From contig DATGFS010000048.1 of the NCBI GenBank assembly GCA_035308905.1, positions 121,422 to 185,421 of the forward strand: a DNA stretch of 64,000 bases, written 5' to 3'. The stretch is from a bacterium. Lineage in GTDB: Bacteria; Sysuimicrobiota; Sysuimicrobiia; Sysuimicrobiales; Segetimicrobiaceae. Both the position numbers and the translations under genes were made by a program. The notes under the pieces are model-generated. The model had not been told where the DNA came from and ran no database searches. It saw nothing but the letters and a program-made list of their open reading frames with translations. Below, piece after piece: positions 1 through 64,000 of this stretch (positions are counted from its first letter, which is position 1; each line of letters starts with the position of its first letter).

Positions 1-801
1 TCGGCCGCCCGGCTGGACGCGCCGTCCGCGGCGGACGTGCCCGGGTACGCGGCGGAGCGACTGCTGCCGCGGGTCATCGAGGCGACCGCCGCGGCGGGAC
101 CGAGGGCGCTCGCGGAGATCGTTCGTGCGCAGTTCGCCGGGGCGCCGGCGGATGCGCGCGCGGAGATGATCCGGCGCTGGCTCGACGGGGAGGAGCAGAC
201 GCCCGTCGAGCGCTACCTCGCGCGTGCCTCCGTCGGCCCGGTGCTCGAGGCGCTCGGGGATCGTGCCGCGGACGCATGTGCCGCCGGCCGCGCGGATCGC
301 GAGGCCCGCGACCCGCGGCATTGTCCGGTGTGCGGCGCGCTCCCCCAACTCGCCTTTATCGCGGCGCCGCCGGAGTCGCTCGCCGCGGGGCCGCGGTCGC
401 TCCAGTGCTCGCGCTGCGGGACGGCCTGGGCTTATCCGCGGCTGACCTGCGCGTCATGCGGAGAGCAGGATACGGCGAAGTTGACCGTGCTGGCTGAGGA
501 AGGCGCGGACGAACGGGCCCTCACCGGCAGCACCGTCCGCGGTCTTCGCGGTCGGTCCGACCCCGGCGGCCCGGGGCCCCGCTCGCGCGGGACTAGCCGG
601 CGGGATGCGCCGGCGTCGCCGCGTTTTCCGCACATGCGGATCGACGCCTGCGCCGCCTGTTCCAGGTATCTCGTCTCCATCGACCTCGGGCGCGATCCGC
701 GCGCGGTGCCCGCGGTCGACGAGTTGGCCGCGATTCCGCTCGATCTCCATGCCGTGGACCGCGGTTTCATCAAAATCACACCGAATCTGATGGGGGCGTG
801 A
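1..801 (+). CDS. fdhE: Formate dehydrogenase accessory protein FdhE (5' partial; reading frame open to window start)
   Basis: Paired CxxC...CxxC motifs (CPVCGA...CSRCGT...CASCGE...CAACSRY) and overall FdhE-like layout; lies next to an Fdh Fe-S subunit gene. In-frame sequence runs to position 1 with no stop, so the true start is probably upstream of the window. Confidence 0.6.
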   Translation, partial: SAARLDAPSAADVPGYAAERLLPRVIEATAAAGPRALAEIVRAQFAGAPADARAEMIRRWLDGEEQTPVERYLARASVGPVLEALGDRAADACAAGRADREARDPRHCPVCGALPQLAFIAAPPESLAAGPRSLQCSRCGTAWAYPRLTCASCGEQDTAKLTVLAEEGADERALTGSTVRGLRGRSDPGGPGPRSRGTSRRDAPASPRFPHMRIDACAACSRYLVSIDLGRDPRAVPAVDELAAIPLDLHAVDRGFIKITPNLMGA

Positions 802-804
802 GCC

Positions 805-1632
805 ATGCCTGAGGCCGTCGGCTTTTTCACCGACTCGAGCGTCTGCATCGGCTGCAAAGCCTGCGAGGTCGCCTGCAAAGAGTGGAACGGGCTCCCCGGC
901 GACAAGCCGAAGTTTATGGACAGCTACGACAACACCGGCGCGCTCGACGAACAGAACTGGCGGCACGTCCAGTTCATCGAGCGGATGGACGACAAGCCGG
1001 TCCAGACCGGCAACGGCGCCGCGTGGCTCATGCTCTCCGACGTCTGCAAGCACTGCAAACACGCGAGCTGCATGGAGGTCTGTCCGACCGGCGCGATCGT
1101 GCGGACCGAGTTCGACACGGTGTTCATCCAGCAGGACGTCTGCAACGGCTGCCGCTACTGCATCTCCGCGTGCCCGTTCGGCGTGATCGGGTTCAGCGCG
1201 CAGACCGGCACCGTGCACAAGTGCACGTTCTGCTACGACCGGCTGCAGGCCGGCATGACGCCGGCGTGCGCGCAGGCGTGTCCGACGCAGTCGATCCAGT
1301 TCGGGCCGCTCGCTGAGATGCAAAAGCGCGCCGACGCGCGCCTCGCCGCGCTGCACGACCAGGGGTACGCGCAGGCGTCGCTCTACGGCCGCGACGAGGC
1401 GGTCTACGGCGGGCTCAACGCGTTCTTCTTGCTGATGGACAAGCCCGAGACGTACGGCCTGCCGAACGCGCAGAATGCGGTGCTCCCGCGCCGGAACAAC
1501 AAGGGCGGCTACTTCGGCATGGTCGCGACGGCGCTGCTCGGCGCGGTGGCCGCGGTCGTCGCCTTCCGCGACCGGCGCATGAACGAGCTCGGGCGCGGCA
1601 AAAACGGCGCGACGGCGGGAGGGACCCGGTGA
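805..1632 (+). CDS. fdnH: Formate dehydrogenase iron-sulfur (beta) subunit, 4Fe-4S ferredoxin type
   Basis: N-terminus TDSSVCIGCKACEVACKEWNG plus several further Cx2Cx2Cx3CP ferredoxin motifs and a C-terminal TM helix, typical of FdnH/FdoH/FdxH. Confidence 0.8.
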   Translation: MPEAVGFFTDSSVCIGCKACEVACKEWNGLPGDKPKFMDSYDNTGALDEQNWRHVQFIERMDDKPVQTGNGAAWLMLSDVCKHCKHASCMEVCPTGAIVRTEFDTVFIQQDVCNGCRYCISACPFGVIGFSAQTGTVHKCTFCYDRLQAGMTPACAQACPTQSIQFGPLAEMQKRADARLAALHDQGYAQASLYGRDEAVYGGLNAFFLLMDKPETYGLPNAQNAVLPRRNNKGGYFGMVATALLGAVAAVVAFRDRRMNELGRGKNGATAGGTR

Positions 1633-2483
1633 TGGCGGAACATTTTGTCCGGCCGCCGGACTGGACGTGGTACATTCTGGCATACTTCTTCTTCGCCGGC
1701 CTGACCGGCGGCATGTACGCGATCGGCGCGATGCTGCGGCTGTGGGGGCGGTCCGGCGACGAGACCGTCGCGCGCACGGCGTTTCTCTGGGCGTTCCCGA
1801 TCCTGGTCGTCTGCCCGATTCTCCTGACGATCGATCTCGGGAAGCCGCTGCGGTTCTTCCACATGCTGGTATCGACGACGCCGGGGCAGGGCGGGCTGAT
1901 CTTCCATTACTGGAGCCCGATGTCGGTCGGCAGTTGGGCGCTGCTGGTCTACGGCGTCTTCGCGTTTGTGTCGTTCCTCGAGGCGGTCCGCGGGCGTCCG
2001 GGCGGCGGCCGGCTGTTCACCGCCATCGGGGGGCTCCTCGGTCTCTTCGTCGCGTCGTACACCGGAGTGCTGCTGAGCGTGTCCAATCAGCCCCTCTGGA
2101 GCGACACCTGGACGCTCGGCGGGCTGTTCCTCGCCTCCGGGCTGACCGGGGCGGCGGCGCTTCTGGCCCTGGTCGCCCGCAGCGAGGCGGCCGCCGCGGG
2201 CACGGACGCGCGGCTCCGGGTCGCCGACGGCTATTTCGCGCTGATCGAGCTCGTCTGGATCCTGCTGCTGTTCGCGACGCTCGCCGCGGCCGGGACGCTG
2301 TCGGTGGCGCTGCGGGCGCCGTGGATCGTGCTGTGGCTGGTCGTGCTCATCGGCCTCATCCCGCCGCTCATGGCGCTCGGCGGCCGGGAGCGCGCCCGCC
2401 GCGGCGGGGCGCTGGTCGCCCTGCTGGCGCTTGTCGGCGTGCTGGCGCTGCGGGCCGCGATCATCTTCAGCGCGCAGGGTTAG
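1629..2483 (+). CDS. NrfD/PsrC-family polytopic membrane subunit (formate dehydrogenase membrane anchor)
   Basis: About 8 predicted TM helices; NrfD-like N-terminus (W/Y-rich, FFFAGLTGG); ATGA overlap with the upstream Fe-S subunit gene. Confidence 0.6.
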   Translation: MMAEHFVRPPDWTWYILAYFFFAGLTGGMYAIGAMLRLWGRSGDETVARTAFLWAFPILVVCPILLTIDLGKPLRFFHMLVSTTPGQGGLIFHYWSPMSVGSWALLVYGVFAFVSFLEAVRGRPGGGRLFTAIGGLLGLFVASYTGVLLSVSNQPLWSDTWTLGGLFLASGLTGAAALLALVARSEAAAAGTDARLRVADGYFALIELVWILLLFATLAAAGTLSVALRAPWIVLWLVVLIGLIPPLMALGGRERARRGGALVALLALVGVLALRAAIIFSAQG

Positions 2484-3327
2484 CGCCGCCGACTTCACCG
2501 AGTTCGGTGCCGCCGTAGACCGGGTCCAGGTCGGCGTCGTCGCCGATATCCACTGCGGCCCGGACCGGGATGTCCTGCCGGGCAGTCGAACTCCCATGCT
2601 GCTCGATCGCTTCATCGCGGCGATGCGGGACGCGCGCCCCGCGTGCATCGTCGACTTGGGCGACCGCATCAACAGCGTCGCGGCCGGCCAGGACGGTGTC
2701 CGGGAACGGTACGTCCGCCGGCGCCTCGAGGATGCCGGCGTGCCCGTGTACCACGTGCTCGGCAACACCGATGTCGAGCATCTCCCCAAGCACGACGCGC
2801 TGGCCGCGGTTAAAAAGGGGTGGGCGGCGGAACTGATCGATCTCGGGCCGCTGCGCCTGGTCTTGCTTGATACCGTCGACCCCGCGGTCGACGTCAGCGG
2901 GGTCCCCGGTCGAGGGTCGGCCGGCGGCTCGATGGGCGCCGCGCAGATCGACTGGCTTCGCGCGGTGCTGGCCGAGCGCGCGGCGCCGTGCCTGGTGTTC
3001 GGCCACCATCCCCTCGACGAGCCCGCGCTCGACGGACACCATTACTTTGCCGCCAGCCCGCCGCTCGCCGCCGTGCGGAACCGCGCCGAGGTCCGAGCGG
3101 TCCTCGAGGGTGCGCCGGCCGTGACCGCGGTGTTCTCCGGCCACCTGCATTGGACCCGCGCGGCCCAGATCAACGGGATTCCCTACGTGACGATCGGCTC
3201 GCTCGTCGACACGGCGTATACGGGCGGCGAGCCCGCCGGTGCGTACGCGCTCGTGACCGCCGGTGCGGGCGCGCTGGAGGTCGGCGTCTTCGGCCGCGCG
3301 CCGGCCGAGTTCACGTTTCCGCGGTGA
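2431..3327 (+). CDS. Calcineurin-like metallophosphoesterase
   Basis: Motifs VVADIHCG, DLGDRIN, GNTD, GHHP, GHLH. The start is uncertain: the ATG at 2431 overlaps the NrfD-like gene by 53 nt, and there is no clean canonical start after 2483 in this frame. Confidence 0.55.
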   Translation: MSACWRCGPRSSSARRVSAADFTEFGAAVDRVQVGVVADIHCGPDRDVLPGSRTPMLLDRFIAAMRDARPACIVDLGDRINSVAAGQDGVRERYVRRRLEDAGVPVYHVLGNTDVEHLPKHDALAAVKKGWAAELIDLGPLRLVLLDTVDPAVDVSGVPGRGSAGGSMGAAQIDWLRAVLAERAAPCLVFGHHPLDEPALDGHHYFAASPPLAAVRNRAEVRAVLEGAPAVTAVFSGHLHWTRAAQINGIPYVTIGSLVDTAYTGGEPAGAYALVTAGAGALEVGVFGRAPAEFTFPR

Positions 3328-3730
3328 TCCGCCAAGTATAGGTCAGTTCGGCGCTCGCCCGCAGCATCGCGGAGACCGAGCAGTACTTTTCCTGGCTCAA
3401 TTCCACGGCGCGGCCGGCCTGCTCGGGCTTGAGGTCCCTTCCGCGGAAGATGTACTCGAGACGGACGTGCGTGAAGATTCTTGGGTGCTCATCCCGGCGG
3501 TCGCCGGACACGCGGATCTCGAGGCCGGCGAGCGGCGCGCGCATCTTGCCGAGAACGGAGACGACGTCCATCCCGGTGCAGCCCGCGAGCGCGAGGAGGA
3601 GCGTTTCCATGGGCGACGGCCCCTGCCCGGTGCCGCCGTGCTCCGGCCGCGCGTCCAGGGTGATGGTTCCACCGGACTCCGCGGCGCCCCCGAAGCGCAT
3701 TCCGCCCTCCCAGCGCAGCGTGGCGTCCAT
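3311..3730 (-). CDS. OsmC/Ohr family peroxiredoxin-like protein
   Basis: OsmC-like core (LLLALAGCTGMDVVSVLGKMR...KYCSVSAML). Internal ATG at 3730 preceded by AAGGA. The upstream 122 codons of the track ORF are Arg/Pro-rich junk. Confidence 0.75.
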   Translation of the reverse strand: MDATLRWEGGMRFGGAAESGGTITLDARPEHGGTGQGPSPMETLLLALAGCTGMDVVSVLGKMRAPLAGLEIRVSGDRRDEHPRIFTHVRLEYIFRGRDLKPEQAGRAVELSQEKYCSVSAMLRASAELTYTWRITAET

Positions 3731-3856
3731 GCCGTCACCGTCCTTTCTCGATTCGGGGGACAGTTCGACACGATCGCCAGGAAAGCACCTTTGAACGGGT
3801 GAAGGAGACAGGGCGTCGGCGCGGCGCACACGGGAGTCGCGGAGGCACGAACCTCG

Positions 3857-4339
3857 ATGGAGACGTACGTGGTGCGGGTGGAGAACCCGGACGGGCTCAA
3901 TGTGATTCTGGGCCAATCGCATTTCATCAAGACGGTTGACGACCTGCACGAAGCGCTCGCCGGCGCCGTGCCGAACATCCGGTTCGGGTTGGCGTTCTGC
4001 GAAGCCAGCGGACCGCGCCTGATCCGCACCAGCGGGACCGCGCAGCCTCTGGTCGATCGCGCGGCGGGGGCCGCGAAGGCGCTCGGATGCGGACACGTGT
4101 TCGTCGTCTTTCTCGACGGCGCGTTTCCGATCAACGTGCTCGGGGTGATCCGCGAGGTACCCGAAGTGTGCCGGATCTTCTGCGCCACCGCGAACCCGCT
4201 CGAGGTCGTGGTGGCGGAAACCGAGCAGGGACGCGGGGTGCTGGGCGTGATCGACGGTGAGCCTCCGCTCGGTGTGGAGGGGCCCGACGACGTCCGCGCC
4301 CGGCGGGAGCTTCTCCGGAAGTTCGGTTACAAGTTGTGA
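3857..4339 (+). CDS. PF04008-like (adenosine-specific kinase family) protein
   Basis: Close match to the conserved archaeal/bacterial PF04008 family (VILGQSHFIKTVDDL...FCEASGPRL...FPINVLG...VFCATANP...LRKFGYKL). The end overlaps the rpiA start by 4 nt. Confidence 0.6.
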   Translation: METYVVRVENPDGLNVILGQSHFIKTVDDLHEALAGAVPNIRFGLAFCEASGPRLIRTSGTAQPLVDRAAGAAKALGCGHVFVVFLDGAFPINVLGVIREVPEVCRIFCATANPLEVVVAETEQGRGVLGVIDGEPPLGVEGPDDVRARRELLRKFGYKL

Positions 4340-5034
4340 GCGGAGACGGCCCGGGCGGGCCGCTCGAGCGGTACAAGCGTGATGCCGCCCTGGCTGCGGT
4401 CGCCGCGGAAGTGCGGGACGGCATGCTGGTGGGTCTCGGCAGCGGCTCGACCGCCGCGTACGTCATCCGCGAGATCGGGCGCCGCGTCCGCGAGGGCGGG
4501 TGGCGGATCCGAGGCGTGCCCACCTCCGAGCGCACGGCCGAGATCGCCCGTGAGGTTGGGATCCCGCTCGTTGCGCTCGAGGAGGCGCCGGACGTCGTCA
4601 TCGACGGCGCGGACCAGATCGATCCGTCCCTCGCCATAATCAAGGGCGGCGGGGGGGCCCACGCCCGGGAGAAGATTGTCGCCACGGCGGCCAGGCGGGC
4701 CGTCATCGTCGCGGATTACACGAAGGCGGTTCCGCACCTCACCGGTCCGGTGCCCCTTGAGGTGCTCCCCTTCGCCGCCTCCTGGATCATGCGGGTGCTG
4801 CCCGAGCGGATCCCGGGGGCGGAGGCCCGTCGGCGGACGCGGGACGGCCGGCCGTTCGCGACCGACAACGGCAACCCCGTTATCGATCTCACCTGCGGCG
4901 TCATCGAGGACCCGGCCGCGGTGGCCGCGACCCTCGAACACATGCCCGGTGTTGTCGAGCACGGCCTGTTTGTCGGGATCGCGCATGTTGTGTACTTCGC
5001 CGGCCCTAAGGGAATAAAGATAGAAAAAATCTAG
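4336..5034 (+). CDS. rpiA: Ribose-5-phosphate isomerase A
   Basis: GLGSGST, DGADQID and KGGGGA motifs typical of RpiA. Confidence 0.85.
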   Translation: MSGDGPGGPLERYKRDAALAAVAAEVRDGMLVGLGSGSTAAYVIREIGRRVREGGWRIRGVPTSERTAEIAREVGIPLVALEEAPDVVIDGADQIDPSLAIIKGGGGAHAREKIVATAARRAVIVADYTKAVPHLTGPVPLEVLPFAASWIMRVLPERIPGAEARRRTRDGRPFATDNGNPVIDLTCGVIEDPAAVAATLEHMPGVVEHGLFVGIAHVVYFAGPKGIKIEKI

Positions 5035-5105
5035 CGGTGCGATGTTTAGCCTTAACATTGCTCTGGGAAAATACTTTAGGAACGAATCCCCAGAGGCGGT
5101 GACAT

Positions 5106-5414
5106 ATGGCTACGCTTATACCGGTGACGTTTCGCTTTCCGGCGCGGCTGATGCCGACCGCACGGGCTGTTTCGGTGATCGGTTCCTTCAACGGCTGGAA
5201 TCCCCAGGTGCATCGTCTACGCCGCACGCCCGATAACGAGTGGGCCGTGACGGTGTACCTGTCGCCCGGCCGCGCCGTGTACTGCTTCTCGGTGGACGGC
5301 GTGATGTGGCTCGATCCCGCCGATGAAGGACGCGTTCCCAACGGGTGGGGCTCGGAGTACTCGGTCAGGCACGTCGCGTCGGGGGTGGAGGCGGCCTTCG
5401 CGCATTCCGCCTAA
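5106..5414 (+). CDS. Small standalone CBM48 / AMPK-beta glycogen-binding-domain-like protein
   Basis: VTFRFP...SVIGSFNGWNP...WAVTVYLSPGRAVYCFSVDGVMWLDP pattern of the E-set/CBM48 fold; RBS AGAGGCGG upstream. Confidence 0.5.
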   Translation: MATLIPVTFRFPARLMPTARAVSVIGSFNGWNPQVHRLRRTPDNEWAVTVYLSPGRAVYCFSVDGVMWLDPADEGRVPNGWGSEYSVRHVASGVEAAFAHSA

Positions 5415-5432
5415 CGGCTCGTTCTGAGCTCG

Positions 5433-5476
5433 GTAAAAAACGAAGCCGGCGTCCCGATCGGGACGCCGGCTTCGTT
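5433..5476. terminator. Bidirectional Rho-independent terminator between convergent genes
   Basis: A6 tract, a perfect 15-bp GC-rich stem (CGAAGCCGGCGTCCC / GGGACGCCGGCTTCG) with a 4-nt loop, then TTT. Confidence 0.55.
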
Positions 5477-5507
5477 TCACGCTGCCGCCGGCAGCGCCGG
5501 CTCCGGC

Positions 5508-5690
5508 TTAGAACACCAGCCAGTGAAGCAGGGGAATGGCCAATAGGCCATACCCAAACGCCAAGAAGGATCCCGCGATCAGGTGCTGCACTTCGTCCGT
5601 CACGCGAAGGACGCGCAGCGTCAGCGCGGTCAGCGGCAGACCCCACCCCAGCATGATGACTCCGGCCAGCCCCACATGCGCAACCGACAT
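5508..5690 (-). CDS. Hypothetical small membrane protein (2 TM)
   Basis: 60-aa hydrophobic ORF convergent with the upstream gene across the terminator; no recognisable family. Confidence 0.3.
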   Translation of the reverse strand: MSVAHVGLAGVIMLGWGLPLTALTLRVLRVTDEVQHLIAGSFLAFGYGLLAIPLLHWLVF

Positions 5691-5836
5691 CCGGCTCTCC
5701 CCCCGAAGACCACCAGAGCGGCTTCATCCTAGCACAAAGCCGCGGCCCCGTTGAAGGGGACGCCGGCCGCCCGGCCGGCAGCGCGCCGCCGCCGTGGCGT
5801 TGACACCGCCGGTGCCGGTCCGCTATTGTATGAGCA

Positions 5837-5863
5837 CCCCCCCACCCCTAGGGGGGAGGGAGG
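5837..5863. promoter_or_regulatory. Candidate CsoR operator (C-tract/G-tract pseudo-palindrome)
   Basis: CCCCCCCACCCCTAGGGGGGAGGGAGG contains the perfect 10-bp palindrome CCCCTAGGGG, 12 nt upstream of the csoR ATG. This resembles known GC-rich CsoR operators. Confidence 0.4.
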
Positions 5864-5874
5864 CTTGTCCCCCG

Positions 5875-6261
5875 ATGCCGCGAAACGTGACCGGGCTCGA
5901 CCCCAAGGCCAAGGCCCAGATTCTCGCGCGGCTGCGCAGCATCGAAGGGCACTGGCGCGCGGTCGTCCGGATGGTCGACGAGGACCGGTATTGCGTAGAC
6001 GTCATCAAGCAGATCAGCGCCGTGCAGAGCGCCGTCGACAAAGCGACGGCCCTGCTGCTCGAGCGGCACCTCAACCACTGCGTGACCGGCGCGATCCGGT
6101 CGGACAATCCCCGTCAGCGCGAGCGCGCCATCGCCGAGCTGCTCGAGGTCTTCGAAAACCGCCGGCAGTACGCGTCGATTACATCGTTGCCGGCGCGCGT
6201 TGGCTCGCGCCCGCAGGCCCGGAGCCGGCCGGCACGGTCGAACGGCGGCGGCGCCTCGTAG
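5875..6261 (+). CDS. csoR: CsoR/RcnR-family copper-sensing transcriptional repressor
   Basis: DUF156 core ([42 protein letters not shown]...ERHLNHC) with conserved Cys/His ligands. Start moved to the ATG at 5875 so that the operator is non-coding. Its stop lies 13 nt before the copA ATG. Confidence 0.75.
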
Positions 6262-6274
6262 ACCGGAGAATGCG

Positions 6275-8563
6275 ATGACGGCGGAAACGCGCGCGGCCAC
6301 GGCCACGGTCGATCTCCCCATCGAGGGGATGACGTGCGCGTCGTGCGTTCGCCGAATCGAGAAGTCCCTGCGCCGCGTCGACGGGGTGAGCGAGGCGATG
6401 GTGAACCTCGCCGCGGCCAAGGCGCGCGTCGTCTTCGATCCGGCCGTGGCCACCGTGGAGCGCCTCGGCGCCGCGGTGGAGCAGGCCGGGTATGCGGTGG
6501 GACCCGCGCCGGAGGCCAGCGCGGCGTCGGGAACGCCGGCGGCGCCCCGATCCGGGGAGGACGATCCGGCCCAGCGCGAGCTGCGCGACTTGCGCGTCAA
6601 GTGGCTCACGAGCCTGATGGTGGGCGCGGCGATGATGGCGCTCATGTATCTCCCCCTTCACCTCGACATGACGCTTTGGGCGCCGGTGCTCCTGATCGCG
6701 GCCTCGGTCGTGCAGTTCTGGGCGGGCGCGGTGTTCTATCGCGCGGCATGGGCCGCCGCGCGCCACGGCGCGGCCACCATGGATACGCTGATCGCGCTCG
6801 GTACGGGCGCGGCATACGGCTACAGCGCGTTCGTGACGCTCTGGCCGTCGCTGGCGCGGCGCTGGGGATTCCCGCCCCATCTCTATTACGACTCCGCGGT
6901 CATCATCATCGCCCTGATTCTCCTCGGGCGCTGGCTGGAGCGCCGTGCGATGAAGCAGATGGGGGCGGCGATCACCGCGCTGATGAGCCTGCGTCCCAGG
7001 ACCGCGCGCGTCGTTCGCGAAGGCGCCGATCGGGATGTGCCGGTGGAGACGGTGCTCGCCGGTGATCTGATCCGCGTCCGGCCGGGGGAGACGCTGCCGG
7101 TCGACGGGGTCGTGCTGGAAGGGGCCTCGGCCGTCGACGAGAGCATGCTGACCGGAGAAAGCCTGCCGGTCGACAAGGCGCCCGGCGACACCGTGATCGG
7201 CGCGACGCTCAACACGAGGGGCTCGTTCGTCTTCCGCGCGACCAAGGTCGGGAAGGAGACGACGCTCGCGCAGATCGTCCGCCTGGTCGAAGAGGCGCAG
7301 GCGTCGAGCGCGCCGATTCAGCGGCTCGCCGACGCCGTCGCCGGCGTCTTCGTGCCGGTGGTGCTGGCCGTCGCGCTGCTGACGTTTGCCGGCTGGCTGC
7401 TGCTGGGGCCGGAGCCGCGGCTCACCTTTGCCCTCACCGCGGCGATCGCCGTCCTCATCATCGCGTGCCCCTGCGCGCTTGGGCTCGCCACCCCGACGGC
7501 GATCATGGCCGGCACCGGCACGGCGGCGGAGCACGGGGTCTTGATCCGCGGCGGCGGGGCGCTGGAGCAGGCGCGGCGGGTGACCAGCATCGTGCTCGAC
7601 AAGACCGGCACGCTGACGGCGGGCCGGCCCGAAGTCGTCCGCGTCCTGCCCGCCGGCGGTATCGAAGAGTCGGACGTGCTGCGGCTCGCGGCGGGCGCGG
7701 AGCGCGGGTCCGAGCACCCGCTCGGCGGCGCGATCGTCGCCGCCGCTCAGGCGCGGCGTCTCCACATCCCGCAGGCGGAGCGGTTCGAGTCGATCACGGG
7801 GAAGGGGATCACCGCGATCGTGGAAGGCCGCCGGCTGGCCATCGGCACCCGCGCCTTTATGGACGAGATCGGCGCCGCGCTCGACGGCCTGGGGGACCGT
7901 GCCGCCGAGATCGCCCGGACGGGCGCCACCCCGATGTTTTTGGCCGTGGATGGCCGCGGCGCGGGTCTGATCGCCGTGGCGGACCGGATCAAGCCCGGGG
8001 CTCGGGAGGCGGTCGAGTCGCTGCGGGCGCTCGGGCTCGAGGTGTGGATGGTGACGGGGGACCACCGGCTCGCGGCCGAGGCCGCCGCCGTCGAGGCGGG
8101 GATCGATCCCGCACACGTGATGGCGGAAGTCGCGCCGCGCCAGAAAGCGGAGAAGGTCAAGGCGCTGCAGGCCGCCGGGCAGGTGGTGGCGATGGTCGGC
8201 GACGGGATCAACGACGCGCCGGGGCTCGCGCAGTCCGACCTGGGCATCGCCATCGGGACGGGGACCGACGTCGCGATGGCGGCGTCCGACGTCACGCTCG
8301 TCGGCGGCGAGCTGCGCAACATCGCCGCGGCGATTGCGCTGTCACGGGCCACGGTCCGCGTCATCAAGCAGGGGCTCTTCTGGGCGTTCGCCTACAACGT
8401 GGTGCTCATCCCCGTCGCGATGGGCGCCCTCTACCCGTTCTTGCACGTCCTGCTGAACCCCGTCTTCGCGGCGGGGGCGATGGCGATGAGCAGCGTCAGC
8501 GTCGTGACGAACGCGCTGCGGCTGCGCGGATTCCGCTGGCCGATCAGCGGCCAGCAACCGTGA
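6275..8563 (+). CDS. copA: Copper-translocating P1B-type ATPase
   Basis: N-terminal HMA domain [13 protein letters not shown]; CPC motif ([12 protein letters not shown]); DKTGTLT; GDGINDAP. Confidence 0.9.
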
Positions 8564-8601
8564 AATCGAAGCCGGACCGGCGATACGGGAGGAGAGCGTC
8601 T

Positions 8602-8829
8602 ATGACACGGGTCGTGCTGCGGGTGCCGGATATCTCATGCGAACATTGCGAGCGGACCATCACACAGGCGCTCGGGCGCACGGCCGGCGTCCGCGCGGTC
8701 GAGGTCGACATCCCGGCCAAGGAAGTCCGCGTCTCCTACGACGAGGGGTCCGTCGATCTCGGGCGGCTCAAAGCGGTGCTGCAAGCGGAAGACTACCCCG
8801 TTGCCTCCGCCGCCCCGGCGGACTCGTAG
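8602..8829 (+). CDS. copZ: Copper chaperone, HMA-domain protein (CopZ-like)
   Basis: 75-aa ferredoxin-like HMA fold with the metal site ISCEHC (a variant of MxCxxC); RBS GGGAGGAG upstream. The track ORF 7465..8829 is an out-of-context fusion with a junk N-terminus. Confidence 0.7.
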   Translation: MTRVVLRVPDISCEHCERTITQALGRTAGVRAVEVDIPAKEVRVSYDEGSVDLGRLKAVLQAEDYPVASAAPADS

Positions 8830-8832
8830 GGA

Positions 8833-10695
8833 GTGCATTCTCAGGCCGCGCCAAGTCAACCACGTCGGGGGAACAATGAGAACGTGGGATACCTGCCCAT
8901 CGAACGGTATGGTGTGGTCGGTGATCTTCGAACGGCGGCTCTGATCGGGGTCAACGGTTCCGTCGATTTCCTGTGCTTTCCCCGGTTCGACTCGCCGTCC
9001 ATCTTCCAGGCGCTGCTCGACGACGAGCGGGGCGGCCGGTTTGCCATCACGCCGCTCGTCGAGGACGTCCGGCACCGGCAGCACTACCTGTGGGATTCCA
9101 ACGTCTTGCTGAGCCGCTTCCTGGCCGCGGACGGCGTGGCGGAGATCTCCGATTTCATGCCCCTCGAGCCGCCCGGCGGCGCGCCGCAGCTCGTCCGCCG
9201 CGCGAAGACCGTGCGCGGCGAGGTCCGGTACCGGCTCCTCTGCGCGCCGCGATTCGACCACGCCCGCGCCCGGCACCGCGCGGTCGTGACCGAGGATGGC
9301 GTCGTGTTCACCCCAGACGCGACGGACCTGCCGGCGCTGCGACTCCGCGCCGAGGTGCCGATGCGCGTTCGCAACGGCGACGCGGTCGCGGAGTTCACCC
9401 TGGCCGCGGGCCAGACGTGCGCGTTCATCCTCGAAGAGGCCCGGCAGGGTGAGGCTCCGGCGGCCGAGTTTGGTGGCTACGTCTCCCAGTCGTTCAAAGA
9501 CACCCTCAACTACTGGCGCCGGTGGATCGCGCGGTCGACGTATCGGGGCCGCTGGCGTGAAATGGTGAACCGGTCCGCGCTCGCCTTGAAACTCCTCACC
9601 TCCAGCGAGTTCGGGTCGATCGTGGCGGCGCCGACGTTCGGTCTGCCGGAAGTCGTGGGCGGCGAGCGCAACTGGGACTACCGGTTCACCTGGATCCGCG
9701 ACGCGTCGTTCACCATCTACGCGCTGCTGCGCCTCGGCTACACGGACGAGGCACGGGCGTTCATGCACTGGATCGCGCTGCGCTGTGAGGACATGAACCC
9801 CGACGGGTCGCTGCAGACGATGTACGGCATCGACGGCCGCCGGGACCTGACCGAAGCGGCGCTGCCGAACCTCGCCGGGTACAAGGGATCCAGCCCCGTC
9901 CGCACCGGCAACGACGCGTTCCGCCAGCTGCAGCTCGATATCTACGGCGAACTCGTCGACAGTATCAATCTCTACGACAAATACGTGGTGCCCATCTCGT
10001 CGGGGTTCTGGGAGGGGCTCACGCGGCTGATCGAGTGGGTCTGCGACAACTGGCGGCAGGCGGACGAGGGCGTCTGGGAAGTCCGCGGCGGCGCCAAGGA
10101 ATTCTGCCAGTCACGCGTGATGTGCTGGGTCGCGCTCGACCGGGCGCTGCGGATCGCCCGGCGCCGGTCGTTTCCCGCACCGATCGGGCGCTGGCACGAC
10201 ATCCGTGACGAGATCTACCACAGCGTCTTCCACGACTTCTGGGATCCCACGCGGCAGGCGTTCGTGCAGCACAAAGGCGCGTCCGCGATGGGCGCCGCCA
10301 ATCTCCTAATGCCGCTCGCGCGGTTCGTGAGCCCGGTGGACCCGCGCTGGCTCTCCACGATGCGCGCGATCCAGCACGACCTCGTGGACGACTCGCTGGT
10401 GTACCGCTACCGGGTCGAGCAGGCGCCGGACGGTCTGCGGGGGCACGAGGGTACGTTCAATATGTGCTCGTTCTGGTACGTCGAGGCGCTGTCGCGGTCC
10501 GGCGACATCGAGCAGGCGCGGCTGCTCTTCGAGAAAAACTTCGGGTACGCGAACCACCTGGGCCTCTACTCCGAGCAGTTGGGGGCCTGCGGCGAGCACC
10601 TCGGCAACTTTCCCCAGGCGCTGACGCACATCGGGCTCATCAGCGCGGCCTACGATCTGAACCGCCGGCTCGAGGCCGCCGGGCAGGGGACTTAG
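8833..10695 (+). CDS. Glycoside hydrolase family 15 protein (glucoamylase/trehalase-like)
   Basis: N-terminus GYLPIERYGVVGDLRTAALIGVNGSVDFLCFPRFDSPS is characteristic of actinobacterial GH15 enzymes; the (alpha/alpha)6 catalytic region is conserved. Confidence 0.75.
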   Translation: MHSQAAPSQPRRGNNENVGYLPIERYGVVGDLRTAALIGVNGSVDFLCFPRFDSPSIFQALLDDERGGRFAITPLVEDVRHRQHYLWDSNVLLSRFLAADGVAEISDFMPLEPPGGAPQLVRRAKTVRGEVRYRLLCAPRFDHARARHRAVVTEDGVVFTPDATDLPALRLRAEVPMRVRNGDAVAEFTLAAGQTCAFILEEARQGEAPAAEFGGYVSQSFKDTLNYWRRWIARSTYRGRWREMVNRSALALKLLTSSEFGSIVAAPTFGLPEVVGGERNWDYRFTWIRDASFTIYALLRLGYTDEARAFMHWIALRCEDMNPDGSLQTMYGIDGRRDLTEAALPNLAGYKGSSPVRTGNDAFRQLQLDIYGELVDSINLYDKYVVPISSGFWEGLTRLIEWVCDNWRQADEGVWEVRGGAKEFCQSRVMCWVALDRALRIARRRSFPAPIGRWHDIRDEIYHSVFHDFWDPTRQAFVQHKGASAMGAANLLMPLARFVSPVDPRWLSTMRAIQHDLVDDSLVYRYRVEQAPDGLRGHEGTFNMCSFWYVEALSRSGDIEQARLLFEKNFGYANHLGLYSEQLGACGEHLGNFPQALTHIGLISAAYDLNRRLEAAGQGT

Positions 10696-12053
10696 GGACG
10701 CACGAACGTGCCGTCGCCCGGGCGCGCGACGACGCGCGTCTGCTCGTAGGCGGGCCGGCCGCGCACGAAGGTGTGCGTGACGCGGCCGCGCAGCGCCATG
10801 CCCTCGTACGGCGTCCAGCCGACGCCGCTGTGTAGCTCGGCGCCCCGCACCGTCCAGGTGGCCTCGGGGTCGAGCACGGCGATATCCGCGTCGGCGCCGG
10901 GCGCCAGCACGCCCTTGCGCGGGAACAGGCCGAAGTTTCTCGCGGGCTGCTCGGCGAGGAGGCGCGCGGCGTCGAGAATCGAGATCCGCCCCGCCGCGAC
11001 CCCCGCGTGGTGGAGCAGCGGCAGCAGCGTCTCCACGCCCGGGGCGCCGGACGCGTTCGCGAAGATGTCGGTCCGGTCGCTCTTCTGCGCCCGCGCCCAG
11101 GGCGCGTGGTCCGACGTCACCCAATCGACCCGCCCGGCCGCGAGATACGCCCACAGGCCCTGGACGTCTTTGCGCGACCGCAGCGGCGGATTGATCTTGG
11201 CGTAAGGCCCGAGCCGTTCCATCGCCTGTTCGTCGAGCACGAGATACTGGATGCAGGTTTCCACGGTCGCGTGCACGCCGTCCGCCCGGTAGCGCTCGAC
11301 CAGGTCGAACGACCGCGTCACGCTGGCGTGGACGATGTGGACGTGCACGCCGGCATGAAGGGCGAGTTCCAGCACCCGGTTGACCGCCTCGGTCTCCGAG
11401 ACCGGCGGCCGGGTCCGGCCGTGGGCCATCGGGCCCGTGTCACCGGCCGCCCGTGCCGCGGCGGTCGCGCGATCGACGATGTCCTGGTTCTCACAGTGCA
11501 CCGCGACGAGCCGTCCGGTCCCGGCGATGCGGCGGAACGCCTCGAGTATCTCGCCGTCCGGGATCCGCGGAAAGCGGATCGGATGCGATTCGTACGTTGA
11601 GATCTTGAAGGCGCAGGCGCCGGCCCGGGCGAGCGGCTCGATCGCGTCGAGGCCGCCTTCCTTGCGGATCGTGCCGTAGAGCGCGACGTCGCAGACCGCT
11701 TCCGCGCCGACGTCTTCGACCTTGCGCTCGAACGTTTCGACGTCCGGGACGGCCGCGGGCATGTCGTACGGCATGTCCACGACGGTCGTCACGCCGCCGG
11801 CCACGGCGGCCGCGGTGCAGTGCGTGATCCCCTCCGCCGGTTCGCTCCGGGTGTGCACGTGCGTGTCCACGGCGCCCGGCAGGACATACGATGTCCCGGT
11901 CTCCACGGTCCGGGCGGCGGCCGGGAGGCCGCCGCCCGCGTCGCCGATCGCCGCGATACGGCCGTCCTGCACCGCTACGTACCCGTCCTCGAGCACCCGC
12001 TCGGGCAGGACGACGCGGCCGCGAACGACGAGATCGCAGCGCGCCTGCGACAT
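10692..12053 (-). CDS. Cyclic amidohydrolase (allantoinase/hydantoinase/dihydroorotase superfamily)
   Basis: DTHVH metal-binding motif, a carboxylated-Lys region (AFKIS), and HxH...D ligands. Confidence 0.75.
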   Translation of the reverse strand: MSQARCDLVVRGRVVLPERVLEDGYVAVQDGRIAAIGDAGGGLPAAARTVETGTSYVLPGAVDTHVHTRSEPAEGITHCTAAAVAGGVTTVVDMPYDMPAAVPDVETFERKVEDVGAEAVCDVALYGTIRKEGGLDAIEPLARAGACAFKISTYESHPIRFPRIPDGEILEAFRRIAGTGRLVAVHCENQDIVDRATAAARAAGDTGPMAHGRTRPPVSETEAVNRVLELALHAGVHVHIVHASVTRSFDLVERYRADGVHATVETCIQYLVLDEQAMERLGPYAKINPPLRSRKDVQGLWAYLAAGRVDWVTSDHAPWARAQKSDRTDIFANASGAPGVETLLPLLHHAGVAAGRISILDAARLLAEQPARNFGLFPRKGVLAPGADADIAVLDPEATWTVRGAELHSGVGWTPYEGMALRGRVTHTFVRGRPAYEQTRVVARPGDGTFVRP

Positions 12054-12072
12054 CAGCCGCTCCGCCGGGCCG

Positions 12073-12993
12073 TCAACGCGCCGCCGCCGGGCTGGACGCC
12101 GGCTCGAGGTGTCCGCGCGCGACGAGGTGCCCGACGATCCGGTCGAGCTGCCGCAGCGTCATCGCGTCCGCGACGGCGCCGGGATGCCGGACGGTGGCGG
12201 TGCGGATCGCTCCGCGCCGGACGAGGATTTCCTTGCGCAGCGAGACCCCGATGCCGGGCTGAAACTCGAACCGCGCCAGGTTGACGAAGTCGTAGAACAG
12301 GGCCGCCGCTCCCGCCGCGTCGCCGGCGCGGTGGAGGCGGTAGAGGCGGACGAGCAGTTCGGGGTAGGCCAGCCCGCTCATGATGCCCACCGCGCCGCGC
12401 TCGAGCTCTTCGAAGGCGTAGAGTCCGCCGAGCGCGCCGAAGATCCCAAACGTCTCGCCGGCGAGCGCGCGGATGCGTTCCATCTTGGGCCCGGTCGGCG
12501 CGTCCTCGAGCTTCACGTACTCGACCCGCTCCAGCTCCTTGTAGAGGCGCGCGAGCAGCGCGGGCGTCATGAGCACGTCGGTCGCCGGCGGGTAGTCCTG
12601 GATGATCAGCGGGACCACCGCGGCCTTCGCGACGCGCTCGTAGTAGCCGAAGAGCACGCCCTCGTTTTGGATGCGCGGCGGCGTCACCAGCAGCGCGTCC
12701 GCGCCGAGGCCCTCGGCCCGGCGGCACGCCTGGATCGCCGCGTCGGTGCCGTTTGCGCCGGCGCCGACGACGAGCGCCTTTCCCGCCGGCAGCGCGCGCC
12801 GGAACGCCTCGACGACCTGATCGCGCTCCGCGTCCGTCAGCCGGTCGACCTCGCCCATGACGCCGAGAACCGCCAGCCCGTCGACGCCGCACCGGAGCAT
12901 GAACGCCGTCATCGTCTGAATGCTCTCGACGTCGATCCGTCCCTGCTCGTCGAACGGGGTGGGGGTAATCGGAAAAATCCCGGCCAGTGCCAT
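12073..12993 (-). CDS. Dihydrodipicolinate synthase/N-acetylneuraminate lyase family (DapA-like) aldolase
   Basis: TPF...DGLAVLGVMGE...YVKLEDA pattern of DHDPS-family Schiff-base lyases. Confidence 0.7.
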   Translation of the reverse strand: MALAGIFPITPTPFDEQGRIDVESIQTMTAFMLRCGVDGLAVLGVMGEVDRLTDAERDQVVEAFRRALPAGKALVVGAGANGTDAAIQACRRAEGLGADALLVTPPRIQNEGVLFGYYERVAKAAVVPLIIQDYPPATDVLMTPALLARLYKELERVEYVKLEDAPTGPKMERIRALAGETFGIFGALGGLYAFEELERGAVGIMSGLAYPELLVRLYRLHRAGDAAGAAALFYDFVNLARFEFQPGIGVSLRKEILVRRGAIRTATVRHPGAVADAMTLRQLDRIVGHLVARGHLEPASSPAAAR

Positions 12994-13044
12994 CGTCGAT
13001 CCTCCGTGAGAACGCGTGCGCTATGGCTTCGTCGGGCGGGCCGG

Positions 13045-14031
13045 CTATTCTTGCTCCAACGGGGCGCCGAGCGACGCGGGCGGCGACGACTGCAGGGCGC
13101 GCAGCGTGCGGAGCAGCCTGCGGCGCGCGCCGGGCGGCAGCCGGTGCAGCGCGCGGTGAATCCGCTCCGAGTTGCCGAGCGCCACGAGCAGCAGCGCGAG
13201 GATCATCAGCGGGAAGGGCAGCGTGGGGAACACCTGGGTCGGAACGCGCGGCATCAGACTCTGCAGCACCGTGCCGAGGGTCTGGAGCAGCACGAACAGG
13301 TACGCGCCGCCGGCTCCGCGCAGCGGATCCCAGTTCCCGAAGATCACGATCGCGAGCACGATCCATCCGGTGCCCTCGATCCCGTACGGACGGCTCCAGC
13401 CCGGTTTGACCGCGAGCGAGAAGGCGGCGCCGCCGAGCCCGACGAGCGCCCCGCCCGCGACCGCGTACAGGTACCGCGTGCGCGTGACCGCGATGCCGCG
13501 CGCCGCGGCCGCCGCCGGATGCTCGCCGACCCCGCGCAGGACGAGCCCGGGGGCCGTCTTGGCGAGATACCACCAGACGGCCGCGGTCGCGACGAAGCTC
13601 AGGTAGACGAGCGCGTCCTGCTGGAACAGCACCGGTCCCACAAGCGGCCATTGCGCCAGGACCGGGACCGGCGCGGGCGAGACCTGCGGCCCCGGTACGT
13701 GCGCCACCGGCGCGCCGAGCAGATACGCCAGGTTCTGGCAGAGGAGCGTCAGCACGAAGCCCGTCGCCACCTGGTGCTGCCGGAGGGTGAGACTCGCGAA
13801 CGCGACGACGAAGCCGGCCGCGGCCCCGACCGCCATTGCGGCGGCCGCGCCCGCGGGAACGCTTCCCGCCGCGCGCGCCGCGGCGAATCCCGTCATTGCG
13901 CTCAACAGCAAGAGGCCGTCCAACGATAGGTTGATGACCCCCGATTTCTCCGCGAGGGTCTCCCCGAGCACCGCGAAGATCACCGGTGGCGACGCGGCGA
14001 CGACGGCGGCGATAAGCGGCACCGGATCCAC
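13045..14031 (-). CDS. ABC transporter permease (BMP/nucleoside-type, second permease)
   Basis: Polytopic; N-terminus AVLGETLAEKSGVINLSLDGLLLL typical of this permease family. GTG start at 14031, 2 nt after the upstream permease stop. The first 170 codons of the track ORF are junk. Confidence 0.6.
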   Translation of the reverse strand: MDPVPLIAAVVAASPPVIFAVLGETLAEKSGVINLSLDGLLLLSAMTGFAAARAAGSVPAGAAAAMAVGAAAGFVVAFASLTLRQHQVATGFVLTLLCQNLAYLLGAPVAHVPGPQVSPAPVPVLAQWPLVGPVLFQQDALVYLSFVATAAVWWYLAKTAPGLVLRGVGEHPAAAAARGIAVTRTRYLYAVAGGALVGLGGAAFSLAVKPGWSRPYGIEGTGWIVLAIVIFGNWDPLRGAGGAYLFVLLQTLGTVLQSLMPRVPTQVFPTLPFPLMILALLLVALGNSERIHRALHRLPPGARRRLLRTLRALQSSPPASLGAPLEQE

Positions 14032-14033
14032 CG

Positions 14034-15065
14034 TCAGGTCCCCTCGCGCAGGAATCGAGTCTGGAAGCCTCTCAACAAGATCACACACAGCACCAGCAGG
14101 CCCTGAAGCACGCCTCCCATCGAGGAGTCGAGCTGCATCGCCAGCGGGAGCTGCAGGCTGCCCATTGAGATCGCCGCGAACGCGGCCGCGATCGCCGCGC
14201 AGGCCACGGCATGCTGCCCCGCGAGCAGCACCACGAGGATCGCGAGGTATCCGTTGCCGGCTGAGATCAGCGGAAACAACTGGTGCCGGGAGTAGGCGCC
14301 GGCGACCAGGGCGAACCCGGCGAGCCCCGCGAGTGCGCCGCAGAGCGCGAATGCGCGGAGGGTCTCCCGGGTCGTCGCGATGCCTCGGAGCTGCGCGGCC
14401 CGCAGACTGTGTCCGATCGCGGTGAGGTAGAGGCCGAAGTAGGTCCCGCGGAGCGCCGCGGAGACCGCGCCGATCGCCGCGAGCCCCAGGAGGACTTCGA
14501 TTGGCACGGCGACGCGCGAGACCCGGAGCGCCGGCAGCCACAGCGCCGGGTCAAACGGCAGGGTGCCGCTCGTCGACGCGATGCCGGGGCGCGCCCACGG
14601 GCCCAGCACCAGGTACACGGTGAGGCTGCCGGCGATGAAGTTGAGCCCCAGGCCGCCGAAGATCTCGTTCACGCGTCCGTACGCCCGAAGCGCGCCGGCC
14701 AGGAGCGCCCAGAGCGCGCCGCCCGCGGCTCCGGCGAGGCCGGCCGAGACGAGCGCGAGCCAGGGCGGTCCGAGGTGCTCCAACGCGCGCAGGGCGCCGG
14801 TCGCACAGACGGCGCCGAAGATCACCTGGCCTTCGATCCCGATGTTCCACAGGCCCGCGGCAAAGGTGACCAGCAATCCGGCGGCCGCGAGAAGCAGCGG
14901 GGCCCAGGCGGCCAGGACGAACGTCGCGCGCTCCGGCGATCCGACGGCGCCGGCGAGGATCAGACTGTACGCCTGCGCGGGCGACGCCGACACGATTCGA
15001 AGCACGGCCGCGCCGGCGAGTGCCGTCGCGGCGAGGCCCGCCGCGGCGAACCCCAGACGCCGCAC
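14034..15065 (-). CDS. ABC transporter permease (BMP/nucleoside-type, first permease)
   Basis: Polytopic membrane protein with an NIGIEGQ motif. Confidence 0.65.
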   Translation of the reverse strand: MRRLGFAAAGLAATALAGAAVLRIVSASPAQAYSLILAGAVGSPERATFVLAAWAPLLLAAAGLLVTFAAGLWNIGIEGQVIFGAVCATGALRALEHLGPPWLALVSAGLAGAAGGALWALLAGALRAYGRVNEIFGGLGLNFIAGSLTVYLVLGPWARPGIASTSGTLPFDPALWLPALRVSRVAVPIEVLLGLAAIGAVSAALRGTYFGLYLTAIGHSLRAAQLRGIATTRETLRAFALCGALAGLAGFALVAGAYSRHQLFPLISAGNGYLAILVVLLAGQHAVACAAIAAAFAAISMGSLQLPLAMQLDSSMGGVLQGLLVLCVILLRGFQTRFLREGT

Positions 15066-15091
15066 GACAGGCGGGACGGCGCGGCGGCGGC

Positions 15092-16555
15092 TCAGAGTCC
15101 CTTGCCTCCGATGAGTTCTCCGAGTTGCGCGACGGTGGCGCGGCGGGCGTCGATCGGCGCGGAGACGCGGCCGCCGGAGAACACCACGATCCGGTCGCTG
15201 CGATCCAGGAGCTCGTCGAGATCCGAAGACGAGAACACGATCGCCGTGCCGTGGGCGCGCCGGTCGAGCAGCCGCCGCCAGATCTCCTCCGCCGATTCCA
15301 AGTCCAGGCCGCGCGTCGGATGTTCCATGAGGAGCACGGTGAGGCGCGCGGGCAGCAGCGCGAGCAGCGCCCGCTGCTGGTTGCCGCCGGAGAGCGCGCG
15401 CACGTCCGTGTCGGGCGTGCCGCGAATGTTGAACTCACGGATGCGCCGGGCCGCGGACCGGACGGCCTGCCGCCGGTCGACGAACGCGGATCGCCGGGGC
15501 TCCGCGATCGCGGCGTGTTCCGCCACCGTGAGCCCGGGGATCAATCCCTCGCCGAGGCGTCCGGCCGGAACGTACCCGATCCCCGCCGCGAGAAAGTGTT
15601 GGTAGGGACGGCCGGTCAGGTCGCGTCCGCCGATGAGGATGCGCCCGCCGATCGGCGGGATCAGTCCCGCGCACACCTGGAGCAGCAGCCGCTGTCCGCT
15701 TCCCTCGAGGCCCGCCAAACCGACGACCTCGCCGGCCGAAACTTGAAGAACGACGTGCTCGAGGGTGAGGAGCGTGTCGCCGACCGCGAGATCGGCGAGG
15801 TCGAGCACCGTCGGGCCGAGCCGGATCCGGGGCCGCGGCGCCCTGGGCAGGTCGCGGCCGAACATCAGACGCACGAGCGTGCCGGTCTCGCACGGGATCG
15901 GCGCCTCGCCGGCGACCCTGCCGTGGCGCAGGACGGTGACGCGGTCGCAGATCTCCTGGACCTCTTCCAGTTTGTGGGACACGAAGAACACTACGCGGCC
16001 CTGCGCGGCCATGGCGCGCAGGGCCGCGAAGAGCTGCGTCCGCTGCGACGCGGAGATCGCTGTGGTCGGCTCGTCGAGGATGAGCACCTGCACGCCGAGC
16101 CAGAGGAGGCGCACAATCTCCAACTGCTGGCGTTCGGCCACGGTCAGATGGTCGCACCGGGCCTCCGGGTCGAGGGCGAAGCCGAACCGCGCGGCGAGGT
16201 CCCGCAGCGCGTCACGGGCCCGGCGGCGGCGCGGGACGAGCCCGACCGGCGCGCCGACCAGGAAGTTGTCCAGGACGCTCATCGACGGGAAATCGAGCGG
16301 ATCCTGGTGGACCATGCCGATGTGGGTGCGGAGCGCCTGCGACGCCGAGCCGATCCGCACCGGCGTGCCGTCGAGCAGGATCTGACCGCCGTCCGGGGCG
16401 AGCGTCCCGGACACGATCTTCATCAAGGTGCTCTTGCCCGCGCCGTTCTCGCCGAGCACCCCGTGGATCGTGCCGGCTTCGGCCGCGAGGGTGATGCCGT
16501 CGTTGGCGCGCACGGCGCCGAAGGACTTGCGAATCTCCCTCAGTTCGACGCGCAT
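15092..16555 (-). CDS. ABC transporter ATP-binding protein with duplicated NBDs
   Basis: Two Walker A (GENGAGKST / GLEGSGQ), signature and Walker B regions; sugar/nucleoside-type tandem ATPase. Confidence 0.8.
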   Translation of the reverse strand: MRVELREIRKSFGAVRANDGITLAAEAGTIHGVLGENGAGKSTLMKIVSGTLAPDGGQILLDGTPVRIGSASQALRTHIGMVHQDPLDFPSMSVLDNFLVGAPVGLVPRRRRARDALRDLAARFGFALDPEARCDHLTVAERQQLEIVRLLWLGVQVLILDEPTTAISASQRTQLFAALRAMAAQGRVVFFVSHKLEEVQEICDRVTVLRHGRVAGEAPIPCETGTLVRLMFGRDLPRAPRPRIRLGPTVLDLADLAVGDTLLTLEHVVLQVSAGEVVGLAGLEGSGQRLLLQVCAGLIPPIGGRILIGGRDLTGRPYQHFLAAGIGYVPAGRLGEGLIPGLTVAEHAAIAEPRRSAFVDRRQAVRSAARRIREFNIRGTPDTDVRALSGGNQQRALLALLPARLTVLLMEHPTRGLDLESAEEIWRRLLDRRAHGTAIVFSSSDLDELLDRSDRIVVFSGGRVSAPIDARRATVAQLGELIGGKGL

Positions 16556-16576
16556 GCGGCCGTTCGAGCCGCGGCG

Positions 16577-17782
16577 CTATTTATTGGCGCCGGTCATGCC
16601 CTCGAGAAGCTGCGGCATGTACCAGATCTGCGCGTCGCTCGCGATCTGGCCCGCGCTCAAGTACGCGGAGCCGTCCGCCAGGCGCAGCGGCCCCTTCCAC
16701 AGCACGATCGAGCGGCCGCCCATCCCTTTGACCAGCGCGTCGAGCCGCGCGCCGGTCGTGGCGCTCAGCGGGGTGCCCTTCTCGAAGCCGACCGCCGAGG
16801 TGTCCGGGTTGTTGATGTTCGTCCAGTCGGGACCGTTCCAATCCCAGTACTGCTGGTAGGTGCCGTTTTGCACCATCGTGATCGCCTTCACGTACGCCGG
16901 GCCCCAGTTGAAGTAGGGGACCCCAAGACACACGCTCGGCGCCTCCGCGCAGGCGTGCTGGAAGTCGTACGGAACCGCCCAGACGCGCTTGCCGGCCTTC
17001 GCCAGTTTGTTGGCCTCCACCAGCGCCTCCGTCGTGTCGATGCCGGACATCACGACGTCGTAGCCGCTGCCGAAGAAGTCGTCGGCGACCTTCGTCGGAT
17101 CGAGCGTCTGCCCGGGGATGTTGAACCAGAAGCCGATCCAGGTCACTTTGAAGATCAGGGCGCCCGCGGGCCGGCGGAGATAGGTCGTCCAGCAGTACCG
17201 CGCCCCGAGGTACGCGGAGTCGGCCAGCCGGCGGGTCTCGTCGTTCGCGAGCGGGCCGAGGAAGCCGATCTTGCCCGTGCGCGTCGTCAGCGCGGCGGCG
17301 CAGCCCCCGAGCATCTTCATGTACTCCATGCGGCCCATGAAGTTGCTCTCGTTCGGCGGCGCCTTGTAGTCCCGGCCGGCCTTCCAAGCGTGGTCACCGG
17401 AGACGTTGATGATCGGCAGCTGCGGGTGCGCCTTCGCGGCCTCCAGCGTCCCGTCCTTGAAGTCGTCCGACGTGGTCACGACCAGCCGCGCGCCCTTGGA
17501 GATGAGGTCGTCGACCACCTGGGGCACGGTCACCCCGGGCTTCGCGGCCGGGTTGACGTTGTCCACGTAGATCATTTTGGCGCCCGGGACCTTACGCTCG
17601 GCGTACTGCGCGCCGATATAATGGGCCTCGCTCCAGCCGTGGTCGTTCCGCGGCCCCACGAGGACGATGCCGAACGGAACGCCCGCGGCGGCCGCCGTCG
17701 CGGTAGGGGCGACGCCCGGGGGAGCCAGCATGACACCGAGCAAGACCGTCGTGACGAGGACGCACGCGGCAACTCTCCACAT
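16577..17782 (-). CDS. BMP-family (basic membrane protein / PnrA-like) ABC substrate-binding lipoprotein
   Basis: Signal peptide, then the BMP-family fold. Start ATG at 17782 with RBS AAAGGAG. Confidence 0.7.
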   Translation of the reverse strand: MWRVAACVLVTTVLLGVMLAPPGVAPTATAAAAGVPFGIVLVGPRNDHGWSEAHYIGAQYAERKVPGAKMIYVDNVNPAAKPGVTVPQVVDDLISKGARLVVTTSDDFKDGTLEAAKAHPQLPIINVSGDHAWKAGRDYKAPPNESNFMGRMEYMKMLGGCAAALTTRTGKIGFLGPLANDETRRLADSAYLGARYCWTTYLRRPAGALIFKVTWIGFWFNIPGQTLDPTKVADDFFGSGYDVVMSGIDTTEALVEANKLAKAGKRVWAVPYDFQHACAEAPSVCLGVPYFNWGPAYVKAITMVQNGTYQQYWDWNGPDWTNINNPDTSAVGFEKGTPLSATTGARLDALVKGMGGRSIVLWKGPLRLADGSAYLSAGQIASDAQIWYMPQLLEGMTGANK

Positions 17783-17881
17783 ATGGGGAAGCGCGCTCCT
17801 TTCCGGATCGAGGGATGAGTCAGAGCAGACTAGACCGGTCGGGATGGTAGTTCCCGGCAAGCGCGGGTTTCCCTACTTTGG

Positions 17882-17910
17882 TTGACAGGGCGGCGCGGGG
17901 GTTCTACCAT
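17882..17910 (+). promoter_or_regulatory. Putative sigma70-type promoter for tRNA-Asp
   Basis: TTGACA, 17-nt spacer, TACCAT; about 27 nt upstream of the mature tRNA 5' end. Confidence 0.35.
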
Positions 17911-17937
17911 GACTGATGGCGGGAGTGCCGCTTGCGC

Positions 17938-18016
17938 GGGGGCGTGGTGTAGCCTGGTTTAACACATCTGCCTGTCACGCAGAAGATCGCGGGTTCAAAT
18001 CCCGTCGCTCCCGCCA
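17938..18016 (+). tRNA. tRNA-Asp (anticodon GTC), CCA encoded
   Basis: Cloverleaf folded by hand. Acceptor GGGGGCG/CGCTCCC (one G-U pair); D stem GTGT/ACAC; anticodon stem TCTGC/GCAGA with loop CTGTCAC; T arm GCGGG-TTCAAAT-CCCGT; discriminator G; CCA. Confidence 0.8.
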
Positions 18017-18060
18017 GACCAAACTCAGCCAGGTTTCTTTACGATTCCCCGGTCACGGCC

Positions 18061-18408
18061 TCAGGTCCGGTGCTTCCGTGCCAATCGGCTTACGATAGGA
18101 ATTGCAACGTCCTTGGCATTGTAGGCTTGGATCGCATAAAAGAGCGACAGCACGATGAACGTCGGCCACAGGACAGGGTACACGAGAAAGAGCCAGTGCA
18201 AGTGTGGGAGGCCGGCGCCGATATTCCACAGGATATAGATGCACACCCAGGCGGCCGCCCAGTACAGTGCATGCCATCCGTGGTAGCGCATGAACGGGTC
18301 CTTCTTGAGGTCGGTCAGAAGGATGACGAGTGCGACGACCCAGATTGGGTATGCCAGAGCGGCCAGCAACCGCTTCGAATCATCCGCCGGTGCGGATTGG
18401 CTACTCAT
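18061..18408 (-). CDS. DUF4870-family small membrane protein
   Basis: LAALAYPIWVVALVILL...KKDPFMRYHGWHAL matches the DUF4870 signature. Start taken at the internal ATG at 18408. Confidence 0.5.
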   Translation of the reverse strand: MSSQSAPADDSKRLLAALAYPIWVVALVILLTDLKKDPFMRYHGWHALYWAAAWVCIYILWNIGAGLPHLHWLFLVYPVLWPTFIVLSLFYAIQAYNAKDVAIPIVSRLARKHRT

Positions 18409-19637
18409 CGCCGTCTTGTCATTCTTGGAGTGCGCCGGAAATCCTTGACGCCGCCCGCTGGACCGCGCTGACCCTCGGCATTCACGCGGCGATCCTGCTC
18501 GCACCGCTGCTGGGGGTCGGCCTGTACGGGCAGTTCGGCGCGGCCGGACTGCACGACGTTCGGATCTATTTCGACTACGCGTCGCGGGCGCTCAGGGGCG
18601 CCGTCCCGTATCGTGACTACCCGGTCGAATATCCGCCGCTCGCCGTACTGCTGTTTGTGATCCCGCGCCTCGCGAGGGGCCGGTTCGAGACGTATGCCTT
18701 CCTGTTTGCCGCGGAAATGTGGCTCTTCGATGGGCTGGCCGTATATCTTGTCGCACGATACACGGCGGCGCGTGAGGGCGTCCGGGCGGTGCCGGTGCGG
18801 CTCGCGTGGTACACTGCGTCGTTCGCCGCGCTCTACCCCGTCGTCGGGAATCGCTACGATCTGGCGCCGGCCGCGGTCGCCCTCGCGGGCGCGCTGGCCT
18901 GGCTCGGGGGGCGGCCGGTCCCCGGCGGGCTGCTCGCCTCCGCCGGCACGCTGATGAAGATCTTCCCGGCGGTCGCGGTGGCGCCGGCAGCCGTGTCCGA
19001 ACTCGCCGCGGCGCGCGTGACGCGTGTCCGCGGTCTCCGCACGTTCGGCGCGGCGACGGTGGTTTGCGGAGCGGCATGGTACGCGCTGGACGGAGCCAGA
19101 GCGGTGACGTACCACGTGGAGCGGGGCTTGCAGATCGAGACGGCGTGGGCCGGAGCGCTGATGCTGGCGGACAAGATCCTCGGAATCGTCCCGGCGTGGC
19201 GCTACAGTCACTCATCGGTGGAACTCGTCGCGCCGGGTGCTGGAGTCCTCGCGGCCTTGGCAATCCCGGCGCAGATCGCCTTGGCCGGTGGTGTGATCTG
19301 GCGGTTCGCGCGATCGGGCCGGGGCGATCCGCTGCGGTACGCGGCCGCCGCCGTCCTGGCGCTGATCGTGCCGGGCAAGGTGCTCTCGCCGCAGTATCTC
19401 GTCTGGCTCGTGCCGTTTGTCCCGGTGCTCGGCGGACCCGCCGGACGGGCCGCGCGCCCGCTCTTCGTGATCGCCTGCGTCGCGACGACGTTCGAGTATC
19501 TCGCGACGCGACACCTGGCGTCTTTCGAGCTATGGGCGGTGCTCGTCCTCAACTGCCGGAACGCGCTGCTCGTCGCGCTGCTGGCCGTGCTCCTCGGCCG
19601 AGGAAGGGCGGGAGAGCCGGAGCCCGCGGGCGGCTAG
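18330..19637 (+). CDS. DUF2029/GT87-like integral membrane glycosyltransferase (putative)
   Basis: About 10 TM helices; the YFDYA...GAVPYRDYPVEYPPLAVLLF motif resembles GT87 mannosyltransferases. The start is uncertain: both in-frame ATGs overlap the divergent DUF4870 gene. Confidence 0.45.
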   Translation: MRRPRLGMPERPATASNHPPVRIGYSSPSCHSWSAPEILDAARWTALTLGIHAAILLAPLLGVGLYGQFGAAGLHDVRIYFDYASRALRGAVPYRDYPVEYPPLAVLLFVIPRLARGRFETYAFLFAAEMWLFDGLAVYLVARYTAAREGVRAVPVRLAWYTASFAALYPVVGNRYDLAPAAVALAGALAWLGGRPVPGGLLASAGTLMKIFPAVAVAPAAVSELAAARVTRVRGLRTFGAATVVCGAAWYALDGARAVTYHVERGLQIETAWAGALMLADKILGIVPAWRYSHSSVELVAPGAGVLAALAIPAQIALAGGVIWRFARSGRGDPLRYAAAAVLALIVPGKVLSPQYLVWLVPFVPVLGGPAGRAARPLFVIACVATTFEYLATRHLASFELWAVLVLNCRNALLVALLAVLLGRGRAGEPEPAGG

Positions 19638-20862
19638 GACCAGCGGCGCTCGTCGACGAGGATACGCTCCGCGCCGGTCAATGTTCCAGGGGGCACGATC
19701 TCGATGGCCGCGCGGAGGCGCGTCGCGTCGTGAACCGCGGCCAGCACGCGCTGCGCCAGCGCGTCGTCGGGCCGCTCGATCTCGAGCCGCGCCACCAAAT
19801 CGTCCAGATGGCCGCTGCGGCGCACGGCGAACTGGTAGCGGGCGACTTCGGGGTGGCGCGCCATGACCGATTTGAGCGTGGCGGGATGGACGAACAGCCC
19901 GCGCACCTTCACCGCGTCGCCGCTCCGGCCGAGGATCCCGCGCAGGCGCGGCGCCGTCCGGCCGCACCGGCAGGGACCGGCGGCGTAGACGGACAGATCG
20001 CCGGTGGCCAGGCGCAGCAGGGGATACGTGGGATCGAGCACCGTGACGACGATCTCGCCGGGGTCTTCGGGGCCGACCGGGGCGCCGGTCTCGGGATCGA
20101 CGAGCTCCACAACGCAGCGCTCGCCGAGATGCAGGCCGTCGGGGTACGGACACTCGTAGGCGATGATCCCCACGTCGGCGGTGGCGTAGGCCTGCCGCGT
20201 GCGAATCCCGCGCGACTCAAACCGCTGCCGCAGCGAGTCCGGCAGCGGCTCCGCGGAGACGAAGGCGACTTCGAAGGCAAGCGCGACGTCCAGCTCGTCG
20301 GCCTTCTCCAACAGACTCGCCAGGAAGCTCGGCGTGCCGGCATACCCGGTCGCGCCAAGCTGCGCCGCGGCGCGACACTGGATCTCGGTGTTGCCGGTGC
20401 CGCCCGGAATCACCACCGCGCCGAGCGCGAGCAGCCCGCCTTCCATGATGGAACCGGCCGGCGTCAGATGATACGAGAAGGAGTTGAGGACCACGTCGCC
20501 CGCCCGGATGCCGGCGGCGTGCATCGCCGCGGCACAGCCCCAGGGATCCGGCGCCGGGCCTTCCGGTTCGTAGATCGGCCCCGGCGAGGCGAACATTTTG
20601 CGCATTCGGTCCCGCGCCGCCCATCCGCCGAGCGGCGGGCTCCCGGCCTGCTCCGCGGGAAGCGCGTCCTTCCGTAAAAGTGGGACCCGGCGCAGCCGGT
20701 CGAGCGTCGGAGTGCCCTCCAGCAGGCCGGCGCGTTCGGCCGCCTGCCGCGCGGCGGGCGCGGACGTCTCCGCCAGGACGTCGCCCAGCCGGCGCATCTG
20801 CCGGGTCAGACGGGCGTCGGCCGGGCCGGCTTCGTCGGGCGAGTAGAGCGAGTCGGCGCGCG

Positions 20863-20875
<13 letters not shown>
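19634..20875 (-). CDS. Phenylacetate-CoA ligase family (PaaK-like / F390-synthetase-like) adenylating enzyme
   Basis: PaaK-like N-terminal and AMP-binding core (TGNTE...SFSYHLTP). GTG start at 20875 overlaps the livF stop by 13 nt. The first 188 codons of the track ORF are junk. Confidence 0.6.
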
Positions 20876-21672
<797 letters not shown>

Positions 21673-21691
21673 GTCGGGTGTGGCGGGCCGC

Positions 21692-22993
21692 CTAGCGCTT
21701 CTGGTTGCGGTATTCGGCCGCGGACTTCGCGATCTGCGCCCGCACCAGGTCCGCGTACGGCTGCCACAGCCCCGGGATGCGCACCCACTTCTGGCCGTCC
21801 CACCGCTGGAAGTACGCGCTCGAGACGCCGCCGTGATCGTCCGGCGTGAGCGTCACCGGCGGGATCATCCCGGTGAGCCCGAGTTCGTGCAGCCGGGCCT
21901 CCGTGAAGTTGAGGTGCTCCAGGCCCCACCGGACCTTGTCGCCGGTGACCGGCAGGCCGAACTGCTTGATGGCGTTGTGGACCGCTTCCGAGAAGACCGC
22001 GGCCTCGATCACGCCGCGGTTGTAGTACACGGTCCCCACCCGCGCCTCGTCGATGTTGCCCTTGCCGTTCTTGTACACGGTCGCCAGGATCTGCTGGATC
22101 ACCGGGAAGTTCCGGCCGACGCCGGTGAAGTTGGACGTGACGTAGTTCTTGGAGAGGTCGGCGGCCGGCCGGACGTCTTCCTCCGAGCCGCACCACCACA
22201 CGCCCATGAATTTGTCGATCGGGAACGCGACCTGGTGCATCGCCGTGAACGGCACCGTGCAGGACTGGCCGAAGTTCCACTGGATCACGTAATCGGCGCG
22301 GAACCGGCGGGCCATGTCGACCCAGGCCGCGCTTTGCTCGAGTCCGGGCGCCGGCAGCGGGAAGTTGCGGAACTCGAACCCGAATTTCGCCGCCAGATCT
22401 TGGAACATCGGGATCGGCTCCCGGCCGTAGGGGATGTCGAGGTGGAGGAGGGCGATGCGCTTGCCCTTCAGGCTGCCCTCGCCGCCGACCGAGGCCGCGA
22501 TGTACCGGATGAAGCTCGACGCCTGGCTCCAATAGTTGCCGAGCACGGGGAAGATCCACGGGAAGGTTTTACCGTCGGTCGCGTCCGACCGGCCGTATCC
22601 GATCGTGACCATGGGGATCTTGTCCGCGATCGACCGGTCGACGAGCGCGTAGGTGATGCCGGTGCTGGAGGGCCACACGACCACCATGTCCTTCTTCGTG
22701 CGCTCGTAGCACTCGACGCCGCGGGCGGTATCGTAGGCGTCCTCGCATTCGCTCCATTGAACCTTGAGCCCGTCGAGCCCGCCCCTCGCATTCAGCAGCG
22801 CGAAGTAGTCCTCGCGCCCGCCGGCGAACCCGCTGCCGCCGGCCGCGTACGCCCCGGTCCGGTAGATCGGCTGCGGTACGGTCAGCACGCCGCCGGACGA
22901 GGCGCCGGGCGCAGGCCCGGAGGCGACGAGCAACGCCAGGATGGCCGCGAGGCTTGCCGCGGCGGAGCCACTCCACAGACGACGCATCCTCAT
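21692..22993 (-). CDS. Leu/Ile/Val-binding-protein family (type I PBP) ABC substrate-binding protein
   Basis: Signal peptide MRMRRLWSGSAAASLAAILALLVA, then the LivK-type fold. Strong RBS AAGGAGG 7 nt upstream of the ATG at 22993. Confidence 0.75.
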   Translation of the reverse strand: MRMRRLWSGSAAASLAAILALLVASGPAPGASSGGVLTVPQPIYRTGAYAAGGSGFAGGREDYFALLNARGGLDGLKVQWSECEDAYDTARGVECYERTKKDMVVVWPSSTGITYALVDRSIADKIPMVTIGYGRSDATDGKTFPWIFPVLGNYWSQASSFIRYIAASVGGEGSLKGKRIALLHLDIPYGREPIPMFQDLAAKFGFEFRNFPLPAPGLEQSAAWVDMARRFRADYVIQWNFGQSCTVPFTAMHQVAFPIDKFMGVWWCGSEEDVRPAADLSKNYVTSNFTGVGRNFPVIQQILATVYKNGKGNIDEARVGTVYYNRGVIEAAVFSEAVHNAIKQFGLPVTGDKVRWGLEHLNFTEARLHELGLTGMIPPVTLTPDDHGGVSSAYFQRWDGQKWVRIPGLWQPYADLVRAQIAKSAAEYRNQKR

Positions 22994-23025
22994 CGATATC
23001 CCTCCTTGCGAGATGTCGTGCACCG

Positions 23026-24093
23026 CTAGTACGCGAACGGCCACAGCCGCAGGTAGTCCTTGATCGTCTTCCACAGCCGCGCCAGACCGAGCGGTTCGAG
23101 CACCAGAAACAGGACGATCATCGTGCCGAAGATGAGGTCTTCCAGGCTGGAGACGAGGCCGTTGGCGGCGCCGCCGGCGGCGAGCGCCCCGGCCTTGTGG
23201 ACGCCGACGCTGACGAGAATCGGCAGCAGCGTGACGAAGCCGGCGCCGAGGAACGACCCGACGATGCTGCCCATGCCGCCGATGATCACCATGCCGAGAA
23301 TCCGGACCGAGTTGACGAGGTCGAACTCCTCGATGTTGGCCGAGCCGTACCAGCAGAAGACGACGAGCGCGCCCGCGACCCCGGCGTAGAAGGCCGCGAC
23401 GACGAACGCCAGCACCTTGTACTTCAAGAGGCGGATGCCGATGATCTCGGCGGCGATGTCGCGGTCCCGGATCGCCATCCACGCGCGGCCGATCCGGCTG
23501 CGCGTGAGGTTCATGCCGAAGACGGTGAGGAGCGCGACGACGGCGAGCGCGAGATAGTACTGCCGCAGCGCCGTGTCCAGCACGAGGCCGCCCACGCGGA
23601 CGGTCGGCGTGTTGATCGTTGCGAACACGCCGCCGCTGATCCACGGGACGTGCTGGATCGTCCACGTGATCAGAAACTGCGAGGCGAGGGTGGCGACGGC
23701 GAGATAGAAGCCCTTGATCCGCAGCGACGGCGTGCCGGCGGCGGCGCCGACCGCGGCGGCGATGAGTCCCGCGCCGAGCAGCGCCAGCGGCAGCGGCACC
23801 CCGTACCGGCCGTAGAGGATCACGCCGGCGTAGGCGCCGACCGCCATGAACGCGGCCTGCCCGAGCGACAAGAGGCCGGCGTAACCGGTGAGGAAGTTCA
23901 GGCCGAGCGCGGCGAGCGAGAAGACGAGGAACGGGATCAGGATGCCGCGCAGCCAGTAGGTCCCGAGGACCGGCGGCAGCAGCACCGCCGCCAGGACGAG
24001 CGCGGCCGTGCCGAGCCGGTCCGCCGGCAGCGGAAACAGCGCCGCGTCCTGGGCGTAGGAGGTCCGGTAGACTCCGCACTCCCGGTAGAGCAA
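23026..24093 (-). CDS. livM: Branched-chain-amino-acid-type ABC permease (LivM-like)
   Basis: LivM-like TM core. TTG start at 24093 preceded by GGGGAGG, immediately after the livH stop. Confidence 0.7.
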   Translation of the reverse strand: MLYRECGVYRTSYAQDAALFPLPADRLGTAALVLAAVLLPPVLGTYWLRGILIPFLVFSLAALGLNFLTGYAGLLSLGQAAFMAVGAYAGVILYGRYGVPLPLALLGAGLIAAAVGAAAGTPSLRIKGFYLAVATLASQFLITWTIQHVPWISGGVFATINTPTVRVGGLVLDTALRQYYLALAVVALLTVFGMNLTRSRIGRAWMAIRDRDIAAEIIGIRLLKYKVLAFVVAAFYAGVAGALVVFCWYGSANIEEFDLVNSVRILGMVIIGGMGSIVGSFLGAGFVTLLPILVSVGVHKAGALAAGGAANGLVSSLEDLIFGTMIVLFLVLEPLGLARLWKTIKDYLRLWPFAY

Positions 24094-24107
24094 TGCCGCC
24101 TCCCCGC

Positions 24108-24998
24108 CTAGACGCGCTCGATGACCGGCCGTCCGAACAAGCCGTACGGCCGCACCATCAGAAACACGAGGGCCACGAGATAGGGGAAGATCTCCTGCAC
24201 GCCGCCCCCGACCAGGGGACCGATGAAGCCCTCGGCGAGGTTCTCCGTGGCGCCGACGATCAGCCCGCCGACGATCGCGCCCGGAATACTGTCGATCCCG
24301 CCGATGATCAGCACCGGCAGCGCCTTGAAGGCGATCAAGGACACCGCAAACCCCACGCCGATGCGGTTGCCCCACAGGATGCCCGCCGCGATCGCGACGA
24401 GTCCCGACAGCGTCCAGGCGACCACCCATACGCGGCGCAGGTCGATCCCGACCGACATGGCCGCTTCGTGATCGTCCGCGACCGCGCGCAGGCCGAGGCC
24501 GAGCTTTGTCCGCTGAAAGAACCAGATGAGGGCGGCGACGATCACCGCGACCGCGCCGGCGGCGAACAGGTCGACGCGGTTGATGAGGATGCCGGCGGCC
24601 TGGATCGGCTCCGCCGAGATGCCGAGCGAGAGCCGATGCGGCTCCGTGCCCCAGAGCGCCTGCGCCAGGCCGCCGAGCGCGAAGGTCACGCCGAGCGTGG
24701 ACATGGCGAGCGCGAGCGGCGGGCGTCCCGCGAGCGGCCGCAGCGCCAGCCGCTCGACCGCGACAGCCAGCGCGGTCATGAGCGCCACGACGAAGAGGAG
24801 GGCCAGCGGCCACCCGAGCCGGGGCAGCACGCTCACGAGCGCAAGCGCCGCGAAGAACGTCATCGCGCCCTGGGCGAAGTTGAACACGTCGGACGCCTTG
24901 TAGATGAGCACGAAGCCGAGCGCGACCATCGCGTACAGCACGCCGACGAGCAGCCCGCTCACGAGCAGTTCGAGGCCGAAACTGAGGTCCGCGGACAC
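24108..24998 (-). CDS. livH: Branched-chain-amino-acid-type ABC permease (LivH-like)
   Basis: LivH-like N-terminus (LVSGLLVGVLYAMVALGFVLIYKASDVFNFAQG). Confidence 0.8.
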   Translation of the reverse strand: MSADLSFGLELLVSGLLVGVLYAMVALGFVLIYKASDVFNFAQGAMTFFAALALVSVLPRLGWPLALLFVVALMTALAVAVERLALRPLAGRPPLALAMSTLGVTFALGGLAQALWGTEPHRLSLGISAEPIQAAGILINRVDLFAAGAVAVIVAALIWFFQRTKLGLGLRAVADDHEAAMSVGIDLRRVWVVAWTLSGLVAIAAGILWGNRIGVGFAVSLIAFKALPVLIIGGIDSIPGAIVGGLIVGATENLAEGFIGPLVGGGVQEIFPYLVALVFLMVRPYGLFGRPVIERV

Positions 24999-25000
24999 GG

Positions 25001-26935
25001 TCAGGCGCGGGTCGGCGCCGCCGAGACCGGCTCAGGGTCCAGGGTGTGGATCCGCAGCGAGCGGGAGACCTGCGCTTCCCGCCCGTCCTCGTAGCGGACG
25101 GTCGCGCGCACCGCGATCTCCGACGCGGCGGGATCGTAGAGCGCCTCGATGATCGGCGCGTACTTCTCGCCGATAAAGCGCCGGCGCACCTTGCGGGTGC
25201 GCGTGATCTCCGCGTCGTCCGGGTCCAGCTCTTTGTGGAGGATCACGAAGCGGCGGATGCGGAGCGGCGGGGCGAGCAGCGCGTTCACGCGCCGGACCTC
25301 GTCCGCGACCAGGCCGGCGACGCGGGGGTTTTGGGCGAGGTCGGTGTAGCCCGAGTAGGCGACCTGCCGCCGCTGCGCCCAGTTGCCCACGACCTCGGGG
25401 TCGATGTTGATCATCGCGGCGACGTACGGGCGCTCGTGCCCGACGGCCACCGCTTCTTTAATGTAGGGACTGAACTTCAGCTTGTTCTCGACGTACTGCG
25501 GCGCGAACACCGTGCCGTCCTCGAGGTGCGACACGTCCCTGGCCCGATCGAGGATGACGAGGTGCCCGTCCGGGTCCAGGAGGCCTGCGTCCCCGGTCCG
25601 CAGCCACCCGTCCCGCAGCGCTTCCGCCGTCGCCGCCGGGTCGCGGAAGTACCCGGAGAAGAGTCCCGGAGAGGCGATCAGAACTTCGCCGCCGTCGTCG
25701 ACGCGGAGCCGGACGCCGGGAATCGGCGGGCCCACCGTGTCGGGCTTGACTTGGGTCCCGGGCTGAACAGTCGCCGGGGTGCTGCACTCCGTCATCCCGT
25801 AGAGCTGGGTCAGATTCACCCCGATACCGCGGAAGAACTCGAGCACCTCGGGTGCGATCGGCGCGCCCCCGGTGATGGCCACGCGGATGCGGCGGAGGCC
25901 GAGCTGGTCCCGCAGCGCCGCGAAGACGAGCGGTTCGCCGACGGCACAGCGCACCCGGTCGGCCGCCGTTGGGCTGCCGCCCTGCAGCGTCGCGCGGGCC
26001 GTTCGCATCGCCGCGGCGACGAGCCGGCGGGTGACCCCGCGCTTCAGCCAGTCGGCGTCCTCGATCCTGACCTGGCACTGCGCGAGCAGGCTCTCCCAGA
26101 TGCGCGGCGGCGCAAACGTCACCGTCGGGCCGATCTCCCGGAAGTCCGCCCGCACCGTCTCCACGCTCTCCGGACAGTTGATCGTCGCACCGCTCAGCAG
26201 TGCGACCACCACCGAGAAGAACGTGTCGCCGACCCAGGCCATCGGCAGGTACGCGAGCATTTGGTCCGTCGGCCCGACCGGCACCACCTGGAGGAAGCTC
26301 CGGCCGGTCTCGATGAGCGCGCGGTGCGAGAGCATGACGCCTTTTGCGGCGCCGGTCGTTCCGGACGTATAGCTGATCAGCGCGACGTCTTCGGGGCCGA
26401 GACCGTCGATGAGCGCGCGAAACGCGGCGGGGCCGCCGCCATCCGCTTCACGGCCGAGCGCGAACACCGTGTCGAGGCCGCGGAGGCCGGGCTCGGCGTA
26501 GTGGCGAAGGCCCTTCGGATTCTCGTACAGGAGATGCTCGACCGACGGCAGCTCCCCCCGCACTTCCAGGATCTTGTCGATCTGCTCCTGGTCCTCCGCG
26601 ACGACGATCCGCGCGCCGGCGTGGGCGATCGCGTACCGGAGCTCGTTCGCGGTCGCGTCCTGATAGACCGGAACCGGGATGCCGCCGAGCGTCTGCGCCG
26701 CGAGCATCGCCCAGTAGAGCTCCGGCCGGTTGTCGCCCACGATGGCGAGGCGATCGCCGCGCCCGAAGCCAAGCCGCGCGAACCCCAGGGCGAGGGCGTG
26801 CACGCGGTCGAGGCTCTCGGCCCACGTGTAGGACTGCCAGATGCCGTACTCTTTCTCGCGCACGGCGATCCGGCCGCCGCGCTCCTGCGCGTGGGCGAGG
26901 AGCAGCGCGGGCAGCGTCGTCATCGCCGCCGTCAT
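25001..26935 (-). CDS. AMP-dependent synthetase/ligase (long-chain acyl- or aryl-CoA ligase, FadD-like)
   Basis: AMP-binding motif ISYTSGTTGAAKGVMLSHRAL. Start ATG at 26935 forms an ATGA overlap with the livG stop. Confidence 0.8.
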   Translation of the reverse strand: MTAAMTTLPALLLAHAQERGGRIAVREKEYGIWQSYTWAESLDRVHALALGFARLGFGRGDRLAIVGDNRPELYWAMLAAQTLGGIPVPVYQDATANELRYAIAHAGARIVVAEDQEQIDKILEVRGELPSVEHLLYENPKGLRHYAEPGLRGLDTVFALGREADGGGPAAFRALIDGLGPEDVALISYTSGTTGAAKGVMLSHRALIETGRSFLQVVPVGPTDQMLAYLPMAWVGDTFFSVVVALLSGATINCPESVETVRADFREIGPTVTFAPPRIWESLLAQCQVRIEDADWLKRGVTRRLVAAAMRTARATLQGGSPTAADRVRCAVGEPLVFAALRDQLGLRRIRVAITGGAPIAPEVLEFFRGIGVNLTQLYGMTECSTPATVQPGTQVKPDTVGPPIPGVRLRVDDGGEVLIASPGLFSGYFRDPAATAEALRDGWLRTGDAGLLDPDGHLVILDRARDVSHLEDGTVFAPQYVENKLKFSPYIKEAVAVGHERPYVAAMINIDPEVVGNWAQRRQVAYSGYTDLAQNPRVAGLVADEVRRVNALLAPPLRIRRFVILHKELDPDDAEITRTRKVRRRFIGEKYAPIIEALYDPAASEIAVRATVRYEDGREAQVSRSLRIHTLDPEPVSAAPTRA

Positions 26936-27741
26936 CGCACGGCTCCGGCCGCGGGCGCCACCGGCGCCCCGCCGAGATAGGCCCGCAGCACCTCGGGATT
27001 GGCGCGGACGTCGTCCGGGGCGCCTTCGGCGATCTTCCTGCCGTGGTCCAGCACGACGACGCGATGCGAGATGTCCATCACGATCCCCATGTCGTGTTCG
27101 ATCAGCACGATCGCCGGCGCCCACTCGTCGCTGATGTCGAGGATGAACCGGACCATGTCCTCTTTCTCCTCGCGGTTCATCCCGGTCATGGGCTCGTCGA
27201 GCAGCAGGACGGTCGGCTCCGCGGCGAGCGCGCGTCCGAGGTCGACGCGCTTGCGCAGCCCGTAGGGGAGCGTTCCCGCCGGGGCCTTGCGGATGTGGGA
27301 GATCTCGAGAAAGTCGATGATGCGCTCGGCCGCTTCGCGGTGCCGCAGCTCTTCCCGTTCGCCCCAGCCCCAGTAGATGCCGGCGGCCAGGACCCCCCCG
27401 CGCATGTGGATGTGCCGCCCGACGAGGATGTTTTCGAGGACCGTCATGCCGCCGAACAGGGAGACGTTTTGGAAGGTGCGGGCGACGCCGCGGCGGGCGA
27501 CCTCGTCGGGGGACCGGCCCGTGATCTCCCGGCCGTCGAGGACGATCCGCCCCGCCGCCGGCCGGTAGACCCCGCTGATCGTGTTGAGCAGCGTGGTTTT
27601 CCCCGCGCCGTTGGGACCGATCAGGGCGAGGATCTCGCCTCCCCGAACCTCGACGCCGACCCCCGAAAGGGCCGTCACACCGCCGAATCGGACGAGCACG
27701 TCCTCTGCTCGAAGCCTCGGACCGCGGTCCCCGTTGAGCAT
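26932..27741 (-). CDS. livG: Branched-chain-amino-acid-type ABC transporter ATP-binding protein (LivG-like)
   Basis: GPNGAGKTT, LLDEPMTGMN and LIEHDM motifs. Start ATG at 27741 with RBS GGAG. Confidence 0.8.
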   Translation of the reverse strand: MLNGDRGPRLRAEDVLVRFGGVTALSGVGVEVRGGEILALIGPNGAGKTTLLNTISGVYRPAAGRIVLDGREITGRSPDEVARRGVARTFQNVSLFGGMTVLENILVGRHIHMRGGVLAAGIYWGWGEREELRHREAAERIIDFLEISHIRKAPAGTLPYGLRKRVDLGRALAAEPTVLLLDEPMTGMNREEKEDMVRFILDISDEWAPAIVLIEHDMGIVMDISHRVVVLDHGRKIAEGAPDDVRANPEVLRAYLGGAPVAPAAGAVR

Positions 27742-27935
27742 CACGGCTCCGGGTGGAAAGTTGTCACGCCGCGTTCGCCGCATCGCGCCGGGACTCCTGC
27801 GCTTTGGGACCCCGGGGTTAGAGCTCCGCCGGGACAGGGTATTGTTCATTGTAAGCACCCCGGGGCTGGTCCCCGGGGTTGTGTGTGCGTCGCTACACCG
27901 GTACTGAGTTTCCAATAAGGACGGTGAGAGTACCG

Positions 27936-29168
27936 ATGAATAGAACACGCGCGGTGTGGATCGCCCTCGCCCTGGTGGCGGCGATCTCGGTCGCGGCGCC
28001 GATGCCTTCGGGCGCCCAGGGCGTAATCAGGGTGTTTGTCGACGGTCAGCCCGTCAACTTCGACGTGCCTCCGACTGTGATTCAGGGCCGCGTCCTCGTT
28101 CCGCTGCGCGGCATCTTCGAGCGGCTGGGCGCGACGGTGGACTACAACGCCGCGAACCAGCACATCCTGGCGGTCCGCGGCGGACAGACCGTCGAGCTGA
28201 CGGTGGGGTCGCGCCAGGCCGCCGTCAACACCCAGCCGCAGCTGCTGGACGTACCCGCGTTTACGATCAACGGCCGGACGATGGTGCCGCTCCGCTTCAT
28301 CAGCGAAGCCCTCGGCGCCGGCGTGCAGTGGAACGCGGCCAACGCCACGATCTTGATCAACAGCGGCGGCGGCGCGCCGACCGCCGCGGCACCCCCTGTC
28401 ACGCCGTCGGGTGAGGTCACCGGGCGGCTGATGGCGGTGACGACCGGACAGAACCCCCAGGTTGTCGTGCGTGCGAACAACCAAGACTACACGTATACCG
28501 TAAGTCCGCAGACGGCGATCTACCGATTCAACGCCGCCACGAACGCCGGCGGCTCGGCGCCGCTCGGCGCCCTCCACGCCGGCGATCAGGTTGTAGTCGA
28601 TGCGAGCGGCAACCAGGCAACCAAGATCACAGCCACCTATCGCGTGGTGCCGGCCGGCCGTATTGCCTCCATCAACGCCGGCAACCGGACGGTCACGCTC
28701 GCGAACGGTCAGCGCTACGTTGTGCTGCCCGACGCCGTGATCACGCTGAACGGCCAGGCCGCGGACTTCAGCGCGCTGCAGAACGGCCGGGCGGCGCGTT
28801 TCTCCGTGGTGCAGGGAACGAATCAGGCGTACGAGGTCGCCGTGACGACCCCGGCGGCAGCGACGCCGGTGCCGACCGCGCTGACCGCGCCGACGATCAC
28901 GTCGCCCGGCAACGGGCAGCGGGTCGGGACGAGCGTGACTGTTCAGGGACAGGCCCAGCCCGGCGCGCTGGTCGTCGTGACGGCCCAGCCGCGGCTCCTG
29001 GGGCAGGTGGTACGCGTGTCGACAACCGCGAACGCCAACGGGGCGTGGCAGGTGGCGTTGAACCTGACCTCGATTCCGCTGGTGGGCACGCCCTACGTCG
29101 TCAGCGCGGCGCAGATCGTGAACGGCGCGCAGTCCGACGCGGCGAGCATCGAAGTGAACGTGCAGTAG
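27936..29168 (+). CDS. Secreted protein with a copper-amine-oxidase N-terminal (stalk) domain plus C-terminal Ig-like/beta-rich repeats
   Basis: Signal peptide, then a Cu_amine_oxidN1-like domain (VLVPLRGIFERLGATVDYNAANQ...TMVPLRFISEALGAGVQWNAAN), then repetitive Thr/Val/Gln-rich beta segments. RBS AAGGACGGTGAGAG. Confidence 0.6.
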   Translation: MNRTRAVWIALALVAAISVAAPMPSGAQGVIRVFVDGQPVNFDVPPTVIQGRVLVPLRGIFERLGATVDYNAANQHILAVRGGQTVELTVGSRQAAVNTQPQLLDVPAFTINGRTMVPLRFISEALGAGVQWNAANATILINSGGGAPTAAAPPVTPSGEVTGRLMAVTTGQNPQVVVRANNQDYTYTVSPQTAIYRFNAATNAGGSAPLGALHAGDQVVVDASGNQATKITATYRVVPAGRIASINAGNRTVTLANGQRYVVLPDAVITLNGQAADFSALQNGRAARFSVVQGTNQAYEVAVTTPAAATPVPTALTAPTITSPGNGQRVGTSVTVQGQAQPGALVVVTAQPRLLGQVVRVSTTANANGAWQVALNLTSIPLVGTPYVVSAAQIVNGAQSDAASIEVNVQ

Positions 29169-29226
29169 CGCTCTTGAGACTCGGTCGGGCCGCCCGCGGG
29201 CGGTCCGATCGACCGGTATGAAGAGA

Positions 29227-29259
29227 GCGGGGCGGGTCCTCAGAGAGGACCCGCCCCGC
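29227..29259. terminator. Perfect 15-bp GC stem-loop between convergent genes
   Basis: GCGGGGCGGGTCCTC-AGA-GAGGACCCGCCCCGC. There is no clean U-tract, so intrinsic termination is uncertain. Confidence 0.4.
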
Positions 29260-29280
29260 GGCGCTTATGCTGCGGCGATG

Positions 29281-29550
29281 CTAGACGGCCTTCTGCAGAC
29301 TTTCCTGCGCGACTTCTTTGCTGAGATCGCGGATCGCCAGCGTCACCGCGCGGCGCGCGCCTTCATGATCCTGGAGCGCTTCCGCCGGAATCTCGGCCGT
29401 TTTGGCGTGCGCGCCCCGCGAGAACTCGACGCCGATGACGCCCTCGCGCGCTTCGCTTACCTTGCCAACGCCGATGTCGTCGCGGCCCGAGCCGGCCACC
29501 GCCTCTTCGAGGGTACGACGATACTGTTCCAGATCCTTATCGCGCAACAT
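29281..29550 (-). CDS. Hypothetical small charged protein (89 aa)
   Basis: Protein-like composition, strong RBS GGAGGTGGGAGA upstream. The overlapping plus-strand ORF (29218..29679) is Arg/Ala-rich antisense-like. No confident family assignment. Confidence 0.4.
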   Translation of the reverse strand: MLRDKDLEQYRRTLEEAVAGSGRDDIGVGKVSEAREGVIGVEFSRGAHAKTAEIPAEALQDHEGARRAVTLAIRDLSKEVAQESLQKAV

Positions 29551-29644
29551 TCTCCCACCTCCGTCTCCGGTGAGAAGTATTTACCCGCCCTTGCCGCTTT
29601 TGCAGAGGGTAGGCTATACTCTGATTCGGCCCGCAAGCGTTTGT

Positions 29645-29720
29645 GCCGGGGTAGCTCAGGTGGTAGAGCAGGGGACTGAAAATCCCCGTGTCGGCGGTTC
29701 GACTCCGTCCCCCGGCACCA
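29645..29720 (+). tRNA. tRNA-Phe (anticodon GAA), CCA encoded
   Basis: GCCGGGGTAGCTCAGGTGGTAGAGCAGGGGACTGAAAATCCCCGTGTCGGCGGTTCGACTCCGTCCCCCGGCACCA. Canonical cloverleaf; anticodon loop ACTGAAAAT. Confidence 0.85.
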
Positions 29721-30169
29721 TCAGAAATACAAGTAGGACAAGGGCTGGTGCTCGATTTCCTGCCGCCACTGGCGGCGGGACGCATGGACGCCCTTCGTGC
29801 GTCCCAAATGCTGTAGATATGCTGTACCGTGAAATCTGCACCGCTGGTGCGAACAGATGGCGTGGCACCCGTCACGCCGGACGGTGCTAATACAACGCAC
29901 CCCCACACGGGACGAGTGAGCACCGGCCGTCTCACGGCAGCGAGAACGCCCACTCGTGTCGCTGTAGCCGGGCCTCCAATTCCGCGACGCGCGCCCCCCG
30001 CTCGGCCAGTCGGTCCGAGCAGCCACGCCACGTAGTGTTCGGCGTCATGTTCGAGCAGACCGTTACCCGCGCGCCCTCTCCGCCTCGGACTCGACCAGCG
30101 GGGTGTTGATCAGCATCGACGAAATACCACGTTGCTCTCGCAAGTCTGTTGCAGAAAGGGGACGCGACG

Positions 30170-31186
30170 ATGGACACGGGCGACCAGAGGCCGTCCGCTG
30201 CGCTTCTGGATTTGGTCAACGGGTTCAGGGTGTCGCAGGCGATCAACGTCGTCGCGACCCTCGGGATCGCCGATCTCTTGAAGAACGGTCCGCGGAGCAG
30301 CGATGACCTCGCGGCGGCGACGGGGACCCACGCGGACACGCTGTACAGGCTGCTACGGGCGCTCGCCAGCGTGGGGGTGTTCCGGGAGGAGGCGGACCGC
30401 CGCTTCATGCTGACGTCGCTTGGCGAGTGCCTGCGATCCGACGCAGTCGAACCCGTGGGGCCCTATGCGGTTCACATTGGCGAGCCGCGACTGTGGCAAG
30501 CGTGGGGGCACCTTCTCGAAAGCGTGCGGACCGGTGAAAACACCTTCCGCCTCGTTCACGGTGTGGACGCGTGGGAGTACCGGCGGCGCAATCCAGAGGC
30601 GGGAGCAATTTTCGACCGCGCGATGACGGGGCAGTCGCGCCTCCAGGCGAATGCCGTGCTCAAGGTCTACGACTTCGAGCGGTTCCGGTGCGTGGTTGAC
30701 GTCGGCGGCGGGCATGGTCTGCTCTTGTCCGCGATCCTCGCCAAACATCGGGCGCTCCGCGGCGTGCTGTTCGATCAGCCCCATGTCGTGTCCGGTGCTG
30801 AGCCTGCGCTGCAAGCCGCGGGCATTGCGGATCGTTGCCAGGTCGTTGGAGGAGACTTCTTCGAGGCTGTTCCCGGCGGCGGTGACGCCTACGTGTTGAA
30901 GTTCATCCTCCACGACTGGGAGGACGCGCACGCGACGGTCATTCTGCAGTGCTGTCGGCGTTCCATCGCGCCTACCGGGAGGCTCTTAGTCATCGACGCC
31001 GAGATCGCCCCCCCGAACGAGGGCTCCAGGAGCAAGTTCCTCGACCTCAGCATGTTGGTGCAATACGGAGCACGAGAGCGCACGCGCGAGGAGTGGGCGG
31101 CTCTCTTTGCCGCGTCCGGTTTCCAACTCATTGCCGCGACCCCGACCGAAGCCGGGTTGAGCGTCATCGAGGGCATCCCGGCTTAG
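30170..31186 (+). CDS. Class I SAM-dependent O-methyltransferase (plant/actinobacterial OMT family with N-terminal dimerisation domain)
   Basis: Dimerisation region plus SAM motifs VVDVGGGHG and the GGDFF..VP motif. Start ATG at 30170 with RBS AAAGGGGA. Confidence 0.75.
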   Translation: MDTGDQRPSAALLDLVNGFRVSQAINVVATLGIADLLKNGPRSSDDLAAATGTHADTLYRLLRALASVGVFREEADRRFMLTSLGECLRSDAVEPVGPYAVHIGEPRLWQAWGHLLESVRTGENTFRLVHGVDAWEYRRRNPEAGAIFDRAMTGQSRLQANAVLKVYDFERFRCVVDVGGGHGLLLSAILAKHRALRGVLFDQPHVVSGAEPALQAAGIADRCQVVGGDFFEAVPGGGDAYVLKFILHDWEDAHATVILQCCRRSIAPTGRLLVIDAEIAPPNEGSRSKFLDLSMLVQYGARERTREEWAALFAASGFQLIAATPTEAGLSVIEGIPA

Positions 31187-31276
31187 CGCCGGAACACCGC
31201 CCCCGCCGCAGTGGGTGCGGCCGACCGTGGTCGTCCAGGTCGAGTACAGCCACCGTTCTGGAGGGATGGGGAAGAT

Positions 31277-31831
31277 TCACTGTTTCAAGTAACGAAGCGC
31301 AACGCATCCTGACTTAAATGTCTCGGACTCAACAAGTTTTAGTTGTAATCTTTCTTGTAGGCTGCTACCGTCCAACAACCGTCTCCCCTCTCCTACAATT
31401 ATCGGCTGAACGACAAAATGATATTCATCAACCAGACCGAGCTCTATCAGTTGTGAAGGAATACTTACACCACCGGTCAAAATATTTTTGCCTTGTTCTT
31501 TTTTCAATTTGAGTATTTCGTCTTGAAGCTCCGTACGAACAATTCTCGTATTGTTTCCTTCGGCGCTGTCCAATGAGCGGGAAAAAACAATTTTGTTGAT
31601 GGAGTCAAATGTGTCGGCAAATTCGTTCGTTGCTTTTGTCATAGAGTGGGTCTTTGCGACATCAGGCCAAAACGGAACCATCAATTGATACGTCTTACGC
31701 CCAAAGACGAGTAGGTCAACATCTCGCATGAGGTGCGTAAAATATTCATGTATTTCTTCATTACCAATTGTTTTGGTGTGGTCGCAGCAGCCATCTAACG
31801 TAATGTTGATTGCGAAGATTACATTTCTCAT
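31277..31831 (-). CDS. Dihydrofolate-reductase-family protein (RibD C-terminal domain / YwjB-like reductase), atypically low GC
   Basis: MRNVIFAINITLDGCCDH...LLVFGRKTY...ILTGGVSI...GLVDEYHFVVQPIIVGEGRRLL matches PF01872 DHFR-like reductases. The gene is about 40-45% GC (42% by hand count on 31301-31360) against a ~70% background. Confidence 0.7.
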   Translation of the reverse strand: MRNVIFAINITLDGCCDHTKTIGNEEIHEYFTHLMRDVDLLVFGRKTYQLMVPFWPDVAKTHSMTKATNEFADTFDSINKIVFSRSLDSAEGNNTRIVRTELQDEILKLKKEQGKNILTGGVSIPSQLIELGLVDEYHFVVQPIIVGEGRRLLDGSSLQERLQLKLVESETFKSGCVALRYLKQ

Positions 31832-31863
31832 TTTCGCCTCGGATTGAGCAGCATTGGGAGCGA

Positions 31864-32931
31864 TCAATCCATGACTACGCGGTTACCGCCGGCACGCTTC
31901 GCTTGGTACATCGCGCGATCGGCCGCCTCCAACAGGGCATCGGCCAGAGCGTCGGCGGCGACTCCGCTGTTGGAACACGTGGCGACGCCGAAACTCGCCG
32001 TGACGCGCGTCAGCTGATTCTCGATATCGGTCATGGCTTGCCGTACCCGCTCCGCGACCAGCGCCGCGTTCCGCTTTCCGGCTTCTGGAAGCAAGAGCAC
32101 AAACTCGTCTCCGCCGAAGCGGGCAGCCAGGTCCATCTCCCGACATGAGCCCCGCAAGACCGCAGCGACCGCCCGCAGCACCTCATCGCCGTGAAGATGG
32201 CCGAACTGGTCGTTGATTTTCTTGAACGCGTCGATTTCCACAAACACGACCGACACCGGGTGTCCCGACCGGCGAGACCGTGCGAGTTCCCGCTCCAGCG
32301 CCCGGCGTAGCGTCCTGCGGTTCGCGAGTCCCGTTAGGCCGTCGGTGGCCGCCTGTTCCCGAAGCTGTTCGTGGAGCCGGGCCGCTTCCAGGGCCGCCGC
32401 CACATAGCCCGCCACGGCGACGAGCACGTCCAGGTCCGCCTCATCGAATGCCGCCGTTTGGCGGCGCACGGCGCTTAGGATGCCCGTCACGCGGCCGCGG
32501 GTCACGAGGGGTGCATAGATGGCGGAACGGGCCCCCGTGTCCCGCCAGCACACCCGTCGATCGGCGGCCAGGTCAGACACGAGCAGGGGTTGGCGGGCGC
32601 CGGCCACCGAGCCGTGGACGCCCTTTCCCCGAGGAATCGCGCGCCCCCGGCTACGTGCGCACAGCCCCGAGGCGGCCCTAATGACGAACGCATTCGGATC
32701 GTTCTCGTCCACGAGGGCAACGGAGCACGCATCAAACCCGACGTCGTCGCGCAGCGCTCGGAGCGCGTACTGGAGCAGGGCCTGGAGGCCGAGGATCGCG
32801 GTGGACTTGCTGGCAAAAGCAGCCAGGAAGGCGACCCTTTTGTCCAGGCCGCCAGAGGCCGATGCGCCGGGCAGCCCGCTGCGCCTGTGCGTGCCGTGCT
32901 TCGTGCGGCGGAGAATGGCGTGGGGCATCAC
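31864..32931 (-). CDS. GAF-domain diguanylate cyclase (GGDEF)
   Basis: N-terminal GAF-like domain, then GGDEF with an intact RFGGDEF site and a putative I-site RxxD. The stop overlaps the downstream low-GC gene's ORF (ATGA at 31864-31867). Confidence 0.8.
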   Translation of the reverse strand: MMPHAILRRTKHGTHRRSGLPGASASGGLDKRVAFLAAFASKSTAILGLQALLQYALRALRDDVGFDACSVALVDENDPNAFVIRAASGLCARSRGRAIPRGKGVHGSVAGARQPLLVSDLAADRRVCWRDTGARSAIYAPLVTRGRVTGILSAVRRQTAAFDEADLDVLVAVAGYVAAALEAARLHEQLREQAATDGLTGLANRRTLRRALERELARSRRSGHPVSVVFVEIDAFKKINDQFGHLHGDEVLRAVAAVLRGSCREMDLAARFGGDEFVLLLPEAGKRNAALVAERVRQAMTDIENQLTRVTASFGVATCSNSGVAADALADALLEAADRAMYQAKRAGGNRVVMD

Positions 32932-33521
32932 AACGCAGGTCCTGCCTGACCATCTGAGCAGTGCGATGAAGCCATGCCGCCCCCTTTGGTGCGGATCGCC
33001 GGTCCTGCGTGTCCTGTACCTTCGCAGGTCCTCGCATCTTCAGACCGCAAATAACAAAGCCGAACGACGTGAACGTTCGGCTTCGGCAACCCGGCTGACC
33101 CGGCAAAACAGTCCCGGTACTACCGGCTTTGGCAGCCCGGCTGATTGCACGGCGGCCCCGTGGCTTTGCGCCCCCGCGTTACCGCGAGTTTGCCTTTATC
33201 CACCGCAGCCTCTCAGCGGTGTCTATCCGCTGTCTCTTTTACAACTCTGGCACAGTGCTCGCGCGCGCTTGCTGCTGCTGTATCTTTGCCACATCGAAGC
33301 AAAATCTTAACTTCATTCTAACTTCATCGACGGTTTACTTGTAGATTCGGAGTAAAGTGGGGAGCGGAAAGGAGGTTGCGCAAAAAAAACCATTCGGGGC
33401 TCCGCCGGCCGCACGGTGAGGAGAGCGCCGCCCGCTTCGCCCCGCCCTCCGCGTCCCCGCGAAACGCCTTATGATCCTTTCGCTATGATGATCGTACCTT
33501 CACTCTTCGAGGGTACTTCAT

Positions 33522-34607
33522 GTGTTGATTGTCGACGCCCACCTCGATCTATCGATGAACGCGCTGCAATGGAACCGCAACCTCCTCAACTCGGTCTACA
33601 CTATCCGCGCCGACGAAAAGAACACGCCGGGCAAGGGCCGCGGACAGGGCACGGTCGCCTATCCCGAGATGCGCCGCGGACGCGTCGCGCTCAGTTTTGC
33701 GACGCTGATCGCGCGGTCGACGGGCCGGCCGGAGCCCCATATCGATTTTGCGAGCACCGCGCAGGCCTTCGGCACCGCTCACGGACAGCTGGCCTACTAC
33801 CGGGCTCTGGAGCGCCAGGGGCACGTCCGCATCTTGACCGACCTCCGGGGCCTCAGCGCGCATGTCGCGGAGTGGGAGGCGTGGGATGCCGCTCATCCTG
33901 AGGACGACGGCAGCGCCACGCCGCCGCTTGGGTTTGTCATCAGTATGGAGAGCGGGGATCCGATCCTCGAGCCGCGCGACCTCGCGGAGTGGCACGCCGC
34001 CGGTCTGCGGGCCGTCGGTCTGGCGCACTACGGTCCCGGCCGCTTCGCCGGCGGAACGTCCACCGAGGCGGGTCTTTCAGAGCTCGGCGCGGCGCTCCTC
34101 GCCGAGATGAGGCGGCACGGCACGTTGGTGGACCTGACCCACTCGTCCGACGAGGCGTTTTGGGAGACGCTCGACCGCTGGGACGGCCCGGTACTGGCCA
34201 GCCACAACAATTGTCGCGCCCTCGTGCCGCACCAGCGGCAGTTCTCCGACGAGCAAATCCGCGCCATCGTGGCGCGCGGCGGGGTGATCGGGGTCGCGTT
34301 GGACTGCTGGATGCTGAAGGCCGGGTGGCGGCACGGCGACAGCAACGAAGGCGTCACCCTCCAGGATGTCGTCGCCCACATCGATCATATCTGTCAGGTC
34401 GCGGGCAGTGCCCGGCACGCCGCGATCGGCACCGACCTCGACGGCGGATTCGGCCGCGAAGGGTCTCCGCGCGACCTCGACACGATCGCCGATCTCCAGA
34501 AGATTCCGGCGCTGCTGGCCGGACGCGGGTACCGGCCCGACGACGTCGCGCCGATCATGCACGGGAACTGGCTGCGGTTCCTGCGCGGCGCGTGGGCGCC
34601 GGTGTAG
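33522..34607 (+). CDS. Membrane dipeptidase (peptidase family M19)
   Basis: VDAHLDL N-terminal motif and HxD/E-rich M19 core (VIGVALD...HIDHI...GTDLDGG). Confidence 0.8.
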   Translation: MLIVDAHLDLSMNALQWNRNLLNSVYTIRADEKNTPGKGRGQGTVAYPEMRRGRVALSFATLIARSTGRPEPHIDFASTAQAFGTAHGQLAYYRALERQGHVRILTDLRGLSAHVAEWEAWDAAHPEDDGSATPPLGFVISMESGDPILEPRDLAEWHAAGLRAVGLAHYGPGRFAGGTSTEAGLSELGAALLAEMRRHGTLVDLTHSSDEAFWETLDRWDGPVLASHNNCRALVPHQRQFSDEQIRAIVARGGVIGVALDCWMLKAGWRHGDSNEGVTLQDVVAHIDHICQVAGSARHAAIGTDLDGGFGREGSPRDLDTIADLQKIPALLAGRGYRPDDVAPIMHGNWLRFLRGAWAPV

Positions 34608-34617
34608 CGCGCTCCGT

Positions 34618-35223
34618 CTAGGGGCCGGGGGAGACCGCCGCCGCGCTTTCGTGAAGCGCGTGCCGCGCTTCTCTAATGCCGTAGTATACGATGACGAGGG
34701 ACGCCAGCGGGTCGGCCCACCACCAGCCGGCAAGCGCATTCAGCGCCAACCCGATCAGTACCGCGCCCGCGAGATACGCGTCGACGAGTGTGACGCGCGA
34801 TTCTGTTCGCAGCACTTCATTGCCCAACCGCTCTCCCGTGACGCGCTTGCCCTGCGCGAGCAGCAGCATGGCGACGAAGGTGGCGGCGGTCCAGACGATC
34901 CCGCTCACAGAGGCCGCGGGGTGCGTCTTCGTCAGCACGGTGTAGGCCAGCTGCGACGCGATGTAGACGACGAGCAGCACGAAGGCGATACCGATCAGCC
35001 TCAGTGCGGTGCGTTCGCGGTCGAGCCGGATGCCCAAGAGATGCCAGACGACGACCACCGACGCGAAGATCTCGATGAGGGAATCCAGGCCGAAGCCGGC
35101 GAGCGCGACGGAACGGGCCGCGTACGCCGCGAAGGCGAGGATGACGACGCCCACCACGTTCCAGCCGAGCGTGGCGTATTCAAGGAGTAATCCCAACCGA
35201 GTGAGCTGCGCTACGGTGTCCAC
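34618..35223 (-). CDS. Cation-diffusion-facilitator-like membrane protein (TM domain only, no cytoplasmic C-terminal domain)
   Basis: 6 TM helices with a CDF-like helix-2/helix-5 pattern (GFGLDSLIE...); the 201-aa length means the usual C-terminal domain is absent. Confidence 0.45.
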   Translation of the reverse strand: MDTVAQLTRLGLLLEYATLGWNVVGVVILAFAAYAARSVALAGFGLDSLIEIFASVVVVWHLLGIRLDRERTALRLIGIAFVLLVVYIASQLAYTVLTKTHPAASVSGIVWTAATFVAMLLLAQGKRVTGERLGNEVLRTESRVTLVDAYLAGAVLIGLALNALAGWWWADPLASLVIVYYGIREARHALHESAAAVSPGP

Positions 35224-35648
35224 AACTGAACCCGCGGAAAGGCTCCGAGATCCCGGTCATTGAGGGTCCACGCCGGCAGTCTCAGGCGGATCGCGAGGGC
35301 GGCGACCAGCACATCTTCCAGCGAGCCCTTCCATCCCGGGCCGAGCGCTCCAACCAGCGCGACTGTATCGTCGAAATCGCGTTGAGTCGGAAAGACAATT
35401 TCCAGTGCCCTGCGCATGTGTGCGAGAGCGGTTTGCGCAACCGCCGCGCCGGCCTCGCACAACAACCATTTGTAAACCTCGAACATAACGGGAAGGGGAA
35501 TGATGAGGCGGGTGCGGGCTGCGAGCAATGTGTCAAATCCCGTCCGTGCGATCGCATGGTCGCGATCGGACTGATAGGATAGCGCGATAATAGGTCCGGC
35601 GTCGAGGACGATGCCGGACGGGAGCCTATTGCTCGCGTTCGCGGCCAA
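35211..35648 (-). CDS. vapC: PIN-domain ribonuclease toxin (VapC-like)
   Basis: IVLDAGPIIAL...D...E...D PIN acidic residues. TTG start at 35648 (RBS GAGGACAG) overlaps the antitoxin end by 23 nt. The track ORF N-terminus is junk. Confidence 0.55.
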   Translation of the reverse strand: MAANASNRLPSGIVLDAGPIIALSYQSDRDHAIARTGFDTLLAARTRLIIPLPVMFEVYKWLLCEAGAAVAQTALAHMRRALEIVFPTQRDFDDTVALVGALGPGWKGSLEDVLVAALAIRLRLPAWTLNDRDLGAFPRVQLWTP

Positions 35649-35859
35649 TCGTGCTGTCCTCGGCGCGGTCCCTGGCCCCGGGGCCTGAAGCGCGGCGTAC
35701 CAGCCCCGCCAGCCGCAGAATGCGGTGCGGGTCGTTGCGCGAAATGAGCGCATCTACCGCCTGTTGAATGACGGAGGAGATCGTCGTCCCGGGACGCGTG
35801 CGAACATAGGTGAGGAGCCGGCGATCGAGAGCCTCCGGAAAGTAGATTGTCCGTTTCAT
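35626..35859 (-). CDS. vapB: Ribbon-helix-helix antitoxin (VapB/CopG-like)
   Basis: [19 protein letters not shown]... matches an RHH beta-strand plus two helices; immediately upstream of the PIN gene. Confidence 0.5.
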
Positions 35860-35982
35860 GCAACGTCACCCGTGCGGTATCCTACTATATCCTACACAGG
35901 GGCGCAAGTTCCGATTCCAAATGGTACGCTGCGAACGGCAAGTGCCTCGGCCCGCAATACCTACCGGTCAGGAGGACCTCGA

Positions 35983-36978
<996 letters not shown>

Positions 36979-36983
36979 CGGGG

Positions 36984-37970
36984 TTACGACAGCAGCGGCT
37001 GCGACCGTACGGAGAGCGCCACCGCTGCGAGGAGCGCCAGGGCCACCAATGCGCCCACCGCGCCGGTGACCTCGACGGGCTGCACCTTCCAGCCGGCGGC
37101 GCGGCTGACCGTACGGTAGATATCCTTCAGCTCTCCGGCGGATGACGCGTGGTGGTACGTGCCGCCGGTCCGGTCCGCGATGGCCTGCAGGGTGGCCTCG
37201 TCGAGCGGCCCGCCGATCATGAAGCCGGTCGTCGAGCCGAGCGGCTGGCCGATCCCGACGGTGTACACTGTCACCTGCTGGCGGCGTGCCCACTCCGCGG
37301 CGTCGAGCGGGTCGATCCCGCTGTTGTTCTGGCCGTCCGACAGGAGCACCACCACGCCGGGCGGCTTCGAGGCTCCGGATACCGGAGGCGGCGACCCGTC
37401 GTGCGGCGGCCGCGTGCGTTCCGGCAGCGCGGCCACGGCCTCGATGAGCCCTTCGCCGATGGCCGTGCGGTGCCTGACGGTGATTCCGTCGATCGCCCCC
37501 AAGATGCGGCCGCGGTCCTCCGTGGGAGAGGCGACGAGGACCGCGTCTCCCGCAAACGTCACGAGCCCCACGGGGATCCCGCGCGGCAGACCCGCCACGA
37601 ATCCCTTGGCGGCGGTCTTCGCGGCTTCCAACCGGGACGGCGTGATATCCTGCGACAGCATGCTGCCGCTGACGTCGATCGACAGCACGATCGCGGATCT
37701 GTTGACGGGCTGCGGCATCGGTATCGTGGGCCGGGCAAGGGCAAGCACGGCCGCCCCGATCGCCGCGATGAACACCGCGGCGGCCGTCAGGCGCCGGCGG
37801 CGGCCGCGACGATCCGCCGCCGCGACCATCTCGAGCGCGGGAAACGTGATGGACTGCGGCGCGCGGCGGCGCAGCATCCAGGCATAACCCGCGGCGAGTG
37901 CCGGAACCAGCAGAAGCCCCCAGAGGAATGCGGGCCAGAGGAACATGAGTCCCGTTACCGTCCCCGTCAC
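36984..37970 (-). CDS. VWA-domain protein with N-terminal TM helix (BatA-like)
   Basis: N-terminal TM helix, MIDAS motif DVSGSM...S...D, and a C-terminal TM helix. Confidence 0.7.
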   Translation of the reverse strand: MTGTVTGLMFLWPAFLWGLLLVPALAAGYAWMLRRRAPQSITFPALEMVAAADRRGRRRRLTAAAVFIAAIGAAVLALARPTIPMPQPVNRSAIVLSIDVSGSMLSQDITPSRLEAAKTAAKGFVAGLPRGIPVGLVTFAGDAVLVASPTEDRGRILGAIDGITVRHRTAIGEGLIEAVAALPERTRPPHDGSPPPVSGASKPPGVVVLLSDGQNNSGIDPLDAAEWARRQQVTVYTVGIGQPLGSTTGFMIGGPLDEATLQAIADRTGGTYHHASSAGELKDIYRTVSRAAGWKVQPVEVTGAVGALVALALLAAVALSVRSQPLLS

Positions 37971-38082
37971 GTCAAGGCCGCGACCGCCGCGTCACTTCCA
38001 TGACTCAAGCGCGCTTTCCCTGCCGCCGGTTTTCCCGAGACGGTCGCGCGGAGCGGGGGACTTGGGGGAATATAATCCGGTG

Positions 38083-39444
38083 ATGGATACTCGATGCCGA
38101 CCCCGTCGCGCGCGCGGTGCGGCGCGCCTGGCCCCGGGTTTCATTCTCCTGAGCGCCGTGCTCGCGCCGGGGATCGCGACCGCCCAGCTTCCGGCGACCC
38201 TCCCCTCAGCGGACGGCACCGCGGCGGTCGCGCCGGCGGCCGGTCCGTCGGAGATTACGCTGCCCGCGGTTCGCGCGCTTCGCCTCGCCGTGCCGACGTC
38301 AGGTCTGCCGCAGCCCGCGGGGCCCGCGACGGTCTCCGTGGCCACCGACGTCGGCGCCGTCCCCCGCCGGACCACCTTCTCGCTGCGCCAAGTCCCGGCC
38401 GACGTGACGGTGGACTTCGATCTGCCGCGCGGCATCATCTCGGTCGCCGGCACCCGCGTCGGATCGTTCACCCCGGTTGCGCCGTTGACCGACAATCTGA
38501 AGTTTCCGGTCGACGTGACGATTCAGCGGGGCGGGAGCAGCGTCGCGATGCACCGCGACATCATGCTCCTGCTGCCGACCGTCATCGTCCCCGGATTCTC
38601 CAACGAGAAGCGCACCAGCCCCGACCCGCTGGTCGTGAGGCGATTCGCCCAGTACGGATACACGGACGCGGCGCCGCACCCGACGCTGTTTTGGTATCCG
38701 TATCAGTCCCACCGGATCGGCCTTGAAGAAGGGGCGCACGCGCTGGCCGCGTACGTCCGGCGTGTCGTGCTGCCGGCCGCCTACGCGGCCAAGATCAACG
38801 TGGTCGGCTACAGCGTCGGCGGCTTATTTGCCCGCTGGCTCATCGCGTACGACTTCGACGGGTGGACGGCGCTGGTGAATCGGCTCGTGATGGTCGCCGT
38901 TCCGAACGAGGGCGCGGTCATGCCGTACGTGGGCGCTCACGCGCCGTCGTTCTTGCCGTTCGCGGCGTCGGCGAAGACACCGCTCGGGCGCGTGATGGAT
39001 CCGGTCTTTCCCTTCTGGCGCGCGACGGCCGCTGATCCATGGTCGCTCCCGGCCGATGACGGCAACCCGGCGCTCAACGCGCTGAACGCGCGCCCGTTCC
39101 CGGCGGGCCTTCGTCTCTACAACCTGTACGGCAACAACGATCCGAGCCGGACCGGCGGTCCCCAGACCGCGATCGGCGTGACCGGGCAGCTGCCCGGGGC
39201 GACGCTGTCGTATGGGCCGGGCGACGGGATCGTGCTGACGGCGAGCGCCCTCGGCCTCCCCATCAATGGGTCGCCCGGCCTGCCTGAGTTGGCGGAACGC
39301 GCCGTGCGCATCGACGTGGGACGTGTGTACCACATCCACGTGCTCGAAGTGGGCGCCCCCAAGGCGGCCGCGGTGCTGCAGGACCGGGTCGAGACGGCCG
39401 CCGAGGCGGCGGGGACGCCGCAGCACCCTCAGCCGTCCCGCTGA
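38083..39444 (+). CDS. Secreted alpha/beta-hydrolase (lipase/esterase-like)
   Basis: Signal peptide; nucleophile elbow GYSVGG. A TATAAT box sits 8 nt upstream of the chosen ATG. The start is uncertain. Confidence 0.55.
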   Translation: MDTRCRPRRARGAARLAPGFILLSAVLAPGIATAQLPATLPSADGTAAVAPAAGPSEITLPAVRALRLAVPTSGLPQPAGPATVSVATDVGAVPRRTTFSLRQVPADVTVDFDLPRGIISVAGTRVGSFTPVAPLTDNLKFPVDVTIQRGGSSVAMHRDIMLLLPTVIVPGFSNEKRTSPDPLVVRRFAQYGYTDAAPHPTLFWYPYQSHRIGLEEGAHALAAYVRRVVLPAAYAAKINVVGYSVGGLFARWLIAYDFDGWTALVNRLVMVAVPNEGAVMPYVGAHAPSFLPFAASAKTPLGRVMDPVFPFWRATAADPWSLPADDGNPALNALNARPFPAGLRLYNLYGNNDPSRTGGPQTAIGVTGQLPGATLSYGPGDGIVLTASALGLPINGSPGLPELAERAVRIDVGRVYHIHVLEVGAPKAAAVLQDRVETAAEAAGTPQHPQPSR

Positions 39445-39551
39445 ACCGCATCCGGTCCGCGCCCCGGCCGCGGGCCATTGTGCACGTCCGGGACGGGTAC
39501 TATAATCGGCCTTCGTGAGATTCTTCGTCCCGCTGCTACCGCGGGAGCCCC

Positions 39552-41126
39552 GTGGCTGAGACGATCCCAGGACATCCGGCGGCCGGCGAACCCCATCTAC
39601 GCCGGGACATCAGCGTCTGGGGCTCGTTCATGTGGGGCTACGCCGACGTCGGGGCCGATATCTACGCGGCCCTCGGCATCGTCGTCGCCGCGTCGATGGG
39701 GCTCGCGCCCCTTGCCTTCGCAGTCGCCGGAACCGTGTACGTCCTCATCGGGCTCGCGTATACCGAACTCGCCAGCGCGTACCCCGTCGCCGGAGGCGGT
39801 CAGTACTACACCGCGCGCGGCCTCGGCGATTTGTGGGGGTTTATCGCCGGGTCGGCGCTGCTCCTGGATTACACGATCGACATCGCGCTCTTCGCCGCGG
39901 CGTCGGCGGGGTATGTGAATTTCTTCATTCCGGCGATTCGTGACTTCTCCGTAGCGCTCGGGCCGTTCCGGCGCATCAACCCGCTCTGGGCCGGCGAGAC
40001 CGTCGTCCTGATTCTGTTCCTCGTGTGGCTCAATATCCGCGGGATCCGGGAATCGTCGCTGTTCAATGAAATCATCGGCGCGGTCGACATGGTGACCGAG
40101 TCCCTCGTCATCATGCTCGGGTTTCTGTTCGCCTGGAAGCCGGAACTGCTGGTCCACCAATTCGTGACGCAGCAGCCGACGTTCGGGCAGTTCATGTACG
40201 GATCGTCGCTGGCCATTATCTCCTACGTCGGCCTCGAATCGATCTCGCAGGCGGCCCAAGAGACGCGGCGGCCCGCGACGATCATCCCCCGCACGTCGTT
40301 GGGGCTCATCTTCAGCGTCCTGTTGTTCGCGATGGCATTTTCCACATTGGGGATCGGCATGCTGCCCTGGCAGGAGATCGCCGCGCATCAGGGCGACCCG
40401 GTGGCGCTGCTTGCCCACAACATCCCGTTCATCGGGGCCGTCGCCGGTCCGTTTGCCGCGATGCTCGGCGGCACCATTCTCCTGATCTCCGCCAACACGG
40501 GCGTGATGGGGAGCTCCCGGCTGACGTTTTCCATGAGCGGCCTCGGGCTGGCCAGCAGTTGGATGAACGCCGTGCACCCCCGGTACCGCACGCCTTACCG
40601 GACGATCATCCTCTTTTCGGCGATGGCCGTCGTCGAGGCGCTGCTGGCATTCCTGACCCCGCAGGCGCTGGACACGCTGGGCAACATGTACGCGTTCGGC
40701 GCAACCCTCGCGTACCTGCTGGTCTTCGTGTCGCTCGTGCGGCTGCGCTTCGTGGACCCGGTTACGCCGCGGCCGTATCGCGTGCCGTTGAACTTGCGAT
40801 GGCGGCGCCGGGGCGGGGAGGATGTGCACATTCCGGTGCTCGGGTTTTTCGGCATCGTCGGCGTCGGGCTGATTCTCTTCGAGGTGATCCTGACCCATCA
40901 GATCGGACGAATCGCCGGCCCGGGATGGGTGCTGCTGTGCCTCGCCTACTACGTCTGGTACCGGCGGCGGCAGGGGCTGCCGGTGGCGCGCAGCGTGCCG
41001 CGCCACTGGGAGGAGCAGCAGCGCCGGATCTTGCGGGACGCCGAGGAGTTCGATCTGCTCGAGCAGTACGAGATGGCGCTGGCGCAGCGCGACCGGGACT
41101 TTGCCAGGAGGCGGTATCATGCGTGA
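39552..41126 (+). CDS. APC-family amino-acid/polyamine permease
   Basis: 12 TM helices; APC-type N-terminus and overall layout; hydrophilic C-terminal tail. Confidence 0.8.
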   Translation: MAETIPGHPAAGEPHLRRDISVWGSFMWGYADVGADIYAALGIVVAASMGLAPLAFAVAGTVYVLIGLAYTELASAYPVAGGGQYYTARGLGDLWGFIAGSALLLDYTIDIALFAAASAGYVNFFIPAIRDFSVALGPFRRINPLWAGETVVLILFLVWLNIRGIRESSLFNEIIGAVDMVTESLVIMLGFLFAWKPELLVHQFVTQQPTFGQFMYGSSLAIISYVGLESISQAAQETRRPATIIPRTSLGLIFSVLLFAMAFSTLGIGMLPWQEIAAHQGDPVALLAHNIPFIGAVAGPFAAMLGGTILLISANTGVMGSSRLTFSMSGLGLASSWMNAVHPRYRTPYRTIILFSAMAVVEALLAFLTPQALDTLGNMYAFGATLAYLLVFVSLVRLRFVDPVTPRPYRVPLNLRWRRRGGEDVHIPVLGFFGIVGVGLILFEVILTHQIGRIAGPGWVLLCLAYYVWYRRRQGLPVARSVPRHWEEQQRRILRDAEEFDLLEQYEMALAQRDRDFARRRYHA

Positions 41127-41342
41127 CGCGGACGCCGCGGCCGGCCGTCGCGGAGTCAGCGCCGTGGACGCGTACCGGACGGTGACGAGCGTCCTGACGA
41201 TCGTCCTCGGCATCGTCATCCTGGCGCGCACCCTGCCGCTCGGCGTGCACGTGCAGGCGCTGCTGGTGGGTCTCGGTTTCGTGGGCCTCGGCGCGTACCG
41301 CCTGTCGTTTGTGATCGCGTACCTGCGGCGGCGGACGGCGCG

Positions 41343-41933
41343 ATGACCGGCGGTGTGCCGATCAGCCCGCTCGGCGCCGTGCTGGCGGCGACGTTTGCGA
41401 CCAGCATGACCGTGCTGCTCGCCTGGATGCTGCGCGTGCCCCGGCCCGTATCGGCCGAGATTGCGCGGGCGGTGCGGTCTGTCGGCGCCGTGAGAACGAT
41501 CTTCGTGCCGATTTTGGAAGCGTACTATTCGGAGCGGGCGGTCGAACTCGCGAGCCGGCTCGGCGAGGGCCAGAAGGCCACGATCCTCCTGGGGTTCGTC
41601 GTCGAGGTGCCCCGCACGCTGAGCCTGGGCGTCGCGCTGCCCAAAGTTGAGGAGCGGGGACGTCGCGCGCTCGAGCAGGCCAGCCAGATCGTCGCGAACC
41701 ATCACCTGCAGTCGACGACGGAGATGATCCGCGCCCGGGAGGCGGGGGAGGGCATCACGCGAACGGCGCGGGATCATGACGTCGACCTCATCGTGCTCGG
41801 CATCTCGCCGGAGATCGGGTTCGTCGAAGGGTCGACGGAGCGCGTTGCGGAAGCGCTGTTTCGGCACGCACCCTGCGAGGTCATTATCGACCGGCTTGCC
41901 GAGACCAGCATCGGAGCCGCGCCGAGGTCATAG
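41343..41933 (+). CDS. Universal stress protein (UspA domain) with N-terminal membrane helix
   Basis: UspA-like segments (ATILLGFVVEV...DHDVDLIVLG...APCEVII). Confidence 0.6.
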   Translation: MTGGVPISPLGAVLAATFATSMTVLLAWMLRVPRPVSAEIARAVRSVGAVRTIFVPILEAYYSERAVELASRLGEGQKATILLGFVVEVPRTLSLGVALPKVEERGRRALEQASQIVANHHLQSTTEMIRAREAGEGITRTARDHDVDLIVLGISPEIGFVEGSTERVAEALFRHAPCEVIIDRLAETSIGAAPRS

Positions 41934-41974
41934 ACCGGTTTTCCCGCCGGACGCAGAGAGGGGAGTCAGAGGCG

Positions 41975-42451
41975 ATGCACGTGGTGATCCTGGGGTGTGG
42001 ACGGGTGGGTGCGATGCTCGCCTCGTTGCTGGAGCTCGAGGGACATACGGTGGGCATCATCGACCGCGATCCGGAGTCGTTTCGCCGGCTCAGCGAGGGG
42101 TTCGGGGGCAAGACGATCCTCGGCGTCGGGATCGATGAGGATATCCTTCGCAAGGCCGGCATCGAGCGGGCGGGGGGATTCGCGGCCACGACCAACGGGG
42201 ACAACACGAACATCATGTCGGCGCAGATCGCGAAGATGAAGTTCAAGGTCCCGCGCGTCATCGCCCGGATCTACGATCCGCTGCGCGCGGAGGCGTACCG
42301 CGAACTGGGCATCGACACGATCTCACCCACACTGTTGGGCGCGGGACTCTGCATGGACTTCCTGGCCGCGCGGCCCTGGCGCAGCATCGAAGAGTACCAC
42401 GCCGTGCGCGAAACGCGCCTGCTTTCTGCGGAACCTGAAGGGAGCGGGTAA
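41975..42451 (+). CDS. TrkA-N (RCK N-terminal, NAD-binding) domain protein
   Basis: VVILGCGRVG Rossmann motif. Confidence 0.7.
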   Translation: MHVVILGCGRVGAMLASLLELEGHTVGIIDRDPESFRRLSEGFGGKTILGVGIDEDILRKAGIERAGGFAATTNGDNTNIMSAQIAKMKFKVPRVIARIYDPLRAEAYRELGIDTISPTLLGAGLCMDFLAARPWRSIEEYHAVRETRLLSAEPEGSG

Positions 42452-42453
42452 CC

Positions 42454-43128
42454 ATGTACGTGATCGTGGCGGGGGGCGGGAAGGTCGGCTACTATCTCAC
42501 GAAGGCGCTGCGCGACATCGGACAGGAAGTGACCGTCATCGAGAAGCTGCGCCGGCGCTTCGTCATTCTCAAGGAGGAGTTCGGCGACGGCGCGCTGATC
42601 GGGGATGCCTGCGAGGTCCGTACACTGGATCAGGCGGGCGCGGTGCGCGCGGACCTCGTCGCGGCCGTGACCGGCGATGACGAGGACAACCTGGTCATCT
42701 GCCAGATGGCCAAGCGCAAGTTCAACGTCAAGCGCGTAATCGCGAGGATCAACAATCCGAAGAACGAGGTGACGTTCCGGCTCCTCGGGATCGACGAAAC
42801 GGTGAGTTCGACCAAACTGATCTACAGTCTCATCGAGCAAGAGGTCGAAGTCGGCGACGTCATCCCGCTGACGGCGCTGCGGCGGGGGAACTTGGAGCTG
42901 GTCGAAGTGGCGGTTCCGCAGAACTCACCCGCCGCCAACAGGAAAGTTCGGGACCTCCCCCTTCCCCGTGGATGCACCCTCGGGATTCTTGTGAGAGGCG
43001 AGACGGCCGAGGTGATCAATCCGGACACGCTCCTGCGCCCGGGAGACGATCTGGTGGCGATTATCCCGTCGGCCGGGGTTCAGGCGTTCCGCCAGGCGCT
43101 GCTGGGACGAGGTGTGCCCGCGACCTAA
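42454..43128 (+). CDS. TrkA/KtrA-like K+ transport regulatory protein (RCK_N + RCK_C)
   Basis: IVAGGGKVG Rossmann motif plus a C-terminal TrkA-C domain. Confidence 0.75.
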   Translation: MYVIVAGGGKVGYYLTKALRDIGQEVTVIEKLRRRFVILKEEFGDGALIGDACEVRTLDQAGAVRADLVAAVTGDDEDNLVICQMAKRKFNVKRVIARINNPKNEVTFRLLGIDETVSSTKLIYSLIEQEVEVGDVIPLTALRRGNLELVEVAVPQNSPAANRKVRDLPLPRGCTLGILVRGETAEVINPDTLLRPGDDLVAIIPSAGVQAFRQALLGRGVPAT

Positions 43129-43293
43129 GCACAGCCGGCGCCGCGCGGTCGGTCCGGCGCCGAGGCTCCGCAACGCTGTATTCGCTCGGCCGCGCAAATT
43201 TACGATTTCTTAACCTGTTAGGGTGGCTTCATGACCCCGCCGTAACGCGGTTCGTGGTACGGTGCCCCCTATGAGCGGTACGGGAGGTCGTGT

Positions 43294-43386
43294 ATGACGG
43301 ATGTCTTGATGATTGGCCTGATGGTTGTCCTGCTGCTTTCGACTCTCGTCTGGGTCCCGGGATTGACGCGGCTCATAGGACGGTGA
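43294..43386 (+). CDS. Small hydrophobic peptide (30 aa) upstream of kdpF
   Basis: MTDVLMIGLMVVLLLSTLVWVPGLTRLIGR; strong RBS GGGAGG 6 nt upstream. Not in the ORF track because it is under 60 aa. Function unknown. Confidence 0.3.
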   Translation: MTDVLMIGLMVVLLLSTLVWVPGLTRLIGR

Positions 43387-43390
43387 GGGC

Positions 43391-43474
43391 ATGGTCGTGC
43401 TCGCCGGCATCTTGTCGGCAGGACTTTTCATCTATCTCGTCTGTGCGCTCCTGAAGCCGGAGTGGTTCGTATGA
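43391..43474 (+). CDS. kdpF: K+-transporting ATPase small subunit KdpF
   Basis: [27 protein letters not shown] carries the KdpF C-terminal YLxxALLxPExF signature. Its stop overlaps the kdpA ATG (ATGA). Confidence 0.55.
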   Translation: MVVLAGILSAGLFIYLVCALLKPEWFV

Positions 43475-45288
43475 CGGCGATGGGGGTGCTGCGCATTCTC
43501 CTCGCGCTCGCGGTGGTTTTCGCGCTGGTCCGGCCGCTGGGTCTCTACATGGCCCGCGTCTATATGGGCGAGCGCACGCTGTTGGACCGCGTGCTGCGGC
43601 CGCTGGAACGGCTCTTCTACCGGTGGTCGCGCGTGGACCCGGACGAGGACATGTCGTGGCAGACGTATTCGATCGCGATCCTTCTCTTCACGTTCGCCGG
43701 CATGCTGCTGTTGTACGCGCTCCAGCGGACGCAGGCCGTCCTCCCGTTCAACCCGCAGAAGCTGCCGGCCGTTTCTCCGGATCTTTCGCTCAACACCGCG
43801 GTCTCGTTCGCGACCAACACCAACTGGCAGAACTACAGCGGCGAGACGACGCTGAGCTACTTCGTCCAGATGGCGGGGCTCACGGTCAAGAACTTCGTCT
43901 CCGCCGCGGCCGGGCTTGCGGTGATGGTCGCGCTCTTCCGCGGGCTCACGCGGCGGTCGGCGAAGGCGATCGGCAACTTCTGGGTCGACCTCGTGCGGAG
44001 CAGCCTGTACATCCTGCTCCCGATGTCGGTCGTGCTGGCGCTGCTGCTGGCGTCCCAGGGCGTCGTCGCGACCCTGTCGCCGTACCGGACCGCGGCGCTC
44101 CTTCAGCCGGTGACATACGAGGAGCCGGTCACAGACGCGAACGGGAAACCGGTGCTCGACGCGCAAGGTCACCAGAAGACCAAGCCGGTGACGGTCACCG
44201 ATCAGGTGATCGCGGTGGGGCCCGCCGCGTCTCAGATCGCGATCAAGCAGCTCGGCACGAACGGCGGCGGCTTCTTCAACGTCAACTCGGCGCATCCGTT
44301 CGAGAACCCGACCCCGTTTTCGAACTTCCTGGAGCTGATCGCGATCCTCGTGCTGCCGGCCGCGGTCTGTTACACGTTCGGCAAGATGGTCGGCGACACG
44401 CGGCAGGGGTGGGCGATTCTCGCCGCGATGACGCTGATGTTCCTGCCGCTGCTCGCGATGACCGAGGGGTTCGAACAGGCCGGCAATCCGCTGATCGCCC
44501 ATTTCGGCGTCGATCAGCGGGCGGGTCCCGCGCAGTCCGGCGGCAACATGGAAGGGAAGGAGACGCGGTTCGGCGTCCCCGATTCCGCGCTGTGGGCGAC
44601 GGCGACCACCGCCACGTCAAACGGCTCGGTCAACTCGATGCACGACTCGTACACGCCGCTCGGCGGGATGGTGCCCCTGATCGCCATGCATTTGGGCGAG
44701 GTCGTCTACGGCGGCATCGGCGTCGGGCTGTACGACATGCTGATGGTGGTGATCCTCGCCGCGTTCATCGCCGGCCTGATGGTCGGCCGCACGCCGGAAT
44801 ACCTCGGCAAGAAGATCGAGGCCTTCGAGATGAAGATGGCGTCGGTCGTGGTGCTGGTAATGCCGCTGATCGTCCTGATCGGCACGGCGCTCGCGGTCGC
44901 GACCCCGGCCGGCCGCGCCGGCGCCTCCAACCCCGGCCCGCACGGCTACAGCGAAATCCTCTACGCTTTTACCTCGATGGGCAACAACAACGGCAGCGCG
45001 TTCGCCGGCATCAACAGCAACACGCCGTTCTACAACGACGTTGGCGCGGTCGTGCTCTGGCTCGGACGGTTTTGGGAGATCGTGCCGGTTCTGGCGGTGG
45101 CAGGCGCGATGGCGGCCAAGAAGGTCGTGCCGCCCAGCCCCGGCACCCTGCCCACGCACACCGGGCAGTTCGTGCTGTGGCTCGCCGCGGTGACCGTGGT
45201 CATCGGGGCGCTCAGCTTCCTCCCGGCGCTCGCGCTCGGCCCCATCGTCGAGCACTTCCTGCTCTACGCCGGCGCGGTCTTCAAGTGA
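43471..45288 (+). CDS. kdpA: K+-transporting ATPase subunit A
   Basis: KdpA selectivity-filter-like segments ([19 protein letters not shown]). Confidence 0.9.
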
Positions 45289-45298
45289 GGGTACACCA

Positions 45299-47389
<2,091 letters not shown>

Positions 47390-47424
47390 CGGCGTCCTAT
47401 CGTGCTCGCGAAGGAGCGTGACGT

Positions 47425-47997
47425 ATGCGGCGTCAGATCTATCCGTCGATCATGATGACCATCCTCTCGACCGTGTTGTTCGGATTGATCTACCCGCTCG
47501 CGATCACCGGGGTCGCGCAGGTGCTCTTTCCGAAGCAGGCCAACGGCAGCCTCATCGTCGACGGCGGCAGGGTCGCCGGTTCGACCTTGATCGGCCAGCC
47601 GTTTTCCGACCCGAAATACTTCTGGGGACGTCTGTCCGCGACGTCGCCCTTTCCATATAGCGCCGCGGCCTCCAGCGGCTCCAACCTGGGGCCGACGAAC
47701 CAGGCGCTGATCGACGCGGTCAAACAGCGGATCGACGACCTCCGCAAGGCCGACCCGGGCAACGCGGCGCCGATTCCGGTGGACCTTGTAACCGCCTCGG
47801 CGAGCGGATTGGATCCTCACATCAGCCCCGCGGCGGCGCGGTATCAGGCCGCCCGCGTCGCGCGGGTACGCCGGCTTCCGCCGGACACGGTCGACCGTCT
47901 GATCCGGGAGCATACCGAGGGCCGGCAGTTCGCCATCCTCGGTGAGCCGCGCGTGAATGTGCTAGAGTTGAACCGAGCGCTGGATCAAACGAGGTGA
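47425..47997 (+). CDS. kdpC: K+-transporting ATPase subunit C
   Basis: KdpC N-terminal TM helix and conserved SGLDPHISP motif. Confidence 0.85.
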
Positions 47998-48141
47998 CCT
48001 TGTATCGGATACGCCGGCGAGGCGGAACGCCCGCGTCCTGAGGCCTTTCTAAAGGAAGCCGAGACCGAAGAGCGCCGGCACCGCCGAGGCAAGCTCCGGA
48101 TCTTTCTCGGGTACGCCGCCGGCGTCGGCAAGACGTACGCG

Positions 48142-50787
48142 ATGCTGCTTGCGGCCCGCGAGGCGCAGGCCGAGGGGCGGCGCGTCGCGCTCGCCTACGT
48201 GGAAATCCATGGGCGGGCCGAGACCGAGGCGCTCGTCGCCGGCTTCACGGTCATCCCCCGCTGGAAGATCGCCTATCGCGGCGTGACGCTCGAGGAGATG
48301 GACCTCGACACCGTCCTCAGCGAGCATCCCGACCTTGCCGTCGTCGACGAGCTGGCCCACACCAACGCGCCGGGGTGCCGGCACGCCCGGCGGTCCCAGG
48401 ACGTCGACGAGCTCCTCGAAGCCGGGATCGACGTCTACACGACGCTCAACGTCCAGCACATCGAGAGCCTCAACGACGTCGTCGCCCAGATCACCGGCAT
48501 CACCGTCCGCGAAACGGTCCCCGACCAGATCCTCGAGCAGGCGGACGAGGTCGGCCTGGTCGACCTGCCCCCGGACGAGCTGATCCAGCGCCTGCATGAA
48601 GGCAAAGTCTACATCCCCGAGCAGGCGAGCCGGGCGATCGACAAGTTCTTCCGCCCCGGCAACCTGACCGCGCTGCGCGAGATCGCGCTCCGGTATCTCG
48701 CCGGCCAGGTCGATCATCAGATGCGGGCCTACATGGAGAGCCACGCGATCCCGGGCCCGTGGCCGGCCGGGGAGCGGGTGCTGGTCTGCATCGACGCGGA
48801 TCCGCTGGCGGAGCGTCTCGTCCGGACGGGTCGGCGCATGGCCACCGGCCTGGACGCCGAGTGGATCGTGCTCCACGTCGAGACGCCCGAGTACGCCACG
48901 CTGCCCGAGGCGGCGCGCGATCGTATCGCGCGGACGCTGCGTCTCGCGGAGGAGCTCGGAGCCAGGACGGTCAGCCTGCCCGGGACGAAAGCCTCCGAGG
49001 AGATCATCCGGTACGCGCGCGCCCAGAACGTGTCGAAGATTCTGGTCGGGGTGTCGCACCATCCCCGGTGGATCCAGCTGATCCACGGCTCGGTGGTCGA
49101 CCGCATCATGCGGGCGGCCGGCAACATCGACGTGTACGTGATCAGCGCGGCCCGCGAGCGGCAGCGCGCTTCCGAACCCGCCGCTCCGGAATGGCCGGGG
49201 CTCTTCAGCAAACCCTATCTCTACGGCGCGGCGGTCGTCGCCCTGGCCGTCGTCATCGGCGCGCTGGTGCACGGGGTCTGGGCCCAGGCGAACGTGACGA
49301 TGCTCTTTCTGCTTGCGGTCGTCGTGACCGCGCTGCAGTGGGGGCGCGGCCCCGCGACGCTCGCGGCGGGCGTGAGCCTCGCGGCGTTCGCGTTCTTCTT
49401 CGGGCCGCCGTCGTTCACGTATACCATGGCCGACACCCAGTATCTCGTCACCGTGGCGGCGCTGCTCTTCGTCGGTCTCGTGATCGGCACCCTGGCCAGC
49501 CGCACGCGTGAGCAGGCCCAGGCGGCGCGCAGCCGCGAAGCGTACATGGCCGCGCTGCACGCCCTGAGCGGAGAGCTCGCCGCGACCAACGACCTCGACG
49601 CGATTCTCCAGGCGGTGGGCCGCCACATCGCGGCGACGTTCGGACGCAGTGTCGCGATCTTCCTGCCGAAAGGCGAGACGCTCGAGCCCCGGCTCATGAC
49701 GCCCGGGTTCCCGCTGACGGAGAACGAACGGGCGGTTGCCGACTGGGTGTTCCGGCGCGGCCACTCGGCCGGGTACGGCACCGACACGGTGCCGGCGGCC
49801 GCCGCGCGGTACATGCCGCTCAAGACCGCGCAGCGGATCGTCGGCGTGCTCGGCGTGCAGCCGCCGGCGTCGGGCCCGCGGCTCAATCCCGAGCAGCGCC
49901 GGCTCCTCGACGCGTTCGCCAGCCAGGCGGCGCTCGCGATCGAGCGCGTGGAGCTGGCGGAAGAGGCGCGCCGCGGCGACATCGCCCGCGAGACGGAGCG
50001 GTTGCAGACCGCGCTCCTGAACTCGATCTCGCACGATCTCCGCACGCCGCTCGCCTCGATCACCGGGGCGCTGACGACGCTCGGCGATCACCCGCCCGCG
50101 GACGAGGCCGTGCGCCGCGAACTGCTGCAGAACGCGAGGGAGCAGGCCGAACGGCTGAACCACCTCGTCGGGAGCCTGCTCGACATGAACCGGCTCGAGG
50201 CCGGGACGCTGCGGCTCCGCATGGAGCCCGGCGACGTGGAGGACCTGATCGGCGCGGCGATCGCGCAGCTCGGCGACACGGCGCAGCACCGTGACATCCG
50301 GGTCTCGGTCGACCCGAAACTGCCGCTCGTGCCGATGGACTTCGCGCTCATCACCCAGGCGCTCGTCAACGTGCTCGACAACGCGCTGCGCTACTCGCCG
50401 CCGGACGCTCCCATCGAGGCCGGCGCGCGTCTCGTGGGAAACGAGGTGCAGATCCGCGTCGAGGACCGCGGGCCCGGCGTGCCGCCCGGCGACGTCACGC
50501 GCATCTTCGACAAGTTCTACCGCATCCAGCACGACGGCGCGGGGCACGGCGCGGGTCTCGGCCTCGCGATCAGCCACGGCATCATTGACGCGCACGGGGG
50601 CCGGATCTGGGCGGCCAACCGCCCCGACGGCGGCGCCATCGTCGCCTTCGCGCTGCCGGTTCGGCCGCCGGAACCTTCCGGAGGTCTGTCCCCGCAAGCG
50701 GAAGACTCACACTCGCGCGGGCCAAGCGGGCGGACGGCCGGCGGGGATCGCGCGTCGCAATGGGCGACACCGGGCCGCGCGTCCTAG
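48142..50787 (+). CDS. kdpD: Sensor histidine kinase KdpD (5' end anomalous: conserved N-terminus lacks a canonical in-frame start)
   Basis: KdpD N-domain, USP domain, 4 TM helices, GAF and HisKA/HATPase_c are all present. The conserved residues RGKLRIFLGYAAGVGKTY are encoded in-frame upstream of the first ATG (48142), with no ATG/GTG/TTG back to the kdpC stop. A GTG at 47994 overlaps the kdpC stop (GTGA) but is in the +1 frame. Confidence 0.75.
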   Translation: MLLAAREAQAEGRRVALAYVEIHGRAETEALVAGFTVIPRWKIAYRGVTLEEMDLDTVLSEHPDLAVVDELAHTNAPGCRHARRSQDVDELLEAGIDVYTTLNVQHIESLNDVVAQITGITVRETVPDQILEQADEVGLVDLPPDELIQRLHEGKVYIPEQASRAIDKFFRPGNLTALREIALRYLAGQVDHQMRAYMESHAIPGPWPAGERVLVCIDADPLAERLVRTGRRMATGLDAEWIVLHVETPEYATLPEAARDRIARTLRLAEELGARTVSLPGTKASEEIIRYARAQNVSKILVGVSHHPRWIQLIHGSVVDRIMRAAGNIDVYVISAARERQRASEPAAPEWPGLFSKPYLYGAAVVALAVVIGALVHGVWAQANVTMLFLLAVVVTALQWGRGPATLAAGVSLAAFAFFFGPPSFTYTMADTQYLVTVAALLFVGLVIGTLASRTREQAQAARSREAYMAALHALSGELAATNDLDAILQAVGRHIAATFGRSVAIFLPKGETLEPRLMTPGFPLTENERAVADWVFRRGHSAGYGTDTVPAAAARYMPLKTAQRIVGVLGVQPPASGPRLNPEQRRLLDAFASQAALAIERVELAEEARRGDIARETERLQTALLNSISHDLRTPLASITGALTTLGDHPPADEAVRRELLQNAREQAERLNHLVGSLLDMNRLEAGTLRLRMEPGDVEDLIGAAIAQLGDTAQHRDIRVSVDPKLPLVPMDFALITQALVNVLDNALRYSPPDAPIEAGARLVGNEVQIRVEDRGPGVPPGDVTRIFDKFYRIQHDGAGHGAGLGLAISHGIIDAHGGRIWAANRPDGGAIVAFALPVRPPEPSGGLSPQAEDSHSRGPSGRTAGGDRASQWATPGRAS

Positions 50788-51452
50788 TCGTCGACGACGA
50801 GCTCGCGATCCGCCGGTTCCTGCGGGCGTCGCTGTCGGCGCAGGGGTACCAGATGTTCGAGGCCCCGTCCGCGCGCGAGGGGCTGGACGCGGCGGCGACC
50901 GTGCGTCCGGATCTCATCATTCTCGATCTCGGCCTGCCGGATCTCGACGGCGTGGAGGTCACGCGGCGGCTTCGCGAATGGTCGAAGGTGCCGGTGCTGA
51001 TCCTGTCTGTGCGTGGGCGGGACGAAGAGAAGATCGCGGCACTCGACGCCGGCGCGGACGACTACCTGACGAAGCCGTTCAGCATCGGTGAACTGCTGGC
51101 CCGGATGCGCGTCGCCATGCGGCATGTCGCGCAGCCGGCCGACGAGCCGGTCGTGACCGCGGGCGACCTGACGGTCGACGTGGCGCGCCGCCTCGTCACG
51201 GTCGGCGAACGCGAGATCACCCTGACGCCCGTCGAGTACACGCTGCTCAAGACCCTGGCGCTCCACGCGGGACGTGTGATGACCCACGGCCAGCTGCTCC
51301 GCGAGGTGTGGGGGCCGGGCTACAATCAGGGCGGCAACCTGCTCCGCGTCAATATCAGCAAGCTCCGCCACAAGGTCGAACCGGACCCGGCCCGGCCGCA
51401 CTACATCGTGACCGAGCCCGGCGTCGGCTACCGGCTGCGGATGGCGACCTGA
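50760..51452 (+). CDS. kdpE: Response regulator KdpE (OmpR family)
   Basis: Receiver domain (VLVVDDE...D...K) plus a winged-helix OmpR C-terminal domain; overlaps the kdpD end. Confidence 0.85.
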   Translation: MGDTGPRVLVVDDELAIRRFLRASLSAQGYQMFEAPSAREGLDAAATVRPDLIILDLGLPDLDGVEVTRRLREWSKVPVLILSVRGRDEEKIAALDAGADDYLTKPFSIGELLARMRVAMRHVAQPADEPVVTAGDLTVDVARRLVTVGEREITLTPVEYTLLKTLALHAGRVMTHGQLLREVWGPGYNQGGNLLRVNISKLRHKVEPDPARPHYIVTEPGVGYRLRMAT

Positions 51453-51456
51453 TCGT

Positions 51457-51490
51457 CGCCGGCCGACCCATGGCCGGCCGCTTACTTTTT
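51457..51490 (+). terminator. Putative terminator after kdpE
   Basis: GCCGGCC-7 nt loop-GGCCGGC stem, then CCGCTTACTTTTT. The U-tract is displaced by 8 nt. Confidence 0.35.
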
Positions 51491-52021
51491 CGGGTCGAGC
51501 TTCAACGCCGCGGAGTTGATGCAGTAGCGGAGTCCGGTCGGCACCGGGCCATCGTCGAATACATGCCCGAGGTGGGCGTCGCAGCGCGCGCACAACACTT
51601 CGGTCCGGATCATGCCGTGGCTCCGGTCGGTCTCCTCCGCAATCGCGGCGTCCTGGGCCGGACGTGTGAAGCTCGGCCATCCGCATCCCGCGTCGAACTT
51701 GGCGTCCGACTCGAAGAGCTCCGCACCGCAGCACACGCACCGGTAGGTGCCGGGCGTCGTCGTCTTCTCGTACTCGCCGCTGAACGGCCGCTCCGTCGCT
51801 TTGCGCCGCGTGACGGCGTACTGCTCCGGGCTCAGCAGCCGGCGCCATTCCGCGTCGCTCTTTGTCACCCTCTCGGAGGCGGGACCTCCCCTGTCTGACG
51901 CAGGACCTCCGGCCGCGTCTGAGCCTGCGGCGCGGACCAAAGATGCGCCTCCTGCGGGCGCGTCTGAGCCTGCGGCGCGGGCCAAAGATGCGTCTCCTGC
52001 CTTCTCGCCTTGCTGTGCCAT
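51482..52021 (-). CDS. msrB: Peptide-methionine (R)-S-oxide reductase MsrB with a repeat-containing low-complexity N-terminal extension
   Basis: SelR core with 2x CxxC ([10 protein letters not shown]...[12 protein letters not shown]). The ~55-aa Ala/Gly/Ser N-terminal extension is encoded partly by a 2x ~43-bp tandem repeat. The true start may be internal (GTG). Confidence 0.7.
51915..51999. repeat. 2x ~43-bp tandem direct repeat inside the msrB 5' region
   Basis: GCGTCTGAGCCTGCGGCGCGG(A/G)CCAAAGATGCG(C/T)CTCCTGC repeated back-to-back. Confidence 0.6.
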
Positions 52022-52235
52022 CGAGGCTCCCTCACCTATGCTTCAACCGAAGTTTCTGTCGCTTCCACGATATCTCCGCGGCGGATTGTCCGCAAGCCGG
52101 CCGCCGGCCGCGGCGTCCGGTCTTCACAACTTCCCGCTCAAGTTCCCCGGTCTTGGGCATCACAACACACAAGACTCGGGGCACGTTGCGGTAAGGGCGG
52201 CCGACGAAATCCCGAGACACCGGCCGCCTGAGAGG

Positions 52236-54884
52236 ATGTTTCATATCATGCCGCGTCTTGCGGGGCAGGGGGAGCCGCAGCGCGTCGCGGAGACGCAGGA
52301 AATTCACCGGGACGCGAACGTCGAACTGCGCGCGACGCTGATGGCGCGCTTGGTGGCCGTCAGCGAAACCCTGCGCGGAAGTGCGTCGACGGAGGCCGCC
52401 GCCGCGGCGGTCGGACGGGCCCTGCTCATGTTGACCGGTGCGGCGCGCAGCGCCGTCTTTCTCCGCTCGCAGAACGGCATCGTCACGTGTCCCTGGTCGC
52501 ACAACCTGTCGGAAGAATACGTCGCGCGGCTGCGGACGCCGGACGGCGCCAATCCCTGGGCGCATCTCTCCCGCCATCCCGAACTCGCGTGCATGGACCT
52601 GCCGGCGCGCGGCCGCATCAAGGCCGCCGTGCCCGCGATCGTCGAAGACGTTCGAACGCTGCCGGCCGGCAACGAGATCCGCCGCGCCGCGGAGCGCGAG
52701 CGCATCCGCGCGTTCTGCTCGTGGCCGCTCAGCCGCGGCGGGCGCGTGTTCGCAGCGGTCGCGTACTATTTCGAGGCGCCGCACGCGTGCGCGGCCGCCG
52801 AGCGCGAGGTCGTCCTGGCTTTTGCGCTGCAGGCGACCGCGACACTCGAGCAGGCGATCGCCGCGGAGGCGCGCGGGGAGGGGGCCGCGGAAGCCGAGGC
52901 CGCCGGGGCCGAGGCGGAGGCCCGGCTCGAGATCGAGGCGGCTCGACTCGCGGCGCTGCAGCGCGCGCTGGATGCCGAAAGCGCGCGTCTCTCCGCGGAG
53001 CGAACGGAGCTCGCGGTGGAGGACGAGCGGCTCGGCGGCGCGCGGCGTGAGCTCGACGCCGACCGCGAACGGCTGGTCGAGACGCGGCGCGCACTCGAGA
53101 ACGAATCCGAGCGGTTTGCCGCCACGCGCGGCGAGTTGGAGGCGGACCGGAAGCGGCTCTCGGACCTCCGTCGCGAGGCGGAGGCGGAGCAGGCGCGGCT
53201 GGAGGCGTTCCGCCGCGAACTCGACCTGGAGCGGTACCAGATCGACCGGCTCCGCGAGGAGATGGACGGCGCGCGCAAGCTGCTCACGAAGGATCAGGCG
53301 GAGCTCGATGCTGCGCGTGCGGATGTCACCAAGCACCGGACGGAGCTCGAGGCCAAGCGTGCGGCCATCGCCAACGACCGGGCGGATCTCGACGCGGATC
53401 GCGCCGGGGTCGTCAAGGCGCGGGCGGATATCGAGGTCGAGCAGGCGCACGCTGCCGAGGACCGAGTGGATCTCGACGCGCGGCAGGCGGCCGTCGCCAA
53501 AGCCGGGGCCGATCTCGAGGCCGGGCAGGCGGCCGTCACCAAAGCCCGGGCCGAGCTCGAGGTCGAGCAGGCGGCCGTCACCAAAGCCCGAGCCGAGCTC
53601 GAGGCCGGGCAGGCGGCCGTCACCAAAGCCCGAGCCGAGCTCGAGGCCGAGCAGGCGGCCGTCACCAAAGCCCGAGCCGATCTCGAGGTCGAGCGCGCCA
53701 AGCTCACCGAGGCTCGGCGGGCGTTGGAGGCCGAGCGGCTGCGGTCTGCGGAGTCCACAGGGGCCGCGCCCGACAGCGACGCGGCGGAGCGCGCGCGGGC
53801 CGCCGCCGAGCTGGAGCAGGAGAAGAACCGCCTGATCGAGGCGCACGGCGAGCTCACGGCCGCGGAAACCGAGCTGGCCCGGACGAGGGCCGCACTGGAA
53901 GCCGAGACCGCGCGGCTCGCGGAGGCGCGGCGAGAACTCGAAGGGGATCGCGCGCGTCTCACGGAGGTCCAGCGTGTCGTCGAGGAGGATCGGGCACGTC
54001 TCTCGGACGTCCAGCGGGCGCTTGAGACAGACCGCGCGCAGTTGGCGGAGATGCGGGCGGCCTTCGACGCGTCCAGCGCACGGCTCGCCGACGCGCAACG
54101 AGGGTTCGGGGTCGAGCGGGAACGCCTCGCGGACGTCTGCCGCGCGCTCGACGGCGAGAAAGCTGAGCTGAAGGCCGCTCAGGGCGGCCTCACCGCGGAG
54201 TGCGCGCGCCTATCGGCCGCCGTCGCCGCGCTCACCGACCCGGCGCCTGCCTACTCCCCGGCCGTTGCCGGGCCGGCGACCGAGGCCGCGCGGCCTGTCC
54301 GCACCGCCCCGTCCGGCCCGGCGAATGGCAAGCAGGGCCCCACCAAAGACGTCAGAGCGGGGAAGCCTGTCGTGCCGCCGGTTCCGTCCGCGCCTTCGTC
54401 ACAACTCCCGAGCGCTACCGGCGGACCTGCCGCCGGTCCTCAGCCGGGACCGGTCAACTCGGTCATCGGCCGGCAGACGACGCCGGAGAAGTATCGCGAG
54501 CGTCTCGCCGGATGGGCCGAGGTCGCTGCGAAGGCGCTCGGCTGCAAAGAGCCCGAGGTGCTCGACCTGCGCCGGGCCGCGCTGCTTCAGGGGGTCTCCG
54601 CGCCCGCCGGAGGCGCCTTGCCCCGGGGCGTCGCGGTGATCCTCAAGCACCGCGAGGAGCGCTGGGACGGGACGGGGACGCCCGACCATCTGAAAGAGGA
54701 CGCGATCCCGCTCGGCGCGCGGATTCTCGCCGTGGCCACCGCCTACGCGGACATGGTCACCGGCGGGCCCGGCTCCCCGATGCTCTACTACCTGGACGCG
54801 AAAGCGCATCTGCGGCGGAACGCCGGCGCCGCGTTCGATCCAAAGATCGTGGAGGTGTTCTGCCGCGTCGTCGATCGCGGCTGA
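52236..54884 (+). CDS. Large GAF-like / long coiled-coil / degenerate HD-GYP multidomain protein (~880 aa)
   Basis: N-terminal ~200 aa GAF-like region. About 500 aa of heptad-rich coiled coil, including 14-aa tandem repeats (QAAVTKARAELEAE). A Pro-rich linker, then a C-terminal HD-GYP-like segment (HREERWDGTGTPDHLK...IPLGARILAVATAYADM...AGAAFDPKIVEVF) in which HD is replaced by QG and GYP by GTP. Start ATG at 52236 or 52248 (RBS GAGAGG). The track ORF start at 51747 overlaps msrB and is rejected. Confidence 0.6.
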   Translation: MFHIMPRLAGQGEPQRVAETQEIHRDANVELRATLMARLVAVSETLRGSASTEAAAAAVGRALLMLTGAARSAVFLRSQNGIVTCPWSHNLSEEYVARLRTPDGANPWAHLSRHPELACMDLPARGRIKAAVPAIVEDVRTLPAGNEIRRAAERERIRAFCSWPLSRGGRVFAAVAYYFEAPHACAAAEREVVLAFALQATATLEQAIAAEARGEGAAEAEAAGAEAEARLEIEAARLAALQRALDAESARLSAERTELAVEDERLGGARRELDADRERLVETRRALENESERFAATRGELEADRKRLSDLRREAEAEQARLEAFRRELDLERYQIDRLREEMDGARKLLTKDQAELDAARADVTKHRTELEAKRAAIANDRADLDADRAGVVKARADIEVEQAHAAEDRVDLDARQAAVAKAGADLEAGQAAVTKARAELEVEQAAVTKARAELEAGQAAVTKARAELEAEQAAVTKARADLEVERAKLTEARRALEAERLRSAESTGAAPDSDAAERARAAAELEQEKNRLIEAHGELTAAETELARTRAALEAETARLAEARRELEGDRARLTEVQRVVEEDRARLSDVQRALETDRAQLAEMRAAFDASSARLADAQRGFGVERERLADVCRALDGEKAELKAAQGGLTAECARLSAAVAALTDPAPAYSPAVAGPATEAARPVRTAPSGPANGKQGPTKDVRAGKPVVPPVPSAPSSQLPSATGGPAAGPQPGPVNSVIGRQTTPEKYRERLAGWAEVAAKALGCKEPEVLDLRRAALLQGVSAPAGGALPRGVAVILKHREERWDGTGTPDHLKEDAIPLGARILAVATAYADMVTGGPGSPMLYYLDAKAHLRRNAGAAFDPKIVEVFCRVVDRG
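53485..53694. repeat. Five near-perfect 42-bp tandem repeats (plus degenerate flanking copies) within the coiled-coil CDS
   Basis: Unit CAGGCGGCCGTCACCAAAGCCCGAGCCGAGCTCGAGGCCGGG/GAG at 53485, 53527, 53569, 53611 and 53653. Degenerate copies at 53443 and 53695. Confidence 0.8.
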
Positions 54885-54932
54885 CGTTCGAGCAGGCATT
54901 CCCCGATCCTCCATGGAAACCGGCGAGGCATC

Positions 54933-55712
54933 ATGGCGCCGCTCCTCTCCATCGAAGGGGTGACCAAGGAGTTTCTGGTTCGCGGGACGCGGATCGCGGC
55001 GCTCGATGCGATCAGCCTTGCCGTCGATGAGCGCGAGTTCGTCACCGTCATCGGTCCCTCCGGCTGCGGCAAATCCACCCTGCTCAACCTCGTGGTCGGC
55101 CTCGCGGCGCCCACCGCCGGCCGCATTGTCTTTCGCGGCCGCCCGATCGCCGGGATTACGCCGGCGATCGGCTACGTCACCCAGCGCGACAATCTGCTGC
55201 CGTGGCGAACGCTGGTCGGGAACGTCGAGATCGCGCTCGAGATCCGAGGCGTGGCCCGCGGCGAGCGCCGCCGGCGCGCCGCGGGCCTCATCGCCCAGGT
55301 CGGGCTGGCCGGCTTCGAGTCGCACTATCCCCACGAGCTCTCCGGCGGGATGCGCCAGCGCGCCAACATCGTGCGCACGCTGATCTACGAGCCGGACCTG
55401 ATTCTGATGGACGAGCCGTTCGGCCCGCTCGACGCGCAGACCCGGATCGTCCTGCAGGACCAGCTTCTCCGGCTGTGGGCCTCCACCGCCAAGACGATCA
55501 TCTTCATCACGCACGACCTCGTCGAGGCGGTGGCGCTCGCCGACCGCGTCGTCGTCATGAGCTCGCGTCCCGGGCGGATCAAGTGCGTGGCGGACGTGCC
55601 GATTCCGCGGCCGCGGGACCTCTACCGAATTCACGAGCACCCCGGCTTCGCGCCGGTCTACGGCGCGCTGTGGAACGAGCTGCGGCCCGAAGTGACGGTC
55701 GCGCAGGCCTGA
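54933..55712 (+). CDS. ABC transporter ATP-binding protein (nitrate/sulfonate/taurine NitT/TauT type)
   Basis: GPSGCGKST, LSGGMRQR and LLMDEPFGPLD motifs. Confidence 0.8.
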   Translation: MAPLLSIEGVTKEFLVRGTRIAALDAISLAVDEREFVTVIGPSGCGKSTLLNLVVGLAAPTAGRIVFRGRPIAGITPAIGYVTQRDNLLPWRTLVGNVEIALEIRGVARGERRRRAAGLIAQVGLAGFESHYPHELSGGMRQRANIVRTLIYEPDLILMDEPFGPLDAQTRIVLQDQLLRLWASTAKTIIFITHDLVEAVALADRVVVMSSRPGRIKCVADVPIPRPRDLYRIHEHPGFAPVYGALWNELRPEVTVAQA

Positions 55713-55726
55713 GAGGAGGGATCGCG

Positions 55727-56740
55727 ATGGTCCGGCGGGTGGCGGGGGCGTTTCTCGTCCTGGTGTGCGGGCTGCTGCTCGTCCCGGGCGCCGCATCACC
55801 GCAAGGCCTCAAGAAGATCAGCATCACGATGCCGGTCACGGCCCTCTCCATGCTGCCGGTCTATCTCGCCAAGGCGAACGGCTACTTCGCCGCCGGTGGC
55901 CTTGACGTGGAGATGATCATGACCAGCGGCGCGGGGCCCGACGTGAAGGCGCTGATCTCCGGGGACGTGGACTTCGCGTTCACGCCCGGCGACAACGTCA
56001 TGCTGGCGTACCAGGAAGGCAAGCGCGTGGTGATCGTGATGAACGGCTTCCGCCGGCTGCTGATCAACTGGGCGATGCGGACCGACGTGGCGCGCGCCCA
56101 CGGCATCACCGAGGCGACGCCGCTCGCGCAGAAGATCAAGGCCCTCAAGGGACTCACGATCGGCGTCACGCAGGCCGGCGCGCTGACCGCACACCTCGCG
56201 ACGTTCGTCGTGCGCCGCGCCGGCTACTCGCCGCAGCAGGACGTGACGCTGGTCCCGATCGGCGCCGGCCCGACTTGGCTCGCGGCCCTGCAGAACCACA
56301 AGGTGGACGTGGCCCTCACGGCCACGCCGGTCCCCGAAACCGCGATCAGCCAGGGCTACGCGATGATGTTCATCAACAACGCCAAGGGCGAGGACCCGTC
56401 GGTGCCGGAGTTCCTGATGGAGTGCCTGATCACGCGCCCCGACGTGGTGCAGAAGAACCCCGATCTCGTCCGCCGGATGGCCCGGGCCCTCATGCAGTCC
56501 AACATCTGGGCGCTGCGCCACCAGCCCCAGGAGATCGCCGACGCGGTCAAGCCGTTCCTCGGCCAGACGCCCCCCGCGGTGCTGCTCGCCGGCGTCGAGT
56601 CGACCCTGCCGGCCCTCAGCCGCGACGGGCGGGCGACGGAACGCGCCGTGCAGATCACGCAGGACGTCCTCCAGCAGGCCGGGATCCTCAAGACCCGTCC
56701 GGCGTACGCGGACGTCGTGGACAACGACTTCCTGCGATGA
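55727..56740 (+). CDS. NMT1/THI5-like (SsuA/TauA family) ABC substrate-binding protein
   Basis: Signal peptide plus the SsuA/TauA-type periplasmic fold. RBS GAGAGGAGGG upstream of the ATG at 55727. The upstream part of the track ORF is antisense junk. Confidence 0.7.
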   Translation: MVRRVAGAFLVLVCGLLLVPGAASPQGLKKISITMPVTALSMLPVYLAKANGYFAAGGLDVEMIMTSGAGPDVKALISGDVDFAFTPGDNVMLAYQEGKRVVIVMNGFRRLLINWAMRTDVARAHGITEATPLAQKIKALKGLTIGVTQAGALTAHLATFVVRRAGYSPQQDVTLVPIGAGPTWLAALQNHKVDVALTATPVPETAISQGYAMMFINNAKGEDPSVPEFLMECLITRPDVVQKNPDLVRRMARALMQSNIWALRHQPQEIADAVKPFLGQTPPAVLLAGVESTLPALSRDGRATERAVQITQDVLQQAGILKTRPAYADVVDNDFLR

Positions 56741-57588
56741 CCCGCGGGCGGCTCCTCGCCTACCGCGCGCTCTTCGGCCTGGCGCTGCTCGCGGCGTGGC
56801 AGGCCGCGTCCGGGCGGCTGATCGATCCGTTCTGGATCTCGAGCCCCGACAAGGTCGGCGCGTTTCTGTGGCAGCTGATCCGCGACGGCTCGATCTGGGG
56901 CCACCTGTCGGTGACGCTCTACGAGACCGCGACCGGCTTCGTCATCGGCGCCGCGGCCGGGATCGCGACCGGTTTCCTCCTCGCCCCCCAGCGCACGCTC
57001 GCGCAGATCCTGGATCCGTACATCGTGGCGTTCAACGGCGTTCCGCGGATCGCGCTCGCGCCGCTGTTCATCATCTGGTTCGGCATCGGCCCGAACTCCA
57101 AGGTCGTGCTCGTCGTGACCGTGGTGTTCTTCCTGACCTTCTTCAACACGTACTCCGGCGTGCGCGGCGTGGAGCACGAGTACGTCAACGTGCTGCGCAT
57201 CATGGGCGCGAGCCCGCGGCAGATCCTCTGGAAGGTCACCGTGCCCGCGACGGTACCCTGGATCACGACCGGCCTCAAGATCAGCGTGCCCTACGCGATC
57301 GTCGCGGCCATCGTAGGGGAGTTCATCGCGGCGAGCCGCGGCCTCGGGTATCTCATCAACTACTACACCGGTCTGTTCTCGACGACCGGCGCGCTTGCGG
57401 GAATCATCATTGTAGCGTTGATCGTCGTACTGTCCAGCGAGGCGATCAACTGGGCGGAGGCGTATCTTCTCCGCTGGCGCCCCACCGCGGAGACGCGTCC
57501 GGCAGCAGGCGCCGCAGCCGCCGGAGGTCCTGTGTCAGCCGCCGAAGGTCCTGCCCGCGGACCCGCCGCGGGCCACGATCTCATCTAG
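56737..57588 (+). CDS. ABC permease (SsuC/TauC family)
   Basis: 6 TM helices with an EAA-like loop. ATGA overlap with the SBP stop. Confidence 0.75.
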   Translation: MTRGRLLAYRALFGLALLAAWQAASGRLIDPFWISSPDKVGAFLWQLIRDGSIWGHLSVTLYETATGFVIGAAAGIATGFLLAPQRTLAQILDPYIVAFNGVPRIALAPLFIIWFGIGPNSKVVLVVTVVFFLTFFNTYSGVRGVEHEYVNVLRIMGASPRQILWKVTVPATVPWITTGLKISVPYAIVAAIVGEFIAASRGLGYLINYYTGLFSTTGALAGIIIVALIVVLSSEAINWAEAYLLRWRPTAETRPAAGAAAAGGPVSAAEGPARGPAAGHDLI

Positions 57589-57632
57589 GCACGAGGCGGG
57601 GAGCGCGAAGTCTATTCACCAGGAGGCAGGTC

Positions 57633-59063
57633 ATGCCCGACACGCCAGAAGTCGCGACACCATCCGCGGCACCACAGCCATCCTCGACGCCTTCCGCGGC
57701 GGCACTGACGCCGCTCGAACAGCAGGCGCTCGAACACATCTGGATCCACACCGCGCGGTGGCTCGATCTCGCCGAGCGCGACGGCCTGCGTGTGCTGGTC
57801 CGCGGCAAGGGCTGCAACCTGTGGGACGCGCGCGGCCGCCAGTATCTCGACAGCCTCGCGGGACTCTACGTGGTGAACGTGGGGCACGGCCGGGCGGAGA
57901 TCGGCGAAGCCATGGCCCGCCAGGCCGGGGAGCTCGCCTACGTCTCGGCCGCCTCCTACACGAGCCTGCCGGCGGTGCAGCTGGGGGACGTGCTGGCGGG
58001 GCTGACGCCGGGCGATCTCAACCGGTTCTTCTTCTGCTCCGGGGGATCGGAAGCGGTCGAGACCGCGATGAAGATCGCCAAGCAGATCCAGGCGATGCGG
58101 GGCTTCCCGAAGCGGTACAAGATCATCGCGCGGGTCGGCGGCTACCACGGGGCGACGTTCGGCGCCCTGAGCATCACGTCGTCGCGCAACGAGACCTACT
58201 TCGGGCCGTTCATGCACGGCGTGTCGTTCGTGCCCTCGCCGGACCGCTATCGCGCGCGGTTCGGCCTCGGCGGCGAAGCCGAGGACCTGGCGTGCGCGGA
58301 CGCCATTGACTACGAGATCCGCGCGCAGGGACCGGAGACGGTCGCCGCCGTGATCGGCGAGCCGGTGTCGGCCGCCAACGCCACGCACGTGCCGTCTCCC
58401 CGGTACTGGCAGCGCGTGCGGGAGATCTGCGACAGGCACGGTGTGCTCTTGATTCTCGACGAGGTCATCAACGGCTTCGGCCGCACGGGCACGATGTTTG
58501 CGACCGAGCAGTTCGGCATCGCGCCGGACCTCATGACCATGGCCAAGGGGCTGTCGTCGGGCTACGCGCCGATCGGCGCGGTGGCCGTCACCGACCGTCT
58601 CTACACAGAGTTCAAGCAGAAGGACGTCGGCTTGGCGCACCTCCTGACGTTCGGCGGACAGGCGGTGTCGTGCGCGGCGGCGCTGGCGAACCTCGACATC
58701 ATCCGCCGCGAGGATCTACCGCGCCGGTGCGCGGAACAGAGCGGGTATCTCGACGCGCAGCTGCGGCGCCTCGGTGCCCATCCGACGGTCGGCGACGTGC
58801 GCGGCATCGGCCTGCTCTACGCGGTGGAGCTCGTCCAGAACAAGGAGACGAAGGAGCCGTTCGGCTGGGGCCCGGCCGCGGCCGCGCATCCGTTCAGCCG
58901 GCGCCTCATGGCGGCGATGGATGAGCGCGGGCTGTTTGGGCGCGTGTTCATGTCAATCCAGATCTCCCCGCCGCTGATCATCACCCGCGAGGAAATCGAC
59001 CGCATGGTGTCGATCATCGACGAGAGCCTGACCGTGACGGAGCGTGAGTTCGGCTTCGCCTAA
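57633..59063 (+). CDS. Class-III (omega) PLP-dependent aminotransferase
   Basis: PLP-Lys region DEVINGFGRTG and class-III fold; RBS AGGAGG. Taurine-pyruvate or other omega-amino acid-pyruvate aminotransferase candidate. Confidence 0.8.
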   Translation: MPDTPEVATPSAAPQPSSTPSAAALTPLEQQALEHIWIHTARWLDLAERDGLRVLVRGKGCNLWDARGRQYLDSLAGLYVVNVGHGRAEIGEAMARQAGELAYVSAASYTSLPAVQLGDVLAGLTPGDLNRFFFCSGGSEAVETAMKIAKQIQAMRGFPKRYKIIARVGGYHGATFGALSITSSRNETYFGPFMHGVSFVPSPDRYRARFGLGGEAEDLACADAIDYEIRAQGPETVAAVIGEPVSAANATHVPSPRYWQRVREICDRHGVLLILDEVINGFGRTGTMFATEQFGIAPDLMTMAKGLSSGYAPIGAVAVTDRLYTEFKQKDVGLAHLLTFGGQAVSCAAALANLDIIRREDLPRRCAEQSGYLDAQLRRLGAHPTVGDVRGIGLLYAVELVQNKETKEPFGWGPAAAAHPFSRRLMAAMDERGLFGRVFMSIQISPPLIITREEIDRMVSIIDESLTVTEREFGFA

Positions 59064-59078
59064 ACGGTCCGCCGGACG

Positions 59079-60152
59079 CTACGCCGGCCGGTAGCGGCCG
59101 ACAATCCGCCGCACCTCGTCGAGCGGCATCGCCTCGACGGTGCCGTGGAGCCCCGTCATGGTTTCCGCCGCGGTCAGGGCGTTCAGGATCGACTCCTCGG
59201 TGGCCTCCGCCACGGCCTCGAAGAACGGGTCGATGTGCTCGTGCGGGATCATCGCGAGCGCGTACGGCTTCGTCGGCGGCGCCGCAAGCTCGTTCCCGGT
59301 CGCGAACGCGAGGAACAGGTCGCCGCTCGTATTGAACCCGTGGCCCCCGACGCGCGCCAGGCCGACCGTCGCGCGGCGCGCCAAGCGGGTGCACTGGATC
59401 GGAAGGAGCGGCGCGTCCGTGGCGACGATCACGATAATCGAGCCTTTCGGCTCGGGGCCGCCGCGACTCGTCTCGATCTCGCGTCCCACCGGCACGCCGT
59501 CGACGCGCAGGTGCGGCATCCGGCCGTAGTTCGCCTGCACCAGCACCCCGACGGCGTAGCGGCCGCCGAGCACCTCGACGACGCGCGACGAGGTGCCGAT
59601 GCCGCCTTTGAAGCCGTGACACCGCATGCCCGTCCCGCCGCCCACGTTGCCCTCCGGCACCGGGCCGCCCGCGGCCGCCGCCAGCGCCTCATAGACGTGC
59701 TCGCGCGTTACAGGGAACGCGTCGATGTCGTTGAGGAAGCCGTCGTACGTCTCCGAGACGACGGGCAGATGGAACCGGTGGCTGTAGCCGTGCTCCACGG
59801 CGTAGCCGATCAGCGCGTCTCGGACGATGCCGACGGCGTAGGTGTTGGTGATGGCGATCGGCGAGCCCAGCAGCCCGGATTCTTCCAGCCACGGCAGCCC
59901 CGTCATCTCGCCGTTTCCATTGAACGAAAAGGCCCCGGCGAACGCGTAGTTGCTCCAGATCGCGCCGCTGCGGGGCACGATCACGGTGACCCCGGTGCGC
60001 GTCACGTGGGGCGCGTCGGCTATCAAGGTGCGGTGGCCGACCAGCACGCCGCCCACATCGGTGATGCCGTTGAGCGGCCCGGTGGGCAGTCGCCCGATCG
60101 TGACGCCGAGGTCTCGCACACGCGCGCGTCCCATACCGATCCCTCCAGTCAA
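59079..60152 (-). CDS. DmpA/L-aminopeptidase D-Ala-esterase family (peptidase S58, Ntn-hydrolase)
   Basis: ITDVGGVLVGH N-terminal motif and a G-S autoproteolytic-site region, typical of S58. Confidence 0.75.
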   Translation of the reverse strand: MTGGIGMGRARVRDLGVTIGRLPTGPLNGITDVGGVLVGHRTLIADAPHVTRTGVTVIVPRSGAIWSNYAFAGAFSFNGNGEMTGLPWLEESGLLGSPIAITNTYAVGIVRDALIGYAVEHGYSHRFHLPVVSETYDGFLNDIDAFPVTREHVYEALAAAAGGPVPEGNVGGGTGMRCHGFKGGIGTSSRVVEVLGGRYAVGVLVQANYGRMPHLRVDGVPVGREIETSRGGPEPKGSIIVIVATDAPLLPIQCTRLARRATVGLARVGGHGFNTSGDLFLAFATGNELAAPPTKPYALAMIPHEHIDPFFEAVAEATEESILNALTAAETMTGLHGTVEAMPLDEVRRIVGRYRPA

Positions 60153-60361
60153 GGCGGGTGAATCGAGCGGATTCGATACGTGCTTCGTGTTCGACGCGGG
60201 GGTCTCCCCAACCGTCCGGCGAGCGTCCCTAGGAACGCCGGGTGTTTGCGGAATGTTGCCCCGCCTTGGAGCCGTTGATATAAGATAGCGAGAACGGCCG
60301 CCGCGCGCGCGGCGCGCCGGCCCGAGCGTGGCGGGCGATCGAACCCGGCGGATGGTGATCG

Positions 60362-61726
60362 ATGCGGATTGACCGGCTGCTCCACGGACGTCTGTACTAC
60401 GGATGGATCGTCGCCGGCGTGACGTTTCTCACGCTGCTTGCGGCCGCCGGCGTGCGGTCGACGCCGGGCGTCCTGATCGTCCCGCTCGAGCACGAGTTCG
60501 GCTGGAACCGCGAGGTCGTCCCGGCGGCGGTGTCGATCAGTCTGCTCCTGTACGGTTTCTCCGGGCCCTTTGCCGCGGCGCTGATGGACCGGTTCGGCGT
60601 GCGGCGGATCGTGCTGTTCTCGCTCGTCTCTGTGGCGGCCGGCGTGGGCCTCACGACGGTCATGCGCAACTCCTGGCAGCTCGATCTGCTGTGGGGCCTG
60701 GTCGTCGGTCTCGGCACCGGGTCGATGGCCATGACCCTCGGCGCCTACATCGCGACCCGGTGGTTCGTGGAGCGCCGCGGACTGGTTATGGGCCTGTTCA
60801 GCGCGAGCAGCGCGACCGGTCAGCTCATCTTTCTGCCGCTGCTGGCCTCGCTCGTGGTGCTGCACGGCTGGCGCGCCGCGTCCATCACCGTGTCGGCGGT
60901 CGCGCTCGCGATGATCCCGATCGCCGCGCTGTTGATGCGCAACGATCCGGCGGAGATCGGCCTCCGTCCGTTCGGCGCGCCCGCCGGCGCCGGCCCCGTC
61001 CCGGACGTGCCGCGATTCGCGGCGGCGGAGCAGGGGCCGGCCCAGGCGGCCGCGGAGGCGCCGCGCGCGGTCCGGCCCATCAATCCGGCGGTCGCGGCCG
61101 TCAGGGCGCTCACGGACAGCATGGGGGTGCGCAATTTCTGGCTGCTCGCCGGGTCGTTCTTCGTATGCGGCGCCAGCACGAACGGCCTGATCGGCACGCA
61201 TCTCATTCCCGCGTCGATGGAGCACGGCATTCCGGAGGTGACGGCCGCCGGCATGCTCGCGACGATCGGCGTGTTCGATCTCATCGGCACCGTGTGCTCC
61301 GGCTGGTTGACCGACCGCTGGGACAGCCGGTACCTGCTGTGCTGGTACTACGGGCTGCGCGGGTTATCGCTGCTGTTCCTCCCCTATGCGCTGGGAACGT
61401 CGTTCGCTCCCATGGCCGCGTTCGCCGTCTTCTACGGGCTCGACTGGGTGGCCACGGTGCCGCCCACCGTGCGGTTGACGGCGGACATCTTTGGCAGGCA
61501 GCGCGTCGGCGTCGTGTTCGGATGGATCTTTGCGTCGCACCAGCTCGGCGCGGCGACCGCCGCGTTCGGCGCGGGGGCGCTGCGCACGTGGTTTGGCACC
61601 TATCAGGGCGCCTTCATGGGCGCCGGGCTGCTCTGCCTGATCGCGTCGGGATTGGTGATGCGCATCACGTCGCCGTCCCGGGGTGTGACGGCGCCGCTGC
61701 GGCCGGCTGAGGCGGGGGCGGTATAA
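60362..61726 (+). CDS. MFS transporter (OFA/MCT-like)
   Basis: 12 TM helices with a central cytoplasmic loop; MFS-like motif positions. Confidence 0.7.
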   Translation: MRIDRLLHGRLYYGWIVAGVTFLTLLAAAGVRSTPGVLIVPLEHEFGWNREVVPAAVSISLLLYGFSGPFAAALMDRFGVRRIVLFSLVSVAAGVGLTTVMRNSWQLDLLWGLVVGLGTGSMAMTLGAYIATRWFVERRGLVMGLFSASSATGQLIFLPLLASLVVLHGWRAASITVSAVALAMIPIAALLMRNDPAEIGLRPFGAPAGAGPVPDVPRFAAAEQGPAQAAAEAPRAVRPINPAVAAVRALTDSMGVRNFWLLAGSFFVCGASTNGLIGTHLIPASMEHGIPEVTAAGMLATIGVFDLIGTVCSGWLTDRWDSRYLLCWYYGLRGLSLLFLPYALGTSFAPMAAFAVFYGLDWVATVPPTVRLTADIFGRQRVGVVFGWIFASHQLGAATAAFGAGALRTWFGTYQGAFMGAGLLCLIASGLVMRITSPSRGVTAPLRPAEAGAV

Positions 61727-61782
61727 ACCGGCCGCAGGGCCCGCGGGTTCGCGCCCTCCCCGCCGCGACGGCCGCGCCCCCC

Positions 61783-63111
61783 GTGTTCGGTGCAGGGCGG
61801 CCGGCCGCGGCACTTGCCGTCATCGCCCTCTGCGTGCTGCTCGGGCGGCTCCCCGTCGTATCGGCGCACGCTGTTCTCCTCCGCGCAGAGCCTACAGATT
61901 TGTGCCTCCTGCCGGGCGGCGAGAGCCTGCCGTCCGATTCACCGATCTGTCGCGCGGGCGCGGTGCTGTCGCAGCCGCCGCGCGCGGTGCGTCTGGTCTT
62001 CAACGAGCCGGTGCAGCCGATCGGCCGGGGTCTGCGCGTCATCGGACCGGACGGGCGGCGTGTGGACCAGGGGCCGGTCGGCGTCGCCGGCGCCACGGTG
62101 GCGGTGAACGTGGACGCGCGCGCGCCCGGAACCTACCGGGTCGTCTGGTCCGTGATTTCTCCCGACACGCATCCCGACTTTGGCACGATGGCCTTCAGCG
62201 TGCTGCGTCCAGGCGGTGTGCTCGCGGAAGGAACGCCGGCCGGCGGAGGCGCCGCCGTTTGGGGAACTATCCTTGGAGCGCTTGCGCATCTCTTGCATTT
62301 TGCCGGTTACGCGCTCGGGTTCGGAACCCTTGCGGCGGTGTGGCTCGCGGGCCGGGCCGATCCGCCATCCCGCGTCTCCGGCGCGCCGGAGCTTCTGTGG
62401 CGTCTCACCGGTGTCGGCATCGCGCTGCTGCTGTTTGCCGAGCCGATCGGGTTTGCGGCGGAGTCCGTCGCCCTCGGCGCGGCGGGAGGCGGTGCCGACC
62501 CCGCGGTCGTCGGAGCCGTGCTCGATTCGAGTTTCGGCCGCGTGCTCGCGCAGCGCCTCGCGGCCGCGATTTTGTTATGGGTCCTCGCGGGGGCGCTCCA
62601 AAGCGGCGCGCTGCGCGCCGCCTGGACGGTGCCGCTGCTCGGCGCCGGGCTCGCGTTTATCGACGGGCAGGCCGCGCACGCGAGCGCCGTGCGCCCGGTC
62701 TGGTGGGGCCTAGGGATCAACGCCGTTCACGTGGGCGCGATGGGACTGTGGGGCGGCACCCTGGCGTTGGCCCTGCTGTCCCGTCCCGCGGCCGCGAGCC
62801 GGCCGCCAACCGTGACGGTGCGGCCGGTGGCTTCGGTGGGGCGGCTCGCGCTGGCCGCCGGTATTGCCGCCGTCGCGAGCGGGGTCGTGATGGCGTTCCA
62901 GCACCTGGCCGGGTTCCGGGATTTTGTCGCGAATCCGTACGGGCGGACGCTTGCGGTGAAGATCTGCGCGGTTGCGGCGGCGGCGGGACTGGGATGGTTC
63001 GGCGTCCGCCGGCAGACGGCGCGGCGGCTCCTCACGTGGGAGGCGGCGGCGATGCTGGTGGTCTTCGCCCTGGCGGGAATACTGGTGCTGCTGCGGCCGC
63101 CCGTACCGTGA
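61783..63111 (+). CDS. Copper resistance CopC-CopD fusion protein
   Basis: N-terminal CopC cupredoxin-like domain (HAVLLRAEP...YRVVWSVISPDTHP) followed by an 8-TM CopD-like domain. Confidence 0.7.
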   Translation: MFGAGRPAAALAVIALCVLLGRLPVVSAHAVLLRAEPTDLCLLPGGESLPSDSPICRAGAVLSQPPRAVRLVFNEPVQPIGRGLRVIGPDGRRVDQGPVGVAGATVAVNVDARAPGTYRVVWSVISPDTHPDFGTMAFSVLRPGGVLAEGTPAGGGAAVWGTILGALAHLLHFAGYALGFGTLAAVWLAGRADPPSRVSGAPELLWRLTGVGIALLLFAEPIGFAAESVALGAAGGGADPAVVGAVLDSSFGRVLAQRLAAAILLWVLAGALQSGALRAAWTVPLLGAGLAFIDGQAAHASAVRPVWWGLGINAVHVGAMGLWGGTLALALLSRPAAASRPPTVTVRPVASVGRLALAAGIAAVASGVVMAFQHLAGFRDFVANPYGRTLAVKICAVAAAAGLGWFGVRRQTARRLLTWEAAAMLVVFALAGILVLLRPPVP

Positions 63112-63133
63112 GCGTGCCCGCGCGCATGTGGGG

Positions 63134-64000
63134 GTGGCCGTCGTGCGGTTGATCGTCAGCCTGGCCGGAATATGCCTGATCGTCTCGATGCTCTGGGACG
63201 CCTTCGAAACCGTCGTCCTGCCGAGACGGGTGTCCCGCCGCGTCCGCGTGGCTTTCTACATTGGGTACCTGTGGCGCGCGTGGGTCGGGATCGTCGGCCG
63301 CATACAGCGAAGAAGCCGGCGCGAAGCCTACCTCGCGTATTTCGGACCCCTCGTGACGCTGAGCCTGCTGGCCGTGTGGGCCCTGGGTCTGATCCTCGGG
63401 TTCGCGATGCTGCACTGGGGCCTCGGCTCGCAAATGAGCGCGCCGGAAAGCCATCCCGGGTTCGGTACGGACGTGTACCTCAGCGGGACGACATTCTTCA
63501 CGCTGGGGCTCGGGGATGTCGTGCCGAAGTCCGTGCCCGCGCGGATTGTCCTCGTGGTGGAGGGCGGAGTCGGATTTTCGTTCCTGGCCTTGATCATTTC
63601 GTACCTGCCGGTAATCTACCAGGCGTTCTCCCGCCGGGAGTCGCGGATCTCGGTTCTCGATGCCTGGGCCGGGTCTCCGCCGAGCGCCGGGGAACTGCTG
63701 CGGCGCGCCGGGGGCGACCGCGCGCTGCTCGAGCCGTTCCTGCGCGAGTGGGAGGGATGGGCGGCCGAGTTGCTCGAGAGCCATATCTCGTACCCGGTGC
63801 TGGTGTACTTTCGGTCCCAGCACGACAACGAATCCTGGCTCTCCGCGCTGACGGCGATCCTGGACACGTGCGCGCTGGTCATCGGCGCGGTCGAAGGAGC
63901 GCCGCGGCGGGTGGCGGAGCTCACCTTCGCCATGGCGCGCCACGCCGTCGTCGACATCAGCATCATGTTCAACCAGCCGCCCGATCCGCCGCGGCAGGAC
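63134..64000 (+). CDS. K+-channel-like ion channel (pore loop TLGLGD), 3' truncated by the window end
   Basis: Open frame from the GTG at 63134 to the window end; absent from the ORF track. TM helices flank a pore-helix/filter-like segment TTFFTLGLGDVVP (compare the T-x-G-Y/L-G-D K+ selectivity signature). Confidence 0.45.
   Translation, partial: MAVVRLIVSLAGICLIVSMLWDAFETVVLPRRVSRRVRVAFYIGYLWRAWVGIVGRIQRRSRREAYLAYFGPLVTLSLLAVWALGLILGFAMLHWGLGSQMSAPESHPGFGTDVYLSGTTFFTLGLGDVVPKSVPARIVLVVEGGVGFSFLALIISYLPVIYQAFSRRESRISVLDAWAGSPPSAGELLRRAGGDRALLEPFLREWEGWAAELLESHISYPVLVYFRSQHDNESWLSALTAILDTCALVIGAVEGAPRRVAELTFAMARHAVVDISIMFNQPPDPPRQD

Follow-up and report, generated by a model that had tools for sequence, protein, structure and literature searches.

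The window analysed here is a 64,000-nucleotide stretch of contig DATGFS010000048.1 from a bacterium of the Sysuimicrobiota (GenBank assembly GCA_035308905.1), and it carries one short gene whose GC content is far below that of everything around it. The locus raises the question of whether this gene is foreign, from which bacteria it was gained, how it came to lie behind a diguanylate cyclase gene, and what its product does. Our results suggest that an intact gene of the RibD_C/YyaP type was probably acquired from a pool centred on Acidobacteriota, out of a kind of unit here called type A, and inserted behind the GAF-GGDEF gene. The horizontal acquisition is moderately recent.

A low-GC gene in a GC-rich genome

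The minus-strand open reading frame reported in the initial annotation at 31277-31867 is present as a mechanical ORF opened by TTG, and the reductase read from ATG 31831 is deposited as HLY23740.1, an exact match in the NCBI protein collection with the same start and 184 aa (Table 1). From this ATG, its GC content is 41.7% against 69.2% for the window, and the sliding-GC and codon-adaptation checks both agreed with the description of a sharply GC-poor gene in surroundings of about 70% GC. When the 64 kb were scanned in 556-bp windows (mean 0.692, SD 0.039), the dip at the reductase was the deepest, at about 7 SD under the mean, the next lowest value being 0.568, and its edges coincided with those of the ORF to about 20 nt. 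The GC content at the three codon positions is 0.50/0.33/0.43, compared with 0.73/0.51/0.845 in the host genes, and the codon adaptation index is 0.296 versus 0.694 ± 0.075 (z = -5.3). The host's 10 rarest codons account for 22 of the 184 codons, and the FYMINK/GARP values are 0.277/0.174, compared with host averages of 0.163/0.375. Since base composition, codon usage and amino-acid composition are all unlike those of the host, the gene is foreign, as had been proposed. The block itself, given before as 600 bp, is real, and its measured extent is about 580 bp.

Table 1. Features of the reductase locus (positions in the window).
Feature	Position	Strand	Remarks
tRNA-Phe (GAA)	29645..29720	+	ARAGORN; 1,557 bp from reductase
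Convergent host O-methyltransferase gene	30170..31186	+	Pfam Methyltransf_2 1.2e-49; GC3 0.81
Host intergenic spacer, 3' insertion junction	31187..31276	.	Reductase stop to convergent O-methyltransferase; GC 0.70
YyaP/RibD_C-family reductase CDS, predicted DHFR-like fold	31277..31831	-	ATG 31831, stop 31277; 184 aa + stop
Imported low-GC block	31277..31854	-	578 bp; Acidobacteriota homology begins and ends here
Relic of type A upstream small ORF (orfX)	31828..31854	-	Mini-ORF MLLNPRRK, 8 codons + stop
GAGG Shine-Dalgarno	31837..31840	-	5 nt before ATG 31831; motif conserved in all type A loci
Host spacer, 5' insertion junction	31855..31863	-	9 nt, GGDEF stop to imported block
GAF-GGDEF diguanylate cyclase gene	31864..32931	-	NCBI HLY23741.1, 354 aa; 100% match to P0121

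Pfam identified the upstream gene as GAF-GGDEF (GGDEF 2.3e-44, GAF_2 1.6e-17; GC3 0.79), in agreement with the initial annotation. The operon-like position of the reductase behind it was likewise borne out, and no terminator-like site was found between the two genes. On the other side, RNA folding placed an 11-bp hairpin at the methyltransferase stop within the 3' spacer, and this spacer showed no similarity to the donor 3' flanks.

Sharp GC boundaries in a MAG may also arise when an Acidobacteriota fragment is misjoined into a high-GC contig, by chimeric assembly or contamination, and in other assemblies of this population the contigs end about 750-900 bp off, at 32608-32763. However, a MEGAHIT contig of the ENA assembly (L178) covers window positions 24170-32763 at 99.99% identity and runs across both junctions, and a Logan contig (L179) covers 29673-31610 at 100% and runs across the 3' junction; both assemblies were possibly built from the same reads as the MAG. 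A chimera would moreover need two joins that bracket the ORF exactly without a shared repeat, and no sampled Acidobacteriota copy exceeds 90% DNA identity. We consider such a misjoin highly improbable, and the earlier statement that the locus is not a chimeric junction was sustained.

The ENA and Logan sequences were recovered via the neighbouring M19 peptidase and O-methyltransferase proteins, the exact O-methyltransferase being found on contigs of both that run on into the low-GC gene. Exact look-ups of the reductase (184-aa and 196-aa forms) and of P0121 returned no recorded gene. In the ENA contig, the reductase ORF had escaped the gene caller, which indicates that annotation can be incomplete for AT-rich imports in contigs of high GC.

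Start codon, leader and insertion site

The gene had been described as translationally coupled to the GGDEF gene through an ATGA overlap of the GGDEF stop with the first ATG of the reductase frame. The GGDEF stop TGA (31866-31864) overlaps only a TTG at 31867-31865, so that the overlap reads TTGA and not ATGA. The first ATG of the frame is at 31831, lies 32 nt past the GGDEF stop and has its own GAGG motif, which speaks against coupling. An ATGA does exist at 31831-31828, and there the TGA of the orfX relic overlaps the reductase ATG. The relic represents the last 8 codons of orfX and is identical in the loci L081, L087, L003, L004 and L014.

In the type A loci, the gene lies in a unit of about 0.9 kb, which spans -243 to +83 relative to the gene itself and is found in unrelated genomic contexts. 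The units end in 25-33-bp imperfect inverted repeats (L087, L092, L004 and L026; end sequence CCACTTGCCGGGTACCGCGACAAACCAGGCAC) with no transposase inside, and no convincing direct repeats were seen outside the inverted repeats of L087, L092 and L004. The leader common to the window and the type A copies is ATGCTGCTCAATCCGAGGCGAAA-ATG. In four type A loci, Rfam gave no riboswitch or ncRNA hit within the conserved leader and only a tRNA elsewhere, and a decayed small ORF accounts better for this leader. Judged from the shared leader, the window copy appears to be derived from a type A unit. It keeps an internal fragment only, the gene with 23 nt of leader, and neither repeat; blastn-short found no match to the type A repeat sequences in the window, and the terminal inverted repeats that mark a MIC/MITE-like unit are thus absent from the window copy.

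We suggest that the 578-bp segment was inserted 9 nt downstream of the GAF-GGDEF stop, presumably by illegitimate recombination, the microhomology at the insertion being at most 2 nt. At its C-terminus, the GGDEF protein is neither longer nor shorter than the orthologue L093, which places the insertion outside the GGDEF ORF. The empty site between the GGDEF and O-methyltransferase genes is predicted to read TGATCGCTCCCA/ATCTTCCCC. The segment would have brought the last part of the native leader along with the gene, that is, the GAGG site and the 3' end of the small ORF. No promoter of its own was evident for the reductase in the window. The GGDEF gene is the presumed source of its transcription, most likely by read-through from the GGDEF promoter as a co-transcript, and translation would start at ATG 31831 from the imported Shine-Dalgarno site, probably inefficiently because of the rare codons.

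A single-gene foreign block whose edges match an ORF, located 1.56 kb from a tRNA-Phe gene (1,557 bp, close to the 1.6 kb given before), could also be taken for an integron cassette or for part of a genomic island integrated at the tRNA. The locus resembles neither: the sequence 3' of the gene contains no attC-like inverted repeat, host sequence follows directly past the stop, and no integrase was found among the neighbouring ORFs. A search for a repeat of the 3' part of the tRNA within 15 kb on each side gave one 14-nt match with a mismatch, at chance level, and the intervening O-methyltransferase gene is host-like in GC3 (0.81). Both origins are therefore extremely improbable, and nothing indicated an involvement of tRNA-Phe in the acquisition, neither an att-like repeat nor an integrase.

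Protein family and predicted function

The reductase matched Pfam RibD_C (PF01872) at 71.5 bits against a cut-off of 24.1 (E 1e-19; profile positions 2-196 of 197), and no other Pfam domain, including a deaminase domain, was found in it at E 0.001 or better. It also matched Bacillus subtilis YyaP (PDB 2GD9) over the full length (residues 2-181 against 9-185; E 7e-20, and 4e-25 with a profile). By its full-length similarity and single domain, it belongs with the YyaP-like stand-alone RibD_C proteins and is a further, uncharacterised member of this known kind. The likeness to YyaP extends to the C-terminal GG...LvDE...P...GeG region and to the size of about 185 aa, but the identity is low, and the invariant N-terminal DGCCDH of the window subfamily is not present in YyaP. 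As the AlphaFold2 model, built on a 24-sequence alignment with 84-93% identity, reached a mean pLDDT of 48, sequence and profile matches to PDB entries were used instead.

RibD/RibG, the archaeal/Rib7 reductases and Rv2671 share the Pfam family and the fold, and the NAD(P)H-dependent reduction of a heterocycle, as in RibD-type enzymes, is the likely chemistry of the window reductase. It differs from them in that it has no deaminase domain and no riboflavin genes nearby. The NCBIfam RibD-type models (TIGR00227, TIGR01508, NF010663/4) scored 16.7-21.4 bits against cut-offs of 150-226, which rules out a RibD equivalog of the riboflavin pathway, and the RibD-type reductase in PDB 6P8C matched at E 0.07 only. 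The gene is intact and selectively maintained: its dN/dS against the relatives is 0.10-0.20, as expected under purifying selection, and none of the invariant residues of the subfamily is altered in the window copy. We suggest that the product is an NAD(P)H-dependent reductase with a DHFR-like fold, whose substrate is probably a pyrimidine- or pterin-like heterocycle.

The initial annotation named a DHFR-family gene, and this agrees with our results for the RibD_C/YyaP type and not for a FolA-type DHFR (PF00186). Pfam returned RibD_C only, and the best FolA-type chain (1CZ3) matched at E 0.75 with the family profile. Still, the protein might serve as an alternative dihydrofolate reductase that gives antifolate (trimethoprim-like) tolerance, selection for which drove its spread. 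It belongs to the DHFR-fold superfamily, the sources call it a dihydrofolate reductase family protein, and its wide and recent dissemination suggests strong selection. The RibD-type reductase Rv2671 of Mycobacterium tuberculosis has been discussed in the literature as an analogue of DHFR in resistance to PAS and antifolates (e.g. PMC10530724), which favours such a role. On the other hand, significant similarity to FolA-type enzymes is lacking, the gene is absent from resistance plasmids, integrons and phages, and in its native setting it is grouped with genes for YCII proteins and an ECF sigma factor, not with folate genes. Our literature search found no paper that reports an activity for YyaP-like proteins, and nothing useful on RibD_C with trimethoprim or on PDB 8JSV. 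An antifolate role is thus unlikely. The link to mobilised antifolate resistance drawn in the initial annotation found no support either, as no plasmid match exceeded 55% identity and neither phages nor IMG/VR contained relatives. It is reported that PF01872 and PF03795 (YCII) are both listed with families of high HGT index (PMC5581361).

Relatives and the source of the gene

The relatives of the reductase at 84-93% identity make up at least 120 protein clusters, and those with a named organism are from Acidobacteriota. Over the wider range of 75-93% amino-acid identity, a single Binatia and a single Eremiobacterota were the only named organisms outside the Acidobacteriota. Acidobacteriota, mainly Terriglobia, account for nearly all of the 80 best genome loci, and the gene is GC-poor in all 80 (0.38-0.48 against flanks of 0.51-0.63; median 43% versus 57%). 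In blastn against L003, L081 and L087, the DNA identity was 88-90% over window positions 31277-31852/31854 (32147/32149-32724 on the reverse complement of the window), and the sequences diverged directly past the stop codon and upstream of 31854.

The proximate source, as far as similarity tells, would be a very widespread gene pool that has its centre in Acidobacteriota, above all in Terriglobia (such as Acidoferrales and 'Sulfotelmatobacter'). The nearest known copy has 92.4% protein identity and a dS of about 0.3-0.4, which suggests that the actual donor is unsampled. The transfer across phyla is deduced from GC content and gene content rather than from phylogeny. Searches of viral contigs and phages found no relatives of the reductase, and a phage vehicle was rejected.

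The initial annotation favoured a low-GC donor of Firmicutes- or Bacteroidetes-like type. The 42% GC and the AT-rich amino-acid signature fit direct acquisition from such a donor, and a homologue on a plasmid of Spirosoma (Bacteroidota), 55% identical, matches the GC of its replicon (0.489 versus 0.477), which is compatible with an ultimate origin of this kind. As a proximate source, however, it is quite unlikely. The relatives with at least 75% identity are on contigs of 51-63% GC from Acidobacteriota, Binatia and Eremiobacterota, low-GC flanks occur at none of the 80 best loci, and the best Firmicutes-type match is YyaP at E 7e-20 only. The window also holds 23 nt of non-coding leader from the Acidobacteriota type A unit. 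Because the gene is GC-poor in every host, we suggest that the ultimate origin was in a more AT-rich lineage; a Bacteroidota-like one is compatible with the data.

A second arrangement of the gene in this pool, type B, is an operon of an ECF sigma factor gene (DUF6596), a YCII gene, a RibD_C paralogue, this reductase gene and another YCII gene. The neighbour genes in it have host-like GC, and the downstream YCII gene has a dS similar to that of the reductase with a host-like GC3.

Residence in the host and substitution bias

Among the changes private to the window copy, 12 were AT-to-GC, 1 was GC-to-AT and 1 was of another kind (P = 0.0017 against 1:1); with 13 polarised changes, this bias is not significantly above the 70% share seen in the other tips (P = 0.064). 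At third positions the ratio was 10:1, giving an equilibrium GC3* of 0.84, compared with 0.845 in the host and 0.56 in the other lineages. As the private mutations follow the GC bias of the host, the gene is truly resident in it, and the same bias argues against a misjoined fragment. Over all tips, 518 AT-to-GC changes stood against 222 GC-to-AT changes, with a GC3* of 0.56 versus a present value of 0.43. The substitutions are thus biased toward GC everywhere, which indicates that the gene is out of compositional equilibrium.

The gene might instead be an ancient resident whose low GC is kept by selection, for example because rare codons regulate it or because its mRNA or DNA has to be AT-rich. 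It is GC-poor in 80 of 80 loci, even inside a conserved operon with genes of host GC, its GC3 is uncorrelated with the flank GC (rho 0.10, P = 0.40), and the downstream YCII gene of type B shows host-like GC3 at a similar dS. However, the AT-to-GC bias of the tips is not what maintained low GC predicts. Copies from different classes and phyla differ by a dS of only 0.3-0.9, far too low for vertical descent, and four GGDEF orthologues (78, 69, 64 and 63% identity) have no RibD_C gene downstream. When metagenomes were scanned with the GGDEF protein, the matches were all distant GGDEF proteins (32-48% identity), and no orthologous loci were among them. In addition, the window holds a piece of foreign leader. 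Long residence under selection for low GC is accordingly very unlikely. The initial annotation had regarded low-GC orthologues in high-GC relatives of the host as a mark of ancient acquisition; low-GC copies were found, but in mid-GC Acidobacteriota and not in relatives of the host.

Comparison with known systems and meaning

It is a common concept, after Lawrence and Ochman, that horizontally transferred genes of atypical composition ameliorate toward their host. The acquired reductase gene fits this concept, as the GC and codon anomaly covers one gene and the private substitutions are biased toward the host composition. It differs in that the gene is already a GC-poor islet within the genomes of the donor pool (43% versus 57%), and the anomaly has thus been passed on in at least two host backgrounds, one after the other.

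Mobile insertion cassettes (MICs) consist of passenger genes bounded by inverted repeats without a transposase; they are reported with qnrD and qnrS2 (PMC3913671, PMC2600179), and Tn3-like MICs are known in Xanthomonas (PMC4337579). The type A unit of the Acidobacteriota is alike in its inverted repeats, its lack of a transposase and its unrelated contexts, but neither target-site duplications nor a cognate IS were identified for it, and the window holds an internal fragment of it without either repeat.

The window copy may be an offshoot of a large and recent sweep of the gene across phyla of soil bacteria, carried partly by the cassette of about 0.9 kb and starting from a lineage much richer in AT; we put this forward tentatively, as a reading with a limited chance of being right. 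As part of it, and with equal reserve, the inverted-repeat cassette might be a previously undescribed one. If the sweep is true, the GC deficit (43% versus 51-69%), the non-equilibrium spectrum and the low dS would record strong recent selection in soil, the selection might come from a toxin that resembles an antifolate, a pterin or a pyrimidine, and the gene would be the equivalent, in soil, of a resistance gene that is spreading.

For the host genome, the finding is an ordinary gene transfer, yet one that is clean, well-bounded and traceable in unusual detail. For the family, few near-identical genes are shared as widely among soil Acidobacteriota as the gene of this YyaP-like reductase, which is GC-poor everywhere. 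This makes the reductase a good candidate for functional study, and a small vehicle of cassette type is indicated as possible.

Composition and Relatives of the Low-GC Gene

The low-GC ORF described in the initial annotation was found on the minus strand with the composition claimed for it, and it forms the deepest GC dip in the window. Counted from the ATG at 31831, the reductase gene has a GC content of 41.7% against 69.2% for the whole window. It is the lowest of all 556-bp windows in the 64 kb (mean 0.692, SD 0.039, next lowest 0.568). The limits of the ORF match the edges of the dip within ~20 nt. Relative to the 39 host genes that served as the reference set for codon-position GC and CAI, its CAI was 0.296 against 0.694 ± 0.075 (z = −5.3), and its GC by codon position was 0.50/0.33/0.43 compared with 0.73/0.51/0.845. 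The ten rarest codons of the host occupy 22 of its 184 codons, while the host-gene average is 1.6%. The FYMINK/GARP values of 0.277/0.174 (host, 0.163/0.375) indicated that the amino-acid make-up of the protein is of the AT type.

The best 120 clusters of at least 8,000 candidates in the protein search showed 84–93% identity, and those with a named organism were Acidobacteriota. In a locus survey with one genome per species, the best 80 loci were nearly all Acidobacteriota (Terriglobia, including Acidoferrales, 'Sulfotelmatobacter' and Acidobacteriaceae, and Blastocatellia/Pyrinomonadaceae), together with one Binatia and one Eremiobacterota. In all 80 the gene is a GC-poor islet (0.38–0.48, median 0.434, vs flanks of 0.51–0.63, median 0.57), with the dip limited to the ORF. 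As no close relative among these loci has a low-GC context, a direct donor from the Firmicutes or Bacteroidetes, as first proposed, was rejected. The block shares 88–90% DNA identity with the Acidobacteriota copies, and this homology has exact limits, the stop codon (31277) on one side and 31854 on the other, which is 23 nt before the ATG. The closest sampled copy has 92.4% protein identity and a dS of ~0.3–0.4, and the true donor is therefore unsampled. A single GC-poor reductase gene may be common to hundreds of soil species at 75–93% identity.

Coordinates of the features discussed (plain numbers, window positions; L-handles, genome loci of relatives, except L178, the ENA contig covering the window)
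Feature	Location	Strand	Remark
Mechanical ORF	31277–31867	minus	Confirmed
Relic mini-ORF MLLNPRRK*	31854–31828	minus	Joined to the reductase start by ATGA at 31831–28
DGCCDH motif	31780–31797		Protein residues 13–18
Terminator-like hairpin upstream of the GGDEF gene	33055–33085	minus	12-bp stem and T-tract
Hairpin overlapping the O-methyltransferase stop	31174–31200		11 bp
Type A unit	L087:7760–8699; L092:5088–5992; L003:5758–6638; also L004, L026, L050		~0.9 kb, small ORF and RibD_C gene; Acidobacteriota, inverted repeats
Small upstream ORF of type A	L087:7825–8040; equivalents in L013, L065, L004, L014, L021		ATGA overlap with the reductase start
Type B operon	L043, L057, L061, L078, L040, L048, L072		~3500–7000 in each
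Tandem paralogue	L006:4196–4759		1.2 kb upstream of the main copy
Stretch without a listed gene in the ENA contig	31187–31863		L178:7018–7694

Junctions and Residence in the Host Genome

Pfam agreed that a GAF-GGDEF gene lies upstream and identified the convergent downstream neighbor as an O-methyltransferase gene. The ATGA overlap reported between the GGDEF stop and the reductase start was misplaced; the stop TGA (31866–31864) overlaps TTG, not ATG, and the ATGA belongs to the relic mini-ORF. The first in-frame ATG, at 31831, lies 32 nt past the GGDEF stop on the same strand, is preceded by GAGG at 31840–31837, and is the start used in NCBI record HLY23740.1 (184 aa). The insertion point is 9 nt after the GGDEF stop, and the junction microhomology, read from the sequences, is at most 2 nt. 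The insertion left the host GGDEF gene untouched, because its C-terminus and that of the 78% orthologue at L093 are equally long. In the loci of all four GGDEF orthologues (78, 69, 64 and 63% aa), RibD_C was absent after the GGDEF gene, and other, high-GC sequence followed. The nearest of these loci (L093:353–1673 vs window 32863–32961, 83% nt identity) also differs by a 1.3-kb indel, as an HD-domain gene that is missing in the window separates its GGDEF gene from the upstream region common to both.

The arrangement was reproduced by ENA ERZ27279685 contig k141_473699 (window 24170–32763, 99.99% identity), which covers both junctions, and by a Logan contig from SRR5579862 (window 29673–31610, 100% identity), which covers the 3' junction. 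The ENA contig lists no gene for the low-GC ORF, while the Logan contig and NCBI do; AT-rich imports within GC-rich contigs can be missed by gene calling, and for this reason look-ups of the exact protein gave no match. For the same population, contigs from two other assemblies break at 32608–32763, where the GGDEF gene encodes its GAF domain (starts at 32690 and 32608; the ENA contig ends at 32763). These breaks, ~750–900 bp from the insert, suggest strain variation or a coverage problem.

To polarise substitutions specific to the window, the 12 nearest copies served as reference. Its branch carries 12 AT-to-GC, 1 GC-to-AT and 1 other change, a bias on small counts with P = 0.0017 vs 1:1 but 0.064 vs the family-wide 70%. 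At third positions the ratio of 10:1 gives an equilibrium GC3* of 0.84, and the host GC3 is 0.845; the other lineages gave 296:135 and a GC3* of 0.56. This direction is expected of a gene that resides in a genome of 69% GC. An assembly chimera was rejected, in line with the initial annotation, because of the independent contigs and this host-like bias. Since the GC3 of the gene is still 0.43, mid-range of the family (0.32–0.54), the acquisition is recent on the amelioration scale, yet not brand new. The initial reading of the gene as a horizontal acquisition is upheld.

Origin of the Insert

The 23 nt of leader kept in the window (ATGCTGCTCAATCCGAGGCGAAA) are the end of the leader conserved in type A loci, where the gene lies in a unit bounded by imperfect inverted repeats of 25–33 bp (in L087, CCACTTGCCGGGTACCGCGACAAACCAGGCAC ... 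GTGCCTGGTTACCGCGCTTACCGGCCAAGTGG). The type A leader was present in 22 of the 80 loci, and the full-length conserved unit spans positions −243 to +83, counted from the gene. It holds a small ORF of ~66 aa (MNEDSTVELHVRLLGEGTDCSRPTKAINIGDGLFQLDAPNLYVAMTRGSKLLVLCSKTMLLNPRRK), often frameshifted (as in L003 and L081), whose TGA overlaps the reductase ATG. Neither a Pfam search of this ORF nor an Rfam search of the leader returned a match. The ORF may be a gene remnant, because its 'LYVAMTRGSKLLVL' stretch resembles the C-terminal motif of UvrD/RecD-type helicases. Type A units lie between unrelated genes (pyrimidine catabolism and PAPS reductase; rnpA-yidC; DinB/DUF3303), and in their inverted repeats and varied contexts they resemble mobile insertion cassettes. 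No transposase was found in the related loci; because neither a target-site duplication nor a cognate IS was found there, we put forward the cassette as a hypothesis, and a partial association of the gene with such units may be a wider pattern. The window copy is a fragment of a type A unit; it has lost both inverted repeats and retains the gene, its Shine-Dalgarno and the final eight codons of the small ORF.

Other vehicles were rejected. The tRNA-Phe gene, noted before at ~1.6 kb, was measured at 1,557 bp from the gene; no att repeat was found, and the gene between the two is host-like in composition. Neither attC nor an integrase was found for an integron cassette, the best plasmid match was 55% identical, and no viral contigs with relatives were found. 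A Cu_amine_oxidN1-domain protein adjoins the tRNA-Phe. The remainder of the window looks ordinary for a soil bacterium (regions noted, 41343–47997, 6200–8563 and 61783–63111), with a kdp cluster for potassium transport (KdpA and KdpB were confirmed), an HMA-domain heavy-metal P-type ATPase, CopC/CopD and ABC transporters.

A further 31 loci (type B) carry the gene in an operon that consists of an ECF sigma factor (DUF6596), YCII, a RibD_C paralogue, the GC-poor reductase gene and YCII. The remaining genes have host-like GC (0.53–0.65), and the reductase gene alone lies 12–15 GC points under its neighbors. The dS medians of the downstream YCII gene and the reductase gene are similar (0.30 and 0.33), and the YCII dS is ~0.13–0.3 even between loci labeled as different families or classes. 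Because of these values, the entire type B cluster looks recently mobile.

A low GC kept by selection would fit the GC-poor state of the gene inside a conserved operon that is otherwise at host GC, and a gene GC3 that does not follow flank GC (rho 0.10). We favor an origin of the gene in a lineage richer in AT, with recent spread. Copies from different classes and phyla differ by a dS of just 0.3–0.9, and an AT-to-GC excess was seen in all tips; therefore, the gene is not at compositional equilibrium. The AT-type amino-acid composition and a plasmid-borne Spirosoma (Bacteroidota) homologue of 55% identity, which matches its replicon GC, also agree with an AT-rich origin. Both PF01872 and PF03795 are listed in PMC5581361 as Pfam families whose HGT index is high, which is consistent with AT-rich origin and recent spread.

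Protein Family, Expression and Putative Role

RibD_C membership, as initially annotated, was confirmed by Pfam (71.5 bits). Among solved structures, B. subtilis YyaP (2GD9) is the nearest, with a full-length alignment (E 7e-20 as a single sequence, 4e-25 with the family profile). The RibD-type pyrimidine reductase 6P8C matched marginally (E 0.07), the NCBIfam riboflavin-pathway models scored 17–21 bits, below their cut-offs of 150–226, and no FolA-type DHFR matched significantly among solved structures (1CZ3, E 0.75). Because of these scores, identities as RibD and as FolA DHFR were rejected, and the protein is classified as a stand-alone YyaP-like member of the family. A dN/dS of 0.10–0.20 vs relatives and no altered family-invariant residues show an intact gene under purifying selection. 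The AlphaFold2 model (pLDDT 48) was too poor for use. The D-G-C-C-D-H motif is invariant within the subfamily; the Spirosoma homologue has YCDH there, and YyaP and the host-GC paralogues are without it. It could be a subfamily-specific metal-binding or catalytic feature. In L006, a second, tandem paralogue is 67% identical to the window protein and likewise GC-poor (0.457 vs 0.57).

No terminator-like site was found between the GGDEF and reductase genes, and promoter-like matches lie solely inside the AT-rich ORF. A strong terminator-like hairpin upstream of the GGDEF gene and the hairpin at the O-methyltransferase stop probably delimit a GGDEF-reductase transcription unit. Transcripts from the GGDEF promoter would read through into the gene, and its translation would begin at its ATG via the imported GAGG. 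Re-initiation at the ATGA of the relic mini-ORF may aid translation, and the rare codons would make translation slow.

The feature is a horizontally acquired accessory gene of atypical composition that belongs to an uncharacterised RibD_C/YyaP subfamily, and its product would reduce a heterocyclic substrate in an NAD(P)H-dependent manner. By analogy with Rv2671 a role in antifolate tolerance is possible, and it found no support in this analysis. Because its native type B setting is an ECF-sigma/YCII cluster, a stress or detoxification role is suggested, rather than one in folate or riboflavin biosynthesis.

Follow-up and report, generated by a model that had tools for sequence, protein, structure and literature searches.

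Inactive GGDEF, EAL and HD-GYP domains recur in c-di-GMP signalling. RpfG of X. campestris, HnoD of S. oneidensis, the "YN-GYP" protein PA2572 of P. aeruginosa and ECA3548 carry inactive HD-GYP domains and regulate by interaction, and the N-terminal pseudo-HD-GYP domain of V-cGAP3 (PDB 5z7c) is a regulatory remnant. KPG and RxY[K/R] are the substrate-recognition motifs of c-di-GMP HD-GYP domains, and in PmGH of Persephonella marina (PDB 4mcw) the tyrosine of the GYP motif, Y285, contacts phosphate (bioRxiv 10.1101/2021.11.05.467447). DvhD of Desulfovibrio vulgaris (PDB 9rbz and 9rc0) is a dCache-PAS membrane receptor whose metal-free, HD-less HD-GYP domain binds c-di-GMP, the canonical-site contacts being Y523, L577, K582, Y621, M646, R650, Y652 and E668; a dimerising stalk helix in front of the domain moves on ligand binding, and the HD-GYP domains of both PmGH and DvhD dimerise (PMC13090378).

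We analysed a gene whose product ends in a degenerate HD-GYP domain, within a 64-kb stretch of DNA that we call the window. The source is an uncultured soil bacterium.

Gene and domain organisation

From the ORF list, the translation, the N-termini of orthologs and the Shine-Dalgarno spacing, we assign the coding sequence to positions 52248..54884 of the forward strand (878 aa plus stop). The first-pass annotation had placed it at 52236-54884; the open reading frame and its end at 54884 hold, and the start probably has to be moved. An in-frame ATG at 52236, four codons 5' of the one at 52248, directly abuts the Shine-Dalgarno sequence GAGAGGA and is probably not used as a start. The ATG at 52248 (MPRLAG...) lies 9-10 nt 3' of the same sequence, and the N-termini of the orthologs, all MPRVAG or MPRIAG, match its product; because both the spacing and the ortholog starts favour this codon, the shorter coding sequence is the most likely one. 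Directly 5' of the Shine-Dalgarno sequence, the leader contains a hairpin, GGCGGCCG-N17-CGGCCGCC (52196..52228, forward strand), which is conserved in an intergenic alignment of six orthologous loci (RNAalifold), with one GC-to-AU compensatory change in the stem, and which has no match in Rfam.

The protein consists of a GAF domain, a heptad-periodic helix, a Pro-rich linker and a compact domain of HD-GYP fold, in that order. This four-part anatomy had been proposed earlier and proved correct, with profile, periodicity or AF2 evidence for each part. The GAF domain (aa ~21-212; 52308..52883, forward strand) was identified from its family profile, from Pfam matches of paralogs and from dN/dS. 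Taken alone, the window protein scores under the Pfam thresholds (GAF_2, 20.4 bits; GAF, 19.6 bits). The paralogs P0022, P0024 and P0028 pass the GAF cut-off of 22.4 with 36-39 bits, and the family profile matches PDB entry 3hcy at E=2e-12, with weaker matches to 3k2n and 1ykd, in agreement with the GAF-like character proposed for the N-terminus. In the full-length AF2 model the region has a pLDDT of 68-87 at aa 21-110 and below 50 at aa 118-180; Foldseek with this model returned 3hcy, 3p01 and phytochrome GAF domains (probability 0.9-0.99, E ~0.1-0.4). The residues C81-P82-W83, W159-P160 and H179 are invariant in the clade, and dN/dS against orthologs is 0.18-0.29. At E<=1e-10 the GAF profile recovers 940 proteins, and many of the best 150 of these 940 are multi-GAF giants.

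The coiled coil that follows is made up of a first segment (aa 216-501; 52893..53750), rich in Ala, Glu, Arg and Leu, a non-helical break with the sequence ESTGAAPDS (aa 502-510; 53751..53777) and a second segment (aa 511-662; 53778..54233), all on the forward strand. The Fourier peak of hydrophobic periodicity over aa 216-662 lies at exactly 7.0 residues (period 7.00 in the first segment), and one heptad position is 88-100% L/V/I/F over the coiled coil: in the first segment, position a is L/V/I (88%), e is R/Q (82%) and g is E/A/R, and in the second, L/F/V occupies one heptad position in 100% of heptads. AF2 predicts helices at 231-379, 391-501 and 511-662, with coil of pLDDT <50 at 503-511, and a matching break is present in most of the aligned orthologs. 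Heptad periodicity is therefore sustained within predicted helix, as expected of a coiled coil. Its length is ~447 aa by periodicity and AF2, so that the long coiled coil of the first-pass annotation stands and the 500 aa given for it do not. Position 'a' has Leu but 'd' mostly Ala/Glu/Asp, which makes for a weak heptad core, and the coiled coil is therefore a putative dimer.

Within the first segment lie six tandem units of 42 bp or 14 aa (aa 412-495; 53481..53732, forward strand), delimited with TRF, a listing of the units and the ortholog alignment; TRF itself reports a period of 42 bp and 8.3 copies at 53346-53694. The 14-residue repeats had been described as exact. They are near-exact: the core DNA copies differ at 1-4 nt per 42, and only the 12-mer QAAVTKARAELE recurs exactly, three times. 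The array is an insertion relative to the orthologs (alignment columns ~455-600), is absent from all of them and represents a lineage-specific expansion. The end domains of the orthologs are constant in size, but their coiled coil plus linker spans anything from ~240 to ~630 aa. Over the coiled coil dN/dS is 0.30-0.71, and its length changes freely through in-frame tandem duplications. A rapidly length-variable, repeat-built coiled coil is consistent with a spacer, the length of which may be functionally tuned.

The linker (aa 663-745; 54234..54482, forward strand) is Pro-rich, as had been noted, at 22% P, 17% A and 12% G. Over its 83 residues AF2 gives a pLDDT of ~30 and no secondary structure, and it is poorly conserved (31-65% identity). 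Because this disordered stretch of ~80 aa replaces a DvhD-type stalk helix, the C-terminal domain cannot couple mechanically to the GAF domain or the coiled coil.

[quoted passage not shown]

The C-terminal domain (aa 746-878; 54483..54881, forward strand) is a compact six-helix HD-GYP core with an internal deletion. [quoted passage not shown] The first-pass annotation had called it a degenerate HD-GYP domain without the HD and GYP signatures and had proposed a comparison with homologues in which the domain is intact. Comparison with paralogs reveals both the loss of the active site and the deletion in the window protein, and we agree with the description (QG for HD, GTP for GYP, and ~30 aa missing relative to paralogs). 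In alignments against P0007, L008, P0008, P0176 and P0178, the degenerate HD motif LLQG (aa 779-782) and the deletion site fall at 54582..54647, and the deletion takes out the GK...KPG...H250 segment of full-length HD-GYP domains. Next to it, HREERWDGTGTP (aa 801-812; 54648..54683), both on the forward strand, is the remnant of HHExxDGxGYP, with Arg for the second His and Thr for the Tyr.

Residue roles were mapped from Galperin & Chou (bioRxiv 10.1101/2021.11.05.467447) and from the DvhD structure paper (PMC13090378). The HD dyad (H221/D222 in PmGH) is QG in the window protein and HG, MG, LG, YD, FD or YE across the clade. As for the metal ligands, H189 is Tyr, H250 is deleted, HHE is HRE and D305 is Thr, and even the last histidine left of HHE is Y, G or N in clade fragments. 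Where PmGH has Y285, the window protein has the Thr of its GTP, and orthologs have T, A, R, G or K. KPG lies inside the deleted segment, and RxY[K/R] is GPGS in the window protein and RPG[SVA] in some orthologs. That the window protein would not hydrolyse c-di-GMP is, on sequence grounds, well supported. The domain nevertheless aligns without gaps to all orthologs, and its dN/dS of 0.28-0.39, like that of the GAF domain, indicates purifying selection.

The first-pass annotation had further expected the domain to bind c-di-GMP or a partner. Its best structural match is indeed DvhD, a c-di-GMP-bound receptor. In HMMER alignments to 9rbz, however, only one of the eight DvhD contacts, the equivalent of M646, is kept: Y523 is replaced by T, Y621 by T, R650 by G, Y652 by G and E668 by A, L577 and K582 are deleted, and the bridging-site residues P567 and R569 map into the deleted segment. 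With KPG deleted, GPGS in place of RxY[K/R], and the GYP tyrosine and metal ligands lost as well, the expectation of c-di-GMP binding does not hold up: binding at the canonical site is disfavoured, and a non-canonical nucleotide site is no more than conceivable.

Relatives and genomic context

The architecture had been considered unusual, and the searches bear this out: 5.8 billion proteins yielded only nine matches, and ~17 close relatives turned up when 1.84 billion representatives were scanned with the GAF profile. The family is very small. Besides fragments it has ~10 full-length members, and every sequence comes from a soil metagenome or MAG. The orthologs are 47-67% identical, syntenic and found in at least 10 independent assemblies. 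About 40 residues at the start of the coiled coil (RLAxLQRxLxAExARLxAER) are common, by alignment, to the window protein, its orthologs and short GAF-coiled-coil paralogs.

Placed side by side, the relatives run from GAF-GAF-HD-GYP enzymes (P0008, P0030, P0033 and P0036) through GAF-coiled-coil-HD-GYP proteins with an intact GYP motif (P0022 and P0024) and partly degenerate forms (P0007, P0023, P0026 and L008) to the clade with the deletion, which includes the window protein. Descent of the window protein from GAF-containing HD-GYP c-di-GMP phosphodiesterases is the best explanation. To our knowledge, the stepwise repurposing of an enzyme domain is rarely visible; here the family forms a graded series from enzyme to pseudoenzyme, from canonical GAF-GAF-HD-GYP through eroded sites to cleanly excised lid/KPG segment, with the rest of the domain still under selection in the end form. 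The family is restricted to uncultured soil bacteria, and the series does not overturn current understanding.

In two MAGs the degenerate form is accompanied by another member of the family: SMAG_U6314 has L005 and the fuller-HD-GYP paralog L008, and SMAG_U8773 has L006 and L009, a short GAF-coiled-coil paralog without HD-GYP domain. The fuller paralog is itself without the second HH histidine, the GYP Tyr and RxxK. The short paralog belongs to an operon of the order MshEN-T2SSE ATPase / GAF-coiled coil / MASE1-PAS-GAF-HD-GYP, and in L010 and L011 a GAF-GGDEF gene comes next after the HD-GYP gene of that operon. In another relative the GAF-coiled-coil unit is fused to a SPOR domain. No paralog occurs within the 64-kb window.

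Divergently transcribed msrB (51482..52021, reverse strand; SelR Pfam matches in orthologous loci) adjoins the gene. The repeat extension attributed to it is real: at 51869-52000 a tandem repeat inserts 44 aa in frame. Divergent msrB borders the gene in every recovered context (the window, L001-L007, L012, L014 and L015), even where the genes past msrB differ, and is not adjacent to the fuller paralogs. MsrB is 84-93% identical among these genomes, and because they are so closely related, the adjacency may be inherited rather than selected. On the 3' side, the gene is followed by an NMT1-type ABC transporter and then a class-III aminotransferase.

Proposed role and comparison with known systems

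Since the catalytic and the known nucleotide-binding residues are lost, the protein is most likely a signalling scaffold, in preference to either an enzyme or a receptor for c-di-GMP. We propose, with a probability of about 0.5, that the protein is a cytoplasmic pseudoenzyme that does not hydrolyse its former substrate and acts as a dimeric rod adaptor with a GAF sensor and a dead HD-GYP interaction module. The predicted rod would be ~65 nm long when fully extended; its GAF end would sense a small ligand or a redox state, and the HD-GYP remnant, on its flexible tether, would contact other proteins through its conserved surface. Inactive HD-GYP proteins such as RpfG, HnoD and PA2572 are precedents for such a module. 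That remnant does have a strongly conserved surface, consisting of the loop H-x2-E-x-W-[DN]-G-x-G-x-P and the stretches IPLGARILAV and PMLYYLDAKA. Judged from the sequence, a scaffold or adaptor role with partner binding is plausible, candidate partners being components of the organism's cyclic-nucleotide network, its own paralogs included. The divergent promoter region that the gene shares with msrB probably couples the expression of the two.

The reading of the first-pass annotation, a c-di-GMP-responsive scaffold with a DvhD-like receptor domain, draws on the precedent of binding without metal or HD (PMC13090378) and on a genome that uses c-di-GMP: the window contains a GAF-GGDEF gene with a c-di-GMP-I riboswitch on its 5' side, and paralogs are located in c-di-GMP operons. 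With seven of the eight contacts changed or deleted, the equivalents of P567 and R569 and both recognition motifs gone, and a disordered linker where a signal-transmitting stalk helix would be needed, we consider it unlikely. A modulatory or dominant-negative partner of its own paralogs, tuning the activity or location of the fuller-HD-GYP paralog in a putative heterodimer, would fit the presence of a paralog in the same MAG as the degenerate form (L008 in SMAG_U6314, L009 in SMAG_U8773), the start of the coiled coil shared with the short paralogs and HD-GYP dimerisation in PmGH and DvhD (PMC13090378). The proposed contact is the GAF-proximal coiled coil or HD-GYP/HD-GYP. This too seems improbable, however, with the paralogs not genomically adjacent and absent from the window, and with the fuller paralog itself eroded at the HH, GYP and RxxK motifs. 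It is quite unlikely that the protein is redox-linked to MsrB, with Cys or Met residues oxidised and then repaired by MsrB so as to gate the adaptor. The constant msrB neighbour, missing beside the fuller paralogs, speaks for such coupling, as do conserved C81 and C115-M116 in the GAF domain and M836, PMLYY and FCRVV in the C-terminal domain; the synteny may merely reflect kinship, however, the GAF-fold free-Met-sulfoxide reductase is absent from the PDB matches at E<=10, and the idea is purely inferential.

A cytoskeletal filament-forming protein of the crescentin/FilP/Scy type could account for the long heptad repeat and for weak Pfam/NCBIfam coiled-coil matches to HmpF, Rod_CreS, SMC and similar families, but we judge it very unlikely, and the filament considered in the first-pass annotation gains no specific support. 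The matches are composition-driven (HmpF reaches 47 of the 200 bits required; SMC and others are far under their cut-offs), so that at the Pfam/NCBIfam cut-offs there is no family-level match to crescentin, FilP, Scy or HmpF; globular sensor domains at both ends with a disordered tether would be atypical, and the length of the coiled coil is not conserved. The near-identical 42-bp repeats (53481-53732) could collapse or expand in assembly, and the loss of catalytic residues might suggest decay, but an assembly artefact or decaying pseudogene is extremely improbable: the frame is intact across 2.6 kb, orthologs in at least 10 independent assemblies share the architecture, dN/dS is well below 1 at both end domains and the C-terminal domain is gap-free against orthologs. 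These observations largely refute that reading, leaving the repeat copy number alone uncertain.

More tentatively, and as a doubtful extension of the rod adaptor that we prefer, the clade might represent a new pseudoenzyme class, a phosphodiesterase-derived "molecular tether" in which a nucleotide-blind HD-GYP domain, leashed to a ~65-nm, length-adjustable rod, recruits or sequesters a partner. Candidate partners are a diguanylate cyclase, an active HD-GYP paralog or a T2SSE/MshE-type ATPase, and the GAF domain might respond to redox state or Met oxidation and share its regulation with MsrB. If so, rod length, tuned by in-frame repeat expansion, would determine how far a spatially organised cyclic-nucleotide signalling complex extends.

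Among known systems, the closest solved GAF domain is 3hcy, from a Sinorhizobium meliloti sensor histidine kinase, which shares the YYD.PH motif region; what distinguishes the small clade of the window protein from it and from multi-GAF sensors is the C-P-W motif, together with the coiled-coil fusion. PmGH is an active GAF-HD-GYP phosphodiesterase with a complete trinuclear metal site, KPG, GYP and RxxK. It has neither a long coiled coil nor a disordered linker, and its short helical connection between GAF and HD-GYP, through which catalysis can be controlled allosterically, is replaced here by ~447 aa of coiled coil plus the 83-aa linker. RpfG, HnoD, PA2572 and ECA3548 likewise have degenerate active-site motifs but are REC- or PilZ-linked with full-length HD-GYP domains, of which at least that of PA2572 keeps GYP, and they lack a GAF domain, a ~450-aa coiled coil and the internal deletion. 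The N-terminal non-catalytic HD-GYP-like domain of V-cGAP3 aligns with the C-terminal half of the window domain (E=8.7e-8); V-cGAP3 has an active HD-GYP domain in the same chain, whereas the window protein has none. DvhD, characterised in 2026, became a c-di-GMP receptor, whereas the window protein has apparently given up nucleotide binding too, a caution that not every degenerate HD-GYP domain should be annotated as a c-di-GMP effector. DvhD keeps a full-length domain, the GYP Tyr and the Leu, Lys, Arg, Tyr and Glu contacts, and as a membrane receptor it transmits its signal through the stalk helix; in the window protein seven of the eight contacts and ~30 aa are gone, and the domain sits in a cytoplasmic protein behind a disordered tether.

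Gene extent and domain organization

The plus-strand open reading frame encoding the protein ends at 54884 and has two in-frame start candidates: an ATG at 52236, directly against the Shine-Dalgarno sequence GAGAGGA, and an ATG at 52248, which lies 9-10 nt downstream of it. Translation from 52248 begins MPRLAG, the N-terminus found in every ortholog (MPRVAG or MPRIAG). Because of this Shine-Dalgarno spacing and the ortholog N-termini, we took 52248 as the start; the coding sequence is most likely 52248-54884, specifying 878 aa, and residues are numbered accordingly. The first-pass annotation had placed the frame at 52236-54884; its end stands, but its start probably does not. The 5' leader (52153-52250, plus strand) contains conserved blocks, and TTGGGCATCACAA within it could pair with AUGCC of the start codon. 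A hairpin of 8-9 bp (GGCGGCCG-N17-CGGCCGCC, 52196-52228, plus strand) adjoins the Shine-Dalgarno sequence and shows one compensatory change, GC to AU, in L012, an orthologous locus. Searched against Rfam with a permissive E-value, the leader and intergenic DNA gave no match beyond one chance miRNA. No sigma-70-like promoter emerged from a promoter and terminator scan of 51400-55100, nor did any terminator separating the gene from the ABC ATPase that follows; the sole terminator-like site outside coding DNA in that interval was at 51458-51478, between kdpE and msrB.

The N-terminal domain (aa ~21-212) is a GAF domain by homology and probably by fold, as had been read from the sequence. The window protein alone scored below threshold in Pfam (GAF_2, 20.4 bits; GAF, 19.6 bits); a 14-sequence family profile matched the GAF domain 3hcy in the PDB at E=2e-12, with further GAFs weaker, and paralogs exceeded the Pfam GAF cut-off. 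Foldseek with the full-length AF2 model returned 3hcy, 3p01 and phytochrome GAFs at E-values that were marginal for the GAF part, and was successful for the C-terminal domain. Invariant GAF residues specific to the clade are C81-P82-W83, W159-P160 and H179, and the domain holds two invariant cysteines spaced by 34 residues.

A coiled coil follows (aa 216-662), with a hydrophobic periodicity peaking at exactly 7.0 residues and AF2 helices at 231-379, 391-501 and 511-662. One heptad position is L, V or I in 88% of heptads of segment 1 and L, F or V in 100% of those of segment 2; the positions flanking the core are R/Q and E/A, the pattern expected of e/g salt bridges. Most aligned orthologs share the helix break that AF2 places at aa 502-510. 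The heptad-periodic helix claimed in the first-pass annotation is present, but its length is ~447 rather than ~500 aa. Its 14-residue repeats likewise exist, as six units (aa 412-495, nt 53481-53732), but they are near-identical rather than exact, the core 42-bp copies differing by 1-4 nt (TRF period 42, 8.3 copies). Among the clade members compared, this array was found in the window protein alone. The closest relative (L005, 7989-10913, 970 aa, from MAG SMAG_U6314) has a different coiled-coil duplication of ~130 aa, which includes a second break region, so each lineage has changed its rod length independently. Full-length clade members span 582-970 aa with constant end domains. In-frame tandem duplication drives the evolution of the rod, as would suit a spacer in which the precise sequence is of little importance. 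Matches to HmpF, SMC, Rad50 and PspA were compositional coiled-coil hits far under cut-offs and were discounted. Between the rod and the C-terminal domain lies the expected Pro-rich linker (aa 663-745; 22% Pro, 17% Ala, 12% Gly), for which disorder is predicted (pLDDT about 30).

A degenerate HD-GYP domain under constraint

By homology and fold, the C-terminal domain (aa 746-878) is a member of the HD-GYP superfamily. It scored 62.7 bits against Pfam HD_5 (cut-off 27.2), with coverage of the C-terminal 74 profile positions only. The family profile matched all solved HD-GYP proteins (5z7c, 9rbz/9rc0, 4r8z and 4mcw), and AF2 modeled the domain on its own with confidence (pLDDT 89.4, pTM 0.85), giving six helices. 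We read the state of the active site from an alignment of the clade against paralogs with full-length HD-GYP domains, taking residue roles from Galperin & Chou (bioRxiv 10.1101/2021.11.05.467447) in the numbering of PmGH (4mcw), an active GAF-HD-GYP phosphodiesterase. In the window protein H189 is Tyr, the HD dyad is QG (and is unconserved in orthologs, which have HG, MG, LG, YD, FD or YE), and the segment GK...KPG...H250, of ~30 aa, is missing. HHE is HRE, the remaining His being Y, G or N in other clade members; GYP is GTP, with a variable Tyr position; D305 is Thr; and RxY[K/R] is GPGS. The domain is thus shortened and without its HD and GYP signatures, just as first described, and the expectation that it would not hydrolyze c-di-GMP agrees with the loss of the catalytic residues. 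Judged from sequence, the loss of hydrolysis is a secure prediction, and by every functional criterion the domain would fall outside the active HD-GYP phosphodiesterases.

Codon-by-codon comparison of the window gene with five orthologs gave dN/dS values of 0.18-0.29 for the GAF domain, 0.28-0.39 for the C-terminal domain, 0.30-0.71 for the coiled coil and 0.35-0.51 for the linker, a signature of purifying selection on both end domains. The C-terminal domain aligned with the five orthologs free of gaps (132-133 of 133 residues), and 47 of 138 positions were invariant in the clade, including the H-x2-E-x-W-[DN]-G-x-G-x-P loop, IPLGARILAV, AYA-M and PMLYYLDAKA. This conservation, together with the dN/dS of the domain, argues that the dead domain has been retained for a non-catalytic purpose.

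Relatives and genomic neighborhoods

A full-length query of 5.8 billion proteins returned 9 matches, a number kept low by coiled-coil words, which saturated the list of candidates, and domain-wise searches were added. About 12 more C-terminal fragments carry HD_5 alone and no Pfam HD, with the deletion visible in those included in our C-terminal-domain alignment (A6), and a filter-free GAF-profile scan of 1.84 billion representatives found ~17 close relatives. Among GTDB species representatives the family occurs in three soil MAGs only, and every other source is a metagenome from soil or forest. On these counts the family is very small. The architecture is indeed unusual, as first suggested, its rarity being established for relatives of the window protein's GAF and C-terminal domains only.

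The relatives form a graded series from canonical enzymes to the deleted clade. At one end are GAF-GAF-HD-GYP proteins with canonical HHE, GYP and RPYK and no coiled coil (P0008, P0030, P0033 and P0036), followed by GAF-coiled coil-HD-GYP proteins with intact HD and GYP (P0022 and P0024); a search for homologs with intact HD-GYP domains had been proposed as a check, and GYP is intact in both groups. A third group of the latter architecture keeps HD, with HH changed to HR, GYP changed to G[HR]P and RxxK lost (P0007, P0023, P0026 and L008), and the deleted clade itself comprises the window protein, P0001-P0006, P0029 and L005-L007. Further relatives are short (200-316 aa; P0013-P0019 and L009) and have a GAF-coiled-coil architecture; in them the ~40 coiled-coil residues nearest the GAF domain are conserved with the window protein and its orthologs. 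A 471-aa metagenomic protein, P0028, combines GAF and a short coiled coil with a hydrophobic/TM segment and has SPOR (22.6 bits, cut-off 21) as its C-terminal domain, hinting that the GAF-coiled-coil module could be anchored at septal peptidoglycan.

Each recovered copy of the degenerate clade (the window, L001-L007, L012, L014 and L015) has a divergent msrB 204-256 bp upstream, at 226 bp in the window, kept despite differing genes beyond it (a kdp/trk cluster in some loci, VWA/ferritin genes in L012); msrB is not adjacent to the fuller paralogs. With MsrB 84-93% identical across these genomes, common descent rather than function may account for the shared gene order. The window's msrB (51482-52021, minus strand) does carry the repeat extension reported for it, an in-frame Ala/Gly/Ser/Asp-rich insertion of 44 aa at 51869-52000, right after MAQQGEK, composed of tandem repeats (45-bp x2.1 and 21-bp x2). 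MsrB of L001, L002 and L012 is free of this insertion, and that of L005 (204 aa, SelR domain 88-200) has a still longer N-terminal extension. Downstream of the target on the same strand, after a gap of 32-55 bp (window, L012 and L002) or about 320 bp (L001), lies a class-III aminotransferase gene, with or without an inserted NMT1-type ABC transporter, and then peptidase S58 and MFS transporter genes. The target follows the end of a potassium-homeostasis block on the plus strand (39552-51452: amino-acid permease-like, Usp, two TrkA, kdpABC and kdpDE), whose order is common to the window and L001-L005; the window's kdpA-C, Usp and TrkA were assigned by synteny and ORF sizes. A comparison of KdpB with plasmid sequences gave about 69% identity to Burkholderiales, a value not diagnostic of taxonomy, and scans of the window turned up neither rRNA nor marker genes.

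In related soil bacteria, a short paralog sits in a conserved operon (L010/L011, 5176-12890; L009, 5516-12375) between an MshEN-T2SSE ATPase gene and a gene for a MASE1-PAS-GAF x3-HD-GYP protein of 1318-1356 aa. The 310-aa GAF-coiled-coil gene starts 2-3 nt past the ATPase stop, and a GAF-GGDEF gene comes next after the HD-GYP gene in L010/L011, where downstream DNA was examined. MshEN is a known c-di-GMP-binding module. The fuller paralog in L008 neighbors a cNMP-binding transporter, a HAMP-GAF kinase and a REC-guanylate-cyclase gene. The GAF-coiled-coil module therefore recurs near cyclic-nucleotide signaling genes. Elsewhere in the window, a c-di-GMP-I riboswitch (33128-33204, minus strand; 59.8 bits, gathering score 35) precedes, by ~200 nt and on the same strand, the gene for a GAF-GGDEF diguanylate cyclase (31864-32931), suggesting that c-di-GMP may feed back on its own synthesis. 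Directly downstream, overlapping the end of the cyclase gene by 4 nt, is a RibD_C-family gene (31277-31867, minus strand) in a low-GC patch (42-49% vs. 65-72% around it), which may be a recent acquisition.

Proposed role and comparison with known systems

The four-part description as a whole was upheld, and the corrections, to its start codon and coiled-coil length, are small. Our analyses demonstrated the domain composition, the disappearance of the residues for catalysis and known nucleotide binding, the purifying selection on the two ends, a rod of variable length and a disordered tether. We propose that the protein would form a parallel dimeric rod of about 65 nm (at 0.148 nm per residue), with a GAF end that may sense some ligand or redox state and a tethered pseudo-HD-GYP end that may bind a protein partner via the conserved GYP-loop remnant and the helices following it. 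Communication between the two, if any, would operate by proximity, avidity or localization and not by helix rotation, because the linker is flexible.

The first-pass annotation had expected the domain to bind c-di-GMP or a partner; c-di-GMP binding would make the protein a receptor like the degenerate HD-GYP protein DvhD. A 2026 structure of DvhD defines its canonical-site contacts as Y523, L577, K582, Y621, M646, R650, Y652 and E668 (PMC13090378). When mapped onto the window protein via HMMER alignments to 9rbz, only the M646 equivalent of these eight is kept, and the bridging-site residues P567 and R569 lie within the deleted segment, so binding at either known site is unlikely. DvhD also has a signaling stalk helix directly before the domain, whereas the window protein has an 83-residue disordered linker there. 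It thus fails the defining features of a DvhD-type receptor, and we disfavor this explanation, against which the residue mapping counts. That the gene is an artefact or pseudogene we rejected on conservation and dN/dS. We also considered that the protein may modulate its paralogs, a fuller or short form of which can co-occur with the degenerate form within one MAG; that it may be a cytoskeletal filament; and that it may act with MsrB as a redox switch. A GAF domain with two cysteines beside msrB resembles the GAF-fold free-Met-R-sulfoxide reductase (fRMsr); we rejected membership in that family, as no fRMsr chain in the PDB matched the family profile at E<=10.

For the partner-binding role that we propose, the inactive HD-GYP proteins RpfG, HnoD and PA2572 provide precedent. 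Degenerate HD-GYP domains and GAF-HD-GYP fusions are already known, and what we found undescribed is the coiled-coil insertion of ~450 aa, the disordered tether and the clean loss of an internal segment. The HD-GYP census (bioRxiv 10.1101/2021.11.05.467447) mentions no coiled-coil architectures: the word "coiled" occurs 0 times, and the S-helix alone is discussed.

Follow-up and report, generated by a model that had tools for sequence, protein, structure and literature searches.

A probable lineage-specific, in-frame expansion of 42-bp repeats in the helical rod of a protein with GAF-like and degenerate HD-GYP ends

We analysed a 64-kb stretch of DNA (hereafter the window), on whose plus strand a gene at 52248..54884 (stop codon included) encodes an 878-aa protein composed of a GAF-like domain, a helical rod and a degenerate HD-GYP domain. 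The gene was delimited from the start of its homologues, a called product and the GC content at third codon positions. The ATG at 52248 follows a GAGAGG about 12 nt upstream, the homologues begin with MPR(V/L)AG, as does the window protein, the product is exactly that of a gene called on ENA contig k141_957228, and the GC content at codon positions 1, 2 and 3 is 0.80, 0.54 and 0.86. We rejected a 1045-aa ORF starting at 51747, as its first 167 codons overlap an oppositely oriented msrB-like gene and the homologues start at 52248. The long minus-strand ORFs over the repeats (52032-54098 and 53294-53962) were set aside as high-GC artefacts, since homology and the GC content by codon position favour the plus frame.

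The protein is uncharacterised and belongs to a small, undescribed family. There are ten clear homologues of the 878-aa product, and the family was seen only in soil metagenomes, with 19 cluster representatives at E<=1e-30 among 1.84 billion. Several paralogues occur per genome. The literature searched held no description of an architecture combining a GAF domain, a helical rod and a degenerate HD-GYP domain, and the conserved neighbourhood contains no evident partner gene; the 64-kb window contains no rRNA. Two homologues carry the JGI label 'nucleic acid-binding Zn-ribbon protein', which we did not adopt because Pfam and NCBIfam scans of family members gave no Zn-ribbon match. The window protein has neither a signal peptide nor a wall anchor and looks cytoplasmic.

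The N-terminal GAF-like domain (aa ~21-210; 52308..52877, plus strand) was recognised by AF2, Foldseek, phmmer and Pfam. It is modelled with a pLDDT of about 90 and resembles 3hcy, a GAF domain, in fold (Foldseek TM 0.81 on the target) and sequence (phmmer E=4.9e-4). The Pfam GAF and GAF_2 scores of the window protein lie below cut-off (GAF 19.6 vs 22.4) and those of homologues above it (GAF in P0001, P0003 and P0007). The window protein thus has the N-terminal GAF sensor domain of the GAF-HD-GYP proteins typified by PmGH, a c-di-GMP phosphodiesterase (PDB 4MCW; PMC4159591; Galperin and Chou preprint 10.1101/2021.11.05.467447).

At the other end lies a degenerate, internally truncated HD-GYP domain (54480..54881, plus strand), identified from Pfam HD_5, Foldseek and residue alignments. 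HD_5 matched with 62 bits (cut-off 27.2) over profile positions 97-170 of 170 only, phmmer related the domain to PA4781 (E=1.2e-12), and the Foldseek matches comprised DvhD, PA4781 and PmGH, with DvhD among the top ones. We compared the domain with the metal ligands of PmGH (E185, H189, H221-D222, H250, the HH pair and D305). The HD dyad has been lost (HD to QG, with AALLQGV where AALLHDIGK is expected), HHE has become REE, Asp305 is replaced by T, and the segment with His250 is deleted, so that the HD dyad and the other His/Asp/Glu ligands of PmGH are missing. The c-di-GMP contacts have changed as well: GYP reads GTP, RxxK reads GxxS (GPGS) and KPG falls within the deleted segment, the domain being about 32 residues shorter than a PmGH-type HD-GYP domain. 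Judged by these alignments, the domain retains none of the residues used for catalysis or for binding c-di-GMP. A phosphodiesterase of the PmGH type is thereby excluded, and binding of c-di-GMP in the known mode is unlikely.

The two ends are joined by a heptad-phased rod of about 400-430 residues made of 14-residue (two-heptad) units and by a disordered linker, all on the plus strand. Arm 1 of the rod begins with units 1-8 (52941..53276), 14-aa units that are in register in all orthologues, and continues into what we call the hot zone (53277..53696), ten 14-aa units that follow unit 8 and precede the last conserved one and whose number varies among orthologues. The last unit of arm 1, AKLTEARRALEAER (53697..53738), is conserved across orthologues and anchors the hot zone on its downstream side. 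A short non-helical linker containing Gly, Pro and Ser (RLRSAESTGAAPDSD..., 53739..53822) separates the arms: AF2 breaks the helix there, with pLDDT <50 at aa 503-512, and the 14-aa register shifts after it. Arm 2 (53823..54239) comprises about ten further 14-aa units according to a period-14 table and an AF2 helix at residues 512-660; its unit number likewise varies between orthologues. Arm 2 is followed by a Pro/Ala-rich linker of about 80 residues (54240..54479), which AF2 predicts to be disordered (pLDDT 31-37 over aa 661-744, without secondary structure) and whose length and sequence are poorly conserved among homologues. The AF2 monomer (pTM 0.32) consists of three long helices and the disordered linker; it also interrupts arm 1 at aa 373-385, a break that may or may not be real.

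The hydrophobic periodicity of arm 1 peaks at 7.0 and 3.5. One heptad position is occupied by L, V, I, F or M in 36 of 38 heptads, and R or Q stands four residues after it in 34 of 38. An unbroken heptad periodicity in a long helix, as in canonical coiled coils, is thus present, and a coiled coil is plausible from the sequence. The heptads are non-canonical, with one strongly hydrophobic position each and mostly E, A or D at the +3 position, a pattern compatible with a non-ideal, Ala-rich coiled coil. The sequence does not fit a single alpha-helix (ER/K) domain, as the hydrophobic position is strictly conserved in each heptad, despite about 43% charged residues and 24% Ala. Pfam and NCBIfam offered no named family for the rod, only sub-threshold coiled-coil look-alikes (SMC, HmpF, PspA, MscS_porin and FBF1). 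An antiparallel hairpin of the two arms is not favoured, as the arm lengths vary independently among six orthologues and the three-helix layout comes from a low-pTM monomer.

Within the hot zone lies the repeat array. Tandem Repeats Finder reported a 42-bp period at 53346-53694 (8.3 copies, 79% matches, score 353), and together with a consensus search it showed the array to be head-to-tail copies of one unit, well above chance: searching the 64-kb window for the 42-mer consensus with up to three mismatches gave four matches, all inside the array, where 100 shuffles led us to expect 0.00. Counting unit starts from 53442, in frame 0 of the ORF, we placed five near-identical units at 53484-53525, 53526-53567, 53568-53609, 53610-53651 and 53652-53693, all on the plus strand and in frame 0. 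Together (53484..53693) they encode aa 413-482 with the pattern QAAV[T/A]KA[R/G]A[E/D]LE[A/V][E/G], and they agree pairwise at 37-41 of 42 positions. They are flanked by divergent units upstream (53442-53483, 27/42 to the consensus) and downstream (53694-53735, 25/42).

An earlier note on this DNA had described five near-identical 42-bp units, in frame within a coding sequence, at 53443-53736. The five units are borne out, and so is their frame: the unit length equals 14 codons, and the coding sequence is genuine by its codon-position GC, its identical called 878-aa product and its ten clear homologues. The interval correctly locates the array, but its boundaries (7 x 42 bp) are one base off register, so that counting from 53443 would be out of frame, and take in the two divergent units. 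The 1-3 differences given there hold for units 2-5; among all five there are 1-5 (mean 3.2). These fall at six variable sites, five of them non-synonymous, which could reflect selection for unit diversity rather than neutrality, although the numbers are small. Every unit carries its own distinct set of variants, and the longest exact direct repeat within 53300-53800 is 41 bp.

Orthologous loci were recognised by synteny, the upstream kdpD, kdpE and msrB and the downstream aminotransferase being 84-97% identical. In each of the nine sequences compared, unit 1 and unit 8 are exactly 98 aa apart, and units 1-8 are 85-88% identical in protein and 86-88% in DNA to the orthologues at loci L002 and L009. 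The last unit of arm 1 is in register in the window, L002, L009, L011 and L010, and its DNA matches that of L002 at 39 and that of L009 at 33 of 42 positions. The distance between these anchors, from unit 8 to the last unit, is 154 aa in the window, 126 in L002, 98 in L009 and 42 in L011, L010 and P0002, that is, exactly 11, 9, 7 and 3 unit lengths. The comparison of copy number in related genomes that the earlier note had proposed thus reveals differences by whole units among syntenic orthologues, and its expectation of change in 14-residue steps is realised between species. Among six orthologues, the hot zone of arm 1 measures 89-195 aa and the distance between anchors B and C of arm 2 74-127 aa, and the two arm lengths vary independently. 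Expansions also occur in relatives, with at least 11 units at 85% in L012, a 126-bp higher-order repeat and a 381-bp duplication in L002 (each at 88%) and repeat periods of 84/42 bp in L009, and these are independent. The end domains are 84-90% identical to those of L002 and L009; whole-protein tblastn identity is only 67-71% because of the hot zone and the linkers. The conservation of the end domains clearly suggests purifying selection, and the GAF and dead HD-GYP domains are probably conserved functional ends for binding a partner or ligand.

No orthologue unit is as close to the five units as they are to one another, which argues for a lineage-specific expansion. The best DNA match of each is another of the five (38-41/42), with orthologue units reaching at most 35/42; the older flanking units find their best matches in their positional counterparts in L009 or L002. 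DNA identity is 88-98% within the array and thus higher than the 84-88% (68-78% at third positions) found between orthologues over the conserved units. Five of 15 site pairs among the five units fail the four-gamete test, which points to exchange between units, and sites 30, 38 and 41 have minority states that recur in older neighbouring units. Together these comparisons agree with the earlier suggestion of recent expansion or concerted evolution and support an expansion of about three units in this lineage, with signs of shuffling between units.

We regard as the probable explanation of the locus a lineage-specific, in-frame expansion in the hot zone of a rod that would act as a spacer with GAF and dead HD-GYP ends. 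Unequal recombination or replication slippage, acting on misaligned adjacent 42-bp units, would have turned two ancestral units into five, and units would further have exchanged sequence. Each step would add or remove 14 residues, about 2.1 nm of helix, and since a step amounts to two whole heptads the hydrophobic seam would stay in phase. Were the rod a parallel homo-oligomer, unit changes would be tolerated because both chains would change together. We further infer a spacer or scaffold whose exact length may be only weakly constrained. A phase-variable contingency locus was rejected, as the 42-bp unit is a multiple of three deep inside the ORF and any unit change keeps the frame.

The array might instead be an assembly artefact, either a longer array whose identical units were collapsed or tandem copies created by a mis-join. 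Array loci in relatives do show assembly trouble: the L012 array of at least 11 units runs off its contig end, and in the metagenome-assembled genome SMAG_U8773 the gene is divided between contigs L004 and L005, neither of which contains its central region. The ENA contig is 99.946% identical to the window over 20,471 bp, with 11 SNPs, all of them outside the gene, an ungapped alignment and an identical array. Both assemblies were made from short reads in MEGAHIT style (k141 contig names) and could share one collapse, yet assemblies that differ by 11 SNPs yield the same array, and no copy-number variation was seen between these two (99.95%-identical) assemblies. The longest exact repeat of 41 bp lies far under k=141 and typical read length, and because each unit also has a distinct variant set, the assembled path is uniquely specified unless there are extra perfectly identical blocks. 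The ORF, moreover, remains open and in heptad phase. Given the equal copy number in the second assembly and the 41-bp limit, collapse is unlikely, and we give the artefact as a whole little credence. A dispersed repetitive or mobile element inserted in the gene can practically be dismissed. We found no point in its support; the consensus unit is confined to the array within the 64-kb window, the 31-base unit core occurs in no IMG/VR contig and, among the other fetched loci, only in L001, whose DNA is that of the window, and the units share homology and register with older flanking and orthologue units. The earlier note had held that the same repeats at unrelated loci would indicate such an element; with none in the window, the other fetched loci or IMG/VR, intragenic expansion stands.

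Other readings accept the expansion and differ in what it is for. The rod could be an adaptive molecular ruler, its length selected as each lineage tunes the distance from GAF to HD-GYP end, or that between bound partners, by 2-nm units. The quantised changes between strongly conserved anchors would suit a ruler, as would the clear purifying selection on the end domains (84-90% identity), the location of the hot zone at one place instead of all over the rod, and the independent expansions in several lineages. Quantised changes, however, are equally expected from the mutation mechanism together with upkeep of heptad phase, the disordered linker of about 80 residues after the rod would blur a precise distance, the two arms vary independently (89-195 vs 74-127 aa in six orthologues), and no partner or cellular structure is known; we consider the ruler improbable. 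Similarly doubtful is a genetically tunable spacer, in which a former GAF-HD-GYP phosphodiesterase would have become a scaffold in an uncultured soil lineage, the hot zone setting, in 2-nm increments, how far a ligand-sensing GAF head reaches from a dead-enzyme docking domain and copy number being adaptively adjusted between species and possibly between paralogues. Very unlikely, in our judgement, is a multivalent binding array in which each 14-residue unit, with its invariant Arg/Gln and acidic positions, binds a partner or ligand, so that copy number determines valency and not length. Arg or Gln at one heptad position in 34 of 38 heptads, the regular charge pattern and the surface residues that change at five of the six sites at which the new units vary would fit such an array, but the pattern spans the whole rod including old conserved units, as expected of a structural repeat, the rod's matches are generic sub-cut-off coiled-coil similarities (SMC, HmpF, PspA), and no candidate ligand is known.

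Expansion of a spacer by whole units, the reading we prefer, is a well-known kind of gene evolution, sound but fairly ordinary. The locus offers a clean, unsurprising case of length change in a helical rod, with a confined hot zone, conserved anchors and a helix seam that is never broken because whole two-heptad units are gained or lost. Should rod length turn out to matter for function, the natural variants with 3 to 11 unit lengths would provide a ready-made length series. In relatives, arrays of this kind can disrupt short-read assemblies, and using copy number as a marker calls for long-read confirmation. Of greater interest than the repeat is the protein that carries it.

Streptococcal M proteins are coiled-coil proteins that vary in size and whose genes contain tandem repeats. 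For bacteria more generally, variation of tandem repeats within genes has been surveyed in Legionella (PMC2639597). The window array resembles these systems in its in-frame, near-identical tandem units, here inside a helical heptad-repeat region. As in M-protein-type repeats, copy number varies between lineages, presumably via recombination or slippage between units, and the central units are homogenised and the edge units diverged. Unlike those systems, the window protein lacks both a signal peptide and a wall anchor and bears end domains of signalling type, nothing points to immune or phage selection, and the variation in its family is seen between species only, not between strains. In Myxococcus, FrzS and AglZ are scaffold proteins that combine a pseudo-receiver domain with a coiled coil. 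They share with the window protein a degenerate signalling domain joined to a very long helical repeat, an analogy consistent with scaffolding or localisation and not with catalysis; the end domains here are GAF and dead HD-GYP, and the likeness is one of architecture, with no homology claimed.

PmGH has the same N-terminal GAF and C-terminal HD-GYP-homologous domains, with detectable similarity in sequence and fold. Between these domains, however, the window protein inserts about 430 residues of 14-aa-periodic helix and the disordered linker of about 80 residues, and its HD-GYP domain is about 32 residues short and has lost all metal ligands, the tyrosine of GYP and the contacts KPG and RxxK. 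HD-GYP-derived domains without the HD dyad are found in DvhD, a non-catalytic c-di-GMP receptor (PDB 9RBZ; PMC13090378), and in the N-terminal pseudo-HD-GYP of V-cGAP3 (PDB 5Z7C), with regulatory or binding roles. Against V-cGAP3, our C-terminal domain scores higher with the N-terminal second HD-GYP-like region (EHWNGQGRP, 22 bits) than with the region of the HD/GYP motifs (10.5 bits). DvhD is full-length, has DGTGYP and RPRSYRP (an RxxR motif) and binds c-di-GMP, whereas the window domain has DGTGTP, GGPGSP and an internal deletion and, on sequence grounds, would not be a DvhD-like receptor. The family appears to represent a GAF-HD-GYP signalling enzyme turned into a non-catalytic, rod-shaped protein.

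The repeats lie in a plus-strand gene (52248-54884) encoding an 878-residue protein that comprises a GAF domain, a two-armed helical rod, a Pro/Ala linker and a degenerate HD-GYP domain. The longer mechanical open reading frame (51747-54884) was rejected as the gene because its 5' end runs over an oppositely oriented msrB-like gene; an ATG at 52248, with GAGAGG about 12 nt upstream, is the most likely true start. The 878-aa product is also a called gene on ENA contig ERZ27279685:k141_957228, homologues share its N-terminus, MPR(V/L)AG, and the GC content at codon positions 1/2/3 (0.80/0.54/0.86) confirms the reading frame. Where msrB and the rod gene diverge, a separate tandem repeat (51906-52000; 45 bp x 2.1 copies, 92% identity) falls within an N-terminal extension of msrB as called (ORF 51482-52021, minus strand). 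Since orthologous loci match just the C-terminal 130 of 179 msrB residues, this extension is unconserved and may be non-coding.

Tandem Repeats Finder placed an array with a 42-bp period at 53346-53694 (8.3 copies, 79% matches, score 353), whose units, when begun at 53442, match frame 0 of the ORF, so that an array in frame within a coding sequence, as the earlier note had described it, is indeed present. Its five near-identical units occupy 53484-53693 (+ strand; mutual identity 37-41/42). The start of 53443 proposed in that note is one base out of register, and its 294-bp interval holds seven units, with an older, diverged unit at each end (53442-53483 and 53694-53735, both + strand; 27/42 and 25/42 to the consensus). 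The claimed difference of 1-3 positions holds for units 2-5; all five together differ pairwise at 1-5 positions (mean 3.2). With up to three mismatches allowed, the consensus 42-mer had four matches in the 64-kb window, all inside the array (0.00 expected), and a 31-base unit core had no match in any other fetched locus or in IMG/VR. The array is therefore intragenic, and a dispersed element, which occurrence of the unit at unrelated loci would have indicated, was rejected.

The caution that short-read assembly may collapse such repeats is reasonable in general. Here, exact direct repeats within 53300-53800 reach at most 41 bp, well short of k=141 and of normal reads, and the five units can be told apart by their variant patterns; the assembly is thus well determined along the array, barring extra perfectly identical blocks. 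The ENA contig aligned to window positions 42248-62718 at 99.946% identity without gaps (11 SNPs, none in the rod gene), so two assemblies of near-identical strains agree on the copy number, and between these two no population-level copy-number variation was seen. Elsewhere, in the metagenome-assembled genome (MAG) SMAG_U8773, a rod-family gene lies in two pieces on separate contigs (L004 and L005) and lacks its central region, and the array of another related locus, L012, is a direct case of such a repeat terminating a short-read contig.

Clear homologues are rare: a set of 5.8 billion protein clusters contained ten, and with the N-terminal domain alone as probe, 19 representatives out of 1.84 billion reached E<=1e-30. 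Soil metagenomes and soil MAGs are the source of the related loci, and the MAGs hold several paralogues apiece (L002, L006 and L007 in one, L004/L005 and L008 in another; 37-67% identity to the window protein), which indicates that the family diversified within this uncultured soil lineage. Neighbours that vary by locus (kdpD, kdpE and msrB upstream; an ABC transporter and an aminotransferase downstream) are common to the window and L002, L009, L010, L011, L012, L003/L013, L005, L015 and L027 at 84-97% protein identity, so these loci are orthologous positions. Identity to L002 and L009 is 84-90% in the end domains and over units 1-8; whole-protein tblastn identity is just 67-71%, lowered by the variable part of arm 1 and the linkers.

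Comparison of these loci located the length change. Aligned in 14-residue lines, units 1-8 are kept in register in the window, L002, L009, L011 and L012, unit 8 follows unit 1 by exactly 98 aa in 9/9 sequences tested, and the last unit, which immediately precedes the inter-arm linker (AKLTEARRALE...), is kept in the window, L002, L009 and L011. Between unit 8 and this last unit, the distance is 154 aa (11 unit lengths) in the window, 126 aa (9) in L002, 98 aa (7) in L009 and 42 aa (3) in L011, L010 and the homologous protein P0002. The length of a confined hot zone therefore differs between species by whole numbers of 14-residue units, the step size that the earlier note had foreseen; comparing copy number in related genomes was a check that it proposed. 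Another homologue, P0001, has two copies of the last-type unit, the first at 42 aa and the second at 77 aa (11 heptads). The hot zone has expanded independently in other lineages, with different units. In L012, 11 or more 42-bp units stand in tandem at 6862-7338 (85% matches; unit ARQGEVRAELAAEE), and this array runs past the contig end (7340); L009 has 84/42-bp periods, and L002 (MAG SMAG_U6314, gene 6001-8910) has a 126-bp three-unit higher-order repeat (88%). L002 also bears a 381-bp segmental duplication at 7218-7985 (2.0 copies, 88%) that extends from the last rod unit across the inter-arm linker into the start of arm 2, so that its protein has the AKLTEARRALE...ELEQEKNRLIEA segment twice. 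The family as a whole seems prone to repeat instability. Shorter series were also noted in P0003 (7-residue ERERAD[VL]/ERERAG[LF], aa ~395-435) and, past the rod, in P0007 (6-residue HETGK[TM]L, aa ~525-555).

The window block of five near-identical units is lineage-specific. Each unit finds its best DNA match in another of the five (38-41/42) and reaches <=35/42 against any unit of L009, L002 or L011, as expected from the recent expansion or concerted evolution suggested earlier; the flanking window units match best their positional counterparts in L009 or L002 (32-39/42). The L009 counterpart of the block is two units, ADVAKARADLDVQH and ADVAKARADLEVER, giving a net gain of about three. Intra-array identity (88-98%) exceeds that of orthologous DNA over the first eight units (84-88%; third positions 68-78%), so the closest relatives available had already split off when the array expanded or was last homogenised. 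Just six sites vary among the five units, five of them non-synonymously. The four-gamete test fails for 5 of 15 site pairs, and older neighbouring units share the minority states at sites 30, 38 and 41, a pattern better explained by repeated unequal exchange or conversion between units than by one amplification event. With so few sites, recurrent mutation is another possible source of it.

AlphaFold2 predicted three long helices in the rod (residues ~226-660), at 226-372, 386-501 and 512-660. Arm 1 (266 aa) is strictly heptad-phased, with L/V/I/F/M at one position in 36/38 heptads, R/Q four residues further on in 34/38, a remainder rich in Ala/Glu/Asp, and hydrophobic periodicity peaks at 7.0 and 3.5; the 14-residue unit consists of two alternating heptad flavours. 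Because the position +3 from the hydrophobic one is mostly E/A/D, the rod could at most form a non-ideal coiled coil; its conserved hydrophobic seam, for its part, speaks against a classic ER/K single helix. AlphaFold2 breaks the first arm at 53364-53402 (aa 373-385; pLDDT <50 over aa 363-388), despite a heptad register that runs unbroken through it; this break may be a real hinge or an artefact of the monomer folding back on itself (pTM 0.32). With a helix rise of ~0.15 nm per residue, 14 residues correspond to about 2.1 nm, and the five units to about 10 nm of the ~39-nm first arm.

Length changes probably arise when adjacent 42-bp units pair out of register, in unequal recombination or in replication slippage. 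Steps of two whole heptads would keep the hydrophobic seam in phase, and in a parallel homo-oligomer both chains would be altered together, so that the change would be tolerated. Because a disordered linker of ~80 residues comes after the rod, and each arm varies independently of the other across six orthologues, a spacer or scaffold under weak length constraint seems likelier to us than a precise ruler; the functional modules would then be the conserved GAF and dead HD-GYP ends. Intragenic tandem-repeat size variation is known in helical repeat proteins, for example streptococcal M proteins, and the window array is a further case. Bacterial intragenic repeats in general (PMC2639597) belong to the same phenomenon. 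The array is a tidy, well-behaved example and no surprise; the uncharacterised GAF/rod/dead HD-GYP family is more interesting.

No terminator-like site was found between the rod gene and the ABC-transporter ATPase gene 48 bp downstream, and co-transcription with the transporter (ATPase, NMT1-type binding protein, permease) is possible. These genes are missing or fragmentary downstream in L002, L009 and L011 (L009 keeps 99 aa of the permease, and L011 98 aa of the ATPase), which speaks against an obligate functional link; the aminotransferase past the transporter is kept in all three (93-96% identity). The window also contains a c-di-GMP-I riboswitch aptamer at 33128-33204 on the minus strand (RF01051; 59.8 bits, gathering score 35), indicating that the organism uses c-di-GMP signalling, a background for the dead HD-GYP protein.

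We found no named Pfam or NCBIfam family covering the protein beyond its end domains, and no description of its architecture in the literature. Residues ~21-210 adopt a predicted GAF fold (pLDDT ~90; Foldseek 3hcy, TM 0.81 on target; phmmer E=4.9e-4), with Pfam GAF marginally below cut-off here and above it in homologues. Past the disordered Pro/Ala-rich linker (661-744, pLDDT 31-37), residues 745-878 form a compact domain homologous to the C-terminal half of HD-GYP, matching Pfam HD_5 (62 bits) over profile positions 97-170 of 170 only and PA4781 at E=1.2e-12, with Foldseek fold matches to DvhD, PA4781 and PmGH. Residues were mapped to PmGH, a GAF-HD-GYP c-di-GMP phosphodiesterase (PDB 4MCW), through P0007, which has a full-length HD_5 match, with residue roles taken from Galperin and Chou (10.1101/2021.11.05.467447). 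The HD dyad is lost (QG instead), as are the HH pair (REE) and the GYP tyrosine (GTP); ~32 residues with KPG and His250 are deleted, Asp305 is replaced by T and the RxxK motif by GPGS. Judged from these residues, the protein cannot be a phosphodiesterase of known type, and canonical c-di-GMP binding is unlikely. Non-catalytic HD-GYP domains have a precedent in the c-di-GMP receptor DvhD. Compared with V-cGAP3, which has an N-terminal pseudo-HD-GYP, the C-terminal domain fits this second HD-GYP-like region (EHWNGQGRP) better than the region with the HD and GYP motifs. The architecture is derived from the PmGH-type GAF-HD-GYP family, yet lacks the catalytic and ligand-binding features that define it.
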